A stretch of DNA of 63,664 nucleotides, filler included, from Octopus bimaculoides (lineage: Eukaryota), in the NCBI RefSeq assembly GCF_001194135.2. It is 6 parts of 6 records of this genome, joined end to end, with 100 filler letters (N's around TTAATTAATTAA, not from the genome) between each part and the next. Parts side by side here need not be neighbours in the genome. Positions count along the whole stretch, not along the records: positions 38,219 to 51,536 come from NC_068985.1; 5 more parts are not named here. One strand, given 5' to 3'. The notes under the pieces are model-generated. The model saw only the letters and a program-made list of their open reading frames with translations. It was not told the DNA's origin and ran no database searches. The translations under genes were made by a program, and so were the position numbers. Of the stretch, positions 1-63,664 are shown piece after piece. Each line of letters begins with the position of its first letter. Position 1 is the stretch's first letter.

Positions 1-4
1 TATG

Positions 5-37
<33 letters not shown>

Positions 38-320
38 GTATATATATGTATATATATATGTATATATATGTATATATATGTATATATATGTATATATATG
101 TATATATATGTATATATATGTATATATATATGTATATATATGTATATATATGTATATATATATATGTATATATATGTATATATATATATATGTATATATA
201 TGTATATATATATATATATGTATATATATGTATATGTAAAGAGAGAGAGAGAGAGAGACAAACAGATAGATAGACAGATGGATAGCTAGACAGACAGACA
301 GATAGATAGATAGATAGAGG
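1..320. repeat. Compound microsatellite: (TA)/(TATATG)n, (GA)n, (GATA)n
   Basis: Directly visible; produces the spurious YI/YM-rich ORFs at 2-289. Confidence 0.97.
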
Positions 321-700
321 AATAAACACATACACACACCTCTTTGAGTTACTTTTTCCTTTTCACACTCACCGAGTTGTTACGTAATTCTCATGACACG
401 AATCAATAGCCCAGACTGTTACAAAACAACAATAACCTGACATTGGTAAATTATATAACTGAGATATTATCTACTTCCTTTGTTCCACACATATACTGAT
501 GAGCCCAAATATACATACATACGTATGTATATATATATACAGGGTGTATAGTGTGTTTACGATATGTATTATAGATACGTGTGTACATAAATCCTCACTT
601 TCACCTCTAAACGAGATTTAAAAAAGAAAAAAAGAAAAATTAATAAACCACAGTGAAAGAAAATTTTCCATCCGCTCATTCGGTTCGAATACCTACTTAC

Positions 701-898
701 CTTGCTTCTTTCAATCACGGCAACACTTCCCTTGTCTAAGGATCGCGAAAAGGTAGCTGCTATACTAGACCCAGCTGTTCCACTGCCGACCACGACCAAC
801 TTATAAGATCGGTCTTGTGAAGCATATCTGAGGCACTGATGAATGGTTTTCGGAAGGACATTAGGCCTTAATGTAACCGATGAAATGTAAGAGAGCAT
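701..898 (-). CDS. SQOR: First coding exon of mitochondrial sulfide:quinone oxidoreductase (gene continues left of the window)
   Basis: ATG at 898, 66 codons: MLSYISSVTLRPNVLPKTIHQCLRYASQDRSYKLVVVGSGTAGSSIAATFSRSLDKGSVAVIERSK, then phase-0 donor AAG|GTAAGT. Acid-free, Arg-containing presequence followed by the FAD Rossmann segment matching the SQOR pattern YxVLVxGGGxGGxxxAxxxxRxxxxxxVAIVEPS. Confidence 0.85.
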
Positions 899-1046
899 TG
901 TACAAATATTCGACTGGCTGACTGGCGGCGCGTGTGTATGTACATATAATGTATATATACTACGTACAATATATATATATGTCAACAGGATGGTAAGACC
1001 CACCGGCTTTCTGGTTTCTCTTTACCAGGTCTGTTTGCTTGCTTAC

Positions 1047-1110
1047 CTCGGACAGCAGGCGTTTAGAGAGTTGTTCGGTCGGTCAGTTGGCGCTGCTGTG
1101 TAACTTACGA
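1047..1110 (-). promoter_or_regulatory. Candidate non-coding 5' exon / CpG-rich promoter of SQOR
   Basis: Minus-strand donor CGAG|GTAAGC at 1047/1046 inside a CpG-rich patch just upstream of the ATG exon; the 5' boundary is a guess. Confidence 0.4.
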
Positions 1111-1456
1111 ACGACAATAAACTACGATGTCAGTAATTTGTTTGTTTTTGAAAAAAACTACAAACGCATGTGGCATGCTTAACTTTTGCATTCATGTAGA
1201 ATAAGTAAGTTTTACATGAAAAATAATAAGATAAAAATAAAGATGGTATTTTGGTACAAGGTATCATATATATAGACAATTGACTAATAATAAAGAGTGT
1301 TAATGAAATAATAATAAAAACATTTATGACACACGCATATGTATAGTGTGTGTATGTTATATACAATATATGTGTACGTATCATTGACTCTCTCACGCTC
1401 TCTAGTGAGTGTGTGTGTGTATGTGTGTGTACACGTTATATCTGTATTAGAATAAA

Positions 1457-2723
1457 CAGGGTGCGGGCGGTATTTGTTAGCAATTTTCAACAGCTAATTT
1501 TACACATTTAAAAAAAAGAATTCGTTGTCGGTCTTTTTCTTCTTAAAAACTATAAACATTTTTGCTTCGTTTTTTATTTTTTTTATTTTTTATTTTTTTT
1601 GCAGAATAATTAACTATGGAAAATTTTGAAGCTCCCAGTTTGTGGACAAACAAGATTTTAGACTTCCTCAACATCAGCAGAAAGATGGTGGAAAAGAACA
1701 GAAAGGAGCTGTTAAGATTCAGGATTCGACTACGAGACGACAGCGGTGAGGGAAACCTATGATCGACGATCTGACACCATCAGAACGAAATTCGTCAAAG
1801 GAATCCACCAACAATAATCCCAGCAAGTCGATACGCGCCATTGCTAGAGAGAAAGGTGTGGATGAAAAGTTCATCAGGCTGGTGGTGCTTGAGGATATTC
1901 ACTACTTTTCATACAAGAGGAGGAAGGAACAATTTTTGTACTGGGTGATGCAGGAAAAACGACTCGAGCACACCAAGAGGCTGATCAACAAGTTGAAACA
2001 CCCACTGGAGCCAGACGTGTTATGGTTCTCCTCTTGCATGAAGAATTTCTGCCAAAAATAGAAGATCAACTCCCAAAACAACAGGTGGTTTGCTGTCTCC
2101 CCCAAGAATGTATCCAAAGTCATGCAGACGAAATTCTCAGTGACAATCATGGTCTTCAGTGTTGTCAGTAGAGAAGGTAACATCCTGCCATTTCACTTCT
2201 TTCCTGAGAGCCTCAGGCTGAACACTGACAGCTACATCTGTATTCTGAGTGAGGTGGTGAAGCCCTGAATCAACCAGATAACTGCAGGGAAGCCATACAT
2301 ATGACAGCAAGACCCTGTGCCCTATCACACCAACCGGAAAACCTAAGCCTGGCTGTCAGAGAATCTCTTTGATCACACAGCACCTGATATTTGGCCTCCC
2401 AACTTGCTTGACTGCAACCCCCTCAGCTTCTTTGTGTGAGGCACAATGGAATGAGAGACCAACAAATCCAGCTGCAACACAAAGGATGAGCTGAGGGCCA
2501 GTGCTACCAGAGCCTTCAGGAGCCGAAAACAGGAGATAGTGACGAAGGCCTGAGGCTGGTTCCGAGGTCACCTGGAGGCTGACAACAGGGCCAAAGACCG
2601 GTTCATCAAATGAGATTGACAGAACATGTCATGATGACAAAGTGACTCAAATTTGACAAATATTGCTCAAAAAATAAAAACACTGTTTCATTTTTCATGT
2701 GAACAGATACCATCTGCACCCTG
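1457..2723 (+). mobile_element. Decayed Tc1/mariner DD37D (maT-type) transposon with both TIRs
   Basis: TIRs CAGGGTGCGGGCGGTATTTGTT (1457) and reverse-complement CAGGGTGCAGATGGTATCTGTT (ending 2723, followed by TA). Transposase remnants SIRAIAREKGV...WFSSCMKNF...QQDPVPYH...WPPNLLDCNPLS with stops; 37 residues between the second and third catalytic positions. Confidence 0.88.
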
Positions 2724-3132
2724 TATAAACATATACATTGTCATTCATCACATTTGAATCTTGTGTTTTTCTGTCCCAGTCAAATGACTGAAACAAGTAA
2801 AAGAATAAAAAAGAATAATAAATGATTTTACATGCCTGTATTATTATATATAATATAGATTACATAATTCAGTTGTATAAAGACTTACTCATCAGGTGAA
2901 TGACTATCGTAATTACTTCACTTTTCATTCATTGCATCATTACATACATATTATACATTCCTAATATAATAATCATTATCAATTGGATTTACTGGATTTC
3001 AACTGCATCGGACTATACACTACACCCCCCCCCTTTTTTTTCAGTTTATTATGTAGTTTATGGCATGATTCATTAAAGGAGATTTTTTTGTGAGCACCTC
3101 TGGATCAGTTAAATCCATATATTGTCGATTAA

Positions 3133-3180
<48 letters not shown>

Positions 3181-3306
3181 CATCAGTGGATCATATATCA
3201 AAAACAGAAGCACATTCTAAAGAACAAAGCAACAGTGTATTTACAAGCAGTTAAATATATGTCTGATCATAGAGTGCCCATTGAGTCTGATGAACCATCT
3301 ATAAAG

Positions 3307-4183
3307 CAGGGTGCAGTGAATAAATTGTCATCTAAATTCCACAAAGATGAAAATAACACTGACATTTCATTTTAACATATATTTACCAAAATTACATAAA
3401 AATATCTTGAAATACTAAAGAGTAAATTTATTCAATAAAATCATCATTCGCTTCAACCACGGCATCCAGACAACTTCAAAATCTCCTGTAACTCTTCTGG
3501 ATGGTCTCCTTGTTTAAGTTGGTGAATGCTGCCAAAATCCTTGCTTTCAGTTCATCTTTGGTGTTACAAGGAGTTTTGTTGGTTTCTCGGTCAACTGCAC
3601 CCCACACGTAATAATCAAGGGGGTTGCAGTCTGAGAAGTTAGGTGGCCAGATGTTGGGGGCTGATATGGTCGCAGAAATTGTCTGACAGCCATGAGTGGA
3701 TTCTCCTGCTTGTATGGCATGGGGCAGAGTCCTGTTGCCAGACATAGGGTCTTCCAGCAGCCACCCTCTTGGCCCAGGGCAGCACCACCTCCTCCAAGCA
3801 CTTGATGTAAGCCTCCATGTTGAGTCTGAGGCTGTGTGGAAAGATGAATGGAGGCGTAACATCGCCATCACTAGTGATCATTCCAAACATTATGATGTTG
3901 AGTAGATGTCTGATTTTTATCACATCTTCTGATTGCACTGTCCTTAGATTGACACCCAAACACTCTGAAATGTTTATATTGGAGCTTCCGGCATGAATGC
4001 CAAGCAGTACAGCATGTCATTTCCAAATTTCTGGCAGAGTGAATTGCATCATGGTGCTGTTTTTCTCATAGATGGTGCCCAACTGACCCTATTATACTGT
4101 ATAGTTGACAAAATAAAAAAGCAAACAATATGTGTGCGCGAAACTAAAGGTATAAAACAGCGACAATTTACCCATGGTACCTG
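3307..4183 (-). mobile_element. Internally deleted DD37D (maT-type) transposon
   Basis: WQQDSAPCH...WPPNFSDCNPLDYYVW with 37-aa D-D spacing after correcting one frameshift. Imperfect TIRs CAGGGTGCAGTGAATAAATTGTC and CAGGTACCATGGGTAAATTGTC. Confidence 0.88.
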
Positions 4184-5260
4184 TATATATGCACGTTTGT
4201 ATAGTCTTACGATGGGTCCTTTCAGTTTTCATCTACTAAATCTACTCACAAGGCTTTGGTAGACAGATATAAGAAACAATTACTCAATACCTAAAGTAGA
4301 CTTAATAAATAACACAGGAAGTAAGACTTAGGTCTTATGCTGTCATTACTGCCAATTTCATGTTACCACTTTTCAATGGAGCTAAAGATTTTATAATAAA
4401 TAAGACTCCTATCAATTATATGTATTTGGTCAAAATGATAGTTATAAATACTGATAGTTTAAAATTTAAAATTTGACATTAAAAATATTTAAGAGTTGAT
4501 GTGGTATTCAAACACAGGACTTGAAGTAAGTGATAGAATAAGAAAACTGAGACAGCAAAACATGAAAGAAGAAAGACAGAGAGCGAGAGGGGGGGTAGAG
4601 AGACTATGGAAGTGAAAAGAAAGACCAACTAAACAAAGAAATGCAAAGAGGATATGCAGAAGATAAGAAAAGAAAGAAAGAAAGAAAATGTTCACTGAAC
4701 TATGAAAACATTAAATACAATGAGCTGTGATAGCATTATGAAGAGTTGGGAATGAAAATATGAAGGGGATATAAAAAGAAGTAGGGAAGAAGAGTAATTA
4801 AGAAATTGTATCTTAATTAGAGAGAAGTGTGAAAACAAATAAGAAAATCTTAAGTTTATGATTACCTAACAAATTGACTGAATAGTGAGAGAAGAAAATA
4901 AAGTGACTGACTAAATGAAAAGTGAAAGAAAGAAAACTAAGTAAATGGAGAAAGAGAAAAGCAGAGAAGAGGAAGACATGAATGCATTTGTGTTTTTGCT
5001 GTGTTGGAAAATAAAGGAAAAGAATAAGAAAAACAAACAAGAAAAGATAAGAAGAAAGAAAGGGTTCTTGAGGTGTCAGGAAACATACATATATAATGAC
5101 AGTACAGAAAAAATATCTTGACTCATGCTTAAATAAATACATTTAGAATAAAATATAGTTGATCCATGTTTAAATAAATAAAATTCAATAGACAAAAATG
5201 CAATAAAGTGCAATGTATGATAATGTAACTCTTTCTTATTTTTGGCACAAGACCTACAGT

Positions 5261-5448
5261 TTCTGAGGAAAACGGACCAGTTGATTACATCAACCCCAGT
5301 ACTTGACTGGTGCTTTATTTTATTGACATCATAATGGTAAAAAGCAAAGTTGATTTCAGTAGGATTTGAACTCAGTATGTAAGGATCCATAACAAATGTC
5401 ACTATGCATTTTGTCTGGCATGCTAATAATTCTATGAGCTTGCCCCAC
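5261..5448 (-). mobile_element. tRNA-derived SINE family B, CpG-decayed copy
   Basis: Aligns by eye to the copies at 26.1-26.3 kb, with CpG>TpG/CpA changes (gttgattacatcaacccc vs gtcgattacatcgacccc). Confidence 0.75.
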
Positions 5449-5789
5449 AGTATATGATAAGATAATGAAATGAAAGAAAATGAACCGTATAAAAGTGTAC
5501 AAGATTTGGTACTAAAATTTCAGTTCTTTTTCCAAATACAGATTGTCTGTCATTAATCTGGTTCCATCACTAATTAGACACAAATTTCAGCTGACCTAAT
5601 TTTAATCTCAAATTATGTGGGTCACCTTACCCACCTGCAGCTAATGTTTGGTGGTGCTACCTATTGCATAAACATGTCAGCATTACTTACAAATATCAGT
5701 TAGGTATTTCTTTTTGTTTTGTTTTGTTTTTTTCCATTTATTATTATTATTATAATCCATTCACTTTTAGCTTCAGGCATGGTTCCAAT

Positions 5790-6085
5790 GATTAAAGGAA
5801 ATGCTTCTCATTGTGTAAAGTGTGAACATCAGGTATTGTCCATTATAGATAAGGTGGAATTTTTAAAAAAACATGACAACAAAGTCTCTGTAAAAAGTCT
5901 TTGTGGTATATACAACAATGGCTATTCAACAGTTTATGACATAAGAAACAGAAAAAATTACTCTTTCTTTTTTTTTTCACACAGTAGTTCAATGAAACAA
6001 ATGTATAAAAGATGGAACTAGACTGAGTTCTGATGAAGTGGTTTAAGGTATGTATAAGTGAGCTAAGGAAAGAGCAAGCCCAAAA
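5790..6085 (+). mobile_element. Tigger/pogo transposase N-terminal HTH fragment
   Basis: VLSIIDKVEFLKKHDNKVSVKSLCGIYNNGYSTVYDIRNRK matches the psq/CENP-B-type HTH of Tigger/Jerky transposases. Confidence 0.7.
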
Positions 6086-6099
6086 ATGTCATTAAGAAT

Positions 6100-6790
6100 T
6101 AGGCTTAGATTTTGAATTTTAGGTAGAAGTGGATTTAGTAAATAATTGAAGTACAGAGATCAACCTACACAAAAAGGCATTAAACCTAGAAAATGGATAA
6201 TCATTTGGTACAATCCTCTGTACAGCACTAGTATAACTACAAACATAGCAAACAAGTTGCTGCCCCTGACAAACAAAAGTTCTCCATGATACTTTAATTA
6301 CTCGACAATCTTTAATAAAGAGTGTAAGGAGTAGCTTGGCTGCTTAGATAATATAACCTTCCAAATCTCCCACCATAACCAAAGCCTCAGAAATAATAAA
6401 TTAAAACAATAGTCTAAATGTAATTTTAGAAATGCATTAAGCTACCAACTCAATAGAAAAAGCCTATCAAAAGTGTTTATTTGCTACACTACAGTGAAAA
6501 TGGCAGAAGGTGTTGAAATGGCATTGAATGAAGTAACAGAAAATACCTTAAAAACCTGATATACACAGAATTCCTTCAAATCCATAAACAGAGTAACCAT
6601 AATTGTCAGAATACATCTGGAAGCAAAAAGAAAAGTATCAACAACATAGTAATGAAAAAGCTAGAACTCAGAAATGTACCCTGTGTATCTCAGAGAAATA
6701 TAATATATTGATAACAACATTTAACATATGTTTAACACAAGAAATGAAACACAGCATACTCACAGAGGAAGGCATTTTTCTTAAATGCAT
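6100..6790 (+). mobile_element. Decayed Penelope-like element, GIY-YIG endonuclease region
   Basis: Motifs in the expected order: WYNPLYSTSITTNIANKLL (IWFNPP), IFNK, KCNFRN..QLNRKSL (CNC..CPLNGKC), TENTLKT*Y (TENTFKTRY), LSEYIWK, KCTLCISEKY; frameshifts and stops. Confidence 0.75.
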
Positions 6791-7339
6791 ATAAAATACA
6801 ATCAGGATGAAATGAGTCACCTTTCTTAAATGGTTTGGACAACTCTGTGAGGCAACATGATAGTACCAAGAGTTACTTCCTTGTATGAAAATAGTAAATA
6901 TGGAGTTACCTCCTTCTAGAAACATCCTGGACATAGAGTTATCTCCTATTAACTACAGATGTAAGCATTGAAGAAAATCAATACCAACACAACATGACCT
7001 GATGTAACCAACGAAAATAATGTGTAAGCCATTGTGTTTGACTCTCACTATAGTCAATTCTGTCAATGAAGTCTATTGACAAATTTGACACCATACTGGA
7101 AGATCTGGAAGATCATGTTGAGCAACAAATTGAATCACAGGCGTAGTGTGTGTGTGTGTGTATGTGAGCGTGCATGCATGTGTGTGTGTGTATGTGTGTG
7201 TGTGCGTGTGTGCGCGCGCGCGTGTAATATCAGTTGCCTGACGATCAGAAACATGAAACTAATAATTACTTGTGAAGTTTCTGTACTTCAAAATAAAAAC
7301 TGAGAAGACATATTGAGCTAAGTAAAATCACAGCCAGCT

Positions 7340-7606
7340 ATACATGCAGGCATGTCCTTTGCAGGTGCTGGTGTCACATAAAATGCACTCATACCAGTGC
7401 TATGTAATCACACCTGCGCTGGCGATACATAAAAGGTACCCAGTACACTCTGTAAAGTTGTTTGGCGTTAGGAAGGTTACCCAGCCATAGAAACCATGCC
7501 GAGACAGACAATTGGAGTCTGGACAGTCTCTGGCTGGCCAGCTCCTGTCAAACCATCCAACCCATGCTAGCATGGAAAACAGACGTTAAATGATGATGAT
7601 GATGAA
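7340..7606 (+). mobile_element. RTE LINE 3' end (or RTE-tailed SINE) fragment
   Basis: Ends ...CCCATGCTAGCATGGAAAACAGACGTTAAATGATGATGATGATGA, the same terminus as the RTE copies at 38.5 and 48.7 kb. Confidence 0.8.
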
Positions 7607-7751
7607 ATGTGGTATGTGCATAAAATTGTTAAATATGCATGTCATTTAAAATAAGTCATGGCTTCTTGGGTTACCAACTGCTATTCAAATAACTGTATAC
7701 TCATGGGCAAATATATTCATGTTTCTTTTGATCCTAGCTCCGCAGGTTTAA

Positions 7752-7783
<32 letters not shown>

Positions 7784-8885
7784 ATGTATATATATATATA
7801 CATATGTATGTATGTATGCTTTAAGAGACATGTTTCTGTATAATTATTTGTTGGTTACTGAACCAAGAATTATTTACTGAACTGTAAAATAGGAGTAGTA
7901 CACCATATCTCAGTGAAGGTAAACTGAAATAAGATTCACTACTAGGGTAGTAAGAGATTTTAGCTCTGTGACCTTACATCCTGTATTTTTAGGTCAATAA
8001 ACCTATACTGTGTTTAACCATCCCTGAGTCAGCAGACTTATTGATCAAATTGCATTTCAGCTCTGATTGTTTGACATTTTTTTTTACTCATATAATATAA
8101 CTCTGACTACTACTTTATCCAATGTGCCCTTTTTAAAGGTTATAAAATGAGAGAGATTTGGCTGTTATTTCTAACAGGTTAAGTGACATAAAGAGGCATT
8201 CTAACTTCCCTGTTTTCTGCTGGACCTTTCCTTTCATAGTCCCTATGTTTGTTTGAGAATACAGATGGAAGTGGTTCACAAATGGATGTATATGTTGGTC
8301 ACCTCTATTGAGTCAAACCTGAGCAAGCAACCATATGATCAAAAGTATTCCAGACATGGCCACCATGTCTTTTTGTACATCTTTGACTACATTATCCAAT
8401 ATTTTCTCTTTTCACTTTTATTTTTTACTTGTTTCAGTCATTGGACTGCAGTCACCTTGAAGAAGGGCACCACCTTAAAGAAACTTTAGTTGAATGAATC
8501 TATCCCAACACTTACCTTTTTTTAAAGCTTGGTATTTATTTTACCAGTCTCTTTTGCTGAACTGCTAAGTTATGGGGATGAAAACATATCAACACCAATT
8601 GTGAGTGTCAATATTGGGTTGACTAAAACCCTTAAAGGCTGTCTCCTTGCATGGCCACAGTTCAGTAAATTAAACCACCAGTAAAAGACAAAATCAATGC
8701 CACATTAACCCAATGAAACACTAGCCAATTCTGCAGGTCTTCCACATGTTACATTAGTCAATGATAATATCTAATAGTAGTGAATTATACAGTCACTTAA
8801 AATACTCCCAATGCCTAATTTAACTCTACACTGTGCTAATGACAAGATACTCAGCCACAAAACTCTCAGCAGATTGTCTAGTATA

Positions 8886-9047
8886 GCGCAGGAGTGGCTG
8901 TATGGTAAGTAGCTTGCCTACCAACCACATGGTTCCGAGTTCAGTCCCTCTGCGTGGCACCTTGGGCAAGTGTCTGCTACTAGAAGCCTCGGGCCGACCA
9001 AAGCCTTGTGAGTGGATTTGGTAGACGAAAACTGAAAGCCCATCGTA

Positions 9048-9060
<13 letters not shown>
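8886..9060 (+). mobile_element. tRNA-derived SINE family A, head
   Basis: A-box-like TGGCTGTATGG, B-box-like GTTCAGTCCC, then ccttgggcaagtgt...gtggatttggtagacg and (TA)n. Confidence 0.85.
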
Positions 9061-9090
<30 letters not shown>

Positions 9091-10064
9091 NNNNNNNNNN
9101 NNNNNNNNNNNNNNNNNNNNNNNNNNNNNNNNNNNNNNNNNNNNNNNNNNNNNNNNNNNNNNNNNNNNNNNNNNNNNNNNNNNNNNNNNNNNNNNNNNNN
9201 NNNNNNNNNNNNNNNNNNNNNNNNNNNNNNNNNNNNNNNNNNNNNNNNNNNNNNNNNNNNNNNNNNNNNNNNNNNNNNNNNNNNNNNNNNNNNNNNNNNN
9301 NNNNNNNNNNNNNNNNNNNNNNNNNNNNNNNNNNNNNNNNNNNNNNNNNNNNNNNNNNNNNNNNNNNNNNNNNNNNNNNNNNNNNNNNNNNNNNNNNNNN
9401 NNNNNNNNNNNNNNNNNNNNNNNNNNNNNNNNNNNNNNNNNNNNNNNNNNNNNNNNNNNNNNNNNNNNNNNNNNNNNNNNNNNNNNNNNNNNNNNNNNNN
9501 NNNNNNNNNNNNNNNNNNNNNNNNNNNNNNNNNNNNNNNNNNNNNNNNNNNNNNNNNNNNNNNNNNNNNNNNNNNNNNNNNNNNNNNNNNNNNNNNNNNN
9601 NNNNNNNNNNNNNNNNNNNNNNNNNNNNNNNNNNNNNNNNNNNNNNNNNNNNNNNNNNNNNNNNNNNNNNNNNNNNNNNNNNNNNNNNNNNNNNNNNNNN
9701 NNNNNNNNNNNNNNNNNNNNNNNNNNNNNNNNNNNNNNNNNNNNNNNNNNNNNNNNNNNNNNNNNNNNNNNNNNNNNNNNNNNNNNNNNNNNNNNNNNNN
9801 NNNNNNNNNNNNNNNNNNNNNNNNNNNNNNNNNNNNNNNNNNNNNNNNNNNNNNNNNNNNNNNNNNNNNNNNNNNNNNNNNNNNNNNNNNNNNNNNNNNN
9901 NNNNNNNNNNNNNNNNNNNNNNNNNNNNNNNNNNNNNNNNNNNNNNNNNNNNNNNNNNNNNNNNNNNNNNNNNNNNNNNNNNNNNNNNNNNNNNNNNNNN
10001 NNNNNNNNNNNNNNNNNNNNNNNNNNNNNNNNNNNNNNNNNNNNNNNNNNNNNNNNNNNNNNNN

Positions 10065-10106
<42 letters not shown>

Positions 10107-10244
10107 ACACTCAAACTCATACATATATAAGACAAATATCTGACGAGAAGAGCAAGTCTTAGGGAGATGACCTTAGCCTATTTATTTAAAAATAAATAGA
10201 GCGACAAAAATGTTAATACCAAAAGTCAATATTCTTTGTTTATT

Positions 10245-10628
10245 CTTTATTTTCACTTGTTGCAGTCATTTGACTGCAGTCATGCTGGAGCACTGCCTTT
10301 AGTCAAACAAATCAACCCCAAGACTTATTATTTGTATGCCTAGTACTTATTCTATTGGTCTCTTTTGCCAAACGACTAAGTTACGGGAACATAAACACAA
10401 TAACATTGGATGTCAAGTGATGGTGGAAGGACAAACGCAGACACACAAACACATACATAACATATATATATGACAGGCTTCCTTCAGTTTCTGTCTACTA
10501 AATCACAAGGCTTTGGTCAGCCTGAGGCTATAGTAGAAGACACCTGCCCAAGGTGCCATGCAGTAGAACTGAACCCGGAACCATGTAGCTGGAAAGCAAG
10601 CTTCTTACCACACAGCCACTCCTGCACC
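10245..10628 (-). mobile_element. SINE family A, full length, CpG-decayed
   Basis: Head, internal microsatellite and tail homologous to 58981-59468. Confidence 0.85.
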
Positions 10629-11527
10629 TTTTTCTTTCTTTTTAATAAGCCCACTAGCTTTTAGTGACATCAGAGCCTGATTGGGCTCTGTGTTTCTATG
10701 TGCATCACTAGCACAGTTGTTATTGTTATTTCCAGGACCCAGGTATCTACCACTGACAAGGCCAAAAGAGGCTGAAATCACATGATCTGGTAGTCCTAGC
10801 GGCAGAAGTAGCAGTGATTGTCTGCCACTGGCAATAACTATGATGTGCTTTTATGCATTGTAAAACCATATGAGAGATTTTCTCTCTAGGTAAATATCAC
10901 ACTATTTGTGTATTCTTTTACAACATATATTTTTAGGTGGTGAATATTTAACCCTTTGGTATTAATACTGCTTTTGTCACTCTTTCACTCTCTCTCTCTC
11001 TCTCTCTCGCTATATATATATATATATGTATATATATACACACATATACATATATATACACACACACATAATTGTTATCATTATCATTTTACATGTATTT
11101 CCTATTTGCTGGACAGCAAAATGTTGCTCTATTTTTTTGCACTCCTCTGTCATTTGATACATGCAAAAGAGAAAAACCACTTATCCTTGTTACTACATAT
11201 GTCATGTTTAACTGGTTCACTCTCAGAATGCTGAGTCCATGTTTTCCCTGGTAATGAGGCCAGATCATTACTGTACCCTGATGGGCTTATTGCAATGTCT
11301 TTAATCCAGTTGAGAAGCCATCTCTCTCTATGATGAAAGAAGTGTCAGTTGTATCTTCTGCAAAAATCCTGCAAAGAATTCTAGGGAATACAATGTCTGT
11401 CTGTCTGCCTATCTATCTATATGATAATAATAAATAATATATACATGTGTGTGTATATATTATATAGTCTGACCTTAGAGTCCCTCATAACGTGAGGCAT
11501 TATTGTATAGTAATGCCCTTATATAAA

Positions 11528-11749
11528 TCATCATCATCATCATCATCGTTTAACGTCCGCTTTCCATGCTAGCATGGGTTGGACAATTTGACTGAGGACT
11601 GGTGAAACTGGATGGCAACACCAGGCTCCAATCTAATTTGGCAGAGTTTCTACAGCTGGATGCCCTTCCTAACGCCAACCACTCAGAGAGTGTAGTGGGT
11701 GCTTTTACGTGTCACCCGCACGAAAACGGCCACGCTCGAAATGGTGTCT
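11528..11749 (-). mobile_element. RTE LINE 3' end fragment
   Basis: (CAT)n tail + gtttaacgtccgctttccatgctagcatgggttgg; runs into a gap. Confidence 0.85.
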
Positions 11750-11849
11750 NNNNNNNNNNNNNNNNNNNNNNNNNNNNNNNNNNNNNNNNNNNNTTAATTA
11801 ATTAANNNNNNNNNNNNNNNNNNNNNNNNNNNNNNNNNNNNNNNNNNNN

Positions 11850-12257
11850 AATACCAGCAGATGACAACGTTTCTCTAAAAGAAATGGAAAAACTTTCAAA
11901 ATACAAAGACCTGGAAATAGAGATAACTCGAATGTGGAGTCTAAAAACAGAAACAATTCCTATTATAGTAGGTACCTTAGCTATAATAAAAAAATATTTA
12001 GACAAATACATAACAAAAACACCAGGACTTACAAATATATATATAACATACAGACAATTGCACTACTGGGTACTGCACACATTCTACGCAAAAGACTTTC
12101 AATACAGTTAACATAAGAGCACCACAGCAAACCACAGCACATACCCAAGGCGCACAGAGCTGCGCTCGGTAGTGAAGTGAAAGCACGTTATAAAAATAAA
12201 ACTACTGAACAATAATAATAATAAAAATAACAATAATAATAATAATAAATAATAACC
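11850..12257 (+). mobile_element. R4/Dong-like non-LTR retrotransposon 3' end (RLE domain) with (AAT)n tail
   Basis: IPADDNVSLKEMEKLSKYKDLEIEITRMWSLKTETIPIIVG..LG...TAHILRKRLSIQ matches the C-terminal restriction-like endonuclease; 3' UTR followed by (AAT)n. Confidence 0.8.
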
Positions 12258-12420
12258 TGAAATTTTGGAGGATTGGACTAGTCGATTACATAGACCCTAG
12301 TGTTTCACTGGAACTTATATTATCGACCCCGAAAGGATGAAAAGCAAAGACAACCTCAGTGGAATTTGAACTCAGAACCTGAAGACGGACAAAATATCGC
12401 TAGGCATTTTGCCACTTCAC
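12258..12420 (-). mobile_element. SINE family B
   Basis: gtcgattacatagaccc...cgaccccgaaaggatgaaa...ggaatttgaactcagaac core. Confidence 0.85.
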
Positions 12421-12899
12421 TCCATTGCTCTACATATATTGTAGGTGTGTATCAAAATAGAATTTTACGTAAATCGTAGTGGGATTTTTAGATTGATGAA
12501 GTATATATTTTATATAATTGCTATAATTGTTATTCTAATGATTTTTAATGCACGTATATAATTTGATGCATGTCACTTAAACACCTATATATGGGATTAT
12601 AGTTTCATAAACAACATGTATACATTATTTATAGCTTAAATGCATATTACCAGTCGTATGCAAACTATTCCCGGCTGCAAAGCCAGATCTCATAGTACTG
12701 TTTATATAATGTTGCCAATCTTGGTATAAATCATATAAATATTACTTTTAGATTAGAATTTCAGATTTCTTTGATGTATTTTCTCATTCAATAAAGCTAT
12801 AGAAGAGAACCCAGTGAGAGTGAATATATTTGTTTACTAATAGAAATCCCATTCGAAATGAAATAGATATGATGTTTGTTTTTTTTTCTACTGGACGTA

Positions 12900-14983
12900 T
12901 ATTCAGATTAATCTTGTTACACTGAAGCCTTTCAATTGCAGAATTTCCCTTATGTACAACCAAATCCAAAAAGGCTACTGACATTTTAAGGAAGTCTAAC
13001 GAAATATGAATAAATGCAGCAGGTTATAGTAGCAGATTACTTCCTTTATGAGAAGGGAATTCAGTATGTGATTTTGGCAGAACAGAATCCCAATGACTGA
13101 ATGCGTTAAAAGAGAAGCTTTATAATGAAATGTTTGATTAGGTTTGAGAAGTGGCTATCACCACGCTACTATATATTATTGGACAAGCATTTTTGCTAAG
13201 TTTAACAGTTACATAAAAATATACAACAAATAACACATTGTTTATCTTTCCAGTTACTCTCAGCCTCAATCGGGAAACCAAATGCTTCGATAAAATAATA
13301 AATGAACAAAATCAAAAGTAGCTTTCAATGATTTACATCAAACAGCATGCGACTTTTATTTCCTAGTGTAAATAATAAAAGACTGCGCCAATTGAAAAAT
13401 CATTTTTCTATATGACTGTTGTATTTCCAATATGCCTTTGCAAAGCAATGCCTTCTGGAACAGCTTGCACGTATTCCTTTATGCAGAACTGTTCGAGTTT
13501 GTGTGCATGTAGCAGGTTTTAATAACTGAATGTAACGAGTGCCAACACGATATTTATAGTCTAACATCAATAAACATCTCTTTAATAACGACATTATTTC
13601 AAGATTACCTACAGCTATATTCTAGGTTTGCAGTAACATAAATACTGACTTTTAGCTCATAGTTTTAATCTTTGAGCATAAATATTAACGATAGATTAGC
13701 AAAAAACTAGCGAACCGTAACATTTTTGTTATCAATATTGAAGTCCTTTAGTATAATTTTGCTTGCAGCTATAAATGTTGTTAAATTAGATCTGGGCCTA
13801 ATCATTGCAGAAATAATATGGAACACTGACAACAATATCACAAGGGACGCATCCTTTATGCAATTTACTATCCGCAAGGATATTCGATATAAACGCAAGG
13901 GTAGGTTTATCGAAGTCGGTTTCGTTAACTTATACCTATTAATATCCAAAGATTTTCCCAATAATTTACACGATCTACCAGCACTATATAATTCTTACTT
14001 AGAGATATTTTCTCTATGATAAAACGACCCTGCTTTTAATAGATGACTAACATAGTCTAGGAATTCATATCCAACGGCTAAATACAATATGAGAACTGGG
14101 CATTCGTCAGAATAGACATTTGCTATTTTGTTGGAGTATACAAACAGAGACGGTTTCAGAATATAGTCTCCTATTTACTTTCAACTTTATAGGTACGATG
14201 TCCTAAACAATTCCAACTATGTTAATGATCAAGGTTAACTAGGATTAGAAAATACATTTCAGAGATGTCACTTACGAATTGGTTATTTTAAACATTTTAG
14301 GAACACCATTTAGAAGAACTTCTGTATTAATGCACGATCCTCTCTTCTCTATTATTTTTTTAATTCGTAAAGGAAGTAAAGAGACGAAGCATTAAACGAT
14401 AAGATGGTAATAATAATCCCTTCCACTATATTGAGATCAGTGAATAAACTCACCTTAATCCCTAGAAATACGCCTTTAATAGCAAGAGGCACAGAAATAT
14501 AATTACCTTTGTATCAATTTTCCAACTCCATAGTAAGTGTAATATAAATTGTTCGTTTGAGATTTTAAACGAAATAGATGAACACTTTCCACTCGAGTAC
14601 AAATATTAAATATCGTTTCAATAGGCACTGTTAAGATGAATTTCAGCGTTAACTCTACTGTAAAACATGACAAATAGGCACGAGTCAAATTCTAAGGCTG
14701 ATATTTATGTTGGAATAGTGCATCATGCCTGTGGAATTAGTCATGTGAAATCGATATATCCATAGATGCAAGGCTGAATGCCAACAAAGCGTTAGACGCT
14801 TTCACCGAAGACCCTATGAAGTGGAGATATCAGAACTGCAAGGCTTACTTTATAGATATTGTTAAAACGGAATGCTTCCCAAGTCGCTAGTTCATTGTGG
14901 CACTTAACACAACATCGGTAGGAAGATCAGCTAAACATTGCAACCATGCATAAACACTAGCAAAAGATGCAAGCTCCATATTG
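12900..14983 (-). pseudogene. Possible eroded ankyrin-repeat-like coding relic
   Basis: Minus frames give LAVGYEFLDYVSHLLKAGS, KKIIEKRGSCIN, KLLGKSLDIN, YFIEAFGFPIEAESN; 14171-13707 is one frame with a single internal stop. By-eye only. Confidence 0.35.
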
Positions 14984-16254
14984 CTGAAAAAATATAATTC
15001 TAAGAAACATACAATATTCCTAACTGAAGGGGTGAATACAGGAAAATATTTCTAATTTGATGCTGAATTCACACCCCATAGGAGCAATTTGACTATAAGG
15101 ATACTTTTGTGTTTACTTTCTAAATTGTAGCCTCGGAACCATTTTTCAAAATTTCTTATTTTCCCCTTAACGTTTCCAGAAATTTTGCATGTTTCGTCCA
15201 ATATTCTCCCCATATTTCTGTTTGTGTCTCTCTCCCTCACTCTCATGCTTTACCGCTGTGTACCCGGAATATGCTTAACGACGAAATCATACCGTTCATA
15301 ATTATGAAGGTCCAAATGTGTGTTTGGTGGGTTGGGTTAGCTTACTCGGTTGAGAAGTTTGTCAAATCGTGTGATTGTTGCCAGTGAGTTAGGCCAAATT
15401 TAGTAAAAGCAAATGATTCACGGTCTCGGAAGGGACCTGTGTAACTAGCAGTTACGAACATTCAACATATTTTCTTCAGAGTGAAACAAAACAAGGAATA
15501 ATTCCAAGAAGCGAAAAAGTATCAGGGTAGATAAAATGTAAATATGATAGCTGACTATTGATGGGACTTAAATGGAAATGGTCTACAGATTGTATACTCC
15601 AGGAAAAAGTATAAACGGGAACTTTTATTTTAATAACATCCACATAATTTTGTGAACAAAATGAATTTTCTTTGAAGTAAATAAATTTGTGCATACATTA
15701 AATTATATGATAATTTTGAAAACATTTTTTAAAATAAGCAGGATAAGGATATTCAAGTTATTACGTACGTTAGTACGGAATTGCTTTAACAACTACAGTA
15801 GTTTCAGGGCATATTTTGCTTGTTTTAGATGGGGCAAGTTTGGGGTGCAAATCAAGCATAAAACTCCTAAGGATTGTGTATGATACTTTCCTATCCTACT
15901 TTGATGACTCAAGTTACTGAAAAGAAAGATAGCGTTTATTAACTATTGCGTTACTCAACACGCTCTCTAATTTCACTAACAAGTACATATTTTAACTTCA
16001 TCTTGCGAAACTGCAACACTACAAATTTCTCCTTCAATGGAAACATACATTATGAAAGATTGACACAACAACCTAAATATGATGTACTTGATGAGGTAGA
16101 TGAATAATATATCGGTTCTGCTGAGAAGGTATCTACAAATCCAGTGCTCTCAGTAACTATTTTCGTTCTCATGCGTAATCTCACATATACAAAGCTTTAT
16201 CATATGAATACTTATGACATCGTAAAGATTAATAAACAACGCCGAAAAACAAAA

Positions 16255-16452
16255 AATTGTGTTACCTCATCAAAATGCTTAGTCGCATTTTCTCCGTCTT
16301 TACGTTCCCTATTCATGTACCTTCGAGGTCGATTTTGCATTTCATCATTTCGAAGACTATGAAATAAATACCAGATGAGCACTGGGGTCGATGTAATTGA
16401 TTAACCCGGCCGCTCAAAATTTCAGTTCTTGTGTCTGTAGTAGAAAGGATTA
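16255..16452 (+). mobile_element. SINE family B, diverged
   Basis: aaatgcttagtcgcattt...gaggtcgattttgcatttcatc...actggggtcgatgtaattga. Confidence 0.7.
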
Positions 16453-18838
16453 AATTTGGCCAGTCGCGAATAAAAATCATCAGACCTTGCAACGAATCTA
16501 ACAGAGATTACGTTGCCTGAATGAAAGAGTTAATCTTCAAAGTCTATTGTACTTTTGAAAAAGAAGACTCAACCGTTATGAAAATCTCGGTCTAAGTAAT
16601 TTTAACATTTAACATACAGTATAATCTCCTTTGTCATCGAAGAAAATTGGCATAATTATACTATGCATTTTAGAAATATCATTCGAAAATCTTGTAGAAT
16701 AACCGCAATTTTCAGGTATTTTCGCCTTTCTCGTGATAAACAAGCATCGAAACTGGCAGCTGACAACAAAAATTTTCCGCTGCATTAGTCAATTTCTGGC
16801 AGTGCTGATTGACTGCAAACCATATCAAATACAATCTAGCCACTGCATAATGTTTTGTTGGTTATCAATCCGATATGATAGCTCAACAACATAGCGTGTA
16901 CAGAATTGATTGTGTACACAGATTGCTAAATATCGATATCTCCTTATAGGTGTGGATACATTTTACAAAAAGTTCACTAGCCAATCCAAAAGATGTAGAG
17001 AAAAGCTACAAAAAGTATTTCAGTCTATCATAGTTCACTCTCTTGACAACTCTTCCAACATGTAGTCTCCCTCACCGGTTTGATTTCTCTGGCCTACTGA
17101 CATCGCTCTGCGAGAATCATTTTGTAAGTACGGGGACCCAACAGACTAATTAAATTCAGTTCTGAATAGATTACCATTATCATTTCATCGAGTCATCTTT
17201 CTTATAACTTTTCGCATCATTTGAACTCTTGAACGATTTCAAACCTGTCAGTGTAACACTTTCACAACTGATACTCAGTTCCGAAGGCGATACCATTATT
17301 CTCGTTTGCTTGCTTCATTAAACGATGATTCCTTTTAAGTATTGCTGTTCATAATGAAATCTTTTTTAATTGAAAATTTGTAAGCATCATTTAGTTTCTT
17401 GCCAGGATTTTAATACATTCATCTCTGTTGGATTTTTAAACATTTTTAAACACATTCTGTTTCTCGTCCATTCGGTAGATTTAGTATTGTTATTCGACTT
17501 TTTAACTGTTTAACTCATTACCTACAAGTGATCTCATATGAGATCACTTAAAAATTACAAATTTCGTAATTACGTGTCAATATTTACGCATATCTAACCT
17601 TTTTGCTATATCTACTAGCTATATTTCTCTGATATTCAAATGAGGTTTGATAATTTTTCACCCATTATCTCGCTTATTTCTATTTAAAATATTATTTTGA
17701 AATGTTATTTTGATCCTTCCAGCGGGTTTCTAAGGCTGTTTTATTATGTGAAATCAAAGTTTCATAAAAAAAAATTCCAGTTAATAGACTTATGGGAGGT
17801 AATGGCTTAAGTTTAACGTGTGCTTCATTCGTTAAAATGTATATTATTAATTAGGGCTTCTTTCTTGTTATTTTATCTGTAAAATGTCACTAGCCATTAT
17901 TTTTGCAGAATTTTGTTTCATATGGAAAATATAGTTATCACAAATGACAGCATATTTTAACTATTTCTTATTTTGGCATCTGTATTTATATACTGAATGT
18001 ATGAAATATTTCATGTCTTCACTGATTACTTTAAGACCCACTTCAAAAGGAAGGTGACCTTGCCGTACTGCTCCCAAGTGAATTTGTTGCGAAGTTGATA
18101 TTTCAGGAATGCCCTTCAAAATCAAGTTACGCTAAACATGCATCTGTAGACTGTATAATATATCTACGAAAATCTTGTTTTTACATTGACATGAGGTTAA
18201 ACTTAGTTGTGTGATTGTTGTTGAAGGTCTTTTGCATATCTTTTTATTGTCTCCTTTCAAGACATATATGTTTGCATGGTTATTTAACATCCTAATTTTC
18301 CATACTTTTATCGAAGCTCACATGGTTTTGCAGTTATTTTAATATCAACTACACTGTCACCCTTGTGGCAAAAATACGTAAGATATTTTTGATTATAATA
18401 TATAACAAGGAAACGTTTGGCTTTTTTAATACAACAATTGAAATGGAATGTAGTTGTGTCACGATGGAAAACAAAATTTATCAATAATGATCTTTAACGA
18501 TACGTTTTATAGCTTACCTCTGGTTTTTTTCTTGCTCTTTTTCGAAAATTCGTTACGTATTTGCTTTCCTCTTTCAATCAACATAAATGAGGTTTTGATG
18601 TTATTGATCATACATTAGGCCTACATTGATTTCTTGAACAGTCAATAAAAGCGGAATCCGTAAAAATAGCGTCTTTAAATGTGAACGGTAATATTTTTTT
18701 GTAGAGACTGATGCAAATTTGGCCATTATGTATTCAGCTACAAATTTAAGGATAAAGGCGTTTCTTATAAATGAATGTCTTTGTTATATACACATGAAAT
18801 ATACACACGAGTAGGAGGATGAATACATTTATGCAGGC

Positions 18839-18944
<106 letters not shown>

Positions 18945-19619
18945 GTGTGTATGTGTGTATACATACACAGTGATACTACTTACCTTGAGAAACAATGAAT
19001 GTTATTAGAAACCAAGTTATTTTGTAGAAAATTGTATGTGTTCCAGACGTTAACATTATCTGTTGGCCAGTTTAGAAGACAGGGCATGTGTATTCATCCA
19101 AAGTACAAACACACTTTAGAAAAAATGTAACATCTTTAATATNNNNNNNNNNNNNNNNNNNNNNNNNNNNNNNNNNNNNNNNNNNNNNNNNNNNNNNNNN
19201 NNNNNNNNNNNNNNNNNNNNNNNNNNNNNNNNNNNNNNNNNNTCATCCAAAGTACAAACACACTTTAGAAAAAATGTAACATCTTTAATATTTGAAGTTT
19301 TTACACATGAAGTAATTATTATGTTAGATTTGTTGCAACAATTTAATGAATTCGATGAAAATTTCCCCCCATAAATCTATATACGAAATATGTTTCGACT
19401 AATAATTCTGTGCCTAATGATGACGCAGCTAAATCAATACAGGACATGGAAGATCTTAATTTTATGACGTTTTACTGCAATATCAGTAATGAGTGCTTTA
19501 TAAAATTATGTGCGCGAACCCACGATTGTCATTAGTTACTACAGTGTCCCTTGTCCAATCCGATATTGAGATCCTCCTCTTTTTACATGTATTATAAACC
19601 CCGCTTTTCTAGTTCTAAA

Positions 19620-19990
19620 ATACGCATGCTTCTCTTTTCTTTTCAATAGACGTTCATTCCCCTTGACACTACAATGTACATTTCCTTGTCCCAGGCGAGA
19701 CGACGTTTCCCCATTCCTTCAGTCATAAAAGGTCTTAAACTTTCTACTAACTTCCTTTGGGTGATCTTTTGTCCCAGTCCTACATTGTGAGGATCGTTTC
19801 CTTAAACCTAAAATGTATCCTGTCTTCTCAAAGCCTCTACATATGTTCCCGGTTCTCCGAGCATTAAAATTATCTCCCTGCAATAAAAGTGTCCTCCTTA
19901 CTCAGATAGCATACCATTGAGTTGCATTCGAAAAGTATTTGCCGCCAGATCCTAGCCAGTATGTTGCCATCAAGAGTAACTGGTGCATGA
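19620..19990 (-). mobile_element. Very old APE-type LINE remnant
   Basis: QLNGMLSE...DTFIAG.(D)FNARRTGN...GFE...LG resembles the endonuclease GDFNA region; heavily disrupted. Confidence 0.3.
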
Positions 19991-21672
19991 AACTTACGCA
20001 ATGGGAACATTCTTATAAATTTATTAAATTCATTGTTTATTTCACTAATTGAGGTAGACGAATTTCTCAGTCAGTTCTCTGCGGGATTATGTTCATGAAC
20101 TCTGCTGAACTTGCTTATATAGTTTTATATGTATTATTACAGATGCTCAAAATTAGACATATTTACCTATCCTTTTATTTCAATACGAATTTCGACGCAT
20201 ATTTCATGTATTTAACCCTATTTTACTTTGTAACTATTGTTACTCACTCGTATGGTGTTCTCTTTTCTTCTTCTTACTCTTGGTGCGCACAGAAAGAGGT
20301 GCTACAAGCATGCTGGTAGAGTACTTGCTCAAACACCGTCTGTTGTGTATCTTTTGTAAGACAAGTTTTTGAATTTACATCCACGGCAGAATACGTAAAT
20401 ACGTAAATCATACCTGTAAATCCATCATTACCAAATATGTACCTGACAATTTTAGTGGGTCGTTTATAGAAAGACAAATTCATTTAAACGCCTACAACAA
20501 GTGATGTATCCAGTTATAAAACTCTAACCACAAATATCTTACACAAGACCTACATACTCGTTGTTCATACAATGGATTTATATACCATAACATGTTCATA
20601 AAACAAAAGCACCATGTATCATATCTAAGCAGAAACTCATAAAATGTATATGTAAGGCGCACAAACAATGAAATGACAAAGTCGTCATCATGTAACTACA
20701 ACGTAGCAAGTCACATCACTTCTATCAAACAACTTTTGTGTTGTGCAATTTTTAATTTAAGCCATAATCGTGCGAAATGAAAATGAAAGAAATGTGATAC
20801 ATTCTCGTGAGTTGTTCATGCATCTACAACAAGGAGACCTCATAAGATATTAGTTCATAGAATTGAAATTTCATAAGGACTTCCTCAATCAATTTTTAAA
20901 GTAACAATAGATTTAATAATAGCAAAATATAACATAAAAACTATAAATTCGAAAAATAAGTATGATAATTCCTACGTTGGAGATTTCATTCATTATAATA
21001 CCTATCCTCCAATTCTTTAGAAAATGCGCGAGCAACACAAAATAATTATTATCGTGCATTTATTCGGAAGACGAGGCAGGATGTGCTTTAAAAAGTTAAT
21101 GCATTGATGGCTATAAATATAAAAATCATTTATATATAACATTAAACGAGAACATAGATGTGTTTTGCATTTCACATGTTTTTCCAAAAAATCTGTTCAT
21201 TATTCACACACTCATACCCAAACATATATATTTACATATCTGAGTGTGTGTTTAAATTAAATGGTCCATTCTAACAATGAACAACGAACAAAGACGTTAT
21301 TGCTCATAGATAATAAAATTTATTTGTTTAATCCTGGATTTCTTATGGTAACTCGAGCTTATCAAGCCATTGCAAACTTCAAACAACAACGGATTCATTT
21401 TTCTGATAGAGCTAATTTAATATAAATGGCAGTGTGCTTACTTCTTTTGCATAAGGCTATTCTTCTCCTTGAATGTGTTTCCAACGCTGATTCAACATGA
21501 TCTTTTTTCTCAATAACGACGGATGCAGGCATTTGAATGCGGCTATCGCTTTATTTATGGTATTCAGTGTTCTTTGTCAAAACGACATTCTTGGGAGATG
21601 GTCTTTCTTTTTTACTTCATTTCCTTTGTTAATTCATTGCTTAAATTTTTTAAAATAATTTTTGTTATTGTT

Positions 21673-22032
21673 GAAGGCAGCGAACTGAAAATGTCGTTAG
21701 CCTGAGGGCAAAATGCTTGGCGGCATATTGTCTGTCGTCTCATTCTGAGTTCAACTTCTGCGGGAGTCGGCTTAGCCATTCACCATTCGGGATCGATAAA
21801 ATAAGTGCCAGTAAATCTCGTGGTGCGATGCAATCGACTCCGCCCCTCCGAAATTGCTGGCCTTGTGCCAAAATGTGAAATCAATATTTGCCATTATTAA
21901 GACAGCGAGCTGCAACACAGTTAATATACTGGACAAGATGCCTGGAGGCATCCCGTCCGTCATTACGTTTTCAGATCACATTCTACTGAGGTCGACTTAT
22001 CCTTTTATCTTTTTGAGGTAGATAAAAGTAAA
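21673..22032 (+). mobile_element. Two diverged SINE family B units in tandem
   Basis: Head-core-tail at 21673-21895 followed directly by a second head and core. Confidence 0.7.
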
Positions 22033-22535
22033 ATATTAGATATATAGATAGCAATGCAAAACAGCTACAGAGCACATTGATGAAATAATTACAAATCACC
22101 TCAGACATTAAACTTTAAGATACAACCGTACAAATTTGCACATGCTCCATTGTACGTGTACGTATACACCTACCCAGTTCTTAAAATCAAACTTTCCTCA
22201 TATGTTTCCTAAGCTATCAATATACATATATGAATATATATATATATATATATANNNNNNNNNNNNNNNNNNNNNNNNNNNNNNNNNNNNNNNNNNNNNN
22301 NNNNNNNNNNNNNNNNNNNNNNNNNNNNNNNNNNNNNNNNNNNNNNNNNNNNNNNNNNNNNNNNNNNNNNNNNNNNNNNNNNNNNNNNNNNNNNNNNNNN
22401 NNNNNNNNNNNNNNNNNNNNNNNNNNNNNNNNNNNNNNNNNNNNNNNNNNNNNNNNNNNNNNNNNNNNNNNNNNNNNNNNNNNNNNNNNNNNNNNNNNNN
22501 NNNNNNNNNNNNNNNNNNNNNNNNNNNNNNNNNNN

Positions 22536-22608
<73 letters not shown>

Positions 22609-23499
22609 TGCGTGCGTGTGTGTAAATGTCTTTCTTCATCCAACTTTATTTTGCTGTAATATGTCACTTGATATTCATGCAGACGCTTCCTCTTGCTAGT
22701 CTGTTATTTTGAATCCTAATATATTTTTTAGTGTTCGACTGTTAGTTTTTAATCACAGAACTCTTTTCTTCGCCATCGTTCTCATAATTTTGTACTGCCT
22801 CAGCTCTTGTTTTTGTCTCTTTCTTTGAAAACCAGAAACATATTTTTACTTCTTATGCACTTTTGTGTATAGTTTCTATTTTATAAGTTACTAAACATTT
22901 AAGATATCATGTAACAACATTCTACGATATCATTATAGTTGCACTACCTTTACATATTCTTTGTCGATACAGTTTTTCACTACCCCCAAGTAAGTACAAT
23001 CTATAAATACCTTCACATATATACAATCTTTCTTTTAAGCATTTTAATGGCATATCCTAAATACTGTCATTGTTTTCCTGTCTAGTTCTAATAATTCGTT
23101 TACTTCCTGCTCACAATATAAAGTATAACCTATAACTGAAACAGCTGCAACCGTTGTTCTCGACGTTACAGACATCCTTCTCGTGATTATGCATTCACAT
23201 TTCCGAAGGCTGTTGTAATCGCTCCTCTTGTTGTTTGACTGTAAATCAACGTCTATGGAACATACAAATTGTCAAATGCATATAATCCGTGACCATAAAA
23301 TCTTTTTCCAGTTATATCTAGGACTAAAGCATTGAATACGTCTTTTCGTGATGATTCATTGTGGTTTGTAGGAGAGTTCGTAGTTATTTCATTTTCATTN
23401 NNNNNNNNNNNNNNNNNNNNNNNNNNNNNNNNNNNNNNNNNNNTTAATTAATTAANNNNNNNNNNNNNNNNNNNNNNNNNNNNNNNNNNNNNNNNNNNN

Positions 23500-23835
23500 C
23501 TGGTTTTGCAGTTCGTTTGTGGGCTAAATCTACATACGATACAGTTCCTATCAGTGCAGGGGGGGTCTACTGAAAGGGTATGTTCTACTGATAAGGGATT
23601 TAATAGGGTTGCCTGGCCTTTCAACAACCTTAATTCTTAGCTTAAGTTTGTCTAGGGCCCTTCTAAAGCGGTACGCCAGTTCGCCTCTAGCGGTGGTGTC
23701 GACGAACATGACGCTTTGGTACTTGTGGCTATCATACCATGAGCTTGCCTTCCCTATTTTCTTCTTAGTCCTTTCTATGGTGTTCCATGATTTGCTCCTA
23801 TAGAGTGGGCAAATCCCATACTTATCGTTGCGTTT
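23500..23835 (-). mobile_element. Penelope-like element fragment (post-RT region and Cys-rich linker), nearly intact frame
   Basis: GICPLYRSKSW...KKK...SWY...SVMFVDTTARGELA...LRIKVVERPGNPIKSLI...PP/CTDRNCIVC...NCK, with one frameshift in a G7 run. Missed by the ORF track. Confidence 0.72.
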
Positions 23836-25460
23836 GATTGTTTCTGCAAAACCAGAAATGTGGTCTATAGTATAAGATGCTATACCAAGAGTTTTTAGAG
23901 GACATCACAAATCATAAAGACAGTACAAAACGCAACAAACATAAAATCAGGGAACTAAAAATTACAAAAGCGAATGATAACAGTAGAAAAAATTAAAATA
24001 AAATGATAATATGCAAGAATGAAAAAAATGAGGCACAATGTCCACTCGACCCCCGACAGAAGAAATACCGTCAAGCATTTCGCCAGGTGTGCTAATGTTT
24101 CTGCCAGCTCAACTCCTTGTGAAAGGTATAGGTATCATATGAATGTATGTGCGCGTGGCGGTGTTTTTTGATTTGATTTGATTTGATCTAGTTTCAGCTC
24201 ATGAGCTGTGGCCACGCTGGGGCACCGCCATTTGGTGTTACTACATAATTTTACTTCACTAATTCTTTTTAGAAATTGATATTTGATGCATGGAGATGTA
24301 TGTGTACATTTCTGACTCGTGTGCATGTATGAATATACGTACCTATCTACCTACCCCCTTTCACTCTCTCCTTCTTTTTCTCTCTCTCTTTCTCTTTTTC
24401 TCTCTCTCTTTCTCTTTTTCTCTCTTTCTCTTTCTCTTTCTCTCTCTCTCTCTCTTTTTCTTTCTCATATATAGATATATATATATATATATATNNNNNN
24501 NNNNNNNNNNNNNNNNNNNNNNNNNNNNNNNNNNNNNNNNNNNNNNNNNNNNNNNNNNNNNNNNNNNNNNNNNNNNNNNNNNNNNNNNNNNNNNNNNNNN
24601 NNNNNNNNNNNNNNNNNNNNNNNNNNNNNNNNNNNNNNNNNNNNNNNNNNNNNNNNNNNNNNNNNNNNNNNNNNNNNNNNNNNNNNNNNNNNNNNNNNNN
24701 NNNNNNNNNNNNNNNNNNNNNNNNNNNNNNNNNNNNNNNNNNNNNNNNNNNNNNNNNNNNNNNNNNNNNNNNNNNNNNNNNNNNNNNNNNNNNNNNNNNN
24801 NNNNNNNNNNTATATATATATATATATATGAATATATACATATGAATGTATGTAGTCTGTACGTACATATATACATTTCTTTGTCTCTCTTCCTCTCTCT
24901 TTCTTTCACTATATATATCTCTCTCTCTTTCTCTCTGTATCTCTTTCTTTCTCTTTATTATATATCAATCAGGCTTTGCATTTTTGCTTCATATTTTGTT
25001 CCATACCTCTCGGTATTGTGTTTTGCTAGTTTTCCAAATTTCTTTTTTTCCCCATCTGTCTCTCTATAGCCTATTGCCCATATATATATCTCCAAAAAAA
25101 CATTATTGCAAACGTGAGTAAAATAATAAAGCTGAAAACTCATAGCCAACTAAAAGACAGCTGTAAGAGCGGTGTAGTTTTTCTTTTCTTTTCAGTCATC
25201 TTCCTCATATTCTTAAATCAATTTCATCATCATAATCATCATCTTCATCATCATCATCCTGTAATTATTTTTTTGTGTTATTGCTGTCATCGTTGCAGTT
25301 GTTTCACACAGGTTTGTTAAATGATGTCTTGTGGTTGCTAAATAAGTCCGACTCCATATGGACCCCGGTGGAGAACTACTGCTAGCACGATAGTGATTCG
25401 AACAATCAAACTGTTGAAAGTGATGAGGAAAGTAGCGATTCCGGTGAACAAATACAGTAA

Positions 25461-25536
25461 TTATTTTCTACTCTAAACACAAGGCCCGAAATTTGGGGGG
25501 AGGGGGAATCGGTTAGATCGACCCCGGTACGCAACG

Positions 25537-25598
<62 letters not shown>

Positions 25599-26327
25599 TA
25601 CATCGAAAAATACTTTCGGAATGAAAACCCAGATTCGAAATCTCCCCAAAATACTTGGAGCCTGGAGGGTATATCAGTTGAAATGTTGTGTTAACAACAA
25701 ACAAGATGAGGACAATTATCCGCCAAATGTAAATATTGTAAATAATCTAAATAATTCCTCATCTCTTAAATATAGAATTGGTACTTAATTCATCGACCCC
25801 GAAAGGATGCAAAACAAAGTCGACCTCGGCAGAATTTGAACTCAGAACGTAAAGACATACGAAATACTGCTAAGCATTTCCCCCGGCATGCTTACGTTTC
25901 TTTTCCACTCTCGGCACAAGGCCCGAAATTTTGGGGGAGGGGACCAGTCGATTAGATCAACGCCTGTACGCAACTGGTACTTAATTTATCGACCCCGAAA
26001 GGATGAAAGGCAAAGTCGACCTCGACGGAATTTGAACTCAGAACGTAAAGACAGACGAACTACCGCTAAGCATTTCACCCGGTGTGCTAACGTTTCTTAT
26101 TTCTTTATTGTCCACAAGGAGCTAAACATAGAGGGGACAAACAAAGACAGACAAAGGGATTAAGTCGATTACATCGACCCCAGTGCGTAACTGGTACTTA
26201 ATTTATCGACCCTGAAAGGATGAAAGGCAAAGTCGACCTCGGCGGAATTTGAACTCAGAACGTAACCCCAGACGAAATACGCTAAGCATTTCGCCCAGCG
26301 TGCTAACGTTTCGGCCAGCTCGCCGCC
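25461..26327 (-). mobile_element. Head-to-tail trimer of SINE family B, leftmost unit interrupted by a 243-bp insert
   Basis: Three copies of the gtcgacc...gaatttgaactcagaacg core; junctions at 25900/25901 and 26096/26097; insert at 25536-25778. Confidence 0.9.
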
Positions 26328-26811
26328 TTGGTCAAATACAGTAATTGAGAGAAAGGCCTATTATCATTATTCTTCTGAATTGTATTTTTTTTTCTGTCCA
26401 TTAGTTTGATTACAATCGTTATTATTGAGCTGTATATGTAACTATTTCGTTTTTTACTCATGAGCTCAGCTGGAGGGTAAAGTTAGACACAGGGTCCCAG
26501 GTCCGAGTCGGTAACTATGTCACACTGGGTGACCCGTTCAGGCGACTCTCTTGTAATCTTTCTTCTCGCCCTAATAACCTAGAAACTGAGCCTAGCTGAA
26601 GCTTTATGAAGATTAGAATGTGTACAACATACATGTGTATGTCATTGTGTACATGTACGTACATGAATGCACATATACATACGTGTGTATGTTTACATCG
26701 ACGCCAGTATTTGACTGGTATTTATTTTATCTATCTCGAAGGAAGAATTCTCACAAGTAAAGAAATTATATCCACCCGGTGTGCAAACGATTCTACCAGC
26801 TCACCGCCTGA

Positions 26812-27008
26812 GATTTTGAAATATTACTTTCAAATTTTGGCACAAGGCCAGCAATTTGGGGGTTAAATCGATTACATTTACCCCAGTGCTCAACTGGTAC
26901 TTATTTGATCGACTCCGAAAGGATCAAAGGCAAAGACGACTTCGGCTGAATTTGAACTCAGAATGACGGATGAAATTTGCTAAGTATTTTCTACCAGTTC
27001 GCCACCTT
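26812..27008 (-). mobile_element. SINE family B
   Basis: ggcacaaggcc...atcgattacatttaccccagtgc...gaatttgaactcagaatg...ccagttcgccacc. Confidence 0.8.
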
Positions 27009-28579
27009 AGCCTTTTCAAATATTAAAATTTAAGTTCTTCTCATACACGACGTGCTGTGCATAAAATATGTAACTTAAATGATGACGAACCGTCTAGAAA
27101 ATCATAAATATGAAGATTAAGCTATCCACTATGTCGACAGCTTAATTCACTACTGATTTTATAAGAGCTGAATTTTCTATACCATAGAATACGGAATAAA
27201 ACTGTAATTTCTTTTTCAATCTTTACAGAAGCTATTTAACGGTCCACTAGGAGTGTTCATCCTTATTTCTCTGCATCTAAAACCATAGGAGAAGTGAATT
27301 TGTAAGTTCATTTCTCCAAAGAAAGACTTCAAGAACTTATAGATTTTATTTTTGTTGATTCACGCCGGTTTATGCCAAAACTATAAAATATTCAATTACT
27401 ACCGGACCGTCGAAAACACATTCATGCAAATTAGGCAATAAATTATGGTGCTAATCTAATTTATGAGTGCTTAATTCAACGGAAGAATATATTATGCTAT
27501 TATTGAGGTACGAAGCTTAAGAGGCATTTTCTCAAACGAGCCTCCAACAAACTTTGAAACAGTCCATCAAGAAACTTCCATTTCTTTCTGCACATGAAAA
27601 GCATATGAAGAATATGTTTACATTCTCATTTTCCCTCACAACTCGGCGTTTTTAAAAAAATGATTTTGACTCCTTCTGATTGAAGCATAGAAACATACAC
27701 ATGTGTGTATATGTGTGTATGCATGTATAANNNNNNNNNNNNNNNNNNNNNNNNNNNNNNNNNNNNNNNNNNNNNNNNNNNNNNNNNNNNNNNNNNNNNN
27801 NNNNNNNNNNNNNNNNNNNNNNNNNNNNNNNNNNNNNNNNNNNNNNNNNTTTGTATATATATATATATATATATGTCTCTTAAAAGATAGAGCTCAAAAT
27901 CGATGCATTGAAGATACTTTATTGCAGCAACAATTATAATAGCAGAAACAACCACAATAAACCAAACCTATGCACATTTCAATAGGTTATCCAGGATAAA
28001 TAAACCACATCGTAAGATGTCTCATAAAATATTATAACATATTACAACATATTACAAATTACAAATTATAAATTATAAATTGCTGGATACTCCATCTCTT
28101 CAGGGTCGCATTATTGCCATCACCAATACTACTATTATTAGCAAAACACACACATCATCAAAGAGGGTGAAAGAATAATCGACGGTACGCAACCTACCAT
28201 CGTTATTTTCTTTCAGAATGTAAACAAACAAATCAAATCAAATCCAGTGACGTGCACCGCCCGGTTTACAGCGTAAAAATCCCTTGCCAAACATTTTTCC
28301 CCATATACATCAAGATTTCCTAATGGATCTTTCTATAACCATAATATATTAACTATACCCACCCGTACACACGCGCACACACACTATATATATATATACA
28401 CCCCAACACACAAATGTAGGTGTATATATATACATATATATATGTATATATACGTACGCATTTATCGATCTATAGAAATGATTGTACACGTATGTATATG
28501 TATATGTATATATATATGTGAGTGTGTGTCTGTTTGTGTGTGTGAGTGCGTGTTTGTGTGCTTGTGCGTGTGTGTTTGT

Positions 28580-28627
<48 letters not shown>

Positions 28628-31047
28628 GTATTTTTTACTAGCATCCTTGTGTGAATTCATTACATTCTAGATGTTTGCAATCTTTCTTTCTTTTATGCCC
28701 TTGGCAAGTTAATTTATAAACCTCAGAAAAGGCATATGAAGTTTGAAATACATTTATTAGCATCGTATGGTTGTGTATTAGCTAAGTGATATTTTCAAAA
28801 AATAGCCGAAAGAGGAGTCTCAATTTACGTNNNNNNNNNNNNNNNNNNNNNNNNNNNNNNNNNNNNNNNNNNNNNNNNNNNNNNNNNNNNNNNNNNNNNN
28901 NNNNNNNNNNNNNNNNNNNNNNNNNNNNNNNNNNNNNNNNNNNNNNNNNNNNNNNNNNNNNNNNNNNNNNNNNNNNNNNNNNNNNNNNNNNNNNNNNNNN
29001 NNNNNNNNNNNNNNNNNNNNNNNNNNNNNNNNNNNNNNNNNNNNNNNNNNNNNNNNNNNNNNNNNNNNNNNNNNNNNNNNNNNNNNNNNNNNNNNNNNNN
29101 NNNNNNNNNNNNNNNNNNNNNNNNNNNNNNNNNNNNNNNNNNNNNNNNNNNNNNNNNNNNNNNNNNNNNNNNNNNNNNNNNNNNNNNNNNNNNNNNNNNN
29201 NNNNNNNNNNNNNNNNNNNNNNNNNNATATATATCTTTTGCGTGCATACATATTGAATGATATAAGAAAATGTGCAGGGTGGCGGTGGATTAGTGTATGT
29301 GTGTAAGTTTGTGTGTTTTTAAGTGTGTGTGTGTGTGTGTGTGTGTGAAAATTCATATTCTTAAATTCAAGCCGAAAAACGAAAAACGATGTAAGTGTAA
29401 ATAGAGAGAAAAAAATCTCCCTTTCCAGTGATTAATGCAGAACGTATATTACTGGCTAAATAATATATCAATGTTAGTTTTATCAACAGTAGGGAGCTGG
29501 CAGAATTTTTACGACCTCGTATTGAATGCGCAGCGGCCTTTCTTACGGCTTTTGTGTTCTGATTTCAATCTCCTCTCGGGTCGATTGTTTCGGGTTGACT
29601 GTCATCCCTTTCGAGAATCAGTAAAATAGATATCCGTCAAGAACTCAGGGAATCGGTGAATTTTCAAATGGAATCGTACCCTAAAATTGCTGGTCTTGTG
29701 CAAAAATTGCTGGTCACTTGACTGCGGCCATGCTAAGCACTGCTTTGAAGGGTTTTCGTCAGGTGTGAGAGATGACTATATTTATTCCACCAGTTGATAT
29801 CCTTAGGATAACGGCTGTTTCACAGGTTTCATCAAAAGTGAATAGTAAATTATTTGACATGTCGGCACTATTATGCATGTTAACACATCAACCCCTGTAC
29901 TTATTTCTTTAAGGTTTGGTACCAAAGTTTTCGGTACCTCTTGAACAGAGGCATTCCGTTACTACTACGTAAACAAATGTTTACCTGTTGACAATCATTT
30001 AGAGTCAAACTCAGAAATGCAACTGTTTGTGTACTTCCTCATTTTTTCCAGCACCAAATTCACTTAGAAAGCATTAGCACACCTACTGCTATAGTAGAAG
30101 ACACCTCTCTAAACACCATGCAATGGAGCTAACCTCTAGTCATGTGGTGGGGTATATTGTTATAATTCTGTTTAATTGTTTGCGAGTCTCTACGTTAAAT
30201 GATAACACCCGATGAATTCCAAGGATTTTCAATTTATTTATGGATAATTCGTGTATATTATTTGTTCTCATTCAGATAATCGATTATGAATTAAAGTAAC
30301 TAGTTAGAAAATCTCACTAAGTGATGAATGTAGTAACTATAATAAATAATGTTTATCGCCACATCAGTATGGTTGCTGGACGTTACTACCCTTAAAGCCA
30401 GGTAGAGCCTCTGTCAGCTGGTTATCGGTGCAATCTGCACCCGATCTATATTGCAAACGTAGGAGCGAACTCCTTTCATGTTCTAGCAGGCGACAGGATC
30501 ATCAGAACGAAAGGTTTCGGGATATTTGAGCCCAACCTTCAGCGGTGGACACCAGGTCGCTACAAATTCTTCGAAAAGGATTAGAGTGTGTTATTTTAAA
30601 GATTGCAGTAAATCAAAGAATGCAATATAACAACTGCTGCAATGATGTTAGGTAATGCTGTTGACGGTTCCTGAAAAAACAATGCGTCACTATCTAATAG
30701 ACTCTTTATACATTATAAGGTGTTGTATTGTCGAATGTTTGAGAAACCCGCTTTACGGCAAAGAGGTTTTTTGCTGCCCACCAAGTGCGTGTGTTACTGA
30801 AGGACAATACGTGTTACTGAAAGAAAATATGTGCGTGTGTGTATTTGTGTGCACTCGTGTGTGTGTGTGGGGGGGGGGGTTACTGTCGTGGACCAAAGAA
30901 TTATAATTGAAGTTTGGTAGTTTCGAAGAATGTTCAACTATCTTCATACTAATTAATAGAGTCGGCATTGCACTTGACTGAACATCTGCCTATTTATAAC
31001 AAAACCTACAGCAACTCATTTACTTTTAATATAGGGTCTTACATAAG

Positions 31048-31235
31048 GGTGGCGAGTCAGCAGAATCGTTAGCACGCCGGGAAGAATGCTTAGCGCCATT
31101 TCGTCCAGCTTTACGTTCTAAGTTCAAATTCCGCCGAGAATGACTCTGCCTTTCAGGGGTCGTCAATAAAGTAAGTATCAGTTGTGTACTGGGGTCAACT
31201 TACCCCTCACCCGAATTGCCTGGCCTTATGCAGAA
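31048..31235 (+). mobile_element. SINE family B
   Basis: ggtggcgagtcagcagaatcgttagcacgccggg...gttcaaattccgccgag. Confidence 0.8.
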
Positions 31236-31848
31236 ATATGAAACCAACATACAATTAATGTGGCGGAAAGGTAACCCAAAGTATGCGTAACTTTAACTGC
31301 CGTCGGGGCGATAAGTTCGGATACAGATTCTAATCTCTATTGTAACATTTTAATTCTTTTTATGTTTGAACAGATCTGCAGTCGACTGAAAACTCCCTCC
31401 AGTTCTTGAGTGGTACTTTATTTTATAGTCTTTGGCAAAAACAAACAAAGTTTAATTTCGTCTTACTGAGAATTGAAATCAGAACGAGTATGTTGAGTAA
31501 AAACAAGTAATATAATATATTTTATCCAACTATTTGATTATTCTACCGATATACCGGTCCCACCGAACAAAATATTTTCGGGTATTTAATTTTTGTTATC
31601 TTTACATTTAGAATTCAAATTCTTCTGAAATACATTTCACTTTCCGCTATTCAAAAAACGAATGACGGTCAATTCGAACTCGACGGAATGTAAACTCTGA
31701 ATACATCTAAAAGAAGACATCTTACTCGCTAATCTTTCGATACTATCGAACTAATGAAACATATAGTTGTATTATTCTTTCTTTTTCTCTCTGTTTATTT
31801 CATGATAATGAATTAAGCACATTTTTATTGATAGAAAACATGACATTG

Positions 31849-31952
<104 letters not shown>

Positions 31953-32607
31953 TAAACGTGATTTATATGCGTATATGCGCGTGTTGTAGACGACTATGTG
32001 TGTTGTGTGGTTGGAAGCTCGTGTCGCAGAGAGTTAAGCTAAAGATAATACTTAATTACATGATGTATTGTTTATTTGTTTAATGACAGGAAGCCGTAAC
32101 TTCACTCTTGTCACTAATCCACGTTTCTCGTTTCGTGATTTCTTAGTGCCGGTTTGTCTTTAATCAAATAAATTGGTAATGGCCTACTTTATACAGCATA
32201 AATTCTTGTAATGTAGCAAGATATTTTTTAGAACACGCATCGACTCCTGAAACCAGACTTCAGTTTCAAAACTTCAGACAACTCTGAGCTAAGAAATGTT
32301 ATGTCTGACGTAGGGATGCAGTCTTTATAGAACAGTCTTGATGCGTTTAGACAACCTGTGATCTCGTGGATGGGTCTTAATATGACTGGATTTCATTGTG
32401 CTTCTATAAAGTATATTAAGACGGCGGGAAAAATTGCTGGGGAGGAAGAGACATACTTAATGCACGTAGATAATTATAGAAGGAAAACGATAGACGTTTG
32501 GAAATACCGAGAAACTTGGGATAAGAAACAGCAGTGTATATATCTCTCCTCCTTCTCTCTCTATATATATACATATATAGAGAGAGAGATAGATAGATAG
32601 ATAGATG

Positions 32608-32660
<53 letters not shown>

Positions 32661-33088
32661 ATATATACATACACATACGTGTGTATATATATATATANNN
32701 NNNNNNNNNNNNNNNNNNNNNNNNNNNNNNNNNNNNNNNNNNNNNNNNNNNNNNNNNNNNNNNNNNNNNNNNNNNNNNNNNNNNNNNNNNNNNNNNNNNN
32801 NNNNNNNNNNNNNNNNNNNNNNNNNNNNNNNNNNNNNNNNNNNNNNNNNNNNNNNNNNNNNNNNNNNNNNNNNNNNNNNNNNNNNNNNNNNNNNNNNNNN
32901 NNNNNNNNNNNNNNNNNNNNNNNNNNNNNNNNNNNNNNNNNNNNNNNNNNNNNNNNNNNNNNNNNNNNNNNNNNNNNNNNNNNNNNNNNNNNNNNNNNNN
33001 NNNNNNNNNNNNNNNNNNNNNNNNNNNNNNNNNNNTATATATATATATACATACATACACATACGTATACATATATACATACACATAC

Positions 33089-33140
<52 letters not shown>

Positions 33141-33295
33141 ATTTATATATATATATATATATATACGTATATCTACATACACACACGTATATATATGTGT
33201 GTGTGTGTGTGTATCTATGTATGTATATATGCAAATATGTATCTTTCTCTCCTTCTATATATATATATATGAATGGGTAAGTATGTTTGTATATT

Positions 33296-33332
<37 letters not shown>

Positions 33333-34478
33333 ATGCTTATCTGTGAGTGCGTATGTGTGTATGTGTGCGTGTATGTGTGCTTGTATGTGTATGTGAGTCC
33401 GTATGTAAATGCGTGAGTGCATATCTGTAGATCTATACTTTACATGACAAAACTGTAATTTACTGGAAGAAAGAAAAAAGGTCCTGAACAATAGAAGAGA
33501 AGAGAAAAAAGTAAATAAACAACATAAAAACTAAACAAGTAAATAAACAAAAATATAATGGCCCAGCAACGGTAATGGAGGAGACGTCAGGTTTGTTATA
33601 ACCAATTACACATTGTCACAAATAAGACACGAGGATTTTGGTGCATTTGTAATTTTCGCCAGCACTAAAGCATTAGCAGAGAAGGATCCTTAATTATACA
33701 TTCGATAAAGAACGAAGAATAAGATTTTGTGGATGTTGAATATGTTGTTGTGAGTTGTGTGTAAATACTGACGTATAAGAGTGTCCGTGACAGTTTTGTC
33801 AGTCACTTTTTCGCGTAATAGACATGTGTCAGAAAATGTAGAGTTTTATTTCCCTCGACCGAAATCGGCAAATGAAATCAACCGTAATTGCTTCATAATT
33901 GAGAAGAACCCTTTAAGTGTTGCTAAAGAATAGAGAAAGAAAGAGAGAGAGAGAGATTGTATTTGAGTTGAGTACTTCTTGAGGCAGCCAAATATTATAT
34001 AGGAAGATGGTGTGTGTTTTAGGCGTAAAATGCAGCGGTTTCAGAGAATTTCAGCATACATAAAGCAAAGGGTTTTTCCTGGTGAGCTGTGTGAAATATT
34101 TATGATGAGACCTGAAATTGTCTGGGTGTCTGAAAAGCCTTAATGTCTGACATTTATTTGGTTAATTCAGAGAAAATCACGTCCAATTAACTTAATGAAA
34201 GCCTAAAGAAAGACTACAAATCGTTCACTTATTCTAAAATGTTTCCATGAACAAATTGTAGACGGACGGTTAATACGATTGTTTCATTTCATTCGTTTTA
34301 TTCATTTTATCCACACGAGGTTTCTATTTAATGACGTAGGGAATACATAAAATTATCCCACAAGTCAGGGAAATAATATAACCCGAAGATTCCGAGTTCA
34401 ATCCCCACTGAATGTGGCATTTCAGAATCAGCAGGAGGCCACCTAGGAATCATCGTAAGTGGGCCCGGTTCTATTATC

Positions 34479-34757
34479 ATGTCAGGAACAAGCGCACCGA
34501 ATCACTTGCTTGACAGGAGTTCTTCCTCTCCAGATTTCCTCTGCCGCCCGTTCGCTCCAGGGTGAGTAACTACATATTAATATATTTCCATGAATATATT
34601 GTAGAAAGACAGTAAATATGATTGTCTTATTTTTTGTTTCAGACAAGATTTCTATTCAAAGAAGGAGAGTGTGTGCTGGTCCTCCATAACTGATAGTTGT
34701 TTCTTGCAACAAAAGAGCCGAGCATTCGACGGTTTGTACCAGAAGCCAGAAATATAA
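34479..34757 (+). CDS. Candidate two-exon short ORF or 5' UTR exons of an unknown transcript (81-nt intron 34562-34642)
   Basis: Strong donor CAGG|GTGAGT and acceptor TTTTTGTTTCAG|; one frame stays open across the junction (65 aa from ATG 34479). No recognisable homology. Confidence 0.3.
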
Positions 34758-35035
34758 ACTAAAGTCCTTCCACTGATAAAAAAAAGTTCAACTAGAAAAG
34801 ATAACACGCCGCATAATAATATTCAGAATTACTCTGTACTTTTCAAGAAAAAGTGACTACAGGTTACAGATAAAATGTATATGACTACAGAATAGCTTCG
34901 TCAGCGTTGACGTGGTAATAAACAAAATCAACAATTAGTTATTGAAAAGCTGGGATGAGTCTCATAAGTATATTACCCAATGAAATACGAATGATGCACA
35001 CGAATAATTATTATGTGAATTTGCACGTAATATAT

Positions 35036-35356
35036 GAAGGCGCATGGCTCAGTAGTTAGAGCGTCGGGCTCACAATCGTGAGGTAATGAGTTCGATTCCC
35101 GGACCGGGCTATCAGTTGACACTTTAGTTCACGTTGCTCCAGTTCACTCAGCTGTAGAAATAAGCTGCGACGTCATTTGTGCCAAGCTGTATCGGCCTTT
35201 AACTTTCCTTTGTATCACATCAGTGACGTGGAGAGGGGAGGCTGGTATGCATGGGCCACTGCTGGTCTTCCATAAACAATTTTACCAGGATTTGTGCCTC
35301 ACAGGGTAACTTCCTAGCGACAATCCCATGGTCATTCATGATCGAAGGGAGTCTTT
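35036..35356 (+). mobile_element. tRNA-derived SINE family C
   Basis: ggcgcatggctcagtagttagagcg (A box)...gagttcgattccc (B box)...tail ending gtcattcatgatcgaaggg. Confidence 0.85.
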
Positions 35357-35358
35357 AA

Positions 35359-35906
35359 TTTATCTTACCTTTTACATTTAGGACTTAATATATCTTAAAC
35401 GCCTTGTGTATTTCGTACTCATAAAACGATATCGTTAGTTAAAGTTAACGAAATATGATAACCAGTCTTTAATATCGTCCTTATGTATCGGAGAATTATA
35501 CCCAGACAACGACTAAAATTGATAAAGAGAAACGAAAGAAATGGTAAAAACTCCAGGTTGCATAACTTCAAAGTAAAATAGGAAATATAAAAATATAAAA
35601 TACATAGGTGCAGGTGTGTCTGTGAGGTAAGAAACTTGCTTCCCAAACAGATGGTTGAAGGTTCAGTCCCACTGCGTGGTATTTTGGGCAAGTGTTTTCT
35701 ACTATAGCTTCGGGCCGACCAAAACCTTGTGAGTGGACTTGGTAGACGGAAACTGAATGAAGCTCGTCATGTGTGTGTGTGTGCCCGTGTGTGCGCGTCT
35801 GTGTGTGTGTGCGTCTGTGTATGAGTGTGTGTCTCTCGTTTTATGAGTACGAAATACACAAGGCGTTTAAGATATATTAAGTCCTAAATGTAAAAGGTAA
35901 GATAAA
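35359..35906. repeat. Perfect 71-bp inverted repeat (35359-35429 / 35836-35906)
   Basis: tttatcttacc...cataaaacga and its exact reverse complement. Confidence 0.95.
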
Positions 35907-36085
35907 CAGCTTGACAATCGGTGTTGGTGTGTTTACGCCCCCGTAACTCAGCGGTTTGGTTGATAGAATAAATACTAGTCTTATAAAAAAAATTCCTGGG
36001 GTCGATTTGTTCGATTAAATTCCTTCAAAGTGGTGCTCCAGTGTGGCCGCATTCAAACGACTGAAACGATTAAAAGAAAAGAATA
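35607..36085 (+). mobile_element. SINE family A carrying the inverted 71-bp insert
   Basis: Head, (GT)n, insert, then the tail resumes at acagcttgacaatcgg. Confidence 0.85.
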
Positions 36086-36406
36086 AACATAAATTAAACC
36101 GGAAGATAAAAATAATACAAGCAATCACTCCTAAGTTGACGTCCACAAATATAAATAAAATAGATTAATGTATGGATGACATACAGGATAAATCCAGTTT
36201 AAAGATATCAGATATTATAAGCTTGAAAAACATTAAAAACACACGAGCGATAAGTTCAAGATTATTTTAATTATATCCCAACAGAGACTGATAAATCTGA
36301 ATAATTTAAACAAAATTACGATCAGGGACATAAGCCTAATGAGTGGATTTCGCAGACGAGAACTGAAAGCAGCCCGTCATGTATATATATATATATATAT
36401 ATATGT

Positions 36407-36439
<33 letters not shown>

Positions 36440-36901
36440 NNNNNNNNNNNNNNNNNNNNNNNNNNNNNNNNNNNNNNNNNNNNNNNNNNNNNNNNNNNNN
36501 NNNNNNNNNNNNNNNNNNNNNNNNNNNNNNNNNNNNNNNNNNNNNNNNNNNNNNNNNNNNNNNNNNNNNNNNNNNNNNNNNNNNNNNNNNNNNNNNNNNN
36601 NNNNNNNNNNNNNNNNNNNNNNNNNNNNNNNNNNNNNNNNNNNTTAATGGTTCTGCAAAAGAGGCCGGTAGAATAAGGTCCAGGCTTTTAAAAAATAAGT
36701 ACTGGAGTGGATTTGTTTCACTAAAACTCTTGGAGGTTATGCCCCAGCATGGTCGTACTCAAGTGACTGAAAGAAGTTAAAGATCAAAAGATTAAGGATA
36801 AGATACAGGTTTATCAAATACCATACAGTATCTATTTATTTAATTCATCTCCTTCTCTAGAGAATGCCTCAGAGTTACCAAATTGCAATTGAGAGCAGTT
36901 C

Positions 36902-36937
<36 letters not shown>

Positions 36938-38073
36938 TCAAGAACAAAGCGTCGTCCAAAGATGTCAAGCCATTAGCAGAAATGGCTGCTCACTTGGCTA
37001 TCTGCGGTCAGAAAAGTCTCTCAAGAATTAATTGGTGTCAAAGGCACGACAAACTTTATCTTAATTTCAGTAGCCATGGGATTAAACAGATGCAACAAAA
37101 GAGTAGAAAATATTTACGGCCTACATAATTTGAGAAAATTTTACAAAAAATGAACTATGACAAATAACTCAGAATAGCCAGTGGAATGTGTTTGAACAAC
37201 GTAGACAAACATAGACGAATTGAGTCTTGAAATTATCTCCCTTTGTCATCTGAAACCTGTCATAATTGACATTTGGTAATATTGACGTATCTTCTGGAGG
37301 CAGAGATAATTTTAATAAATCAAGAATTTATGCTGCTTCATATTTTATATATCTGTGTTTGTCTATAAGATAGTTAAAACAGACTATTAGGCGGGAAGAG
37401 AGTAGTTAGTGGTAAACCTTAATAAATACATTGATATCCCTATTTATAATTTACATAGACAAATAGATATATGTATGAGAAATATTTTCCCACAATAACA
37501 TTCGCGCATTAACAAAAGTATACGTACACACTGCCGGTTATCCACGTACATAATCCTGCCCATAACCGCGTATATAGACAAATTAATACGCAAAAATACG
37601 TACAAAATCAATACAAGTCTCAGCCTACTTACAATATAAGTAATCTATAATAAATTTATACAGCCCAGTATATGTAATATATAATAAACAAGCAATTTGA
37701 TAAAATATATCAAGGATACTTAAGAGATATGACAATAAACAGGTGACTCAACCAGAGCAATACTTAATCGATACGAAGGCATTTTTCATATATCTGGCAA
37801 GATTGCATACGCTGTTTTCTAAGCACATGAACACTGCAACAGTACGCTAATATCATAATGATACGAGATATAATGCATTACAGTCAGATAATATAAGTAG
37901 CAGTAAATAAGCACGTAATGATGTTAATATCAAACGTAACGGCGGACATTTCTTCAATAGTTATTTTACATGCGTATCTAATCAGGGTGACCCTTGAAAT
38001 ATAACAGAATTTAGATACATCATGTTAGGATATAGATGTATATACATATATGTAAAAATAAGAAACAACCTTA

Positions 38074-38118
<45 letters not shown>

Positions 38119-38493
38119 NNNNNNNNNNNNNNNNNNNNNNNNNNNNNNNNNNNNNNNNNNNNTTAATTAATTAANNNNNNNNNNNNNNNNNNNNNNNNNN
38201 NNNNNNNNNNNNNNNNNNATATGTATATATAGGAGTGTGTATATGTGTATGTATTTATATACATAACTTAGCCCTATGAACTTTCTAAACATTCTGACCA
38301 AGCCTAGAGGCACATCCAAGTACCTTAATTTTATCTACCAAATACTACTGTTCACAGAAGGGATGGAAGTAACATGTGGGGTACTCTGACCTCTTGACTG
38401 AAACAGCTGTAAGAAACTGTTCTAATTTCTATATTCTAATAATTACTGGTATTTTTATATATGCAAAGCATAACCTATTATACATGTATGTAT

Positions 38494-41383
38494 CATCGTC
38501 ATCGTTTAAAGTCCGCTTTCCATGCTAGCATGGGTTGGACGATTTGACTGAGGACTGGCGAACCAGATGGCTGCACCAGGCTGCAGTCTGATCTTGCAGA
38601 GTTTCTACAGCTGGATGCCCTTCCTAATCTCAACCACTCCGAGAGTGTAGTGGGTACTTTTACGTGCCACCGGCACGAGGGCCATTCTGGTGTTATTGGC
38701 AACAGCCATGCTCAAGTGGTGTTTTTTACGTGCCACCTGCACAGAAGCCAGTTCAGCAGCACTGGCAACGACCTCTCTCGAATGTTTTTTTCACATGCCA
38801 CCGGCACAAGTGCCAGCAAGGCGATGCTGGTAACGATCACGCTCGAATGGTGCTTTTTACGTGCCACCAGAACAGAAGTCAGTCAGCTGCTCTGGCAACG
38901 ATCGCACTCGGATGGTGCTCTTAGCGCTCCACTAGCATGGGTGCCAGTCATCGAATTTGATTTCGATTTCGATTTCACTTGCCACAACAGGTCTTCGCAA
39001 GCAGAGTTTAGTGTCCAATGAAGAAAAGGTACGCATAAGTGGGCTGGCTACATCCCTGGCATAGGCCACAGGTTATGTTCTCACTTGGCTTGCAGGGTCT
39101 TCTCATGCACAGCATATTTCCAAAGGTCTCAGTCACTTGTCATTGCCTCAGTGAGGCCTAATGTTCGAAGGTCGTGCTTCACCACCTCATCCCAGGTCTT
39201 CCTGGGTCTATCTCTTTCACAGGTTCCCTCAACCGCTAGGGTGTGGTATATTTTCACACAGCTATCCTCATCCATTCTTGCCACATGTCCATACCAGCAC
39301 AATCGTCTCTCTTGCACACCACAACTGATGCTTCTTAGGTCCAACTTTTCTCTCAAGGTACTTACACTCTGTCGAGTATGCACACTGACATTACACATCC
39401 ATCGGAGCATACTGGCTTCATTCCTTGCGAGCTTACGCATGTCCTCAGCAGCCACGGCCCATGTTTCACTGCCATGTAGCATGGCTGTTCATATACATGT
39501 GTCATACAGTCTACCTTTTACTCTGAGCGAGAGACCCTTTGTCACCAGCAGAGGTAAGAGCTTTCTAAACTTTGCCCAGGCTATTCTTATTCTAGCAGCT
39601 ACACTTTCAGAACACCGTCCCCAGCTACTAACTTGGTCACCGAGGTAATGGAAACTATCAACTACTTCTAGTTTTTCTTCCTGGAATGTGGTGGAAGTTG
39701 TTTTCTGCACATTTACAGCGTTTATTGGTCCTGAGCATCTGCCACATACAAAAACTATCTTCCCAGTTTGTCTTTCTTTGATATTGCTGCACCTCTTATG
39801 TGTCCATACCTTACACTGGATACATCTTATAGAGTTTCTACCTACACCTTTTCTACAGATTGAGCAGGGCCATCTACCTGAAGGGATTTGTGGTTTGTCT
39901 GCCTTCCTACCTATTTGGACTTTGGTTTTAGCTAGGTTGACTCTAAGGCCCTTCAATTCTAATCCTTGCTTCCCCACTTGAAACTTCTCCTCTTGTTCTG
40001 ATAGTGACGCAAGGTCATCAGCATAGAGGAGCTCCCAGGGGCATCCTGTCTTGAATTCCTCTGTTATTGCCTGGAGGACTATGATAAATAGGAGGGGGCT
40101 GAGGACTGAACCTTGGTGGACCCCTACCTCTATCCGGAATTCTTCACTGTATTCGTTGCCAACCCTCACCTTACTGACAGCATCCCTGTACATGGTTTGC
40201 AGAGCTCTCACTAACCATTCATCTATCCTTAGTTTCCTCATTGACCACCAGATAAGGAATTGGGGGATCCTGTCAAAGGCTTTCACTATGTCAACGAAAG
40301 CCAAGTACAAAGGTTTATCTTTGGCTAGGTATTTCTCCTGCAGCTATCTTACCAGAAATATAGCATCAGTGGTGCTTTTCTGTGTCACAAACCCAAACTG
40401 CATCTCATCTAATCTAACTCTTTCCCTAATTAGTTGGGCTATGACCCTCTCTGTAACCTTCATTACCTGATCCAACAACCTCTGTAATTATTTGTATCTA
40501 AAGCGTCACCTTTACCATTGTAGTAGTTGACTATGATGCTGCTACACCAGTCATTGGGTAGGACTCCTTCGTGTATCACTTGGTTAACTATATGGGTGAC
40601 TAGGCTATAGCCCACACCACCGGATAGTTTAAGCATCTCTGCAGTGATTCCTGATGGGCCAGGGGCTTTCCTGTCTTCATACTCTTAATTGCATTATCTA
40701 CCAAAGTACTGTCATTTCGGATAGCTGGTCCCTCTTTTGAGTCGACAATCGACAGACTCTCTTTCTCCCATTCATTCTCTTTATTGAGCAACCTTTGATA
40801 GTGGCATCTACAAACCTCTCTCTTTGCAGCCTCGTTTAGTGCAAGTGAGTCATCATCCATGCAAACACATTTCTCTCCTATGACATCACAATTCTCTCTC
40901 ACACACTGTCTTGCAACACGAACTACCTCAAGTCTTTGGTCCTCATGGCACAGAACATTGGCAATTTTTTTCTTATCTGCTTCCCCTCTGGATAAATAAA
41001 CCTGTCAGCTAGCTTCCCTTCTGGCAGTCTGATACAATTCCCTGCTACTACCGTTCTTCCAGTCCTTCCAAGCCTGTTTCTTTTGTCTAATAGCCCTGTC
41101 AACAACATTGTTCCACCACCATGTTATTTTGGATTGAGAGGGGACTTTGCACCATCCACAGATCTGGTCAGTGGCCCTCAGCAGGTTGTCCCGTAGAAAA
41201 CTCCAGTTGTCTTCTACACCGTGTGAAGCTATATCCCCTTCTATTTCATCAAAGGCTTCAAGTAATATGTTTCTAAATCTCTGTCCATTCGCAGGTTCTT
41301 TAGCCTCCAGACCCTTCTCCTCCAAGCTTGTCGTCTTCTGGGCATCCATTTAGCCCTGATACTGAAGTCGCTAACTACCATCC
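38494..41383 (-). mobile_element. 5'-truncated RTE-clade LINE (end of EN, RT, 3' UTR)
   Basis: RT motifs YLAFVDIVKAFDR, GVHQGSVLSPLLF, ELLYADDL, YLGD, MLHGSETW; (GAT)-type tail; possible 7-bp TSD TATGTAT (38487-38493 / 41384-41390); stops and frameshifts. Confidence 0.95.
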
Positions 41384-41697
41384 TATGTATATTATTATAA
41401 TTGTTTAAAATAAATAAATAGACATAATATAATGTCTAACAGTTGATGAATACCACCTCTTGATCCCCTCCATTTTCTTCTTGCCCCATAAATTAAGGGT
41501 GAACCAACTTTTTACCCTTGCCCATTTATTACATTCAGTAGTGTAATTGCCAAGCAATAAACAACACTTTTATATTAATAATTGGGTATTCTACCAGCAA
41601 TATAGTGATAGATATTATCCTTTAGTTTGTTGTATTCACAACCTCTAACTCTCTTGGAATTATATATATATATTGGTTTTGTTTTCCTTTCTTTCAG

Positions 41698-41979
41698 TTT
41701 CTCTTGCAACACCAGATGGTAGCATGAAATTTGTCAAGATAAAGCAAGAAGTAACTTTTAAATGTCCTATTGCAAATGAAAGCATTACAGTCTGGATACT
41801 CAGATTATATCAAATTAGTAGTCCTGGTTGGTTACCTGTTAAAACTCAAGACTTTGAAGCAAATGTACTTCCTGGGAAAGTCAACATCTTGAACATCACA
41901 CTCCTTTCACATGGAGAGATAACAACTATTTGTAAGAGCACTAACAAGGTGATGAAATTTAAAGCAATAGCACTATATA
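41698..41979 (+). CDS. Ig-like domain exon 1 of an uncharacterised IgSF protein (phase 1-1, 94 codons)
   Basis: Acceptor ttttcctttctttcAG|, donor |GTAAGT, open frame VSLATPDG...VTFKCPIANESITVW...NILNIT...TTICKS with B-strand Cys, C-strand Trp, F-strand Cys and N-glycosylation sequons. Confidence 0.8.
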
Positions 41980-42644
41980 GTAAGTACCAAATAGTAATCA
42001 TTTTTATATATTTTTCTGTCCATATTAAGATATAATGATCAAAGACAAAATATATTTCTGTAAAAACTAACTTTGAGATTCAGTCAATTCACAAAATTTG
42101 ATAGTTGTGACTAAGAATTACTACAAATAATATTTTAATATTCATAACTTACTTCCTGATATTATTCCAGTAATATTGAAATGGCGATATTATGGCTAAG
42201 GTTATATGTTTGATTTGCAGAAGAGAGACTTAGTTACTATTATGTTATCCATAAATTGTTTTTAGTGTGATGAAATTAACAATTGATAATTGTTCTAAAA
42301 ATTTGAGAAGTATAATATTTTAATGCATTAAACCTCATCTTTAGGGTGTACAGAGGTTGGATTTCTGATTATCAGCAAATCATTCCTCAATATGCACACA
42401 TGCATGCACATGTGCATACACACACATGCACATACATGCATACATTATATATATATANNNNNNNNNNNNNNNNNNNNNNNNNNNNNNNNNNNNNNNNNNN
42501 NNNNNNNNNNNNNNNNNNNNNNNNNNNNNNNNNNNNNNNNNNNNNNNNNNNNNNNNNNNNNNNNNNNNNNNNNNNNNNNNNNNNNNNNNNNNNNNNNNNN
42601 NNNNNNNNNNNNNNNNNNNNNNNNNNNNNNNNNNNNNNNNNNNT

Positions 42645-42816
42645 AAACAAGAATACATATTATTTTCAAATAGTAGAAAATCTTTAGCAAAGTAAAAACA
42701 GTATTTATCCATATTTTTCCGTAATTCAAACTTGAATTAAGGAAAAATATGGATAAGTACTGTTTTTACTTTGCTAAAGATTTTCTACTATTTGAAAATA
42801 ATATGTATTCTTGTTT
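42645..42816. repeat. 172-bp near-perfect palindrome (85-bp arms, 2-nt loop, 2 mismatches)
   Basis: 42645-42729 is the reverse complement of 42732-42816. Confidence 0.92.
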
Positions 42817-43356
42817 TTTATATTATTCTTTGGTTCCTTTATTCAACTGCATAGTGGATACTATTCTAAAAATAACTAAAAGCTGACTTTATGACCCTAC
42901 TGGTCAAGAGAAGAATTTGTGGACAAAATTTAAGTTATGTTACTATTCTTCGCTTTTTGGTTTTTTAGATAAACAAGTTAATTGTTGTTGTTTCTAGGGT
43001 AGTCAAGACATTCATTCATTCATACTATTGGATCTAGGTTTTTTCATTTGCAAAATATACGTTTTTTAAAAGTTAGTAAAAAATCTGAAAATCGGCTCTT
43101 ATAATGTAGTCTTCCAGTCTCATTGCTATGAAGGTATCCTGGTGTGGTGAAAAAGATTGGAGAAAAATGTTACAGAGCTTTAAAAACTGGAAAAACTGTG
43201 TATTTTTAGGCAATAGCAAGACAGAAATTTTCTGCATTTAGCGGAACAGTGTCAACTTTAAGGTTGTGCCCTGTAAAATTTATAGTTTAGTGTCTGTAAT
43301 ATGACCTATTCCTTGTAGGTTTCTAAATAAACAGAAATACCTAATAAAATCAACAT

Positions 43357-43903
43357 AGGTGTAAGAGTGGCTGTGTGGTAAGTAGCTAGCTTACCAACCA
43401 CATGGTCCCGGGTTCAGTCCCACTGCGTGGCATCTTGGGCAAGTGTCTTCTACTATAGCCTCAGGCTGACCAAAGCCTTGTGAGTGGATTTGGTAGACGG
43501 AAACTGAAAGAAGCCCGTCGTATATATGTATATATATATGTATGTGTGTGTGTATATGTTTGTATGTGTGTGTTTGTCCCCCCAACATCGCTTGACAACC
43601 GATGCTGGTGTGTTTATGTCCCCGTAACTTAGCAGTTCGGCAAAAGAGATCGATAGAATAAGTACTAGGCTTTTAAAGAATAAGTCCTGGGGTCGATTTG
43701 CTCGACTAAANNNNNNNNNNNNNNNNNNNNNNNNNNNNNNNNNNNNNNNNNNNNNNNNNNNNNNNNNNNNNNNNNNNNNNNNNNNNNNNNNNNNNNNNNN
43801 NNNNNNNNNNNNNNNNNNNNNNNNNNNNNNNNNNNNNNNNNNNNNNNNNNNNNNNNNNNNNNNNNNNNNNNNNNNNNNNNNNNNNGAAACAAGTAAAAGA
43901 GTA
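43357..43903 (+). mobile_element. SINE family A
   Basis: Head, microsatellite and tail, with a gap in the tail. Confidence 0.9.
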
Positions 43904-44101
43904 TGTATCATCTTACTGTTTCTTTTGTTTCTTCATTCTTTCACACACACACACACACACACACATGCACACACATAAGTGTATGAGTGGCTATACAGTT
44001 GAGAAGCATACTTTCCAACCATATGTGCCACAGCACCTTGGAGTAGTGACTTTTACTATAGACCCAGGCTCATCAAAGCCTTGTCAGAATCTAAAAAATG
44101 T

Positions 44102-44137
<36 letters not shown>

Positions 44138-44164
44138 TGTGTGTGTGTGTGTAAGGTCTTGTTT

Positions 44165-44917
44165 ACTGAACCATTGTCCTGATGAAAAAAGATCCCTTTT
44201 GTCAGTTTTCCTGGGTGTTTGGTCCTGATAGATAGCTTTTTGTAACTGCCTCAGCAAGCTGACATAGCACTATTTGTTGATAGTGTAGCTCATTTGAAGA
44301 TGGTCAATAAACAATGTTTTTTGCATCCCAAGAAACTGAAGTCATCACCTTCTCTGCAGTTGAAACAACTTCGGTCTTATTTGGAGCAGTTGGAGGGGAG
44401 TGTTTCCACTGCATGGATTGTCTCCTTTTCTCTGGCTCAAAGTTAGGAAACTAGCTGTCAGATTTTTCCATGATATGATCAGCCTGGTGTGCTTTTGATC
44501 AGATGTCAGAAGCTGAGGCACCTGCTGAGCAGAAGCCTTCGTTATGCTAAGTTCAGTGTGCAAAATATTCTCAACTCTCCCAAAGGATATGCTAATAGTG
44601 TCAGCTATTTAACTTATAATCAGTCACATTTATCCATCACCATGTGGTGAACACAAACTATGTTTTCCACAGAGGTGGCAGTAGCAGTATGTCTGGACAT
44701 TGGGTCATCTTCAATACTCTCCATTCACCACCTAAATTCAGCTATCCACTTTTGCACTGTTGATAATGGAGGAGTGTCATCCCTTAATGTAGGAACCATA
44801 TTGGCATGAGTGCTCTTGGGGGCTAAAGGCTTTTTTCTGAAACTACACAATAACACAAAGATGCTAAATTTTGTCCATTTTCAAGAGAAGTCATCACTTC
44901 TCTAATGACCCCTCTGT
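44165..44917 (-). mobile_element. Decayed mariner transposase fragment (Mos1/Hsmar-like)
   Basis: MDKI..VI...KK..P......TLRDDTPPLSTVQKW...EDDP.S; KASAQQVPQLLTSDQK (SARWVPRLLT..QK); FFHQDN; 3' part lost at a (GT)n. Confidence 0.85.
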
Positions 44918-45707
44918 TGTGGCAAGACACCTGCTTCTGTCTCTCTGTCTTTGTCACACTAATCTTCCATCCTCTGACACAAGTTCCTCTTCTCAAATAC
45001 CCTGCCCCTCTCATAATACAGTGAGCATGGCAGTGAGGGCAAGAAAGGGNNNNNNNNNNNNNNNNNNNNNNNNNNNNNNNNNNNNNNNNNNNNNNNNNNN
45101 NNNNNNNNNNNNNNNNNNNNNNNNNNNNNNNNNNNNNNNNNNNNNNNNNNNNNNNNNNNNNNNNNNNNNNNNNNNNNNNNNNNNNNNNNNNNNNNNNNNN
45201 NNNNNNNNNNNNNNNNNGAGCAGCGATACAGTGAGCATGGTAGTGAGGGTAAGAAAGGGGATTGGAAAACAGGTTGATTATCAATTATGTAACAATTCAA
45301 TATTATTCTACAGGAAAGGAGTATTATATTCTTGCAAGGGATGTTTTTTTTTATTAATATGCTATCAAATCTCTATGTATCAAGTTGTCATTAAAAGCAT
45401 TAACTAGAGATATTGTGTTGTCACTTGTCAAACTTACCTTGCTATCTAACTACAATTCTTGTTCCCAATCACTCTACTTAACCCATTCCTCCATAAAATA
45501 TCTGCCAATGAGATTTGGTTGATTTTAATTTGTATCCTAGAGAATAAAAGACACCTTTTTTTTACATGTAATATTTGTTTCATATTATCAGTTTATTTTT
45601 TATTATTTTATAAATAGACTACAATCAAACTGACTTGTTTTATATTAAAAATGTTCTGTCATTTGGTGAATAATGCTTGATTTATTTTGTAATAATTTGT
45701 CTTTTAG

Positions 45708-46019
45708 ATGACATTGGGAACCTTTACCCAAGTTTTGAAACACCAAATGCGATAAAGGATAAAAAATTCACATTGAAATGTAATACAAATGGTAATAGTG
45801 CTTCAACATTTTGGTATACTGGAAATGGAGCAGTCATTGCTAAATACAGTGGAGTAGTCAACCAAGGTTATTCCAAATATTTTGGTAGCCGTCAAGAAAC
45901 TAGTTGCCAAGAGAAAATCTGTACATTGAGTATAACCAATGTCAGTTTAGATGAAGACAACATGAGCATTATTTGCAGTTCTTCTAGCCATACAAGTATG
46001 TTCAGTATTACAGTATTTG
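45708..46019 (+). CDS. Ig-like domain exon 2 of the same IgSF protein (phase 1-1, 104 codons)
   Basis: Acceptor ttgtcttttAG|, donor G|GTAAGT, open frame FTLKCNT...FWY...SCQEKICTLSITNVSLDED.MSIICSS; canonical Ig Cys/Trp/L/D/Cys pattern plus an extra CxxxxC pair. Confidence 0.87.
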
Positions 46020-46257
46020 GTAAGTAATAATGTTTTGCACAGTCAAGTGTGTGATTTTATTTTATTATTCTTTTATTTATTTCAGTCATTGGACTGTGGC
46101 CATACTAGGGTACTTGAAGGGTTTAGTCAATTAGATGGACCCCGTGCTTATGTTTTGAGTTTAGTACTTAGTGTATTGGTCTCATTTATACCAAACTGTC
46201 AAGTGACTGGAAGGTAAACAAAACTGCATTCATCGTAAAGTGAGAAATACACACTAA

Positions 46258-48744
46258 AAAGCCCCAGGCCCATCAGGAATCACTGCAGAGATGCTCAAAA
46301 TATCTGGCAGTGTCGGCTATAGCCTAGTCACTTGTATTGTTAACCAGGTGATACACGAAGGAGTCCTACCCAACGACTGGTGTAGCAGCACCATAGTCAA
46401 CTGCTACAAAGGTAAAGGTGACGCTTTAGATACAAATAATTACAGAGGTATCAAGTTGTTGGATCAGGTAATGAAAGTCACGAAGAAGGTCATAGCCCAA
46501 CTAATTAGGGAGAGAGTCAGTTTAGATGAGATGCAGTTTGGGTTCATGCCAGGGAAAAGCACCACTGATGCTATATTTCTGGTAAGACAGCTGCAGGAGA
46601 AATACCTAGCCAAAGATAAACCTCNNNNNNNNNNCTCAAAATATCTGGCAGTGTCGGCTATAGCCTAGTCACTTGTATTGTTAACCAGGTGATACACGAA
46701 GGAGTCCTACCCAACGACTGGTGTAGCAGCACCATAGTCAACTGCTACAAAGGTAAAGGTGACGCTTTAGATACAAATAATTACAGAGGTATCAAGTTGT
46801 TGGATCAGGTAATGAAAGTCACGAAGAAGGTCATAGCCCAACTAATTAGGGAGAGAGTCAGTTTAGATGAGATGCAGTTTGGGTTCATGCCAGGGAAAAG
46901 CACCACTGATGCTATATTTCTGGTAAGACAGCTGCAGGAGAAATACCTAGCCAAAGATAAACCTCTGTACCTGGCTTTCATTGACATGGAGAAAGCTTTT
47001 GATAGGGTCCCCCAATCCCTAATCTGGTGATCAATGAGGAAACTAGGGATAGAAGAATGGCTAGTGAGAGCTGTGTGAGCCATGTACAGAGACACTGTCA
47101 GTAAGGTGAGGGTTGGCAACGAGTACAATGAAGAATTCCGGGTAGAGGTAGGGGTCCACCAAAGTTCAGTTCTCAGCCCCCTCCTATTTATTATAGTCTT
47201 CCAGGCAATGACACAGGAATTCAAGACAGGTTGCGCCTGAGAGCTCCTCTATGCTGAGTCACTACCAGAACTAGAGAAGAAGTTTCAGGTGTGGAAGCAA
47301 GGATTAGAATCAAAGGGCCTTAGAGTCAACCTAGCTAAAACCAAAGTCCTAATAAGTAGGAAGGTAGACAAACCAAAAACCCCTTCAGGTAGATGGTCCT
47401 GCTCGATCTGTAGAAAAGGCATTGGTAGAAAGCTACGGACACATAAGAGGTGCAGCAATATCAAAGGACAGTTAACTAGGAAGTTAGTTTTTGTATGTGG
47501 CAGATGCTCAAGAGCAATAAACACTGAAAATGTGCAGAAAACAATTTCTGCCACATTCCAAGGAGAAAAACTAGAAGTAGTTGATAGCTTCCACTATCTA
47601 GGTGACCAAGTCAGTAGTGAGGGAGGATGCACTGAAAGTGTAGCTGCTAGAATAAGAATAGCCTGGGCAAAGTTTAGAAAGCTCTTACCTCTGCTGGTGA
47701 CAAAGGGCTTCTCGCTCAGAGTAAAAGGCAGACTGTATGACGCATGTGTACGAACAGCTATGCTACATGGCAGTGAAACATGGACTGTGACTGCTGAGGA
47801 CATGTGTAAGCTTGCAAGGAATGAAGCCAGTATGCTCCGATGGATGTGTAATGTCAGTGTGCATACTCGACAGAGTGTAAATACCTTGAGAGAAAAGCTG
47901 AACCTAAGAAGCATCAGTTGTGGTGTGCAAGAGAGATGATTGCACTGGTATGGTCATGTGGCAAGAATGGATGAGGATAGCTGTGTGAGAAAGTGCCACA
48001 CGCTAGCAGCTGAGGGAACCTGTGAAAGAGGTAGACCCAGGAAGACCTGGGATGAGGTGGTGAAGCATGACCTTTGAACATGAGGCCGCACCAAGGCAAT
48101 GAATTGTGACCGAGACCTTTGGAAATATGCTGTACGTGAGAAAACCCAGCAAGCCAAGTGAAACTATAATCCGAGGCCTCTGCCAGGAGTGTAGCCAGCC
48201 CACTTATGCATACCTTTCCTTCATTGGATACTAAACTCCGCTTGCGAAGACCTGTTGGGGGCAAGTGAAATCGAAATCGTGATGGCACCTGTACCAGTGG
48301 AGCACTAAGAGCACCGTCCAAGTTTGATCATTGCCAGGGCAGCTGTCTGGCTTCCATGCCGGTGGCACGTAAATAGCACCATTTGAGCGTGATCGTTACC
48401 AGCGTCACCTTACTGGCACTTGTGCCAGTGACACATGAAAAAACATTCGAGCGAAGTCATTGCCAGTGCCGCTGGACTGGCTCCTGTGCAGGTGGCATGT
48501 AAAATACACCATTTTGAATGTGGCCGTTGCCAGTACCACCAGGTTGGCCTTCGTGCCAGTGGCACATAAAAACACCCACTACACTCTCGGAGTGGTTGGC
48601 GTTAGAAAGGGCATCCAGCTGTAGAAACTCTGCCAAATAAGATTGGAGCCTGGTGTAGCCACCTGGTTCACCTGTCCTCAGTCAAATCGTCTAACCCATG
48701 CCATCATGGAAGGCAGACGTTAAACGATGATGATGATGATGATG
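46258..48744 (+). mobile_element. 5'-truncated RTE-clade LINE, same family as 38494-41383, opposite orientation
   Basis: NYRGIKLL, QFGFMPGKSTTDAIF, YLAFIDMEKAFDRV, MLHGSETW; (GAT)n tail. 46294-46624 is duplicated across a 10-N gap. Confidence 0.95.
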
Positions 48745-48944
48745 TATACACCATCGTCGTCAAAGTCATTAAGAAGATATGTTGTGGGGAGGGGAGAAAT
48801 TCATCAGAGATAGAATGTATGCAAGGAAATTCATGAGAATGCAAAAGGAGAGTGGAAAATAGAGGGTAAGGGAATGCAGTGAAATGTGGACATGGGTGAA
48901 GGGAGTGGGTGTTAGGAAGATGAGTTGTTGGGGAAAGATTTATC

Positions 48945-50800
48945 AGACAGGTTGTGAGTAGGTCTCAATTTTACTTAGATGAACAGGTCTTCTCAAGAAT
49001 AGTAAATTACCAATAATCTCTGTGAGGCTCAGTACCTGAGGGTCATTTTTTATCAGTTCATTCCACTTTTTCCTAGGTCTTTCTCTTCCACAGGTTCCAT
49101 CCACATATAGTACTTGGTTCTTCTTTATACTGCTGATCTTACACATATGCATTTATTTATTTATTTATGTGTTTCAGCCAAGTGGCTGCGGTCATGCTGA
49201 GCCATTCCGGAGCAGTCTCTTTTCTTACTACATCTGATACCTTTTATACCAAATTTTTCTCTCAATATATTTCTGCTTTATTTTACATTTACACCAACAT
49301 TACACTAATCCTCTACATTCACAGCCTATGTTTCACTACTGGGTGGTATAACTGTTTGTACAATTTGCCTTTCACTCTGAAGAAGAGGCCATTTATTATC
49401 AACGAAGGGAATAGTTCTCTGATTTTTCCCCAGCCAGTTCTTATTCTAACTACTTCACTTTCAGAGTATCCTTCTCCATTGCTAATTAGGTCACAGGTAA
49501 CAGAAATTTTCTACTACCTCTAAGATCCTCCTGAGTATTTGAAGAAATCTATTTCTTGTGTATTGTTAGTATTTATTGCATTTTCACATCAGCCAAACAC
49601 AAAGACTAATTTCTTTGTTAACTTTCTTGTAATTTCACTGCACCCTACATATGCCCATAGCTTGTATTTGGTACAGAGTATGGAATGTCTATCAACACTT
49701 TTTCTACATATCAAACAGAGCTACTTTCCTGAAGAGATTAGTAATTTGTTTGCTTCCCTGCATACGAAGTTTTTAGGCTTTGCTTAGTTAATTTTAAGGC
49801 CCTATGATTCCAAGCATTGCTTCCACACTTGATATTACTTTTTTAATGCTACTGTAAATCCAGCTATAAGAACAAGGTCATTGGCATAGAGGAGCTTCCA
49901 TGTGCAACCAGTCTTAAACTCCTCTGTTATGGCCTGAAGAACTATAACAAACAAGGAGGGGACTGAGAATTAACCCCTGTTGAATTCCTATCTGAACACT
50001 AAATTCATTGCTATATTCATTGCTGACTTCCATAGCAACTACCCAATTAGAGAGTGAGGGACAGTGTCAAAAGTTCTCTCCATGTCAGTAAATAATTAGT
50101 ACAGCAGATTATGTTTGAGCAAATGCTTCTCCTGCAATTGCCTTACTCAGAAGATAGCATCAGCAGTGTTTGTCTCATCTTGGTCAACTATCTTCCAATT
50201 TAGTTGAGTTGTGACAGTTTTTTGTAACTTTCATGATCCCCTCCACCAATATGATACCTCTAATTACTTCTGTCTAAGCCATTTCATTTACCATTGTAAC
50301 AGTTGGCTATAATGCTACTACACCAGTTGTTGGGTATGATACCTTCCTGGACAACGTGCTTAACTATATGGGTGACTGCAATATATCACACTCACTCAGT
50401 TCAGGGATCTTTGACTTGCAAGTTATATGCTGACCTCACTGGTGCTTATGTTATGTAAATGGCACCATCCAACCCATGACAGCATGAAATATGGACATTA
50501 AATGGTGATGATGAAGATGATTATGGTAGCTTTATCTATCTTATTATTGTCAACTCAGACAGCTGGTCTTTCTGTTGGGTCCACTTTAAGAAGACTCTCC
50601 TTCTCCTGTGCATTCTCTGTAGCAGTCTTTCATAGTGACATTTACATGCCACTTTGTTATCAGAATCATCCATCCATACACACTTCACAAAACTCCAATA
50701 TCCTAGTTCCCTTCATTGTTGGAACCAACTCCATAGCTTCCATGCATATCATGGAAGCCACTCAGATGCTGCCCATTGATGCAACCAGCCATGACGATAA
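48945..50800 (-). mobile_element. Older, fragmented RTE LINE remnants (RT and EN pieces), with a plus-strand RTE tail at ~50400-50522
   Basis: GTCGRERPRKKW, GCTWKLLYA.DL, CHYERLL, LIVMAG..NG..SGFHDMHGSYGVGSNNEG. Confidence 0.8.
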
Positions 50801-51033
50801 GGTTGCTACTGTGGCTTCTGCTTTTGGCAGGCGAGAGTGCAGAATTGACAGAGACATTGAGGGAGGGGCCCAGAGAGGTACATACTGTTGGTTGAAGCCT
50901 TCATCTCTTCCTACAATTTAACATCAGCTTGACATGCTTGCATATGCGAGCAGATTTTCTACACAAGGTGTGTGTGTGTGTGTGTGTGTGCTCGTACATG
51001 TGTCAGTACATATATATATGTATGTATGTATGC

Positions 51034-51122
<89 letters not shown>

Positions 51123-51131
51123 CATACATAA

Positions 51132-51162
<31 letters not shown>

Positions 51163-51282
51163 TATATATAAATAATATAGGGTAAGGTTAATTGATTAAT
51201 CAATCAATTAATTAATTGATTAATAGTTAATAATTTTACCAAGTAGTCAGTATGTGAAAATAACCTTTATAGGTGAATTATA

Positions 51283-51515
51283 CAAAATATTTAATAATTA
51301 TATACATAAATATAATTATAATCAGGGGTCAGCTAATTGCTTCGCCATGTACCAAAATTAGAAATTGCCTACATAAAAAAGTGTGTTATTGTCTCGGAGA
51401 TACTTGTGATAGTTGAAATGACATTAGCTGCTGTTTCGAATTTCAGTATGTAACGAAGCAATTAGCTGACCCCTGATTATAATTATATCTATGTATATAA
51501 TTATAGAATATTTTG
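51283..51515. mobile_element. MITE-like element: 62-bp inverted arms with a 109-bp spacer
   Basis: caaaatatt...ataatcaggggtcagctaattgcttcg (51283-51344) vs reverse complement at 51454-51515, 3 mismatches. Confidence 0.7.
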
Positions 51516-51784
51516 TGTGTATATATATATATATATNNNNNNNNNNNNNNNNNNNNNNNNNNNNNNNNNNNNNNNNNNNNTTAATTAATTAANNNNNNNN
51601 NNNNNNNNNNNNNNNNNNNNNNNNNNNNNNNNNNNNAGAATGTTCTCTATGTGGCTTGTGTGTTTTCTCGTCTACGTTTTGTTTGCAATGTCCTGTACCC
51701 AGATATGCACCTATACATACAGGTGGATGTCGGTATGCACATACCTGTACGTATATATGCATATACTCATTTACTATTTGTTTT

Positions 51785-51833
<49 letters not shown>

Positions 51834-51845
51834 GTGTTTATGTGT

Positions 51846-52046
51846 CTGTGTTTGTCCCCCCAACAAAGCTTGACAACCGATGGTGCTGTGTTTACGTCCC
51901 CGTAACTTAGCGGTTCGGCAAAATATACCGACAGAATAAGTACTAGGCTTCCAAAAAGAATAAATCCTGGAGTCGATTTGCTCGACTAAAGGCGGTGCTC
52001 CAGTATGGCCGCAGTCAAATGACTGAAACAAGTAAAAGAGTAAAAG
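51846..52046 (+). mobile_element. SINE family A tail module
   Basis: ttgtcccccaac...cgactaaaggcggtgctccag...gactgaaacaagtaaaagagtaaaaga. Confidence 0.85.
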
Positions 52047-52356
52047 ATGTATACATATATATATATATATCATTGATTTAAGTATTTGCACCCTTTTTTA
52101 TAATTGATATATGGGATTTTGAATTTTGTTGTGAAATGGTGATCACGGTGAAATTTCGAAGTGACTGCCGTCTCTAATATTGAATAAATAACAAAATTCT
52201 ATTTCCAGTATGAAGCCACTCATTTTCGGTTTATGCATTCGTGTTTTAAACGCCTAAATTTAAGACCGTTTAATTTTATACTCCCATACATACATACATG
52301 CATACATACATACATACATACATACATACATACATACATACATACATACATACATG

Positions 52357-52520
52357 ATTGGCACTTCGTCGGTTACGGCAATGGGTGTTCCAGTCGATCT
52401 GATCAACAGAATAACTTGCTTGTGAAAGTGACGTGCAAGTGGCTAAGCGCTCCACAGATACACATGTGCTTAACGTAGTTCTCAACGAGATTCAGCATGA
52501 CAGAGAATGTGATAAAGCTG
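52357..52520 (-). mobile_element. Tail of a SINE related to family C
   Basis: Reverse complement matches 53740-53826. Confidence 0.7.
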
Positions 52521-53513
52521 GCATTACTTTTTTTTTTCCACATTAGTAGAATATATGAAATTGGGTACAGATACAATGTCGGTTGGTGTTTGGAGTGAAG
52601 CGATTTTAAAAATGCATGCGTACCACATATACACGCATAGACAAACAAAGCCTTACATACTTATATAAGCCATGTATTTTTTTCACGTCTGGCCGTATAG
52701 CCTTTTTTTGTTTATTTTCACTGTTTCGTTTTCCTGTCTTGTTTTCTGTCCGCCACTACATTCCTCCGTGGTACAAATTTAATTTGTGGTCCGTGGGAAG
52801 AGCCATTCTAACGATGCGTCCTGCCCTAACCCTTCGAAGCGCTTAGTTTTAGAATGGTGGCAGCTGATGAAGGAAATGTTCTGTATGTGGCCTGTGTGTT
52901 TTCTGTACTCTGTTTATCATTTTGTCCACGTTTTTTTGCAACGTCCTGTACCCAGATATGCATCTATATGTACATGTAGATGTAGGTATGTACATACATG
53001 TAGGTATATATGCATATACTCATTTATTATTTGTATTATATATATATATATATNNNNNNNNNNNNNNNNNNNNNNNNNNNNNNNNNNNNNNNNNNNNNNN
53101 NNNNNNNNNNNNNNNNNNNNNNNNNNNNNNNNNNNNNNNNNNNNNNNNNNNNNNNNNNNNNNNNNNNNNNNNNNNNNNNNNNNNNNNNNNNNNNNNNNNN
53201 NNNNNNNNNNNNNNNNNNNNNNNNNNNNNNNNNNNNNNNNNNNNNNNNNNNNNNNNNNNNNNNNNNNNNNNNNNNNNNNNNNNNNNNNNNNNNNNNNNNN
53301 NNNNNNNNNNNNNNNNNNNNNNNNNNNNNNNNNNNNNNNNNNNNNNNNNNNNNNNNNNNNNNNNNNNNNNNNNNNNNNNNNNNNNNNNNNNNNNNNNNNN
53401 NNNNNNNNNNNNNNNNNNNNNNNNNNNNNNNNNNNNNNNNNNNNNNNNNNNNNNNNNNNNNNNNNNNNNNNNNNNNNNNNNNNNNNNNNNNNNNNNNNNN
53501 NNNNNNNNNNNNN

Positions 53514-53548
<35 letters not shown>

Positions 53549-53552
53549 CAGT

Positions 53553-53826
53553 GAAGGCACGTGCCTAAGTGGTTAGAGTAAGTGGTTCACGACCGTGACG
53601 TCGCGAGTGCGATTATCGGCAGCGCCTTGTATCCGCGAGCAAGAGACACTTTATTTTACGTTGCTCCAGCCCACTCAGCTGGTAAAAATGAGTTGTACCT
53701 GCAATTCAAAGGGCGGCCTTGTCATATTCTCTGTCACGCTGAATCTCCCTGAGAACTACGTTAATGGTGCATGTGTCTGTAGAGTACTTAGCAACTTGCA
53801 CGTTACTTTCACGAGCAGACTGTTCT
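53553..53826 (+). mobile_element. tRNA-derived SINE related to family C, different tail
   Basis: gaaggcacgtgcctaagtggttagag head, caagagacactttattttacgttgctccag core. Confidence 0.75.
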
Positions 53827-53982
53827 GTTGATCGGATAAATTATTATTATAATAACCACAAAAAACCTTGTATGTATGTATGTATGTATGTATGTATGTA
53901 TGTATGCATGCATGCATGTATGTATGTATGTATTTAAGAATATATAACATAATAGAATATATGTAGAATATATATGTATGTG

Positions 53983-54180
53983 TGAAGGCGCATGGCTCAG
54001 TGGTTAGAGTGTTGGACTACAATCATGAGGTAGTGAGTAAGATTCCCGGACCAGGCCGTGTGTTGTGTTCTTAAGCAAGACACTTTATTTCACGTTACTC
54101 CAGTTCACTTTGTTGTAAAAATGAGTTGCGACGTCACTGGTGCCAAGCTGTATCGGCCTTTATCATTCCTTTGGATAGCA
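53983..54180 (+). mobile_element. SINE family C, 5' part
   Basis: gaaggcgcatggctcagtggttagag...gcgacgtcactggtgccaagctgtatcggcc. Confidence 0.85.
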
Positions 54181-54394
54181 NNNNNNNNNNNNNNNNNNNN
54201 NNNNNNNNNNNNNNNNNNNNNNNNNNNNNNNNNNNNNNNNNNNNNNNNNNNNNNNNNNNNNNNNCGAAGGGGTTATTTTAAATATGTATGAGTGGGTGTA
54301 GATTGAGAAAGGGAGAGAGATAAAGTCAAAAGATTCAGGAATACTATTTTACTTTAATTCCTTCTTTCGGGCCATCAGAAATAGACTTGAAATA

Positions 54395-54827
54395 TATTCT
54401 TTCCTACTCTAGGCACAAGGCCCGAAAGTTTTGGGGAGGGGATCAGGCGATTAGATCAACCCCTGTACGCAACTGGTACTTAATTCATCCACCCCGAAAG
54501 AAAGAAAGGCAAAGTCAACCTCGACGGAATTTGAACTCAGAACGTAAAGACGGACGAAATATCGTTAAGCATTTCGCCCAGCGTGCTAACGTTTCTTATT
54601 TCTTTACTACCCACAAGGGGCTATACACAGAGGAGACAAACAAAGACAGACAAACGGATTAAGTCGATTACATCGACCCCAGTGCGTAACTGGTACTTAT
54701 TTAATCGACCCCGAAAGGATGAAAGGCAAAGTCGACCTCGACGGAATTTGAACTCAGAACGTAGAGATAGACGAAATACCGCTAAGCATTTCGGCCGGTG
54801 TTCTAAGGTTTCTGCTAACTCGCCGCC
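54395..54827 (-). mobile_element. Head-to-tail dimer of SINE family B
   Basis: Same two-unit structure and junction (gctaacgtttc|ttattttcttta) as 25901-26327. Confidence 0.9.
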
Positions 54828-57167
54828 TTAGGCTTGAACTATATTGATGAAATACTGCTTAAAGAGATGGTAGGAGTCAAAGGTTATAAATCTTTCATCT
54901 CCTAACATTGCGTATAGAAACAAAAAACAAAGTTAATAAAAAGTAACATTAACCTATCTCGGAAAAAGTTGTAATGTAAAACTTCCGTCAGACAAACGTA
55001 GTCTTCCTAAAATAGATCATTACTGTTTGATCTGTGTTTTTGATTCTTTGTTCTTCTGTACATCATGAAGGATGAGTAAATAATCTATATTTTTAATAAT
55101 AATTAAGAATCGTTAGGAAATATCATAAACAAAATTGCAGAGAATATGATTAATTACACGTTCACGAATGACCCAACTTAGCTAAGATGGATTTATTTCC
55201 GTGTTATACACAAGTTGGAACTCATGAGTTAACGTGTGTTTGAGCACACAAATACTCAAATATTTTCACAATCTCACCTTATTTCTTTTGGGTAACGAGA
55301 ATATGTCATCCTGAAAGGACTCGCGAACGTTTATGCGTGCCAGGGAGAGCACAGTATTCAGTAATAAATGAAGATCGATCATATGTGAAACCTCTTTTTG
55401 GAATGCTCTACTTGGTGGTCTCCAATTTCCTCGCATATCTACACAGAATCCAATCTATATTCCTCGTCTATATCATTTGAATAGCCCATCAGTTGCTCAT
55501 TCTCAGTACAAAAGACGAGAAAAGCCATGACCCTTTTCTGAGAAAGAGGAGAAACTTCTCACACTTGGGTTACCTTCTCTTTGGATTTACCTATTTCTTT
55601 GGATCCTTTATTATTATTGCTCCTTTGATTCTCTTTCTGATAGTTTGTTCTTGTCGATTGTTTTGCAGCCCTTTTCAACATCATCACGAGGTGATATGAT
55701 GGTGCAATTGGTTGCTGTGGCTGCTACAGAAGAAAGATGGACTGTGAGGTGACTAGCTTCTATGACCAAACTCATGTCGACGTCCTTTGCTACCGCTACA
55801 GTTTCGGACTGTAACAGACTGGGTGCTGTTGTTGGTAGTAAGGTCTTATCGTACTCATCTAGTACCGACGACAGAGTACGCTATCTCTTTATCCTCGGAA
55901 ATAAGTCACTACTTTTGCGGTCTATCCGCTCGTTAGTTTAGAAGTCTTAAAGTGATACAAATGAAGATAGTGATTTTTTTTACTGCTCAACGTATATCTA
56001 TGAGAAAGATAAATAAACATCCCGAGGAAACGATTAATTATATGAGTATTAATCCTCTGAAGTGATTACTAAATGAATAAATAGTTTAAAGACTATTTGA
56101 ATGAATAAAATAGATTAAATGGATATTGACTTCCTGAAGTGTCAGAAACAACGATTTAGATTAATAATAGTCCTATGACGTTACCCTTTTACACTCTATT
56201 CATTATTCATTTGGTAATTTTATAACCTCAAACTTTTAATCTTCATATATANNNNNNNNNNNNNNNNNNNNNNNNNNNNNNNNNNNNNNNNNNNNNNNNN
56301 NNNNNNNNNNNNNNNNNNNNNNNNNNNNNNNNNNNNNNNNNNNNNNNNNNNNNNNNNNNNNNNNNNNNNNNNNNNNNNNNNNNNNNNNNNNNNNNNNNNN
56401 NNNNNNNNNNNNNNNNNNNNNNNNNNNNNNNNNNNNNNNNNNNNNNNNNNNNNNNNNNNNNNNNNNNNNNNNNNNNNNNNNNNNNNNNNNNNNNNNNNNN
56501 NNNNNNNNNNNNNNNNNNNNNNNNNNNNNNNNNNNNNNNNNNNNNNNNNNNNNNNNNNNNNNNNNNNNNNNNNNNNNNNNNNNNNNNNNNNNNNNNNNNN
56601 NNNNNNNNNNNNNNNNNNNNNNNNNNNNNNNNNNNNNNNNNNNNNNNNNNNNNNNNNNNNNNNNNNNNNNNNNNNNNNNNNNNNNNNNNNNNNNNNNNNN
56701 NNNNNNNNNNNNNNNNNNNNNNNNNNNNNNNNNNNNNNNNNNNNNNNNNNNNNNNNNNNNNNNNNNNNNNNNNNNNNNNNNNNNNNNNNNNNNNNNNNNN
56801 NNNNNNNNNNNNNNNNNNNNNNNNNNNNNNNNNNNNNNNNNNNNNNNNNNNNNNNNNNNNNNNNNNNNNNNNNNNNNNNNNNNNNNNNNNNNNNNNNNNN
56901 NNNNNNNNNNNNNNNNNNNNNNNNNNNNNNNNNNNNNNNNNNNNNNNNNNNNNNNNNNNNNNNNNNNNNNNNNNNNNNNNNNNNNNNATATATACGATAA
57001 TAATTCTGCTTGTCAGTACGTTACTTAGCCCGTCGGTAATGCTTTCACGTGATTAGAGAAAAAAAGGTTGAGAGAAGCATGCACAACATGAGGTTGAGGG
57101 AACGCAATTGTAACGTTTTTACGTGATTAGTTGAAGGGAAAGAGAGACAGAACATGAGAAAGAAAAA

Positions 57168-57211
<44 letters not shown>

Positions 57212-57409
57212 TATAAGGCGAAGAGTGAGGCAGAAAAAGAGAGAAAGAAATGGGGAGAGAGAAAAGGCAGAGAGAGAACCGTCCATGACCTGTGAACGTA
57301 GTATTTATTGCGTGGTTAAAAAGTTAGTTGGAGGTAGTAATATAGAGGAGAGTAAGGAATATCATTTTAGCAGAGGGGTGATGTTCTGATGGTGAGATTA
57401 AAGAAAGAC

Positions 57410-57457
<48 letters not shown>

Positions 57458-57562
57458 TTTGGTGGTGGTGGGCTTGGGTGGAGGTGGCGATGGTGAGTGC
57501 GTAATGAAAGTAATTTTTTTTAATTGAACTAATTTTTTTTTATATCACCTATCACTTAACGC

Positions 57563-57800
57563 ATGCGCATCTCAAACTTGCCATTCATTATAGAAAGAAA
57601 CCAGTTTCTCGTTCGTCTGTCATATGCAATGACTATCAATAAATCACAAGGACAGACATTTAATAAAGTGGGGCTGTTCTTACCTGAACCTGTATTCGGC
57701 CATGGTCAGCTATATGTTGCATTCTCAGGGGCTCGCAAATTATCTGATGTCAGAGTTAAAGTTATCAACACTGACAAACAAGGGAAAATTGTTAAACTCA
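57563..57800 (+). mobile_element. Helitron PIF1-family helicase C-terminal fragment (probably dead)
   Basis: [45 protein letters not shown]: helicase motifs V/VI, with the conserved SR changed to SG. Confidence 0.88.
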
Positions 57801-58980
57801 ATATCTATATAGGCATTATCTTATTAATTATATTTCAGTTCGAGAATTCGAAAGAAGAAACTATAGTAAAATAATATTTGTGATTTTGTACAACTTTGTT
57901 TTATCTCACCCTACGTATCGAACCTCAAAGCCATGAGTCTTAAAGTCGCACAACGTATATACAATATATATTTGCAAATAAATATTTGTGTTGTCAAAAT
58001 ATTTATCTCATAATGTAACGTCTTTTGCGTATAATTTACTTTATTAATGCACTCGGCTGATATCTACGCCTTACAAGTTCCATGGTTTCCAACACTTGTT
58101 TTTTCAATAATCACTATTTCGATGTAACGACCGATACTTTTAAATTTCAATATAACCAACAAATATACAACTTCCGAAATCCAACAAGTCGCGCGCCACA
58201 CTTTTACAATACCTTTGAAAATTTGTGGAACAAATACAAAGGTTGACATCAGATGCAAAATTTGAGCCTATGCAAATAGATACCACTAATTTTCAAGATT
58301 CTGAAAACTATACACCAGTAACAGGCCAGGAATGTTGTTTCATTAAGAGAACATACGGGACACCAAATGAAACATTGTATGATTATGTAAGCATACAACT
58401 TCATATTTGTTGAATAAATACAAAAATCCTACACCGTTAAATATTTATTCACTTCACTTATTGTCATTACTACCAAGGTTCTTTAAAGAAATCTAATGCT
58501 AAAATAACCTAGCTAGATACATAAGCTGTAATGCCTATCAGTAATACACTACACACGCATACTTTAACAATTTCTTCGCTTAACCACTATTATATATTCC
58601 ATTTTCCATTTTCCGTCACTCCAGTTTCCACTCACTTTTTCCCCCCAAAGTACATATTATGTAACGTAAAAAATCTCATAAGTTACCGAGATTGCTACAG
58701 CCAATCAAATCCCGCGTTACTTCTCATTGAAGACCATTCACGACCAATCAAAAATACATTACATTTGAAATATTTTGTGACCAGAAATAAGTTCAATGTC
58801 TTTTTACTAATCAACAGTACTGATTCTTTTCTACAGTAAATTACTTTATAACACATATGTACACATACACGCATCTATCTATCTATCTATCTATTTATAT
58901 GCATGCATATATATCTTTCTATGATGTCTCTCTCTCCGTCCCTCTCTCTTTCTCTCCATATATATATATATATATATATA

Positions 58981-59270
58981 CTCTTTTACTCTTTTACTTG
59001 TTTCAGTCATTTGACTGCGGCCATGCTGGAGCACCGCCTTTAGTCGAGCAAATCGACTCCGGGACTTATTCTTTGTAAGCCTAGTACTTATTCTATCGGT
59101 ATTTTTTGCCGAACCGCTAAGTGACGGGTACATAAACACACCAGCGTGAACACACCAACATTGGTTTTCAAGCAATGCTAGGGGGACAAACACAGACACA
59201 CACACACACACATATATACATNNNNNNNNNNNNNNNNNNNNNNNNNNNNNNNNNNNNNNNNNNNNNNNNN

Positions 59271-59306
<36 letters not shown>

Positions 59307-59468
59307 GACGGGCTTCTTTCAGTTTCCGTCTACCAAATTCACTCACAAGGCTTTGGTTGGCCCGAGGCTATAGTAGAAGACACTTGCCCAAGATGCCACG
59401 CAGTGGGACTGAACCCGGAACCATGTGGTTGGTAAGCAAGCTACTTACCACACAGCCACTCCTGCGCC
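58981..59468 (-). mobile_element. SINE family A, full length, CpG-intact
   Basis: Complete head, microsatellite and tail. Confidence 0.92.
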
Positions 59469-59794
59469 TATGATATATATATATACATATATAAACACGG
59501 AGAGGAGACATGTTTTGAAGGTCATATTGACACAGCATCTTTTATTCTCTTCTTCCATCTAACTATTGCAGACATGATCACTTATTGATAAAAACCCAAA
59601 TATATTAAATAAATCGATATTTTCACACACGCCTATCCCCTCCTTCAGCCCCCCTCCTTTTCCGATCAGATAGATTATAGATCTCACATTCATTCTATTC
59701 CTTCTCTCATTCGCTCAGTCTGTTTCTAATTTCCTCCTTTTGTGTGCTAATATCCATACACAAACACATACACACACACACACTCACTCACAAA

Positions 59795-59828
<34 letters not shown>

Positions 59829-59928
59829 NNNNNNNNNNNNNNNNNNNNNNNNNNNNNNNNNNNNNNNNNNNNNNNNNNNNNNNNNNNNNNNNNNNNNNNN
59901 NNNNNNNNNNNNNNNNNNNNNNNNNNNN

Positions 59929-60127
59929 TTTATCACGTGCTTTTACTGCACCACCGAGCGCAGCTCTATGTGCCTTGGGTATGTGCAGTGGTTTGTCGTG
60001 ATGCTCTTATGGTTACTGTATTGAAAGTGTTTTACATAGGATGTGTGCAGTGCCTAGTAGTGTTATTTTCTGTATGTTATATATACTTGTTAGTCCTGAT
60101 ATTTTTGTTATGTACTTGTCTCAATAT
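59929..60127 (-). mobile_element. R4/Dong-like element 3' fragment
   Basis: Diverged homolog of 11990-12190. Confidence 0.8.
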
Positions 60128-60153
60128 TNNNNNNNNNNNNNNNNNNNNNNNNN

Positions 60154-60199
<46 letters not shown>

Positions 60200-60203
<4 letters not shown>

Positions 60204-60531
60204 TCAATAGTTTTATTCTTATAACGTGCTTTCACTTCACTACCGAGCGCAGCTCTGTGTGCCTTGGGTATGTGCTGTGGTTTGCTGTGATACTCTTATG
60301 GTTACTGTATTGAAAGTGTTTTGCGTAGGATGTGTGCAGTGCCCAGTAGTGCAATTTTCTGTACGTTATATATATTTGTAAGTCCTTGTGTTTTTGTTAT
60401 GTATTTGTCTGAATATTTTTTTATTATACCTAAGGCACCTACTATGATAGGAATTGTTTCTGTCTTTAGACTCCACATTCGAGTTACCTCTATTTCCAGG
60501 TCCTTTTGTATTTTGAAAGTTTTTGCGTTTC

Positions 60532-60533
<2 letters not shown>
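60200..60533 (-). mobile_element. R4/Dong-like element 3' fragment flanked by (AAT)n on both sides
   Basis: DLEIEVTRMWSLKTETIPIIVGALGIIKKYSDKYITKTQGLTNIYNVQKIALLGTAHILRKTLSIQ. Confidence 0.85.
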
Positions 60534-60585
<52 letters not shown>

Positions 60586-60712
60586 TGTTGTTGTTGTTGT
60601 CATCGTCATCTTCGTCGACGTCACCACCACCACCACCATCACCACCACCACCATCATCATCATCTTCTTCTTCTTCATCAGCATCATCACCATCGTCATC
60701 ATCATCATCATC
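60534..60712. repeat. Compound trinucleotide tract (TAT)n(TGT)n(CAT)n(CAC)n(CTT)n
   Basis: Directly visible. Confidence 0.95.
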
Positions 60713-61104
60713 ATGTCTTATTTTTGTAAACACTTCAGACACTTAGATGTTGAACTGTCCGGACATTTCAGTTAGTCCCTTACTGCTTCTTCTTCCACTG
60801 TGCCTTATATAAACAACACTTCTCTTAAAATTCCTTACTTTACCAAGAAGTGCTGTCGTCTGCGTAATCTGTAACCCTGTATTAATTCCGATTTTATTTG
60901 CATGGTCCTCGAAACTGTCCGATATGCATTCCGATACTCATCATCATCATCATCATCATCATCATTATTATTCAGTATCGTTAAATCCCGGGATGTTGAA
61001 TCCGTAGAAGTCAAAGAGTTGGTTACAGGCAATGTAACGGTCTTATGTAGGTTTACCAGATAAACTATCAACAGGCAGTTGCAAGGCATTAAACTATCTA
61101 TCTA

Positions 61105-61174
<70 letters not shown>

Positions 61175-61214
61175 CCTATCTATCTCTATCTATCTTTCTA
61201 CCTATCTATCCTTT

Positions 61215-61505
61215 CTTTTTTTCATTTTACTTGTTTCAGTCATTTGATTACGGCCATGCTGGAGCATCGCCTTTAGTCAAACAAATCGACCGCAGACTTA
61301 TACTTTGTAAGCCTAGTACTTATTATATCGGCCTCTTTTGCCGAACCGCTAATTTACAGAGACATAAACACACCAACATTGGTTGCCAAGCGATGGTGGG
61401 GGCGACAACCACAGACACACACTTACCCAGGGTGCCATGCAATGGGACTGAACCCGGAACCATGTGGTTGGTAAGCAAGCTACTTGCCACACAGCAATTC
61501 CTGCG

Positions 61506-61508
<3 letters not shown>
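61215..61508 (-). mobile_element. SINE family A with internal deletion
   Basis: Tail joined to the head at 61425, lacking the gtggatttggtagacgg segment. Confidence 0.85.
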
Positions 61509-61536
<28 letters not shown>

Positions 61537-61636
61537 NNNNNNNNNNNNNNNNNNNNNNNNNNNNNNNNNNNNNNNNNNNNTTAATTAATTAANNNNNNNN
61601 NNNNNNNNNNNNNNNNNNNNNNNNNNNNNNNNNNNN

Positions 61637-61795
61637 ATAACTGCACCTTTTTCTGTTTTAAAACCCATAAAAATAATTTTTTGGTGGTTTTGTCGGGCTG
61701 GAACGGATTAATTATATCTTAATTAATTTCAATGGGAAAATTGATTTGTAAAACGAGTAAATCGTAAAACGAGCTCGGTCATGCGAGGTATCTGA
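61637..61795. mobile_element. Possible non-autonomous Tigger-like DNA transposon end
   Basis: ggaacggattaatt...aatgggaaaa...cgtaaaacgag...cgaggtatctg resembles Tigger-type MITE termini; the other end would be in a gap. Confidence 0.35.
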
Positions 61796-61828
61796 ATATA
61801 TATATATATATATATATAATATATAGAA

Positions 61829-61937
61829 GGAGGAGACCCCCTTCGGTCATGAATGGCCATGGGATAGCACCTAGAAAGTTACCCACCGAGGCACAAAGTC
61901 CGGGCAAGGTTGTTTATGGAAGGCCAGCAGTCGCCCC
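61829..61937 (-). mobile_element. SINE family C tail
   Basis: Reverse complement of 35250-35356. Confidence 0.8.
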
Positions 61938-63218
61938 CTCCCCACACGCACATACACACACACATGCATATATAAGAGCTTTGTAGTTTGCTTGTTGAAG
62001 CAGTGTAATATCAAAGAAGGTAAAAAGAGAGAAAATAGACAGCTTCTGACAACGCGGAATGTTTTATAAAAACCTATATATTTCAGGCACAAAGACCCAT
62101 CTTCTGAAGAAAAAGCATTCTGGGAAATGTCCAGTTATGTAGCTTCTGTTAACCCATTCATATATAAATGGTTTTCTCTGAAGATGGGCTTTTGTGCCTG
62201 AAATATGAAGATTTTATAAAATTTCATGCATTGCAGAAACTTTCGATTTTCTCTCCTTTTTATCTTCTTCGACACGCACACACAGACACACACACACNNN
62301 NNNNNNNNNNNNNNNNNNNNNNNNNNNNNNNNNNNNNNNNNNNNNNNNNNNNNNNNNNNNNNNNNNNNNNNNNNNNNNNNNNNNNNNNNNNNNNNNNNNN
62401 NNNNNNNNNNNNNNNNNNNNNNNNNNNNNNNNNNNNNNNNNNNNNNNNNNNNNNNNNNNNNNNNNNNNNNNNNNNNNNNNNNNNNNNNNNNNNNNNNNNN
62501 NNNNNNNNNNNNNNNNNNNNNNNNNNNNNNNNNNNNNNNNNNNNNNNNNNNNNNNNNNNNNNNNNNNNNNNNNNNNNNNNNNNNNNNNNNNNNNNNNNNN
62601 NNNNNNNNNNNNNNNNNNNNNNNNNNNNNNNNNNNNNNNNNNNNNNNNNNNNNNNNNNNNNNNNNNNNNNNNNNNNNNNNNNNNNNNNNNNNNNNNNNNN
62701 NNNNNNNNNNNNNNNNNNNNNNNNNNNNNNNNNNNNNNNNNNNNNNNNNNNNNNNNNNNNNNNNNNNNNNNNNNNNNNNNNNNNNNNNNNNNNNNNNNNN
62801 NNNNNNNNNNNNNNNNNNNNNNNNNNNNNNNNNNNNNNNNNNNNNNNNNNNNNNNNNNNNNNNNNNNNNNNNNNNNNNNNNNNNNNNNNNNNNNNNNNNN
62901 NNNNNNNNNNNNNNNNNNNNNNNNNNNNNNNNNNNNNNNNNNNNNNNNNNNNNNNNNNNNNNNNNNNNNNNNNNNNNNNNNNNNNNNNNNNNNNNNNNNN
63001 NNNNNNNNNNNNNNNNNNNNNNNNNNNNNNNNNNNNNNNNNNNNNNNNNNNNNNNNNNNNNNNNNNNNNNNNNNNNNNNNNNNNNNNNNNNNNNNNNNNN
63101 NNNNNNNNNNNNNNNNNNNNNNNNNNNNNNNNNNNNNNNNNNNNNNNNNNNNNNNNNNNNNNNNNNNNNNNNNNNNNNNNNNNNNNNNNNNNNNNNNNNN
63201 NNNNNNNNNNNNNNNNNG

Positions 63219-63573
63219 GTTCAGTCTCACTGCGTGACACCTTGGGCAAGTGTCTTCTACCATAGCCTCGGGCCGACCAAAGCCTTGTGAGTGGATTTGG
63301 TAGACGGAAACTGAAAGAAGTCTGTCGTATATATGTATATATATGTGCATGTGTGTGTATATGTTTGCGTGTCTGCTTGTCCTCCCCAACATCGGTTGAC
63401 AACCGATGGTGGTGTGTTTACGTCCCCGTAACTTAGCGGTTCGGCAAAAGAGACCGATAGAATAAGTACTAGGCTTCCAAAGAATAAGTCCTGGGGTCGA
63501 TTTGCTCGACTAAAGGCGGTGCTCCAGCATGGCCGCAGTCAAATGACTGAAATAAGTAAAAGAGTAAAAGAGT
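63219..63573 (+). mobile_element. SINE family A
   Basis: From the B box to the tail gactgaaataagtaaaagagtaaaagag. Confidence 0.92.
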
Positions 63574-63623
63574 ATATATCCACACACACACACACACACA
63601 TACATACACACATGCATACACAC

Positions 63624-63664
<41 letters not shown>

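What the first reader, a model, noticed from the sequence alone, without database searches (positions are those of the whole stretch)
38494..48744. Inverted ~2.5-kb RTE pair brackets both symmetric Ig exons: circRNA with an endless ORF, or an editing/skipping switch
Seen: the minus RTE (38494-41383) ends about 315 bp before Ig exon 1, and the plus RTE (46258-48744) starts about 240 bp after Ig exon 2. One 180-bp stretch differed at 9 positions (~95%). Both exons are phase 1-1 and total 594 nt (198 codons). Back-splicing 46019 to 41698 recreates G+TT (Val), so the circle has no stop in that frame and contains an in-frame ATG (GSMKF). Known: inverted repeats in flanking introns promote back-splicing and are ADAR substrates; stop-less circles of 3n length can be translated by rolling circle; coleoids have high ADAR activity. 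Inference: this locus could yield a circRNA encoding Ig-Ig concatemers, joint in-frame skipping of both domains, or DNA inversion of the cassette. Chance arrangement is plausible given the LINE density.
Basis: partly seen in the sequence, partly recalled or inferred. Interest (0 to 1): 0.7.

Follow-up and report, generated by a model that had tools for sequence, protein, structure and literature searches.

The report
Inverted LINE pair around two octopus Ig exons
Two decayed copies of the same jumping gene sit in opposite directions in the introns on either side of two exons of an octopus immunoglobulin-type receptor gene. The layout is real and could let the RNA fold back on itself, but everything checked points to an accidental arrangement, and nothing shows that it does anything.

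Summary
A minus-strand LINE copy (38494-41383) and a plus-strand copy (46258-48744) bracket two phase 1-1 exons (41698-41979 and 45708-46019; 594 nt). The back-splice codon is G+TT (Val), and that frame has no stop.

- **Arm length:** the plus copy is inflated by an assembly artefact, an exact 331-nt duplicate around the 10-N gap. The real paired arm is about 2.15 kb.
- **Identity:** 86-89% overall, not 95%.
- **Location:** the piece is Octopus bimaculoides chromosome CM046605.1, gene LOC128247864, a member of an Octopus IgSF receptor family. Both LINE copies are intronic in the gene model.
- **Origin of the copies:** they have different 5' truncation points and unrelated flanks, so they are independent insertions.
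- **The "endless ORF":** this is generic, because every circle made of whole phase 1-1 exons here is stop-free.
- **Conservation:** the bracket is absent from one O. bimaculoides paralogue and two O. sinensis relatives.
- **Literature:** published octopus data report low circRNA levels.

The most likely consequence is ordinary intronic dsRNA that ADAR edits. Circularisation, exon skipping and inversion remain untested. Interest is low.

The parts
38494..41383 (-). LINE copy A, 5'-truncated, 2890 nt. Its 3' end with the (GAT)n-type tail is at 38494. It has decayed RT ORFs and a roughly 640-nt 3' UTR with 131-nt tandem units. It lies in the intron upstream of E1, antisense to the gene.
   Evidence: RVT_1 E=2.6e-15 plus PHD E=1.2e-5 on ORF 39489-40310(-); ORFs; direct repeat D7; 3157 RT homologues.
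38494..40669 (-). The part of copy A that is reverse-complementary to copy B: the left arm of the potential RNA stem.
   Evidence: I1-I8. blastn plus 1-2137 against minus_rc 715-2890 at 86.7%. Global alignment gives 1892 matches, 236 mismatches and 80 gap columns. 92.6% pairable with G.U.
41698..41979 (+). Exon E1, 282 nt, phase 1-1. It encodes the first extracellular domain after the signal peptide in the family. It is Ig-like only by its C23...W33...C79 pattern and is fast-evolving (37-53% identity to paralogues).
   Evidence: Splice sites and frame; 100% match to residues 86-179 of XP_052824005.1; family alignment; no Pfam or PDB hit.
45708..46019 (+). Exon E2, 312 nt, phase 1-1, the second Ig domain.
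   Evidence: Ig_3 E=6.8e-4. TCR V-beta E=0.0037. 79-82% amino-acid identity to O. sinensis homologues, with only in-frame indels and dN/dS 0.53-0.79. The equivalent region of paralogue P0004 contributes to hits that pass Pfam's Ig_3 cut-off for the whole protein.
46258..48744 (+). LINE copy B, 5'-truncated, sense to the gene, tail (GAT)n at 48744. Its true length is about 2146 nt after the assembly duplicate is removed. It is the right arm of the potential stem.
   Evidence: RVT_1 E=1.1e-11 on ORF 46689-47030.
46625..46965 (.). Assembly artefact: a 10-N gap plus a 331-nt exact repeat of 46294-46624.
   Evidence: D4; the 331-nt left suffix equals the start of the right flank; flank blast at 100% over 331 nt.
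49359..50391 (-). Older, degraded remnant of the same LINE superfamily, 67-80% identical to copy A. It lies in the same downstream intron, inverted relative to copy B, and is a weak competitor for pairing.
   Evidence: D6, D8 and I13; blastn hits at L003 28554-29218 and 29368-29572.
42458..45217 (.). Stretch of the E1-E2 intron that holds three assembly gaps (42458-42643, 43711-43885, 45050-45217). No exon is affected.
   Evidence: for gap coordinates; the flanks of 45050-45217 overlap by 34 nt at 94%, so that gap may be spurious. E1 is followed directly by E2 in all family proteins.

Best explanation
This is a chance arrangement. Two independent, 5'-truncated retrotransposition events of one young LINE subfamily landed in opposite orientations. 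One is in the intron upstream of E1 and one in the intron downstream of E2 of LOC128247864, a fast-evolving Octopus bimaculoides IgSF receptor gene that sits in a LINE-rich region.

**Shown:** the anatomy, the independence of the insertions, their intronic position in the gene model, and the absence of the bracket in related loci.

**Inferred:** when the gene is transcribed, the two arms can form a long intronic dsRNA of about 2.1 kb. Its most likely fate in a coleoid is promiscuous A-to-I editing by ADAR and removal with the introns, with at most a minor, unselected effect on back-splicing or on joint skipping of E1+E2. The stop-free circular frame is a by-product of the phase 1-1 exon structure shared by Ig exons and is not a feature of this locus.
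For: - **Different 5' truncation points and unrelated flanks.** Copy A reaches 714 nt further 5' than copy B, and only LINE sequence is shared.
- **Age.** Pairwise mismatch is 11%, a Jukes-Cantor distance of about 0.12, or about 0.06 per copy. This fits the LINE/SINE wave at JC 0.065 reported for O. vulgaris. That paper cites an O. vulgaris-O. bimaculoides split 13-33 Myr ago (PMC13282606).
- **High local density, both orientations.** This LINE superfamily covers 27% of the non-N bases of the host locus, 32% of two O. sinensis loci and 16% of a paralogue locus.
- **No conservation.** A paralogue in the same species (L004) and two O. sinensis loci carrying the E2 homologue have no inverted pair of at least 500 nt at 78-80% identity or more within 12 kb. 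The LINE pieces next to the O. sinensis E2 homologue are different insertions with the opposite polarity.
- **Generic ORF.** All three possible circles (E1, E2, E1+E2) are stop-free.
- **Literature.** Octopus circRNAs are reported as low overall, and most editing lies in introns and 3' UTRs (PMC9699675).
Against: - A pair this long and this similar within 6 kb is not common locally. It is the only one in about 236 kb of related octopus sequence surveyed, so 'inevitable given LINE density' overstates the case.
- Its arms are far longer than the complementary stretches that, from published minigene work as I recall it, suffice for circularisation.
- They lie within about 300 nt of strong splice sites.
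- The across-exon pair is better than the best visible within-intron competitor, which is 78% over about 1.7 kb at L003 33105-34781.
- No RNA data were available, so a real effect on splicing cannot be excluded.
Confidence: 0.75

Rival explanations
1. The inverted pair drives back-splicing of E1+E2 into a 594-nt circRNA, whether or not it is translated.
For: Complementary arms of about 2.1 kb are 92.6% pairable. A 401-nt sample gives a duplex dG of -690 kcal/mol against -176 for shuffled partners. The arms lie 314 and 238 nt from consensus splice sites. Both lie in introns of one gene model. The across-exon pair is stronger than the within-intron competitors.
Against: - No RNA evidence is available.
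- Octopus circRNAs are reported at low levels, consistent with repression by ADAR, and long near-perfect dsRNA is the preferred ADAR substrate (PMC9699675).
- A 91%-identical plus-strand LINE tail abuts the 1.8-kb gap just beyond the piece (L003 32538-32700), so further competing partners may be hidden.
- The arrangement is not conserved.
Confidence: 0.15
2. The circle is translated by rolling-circle translation into Ig-Ig concatemers with a biological role.
For: The length is 3n, there is no in-frame stop, and there are four in-frame ATGs.
Against: - The property is generic to any whole-exon circle from phase 1-1 exons.
- The circle lacks the family signal-peptide exon (MEF..LL..QC.C), which lies about 16.8 kb upstream, so the product would be cytosolic and unlikely to fold as an Ig domain (inference).
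- No internal ribosome entry element was identified.
- It requires the circRNA itself, which is unproven.
Confidence: 0.02
3. The intronic stem loops out E1+E2 and promotes their joint in-frame skipping. This would give a receptor without its two N-terminal domains, possibly tuned by ADAR editing of the stem.
For: The signal-peptide exon candidate ends in phase 1, and E3 begins in phase 1, as shown by VF|V-LPK in P0003. Skipping therefore keeps the frame. Domain content varies among family members: P0007 lacks the E3-type domain, and P0001 and P0002 lack E1.
Against: No isoform data are available. The variation among family members is between genes, not between isoforms. The arrangement is unique to this paralogue.
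Confidence: 0.07
4. The inverted repeats mediate DNA inversion of the exon cassette by non-allelic homologous recombination.
For: The repeats are inverted, about 2.1 kb long, and 5.6 kb apart.
Against: Identity is 89% and the longest perfect tracts are 76 and 67 nt, which is poor substrate for homologous recombination (general knowledge). Inversion would put both exons on the wrong strand and break the gene. In the reference, E1 and E2 are in the gene's orientation.
Confidence: 0.01

Closest known systems
Inverted Alu (IRAlu) pairs flanking circularised exons in primates; more generally, circRNA biogenesis driven by complementary intron sequences (Ivanov et al. 2015, cited in PMC9699675; the rest from general knowledge)
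   Same: Reverse-complementary copies of one retroelement family lie in the two introns flanking internal exons, close to the splice sites. Competition between across-exon and within-intron pairing applies in the same way.
   Different: The arms here are LINE fragments about 2.1 kb long, roughly seven times an Alu. The host is a coleoid with very high ADAR activity, where circRNAs are reported to be scarce. No back-splice has been observed.
Intronic inverted-repeat dsRNA as a substrate for ADAR hyper-editing
   Same: A long, imperfect intramolecular duplex formed from oppositely oriented repeats in one pre-mRNA. Published octopus data place most editing in introns and 3' UTRs (PMC9699675).
   Different: Editing at this locus was not examined, and nothing marks it out from other such pairs.
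Circular RNAs with an 'infinite' ORF translated by rolling-circle translation (general knowledge)
   Same: 3n length, no in-frame stop, and an in-frame AUG.
   Different: In this case the open frame is an automatic result of phase 1-1 Ig exons. There is no signal peptide, no initiation element, and no evidence that the circle exists.
RTE-class LINEs of Octopus (RTE-2_OV and the O. bimaculoides RTE, PMC9115989)
   Same: An abundant, recently active non-LTR retrotransposon of Octopus with a single RT-bearing ORF and a 3' UTR of about 600 nt. The copies here are 5'-truncated.
   Different: The clade was not tested here. These copies carry a PHD-like finger inside the RT ORF, whereas RTE-2_OV is described with a C2H2 finger.

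Membership tests
Exon cassette flanked by inverted repeats (circRNA-permissive locus) | Reverse-complementary repeats in the intron upstream and the intron downstream of the exon(s) | tested here: met
   About 2.15 kb at 86-89% identity, 92.6% pairable with G.U.
Exon cassette flanked by inverted repeats (circRNA-permissive locus) | Both repeats are part of the same primary transcript | tested here: met
   By the gene model only. RefSeq exon 1 (L003 10001-10255) and the family-type signal-peptide exon (L003 4042-4096) both lie upstream of copy A, and E3 (L003 36428-36748) lies downstream of copy B. E1 starts in phase 1 and has no leader exon in the 314 nt before it. Transcription itself was not observed.
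Exon cassette flanked by inverted repeats (circRNA-permissive locus) | Across-exon pairing is stronger than within-intron pairing | tested here: inconclusive
   The best visible within-intron partner of copy B is 78% identical over about 1.7 kb (L003 33105-34781). A 91%-identical tail abuts a 1.8-kb gap, so a hidden young copy is possible.
circRNA | Back-splice junction observed in RNA and resistant to RNase R | not testable with these tools
   No RNA reads were accessible. The literature reports only overall low circRNA levels in octopus.
Translated circRNA with an infinite ORF | 3n length, no in-frame stop, in-frame AUG | tested here: met
   594 nt, 0 stops, 4 Met. The same holds for E1-only and E2-only circles, so the feature does not discriminate.
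Translated circRNA with an infinite ORF | Cap-independent initiation and a detected product | not testable with these tools
   None.
ADAR-edited intronic dsRNA | Long intramolecular duplex | tested here: met
   In silico only: 27 perfect runs of 20 nt or more, the longest 76 nt; dG -690 kcal/mol for a 401-nt sample.
ADAR-edited intronic dsRNA | Clustered A-to-G RNA-DNA differences | not testable with these tools
   No RNA data.
RTE clade of non-LTR retrotransposons | RT domain; single ORF with an N-terminal APE; clade placement by RT phylogeny | tested here: inconclusive
   RVT_1 is present. The APE is missing because both copies are 5'-truncated. No source names the clade of the 3157 homologues. 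No phylogeny was run, and the reference RTE sequences were not obtainable.
RTE clade of non-LTR retrotransposons | Short simple-repeat 3' tail rather than poly(A) | tested here: met
   Both copies end in GATGAT-type repeats (38494-38506 reverse-complemented; 48725-48744).
Immunoglobulin superfamily domain exons | Significant match to Ig domain models | tested here: inconclusive
   E2: Ig_3 at 20.5 bits, below the cut-off of 30, and TCR V-beta at E=0.0037. Paralogues P0004, P0006 and P0010 pass the Ig_3, I-set and C2-set_2 cut-offs. E1: no Pfam or PDB hit even with a family profile. The AlphaFold model of E1 is all-beta but of low confidence (pLDDT 66) and Foldseek gave nothing meaningful. The E2 model was unusable (pLDDT 41).
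Immunoglobulin superfamily domain exons | One domain per phase 1-1 exon, with a conserved Cys...Trp...Cys core | tested here: met
   Both exons are phase 1-1. C23, W33 and C79 are invariant in eight E1 homologues. C25, W36 and C90 are invariant in E2.

The most novel reading that the evidence does not exclude
In tissues that express LOC128247864, the LINE stem produces an abundant E1+E2 circRNA. Its stop-free 594-nt frame is translated into repeating Ig-Ig polypeptide, with ADAR editing of the stem setting the balance between the circular and linear forms. This would be a retrotransposon-built, editing-gated switch in a lineage-specific octopus receptor family.
Probability: 0.02. Interest if true: 0.65.

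Novelty: new member of a known kind. Interest (0 to 1): 0.2.

Why it matters
If the pair did drive regulated circularisation or skipping, it would be a concrete locus for testing how very high ADAR activity in coleoids interacts with repeat-driven back-splicing. It would also show a young LINE wave rewiring a lineage-specific receptor gene. As it stands, it is one more instance of a known permissive layout and has no evidence of use. Its practical value is as a test amplicon and as a flag for two annotation or assembly errors: the duplicated 331 nt, and the probably wrong 5' exon of XP_052824005.1.

Tried and rejected
- **First homologue search.** The word-indexed search with E1+E2 returned only two O. 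sinensis models covering E2. It missed the window's own RefSeq protein and all the paralogues. The exhaustive representative search with E1 found them.
- **Structure prediction.** E1 alone gave a low-confidence all-beta model whose Foldseek hits were meaningless. E2 with a three-sequence alignment gave pLDDT 41 and was unusable.
- **E1 family profile against PDB.** Nothing significant.
- **E1 homologue in the O. sinensis loci L001 and L002.** None by blastn or tblastn, so orthology of those loci is uncertain.
- **tRNA scan for the SINE head.** No hit.
- **My guess that 44160-45049 is a mariner remnant.** No Pfam support, so it was dropped.
- **My impression that 46075-46250 is an antisense SINE 3' part forming a second inverted pair with the SINE at 43360-43710.** blastn did not confirm it, so it was dropped.
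- **Naming the LINE clade.** Homologue names gave none, a literature search gave nothing useful, and the supplements hold truncated FASTA only.
- **Inverted segmental duplication as the origin of the pair.** Rejected, because only LINE sequence is shared and the 5' ends differ.
- **Scaffold mis-orientation as the cause of the inversion.** Rejected. Each LINE copy lies in the same contig as an exon on the gene's strand, and the two contigs that carry copy B overlap exactly.

Full report
**1. Where the piece comes from**

The piece (window 38219-51536) is identical to Octopus bimaculoides assembly GCA_001194135.2, chromosome record CM046605.1, locus L003 positions 17414-30731. Window coordinate equals L003 coordinate plus 20805. 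Large assembly gaps bound it on both sides.

**2. The exons**

- E1 is 41698-41979 (282 nt) and E2 is 45708-46019 (312 nt).
- Both have pyrimidine-rich acceptors ending in AG and GTAAGT donors. Both are phase 1-1, and together they are 594 nt.
- Joining 46019 to 41698 makes the codon G+TT (Val). The circular frame has no stop and four Met codons.

**3. Are they real exons of a real gene?**

The word-indexed protein search found only two O. sinensis models covering E2. An exhaustive HMMER search with E1 found more:
- P0003 = XP_052824005.1 (LOC128247864, O. bimaculoides, 400 aa) contains E1 at residues 86-179 at 100% identity, followed by E2 and a third Ig exon.
- Seven related representatives from O. 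bimaculoides, O. sinensis, O. vulgaris and one unnamed Logan assembly.

The longer members (P0006, P0007, P0010) have this layout:
- a signal peptide (MEF..LL..QC.C-V);
- an E1-type domain, an E2-type domain, in P0006 and P0010 an E3-type domain, then more Ig domains;
- a transmembrane segment;
- in P0007 and P0010, a long cytoplasmic tail with repeated tyrosine motifs.

They pass Pfam's Ig_3, I-set and C2-set_2 cut-offs.

- **E2.** On its own it is only a sub-threshold Ig_3 match and a marginal TCR V-beta match.
- **E1.** It has no domain hit even as a family profile, and its structure model was of low confidence. It does keep an invariant C...W...C core.
- **Coding constraint on E2.** E2 differs from its O. 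sinensis homologues by in-frame indels only, with dN/dS 0.53-0.79, and 1.9 between the two O. sinensis copies. So it is coding but fast-evolving.

**4. The repeats**

- Copy A (38494-41383, minus strand) and copy B (46258-48744, plus strand) encode decayed reverse transcriptase (RVT_1) with an embedded PHD-like finger. Both end in GAT-type simple repeats that face outward.
- The 10-N gap at 46625-46634 is not a real gap. The 331 nt before it are repeated exactly after it.
- Collapsed, copy B is 2146 nt and aligns as one block to copy A positions 715-2890. The alignment has 2208 columns, 1892 matches, 236 mismatches and 80 gap columns. Identity is 88.9% without gaps.
The mean window is 86%. The longest perfect runs are 76 and 67 nt.
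- As RNA, half of the transitions become G.U pairs, so 92.6% of aligned positions can pair. A 401-nt sample has a duplex energy of -690 kcal/mol against -176 for shuffled partners.
- The clade name 'RTE' could not be verified.

**5. The other gaps**

Gaps 42458-42643, 43711-43885 and 45050-45217 all lie in the E1-E2 intron. E1 is followed directly by E2 in the RefSeq model and in five paralogous proteins, so no hidden exon is expected.

The flanks of 45050-45217 overlap by 34 nt at 94%, so that gap may also be spurious.

Each LINE copy shares a contig with an exon on the gene's strand. The inverted orientation is therefore not a scaffolding artefact.

**6. Are both repeats inside the transcript?**

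- E1 begins in phase 1 and so needs an upstream exon. The 314 nt between copy A and E1 hold no leader exon.
- The annotated first exon lies at L003 10001-10255.
- A better candidate lies at L003 4042-4096: a family-type signal-peptide exon, MEFNLLYLKYLLIMQCSC, followed by T|GTAAGT in phase 1.
- Both candidates are upstream of copy A, and E3 (L003 36428-36748) is downstream of copy B.

**7. Origin**

The two copies have different 5' truncation points and share nothing beyond LINE sequence. They are independent insertions, not an inverted duplication.

Their divergence is a Jukes-Cantor distance of about 0.12, or about 0.06 per copy. This matches the young LINE/SINE wave at JC 0.065 reported for O. 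vulgaris. That paper cites the O. vulgaris-O. bimaculoides split at 13-33 Myr (PMC13282606).

**8. Chance or not?**

- This LINE superfamily covers 27% of the host locus, 32% of two O. sinensis loci and 16% of a paralogue locus, in both orientations. LINEs make up 12.9% of the O. vulgaris genome overall.
- A pair this long and this similar within 12 kb is nevertheless the only one in about 236 kb surveyed.
- With none in the other roughly 223 kb, the rate could still be as high as about one per 74 kb. That would be thousands to tens of thousands of pairs in a genome of about 2.5 Gb (my estimate), so some must bracket exons.
- The O. bimaculoides paralogue LOC128247863 (L004; E1 at 13009-13350, E2 at 34911-35228) has no such bracket.
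- The O. sinensis E2 homologues are flanked by different LINE fragments of the opposite polarity.
- Nothing indicates retention or recurrence.

**9. The 'endless ORF'**

E1 alone (junction ATT), E2 alone (GAT) and E1+E2 (GTT) all give stop-free circles of 3n length. This is what phase 1-1 coding exons do. Only T+AA, T+AG or T+GA at the junction would break the frame.

The circle would lack the signal-peptide exon. Any product would be cytosolic and unlikely to fold as Ig domains (inference).

**10. Literature**

A multi-tissue O. vulgaris study found circRNAs at overall low levels, which its authors call consistent with ADAR repression. It found no departure from other invertebrates in back-splicing, and it found most A-to-I editing in introns and 3' UTRs (PMC9699675). 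RTE-class LINEs are recently active in Octopus (PMC9115989).

**11. Verdict**

The best explanation is an accidental, lineage-specific pair of LINE insertions. Its most probable molecular consequence is an edited intronic dsRNA. Circularisation, skipping and inversion remain possible in descending order of likelihood, and none is supported by evidence. The kind of arrangement is well known, so this is a new instance of it and interest is low.

Noticed in passing
window 41698-46019; L003, L004; proteins P0003-P0010: The host gene belongs to an apparently Octopus-restricted IgSF receptor family. At least three genes lie on CM046605.1: LOC128247863, LOC128247864 and a 704-aa Ig gene starting about 10 kb downstream. 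The N-terminal domain (E1 type) is very variable (37-53% identity), whereas the second and third domains are much more conserved. The family has a transmembrane segment and long tails with repeated Tyr motifs (e.g. EPRYLPMKHPDMNDVYVSV in P0010, GPEYLEL in P0007). E2 dN/dS is 1.9 between two O. sinensis copies. The layout looks like that of an immune-type or recognition receptor.
   Followed up: partly
L003 4042-4096 and 10001-10255 (outside the window piece): The first exon of RefSeq model XP_052824005.1 encodes 85 residues with no signal peptide and no Pfam hit. A family-type signal-peptide exon (MEFNLLYLKYLLIMQCSC, phase-1 GTAAGT donor) lies 6 kb further upstream. The model's 5' end is probably wrong.
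   Followed up: partly
window 46294-46965: An exact 331-nt duplicate on both sides of a 10-N gap. This is an unmerged contig overlap that persists in the chromosome-level assembly and inflates the LINE copy by 341 nt.
   Followed up: yes
window 45016-45259: The last 34 nt before gap 45050-45217 match nt 9-42 after it at 94%. The gap may be a heterozygous overlap or a short tandem repeat rather than missing sequence.
   Followed up: partly
window 42645-42816: A near-perfect palindrome (85-nt arms, 98% complementary, 2-nt spacer) starts immediately at the edge of gap 42458-42643. It is either a fold-back artefact of assembly or a real hairpin.
   Followed up: no
window 39700-39860 (-) and 47395-47520 (+): The LINE's RT ORF carries a PHD-like zinc finger (CSICRKGVGRNSIRCIQCKVWTHKRCS). 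The RVT_1+PHD combination recurs in most of the 120 listed hits, out of 3157 homologues, including proteins from Hydractinia, Branchiostoma and Elysia. Copy B has a deletion inside the finger.
   Followed up: partly
window 38658-38935 and 48283-48514: The LINE 3' UTR contains about 131-nt tandem units (TTTTACGTGCCACC...), partly variable in number between copies.
   Followed up: no
L004 54833-55033; protein P0005 residues 380-446: The gene model of the paralogue LOC128247863 ends in an exon taken from a sense-oriented LINE copy of the same superfamily (…GYKGKGDALGKNNYKGIKLLDQEMKVTKRVIAQ…). This is either real exonisation or premature termination, or an annotation artefact. Copy B in the window is also sense-oriented directly after E2.
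   Followed up: partly
L003 32538-32700 (just beyond the window piece): A plus-strand LINE tail 91% identical to copy A abuts the 1.8-kb gap that ends the piece. Another young copy, also inverted relative to copy A, may be hidden in that gap.
   Followed up: no
window 43360-43710 and 44033-44087: A SINE-like element on the plus strand, with a tRNA-like head by eye (ARAGORN found none), is cut by gap 43711-43885. A second fragment of it lies 300 nt downstream. Related copies are scattered through the O. sinensis loci.
   Followed up: partly
window 51282-51516: An inverted repeat with 83-nt arms (88% complementary) and a 69-nt loop, embedded in AT-rich simple sequence at the end of the piece. 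It could be a MITE-like hairpin.
   Followed up: no
proteins P0001 and P0002 (O. sinensis LOC115230044, LOC118761523); L001 10001-10096: Both O. sinensis models join the E2 homologue to a far-upstream exon (20-30 kb away) that encodes QHLMDSFSTACNALSLTTSLQKT. By eye this resembles a LINE RT C-terminal motif. No E1 homologue lies in either locus. These models look unreliable.
   Followed up: no
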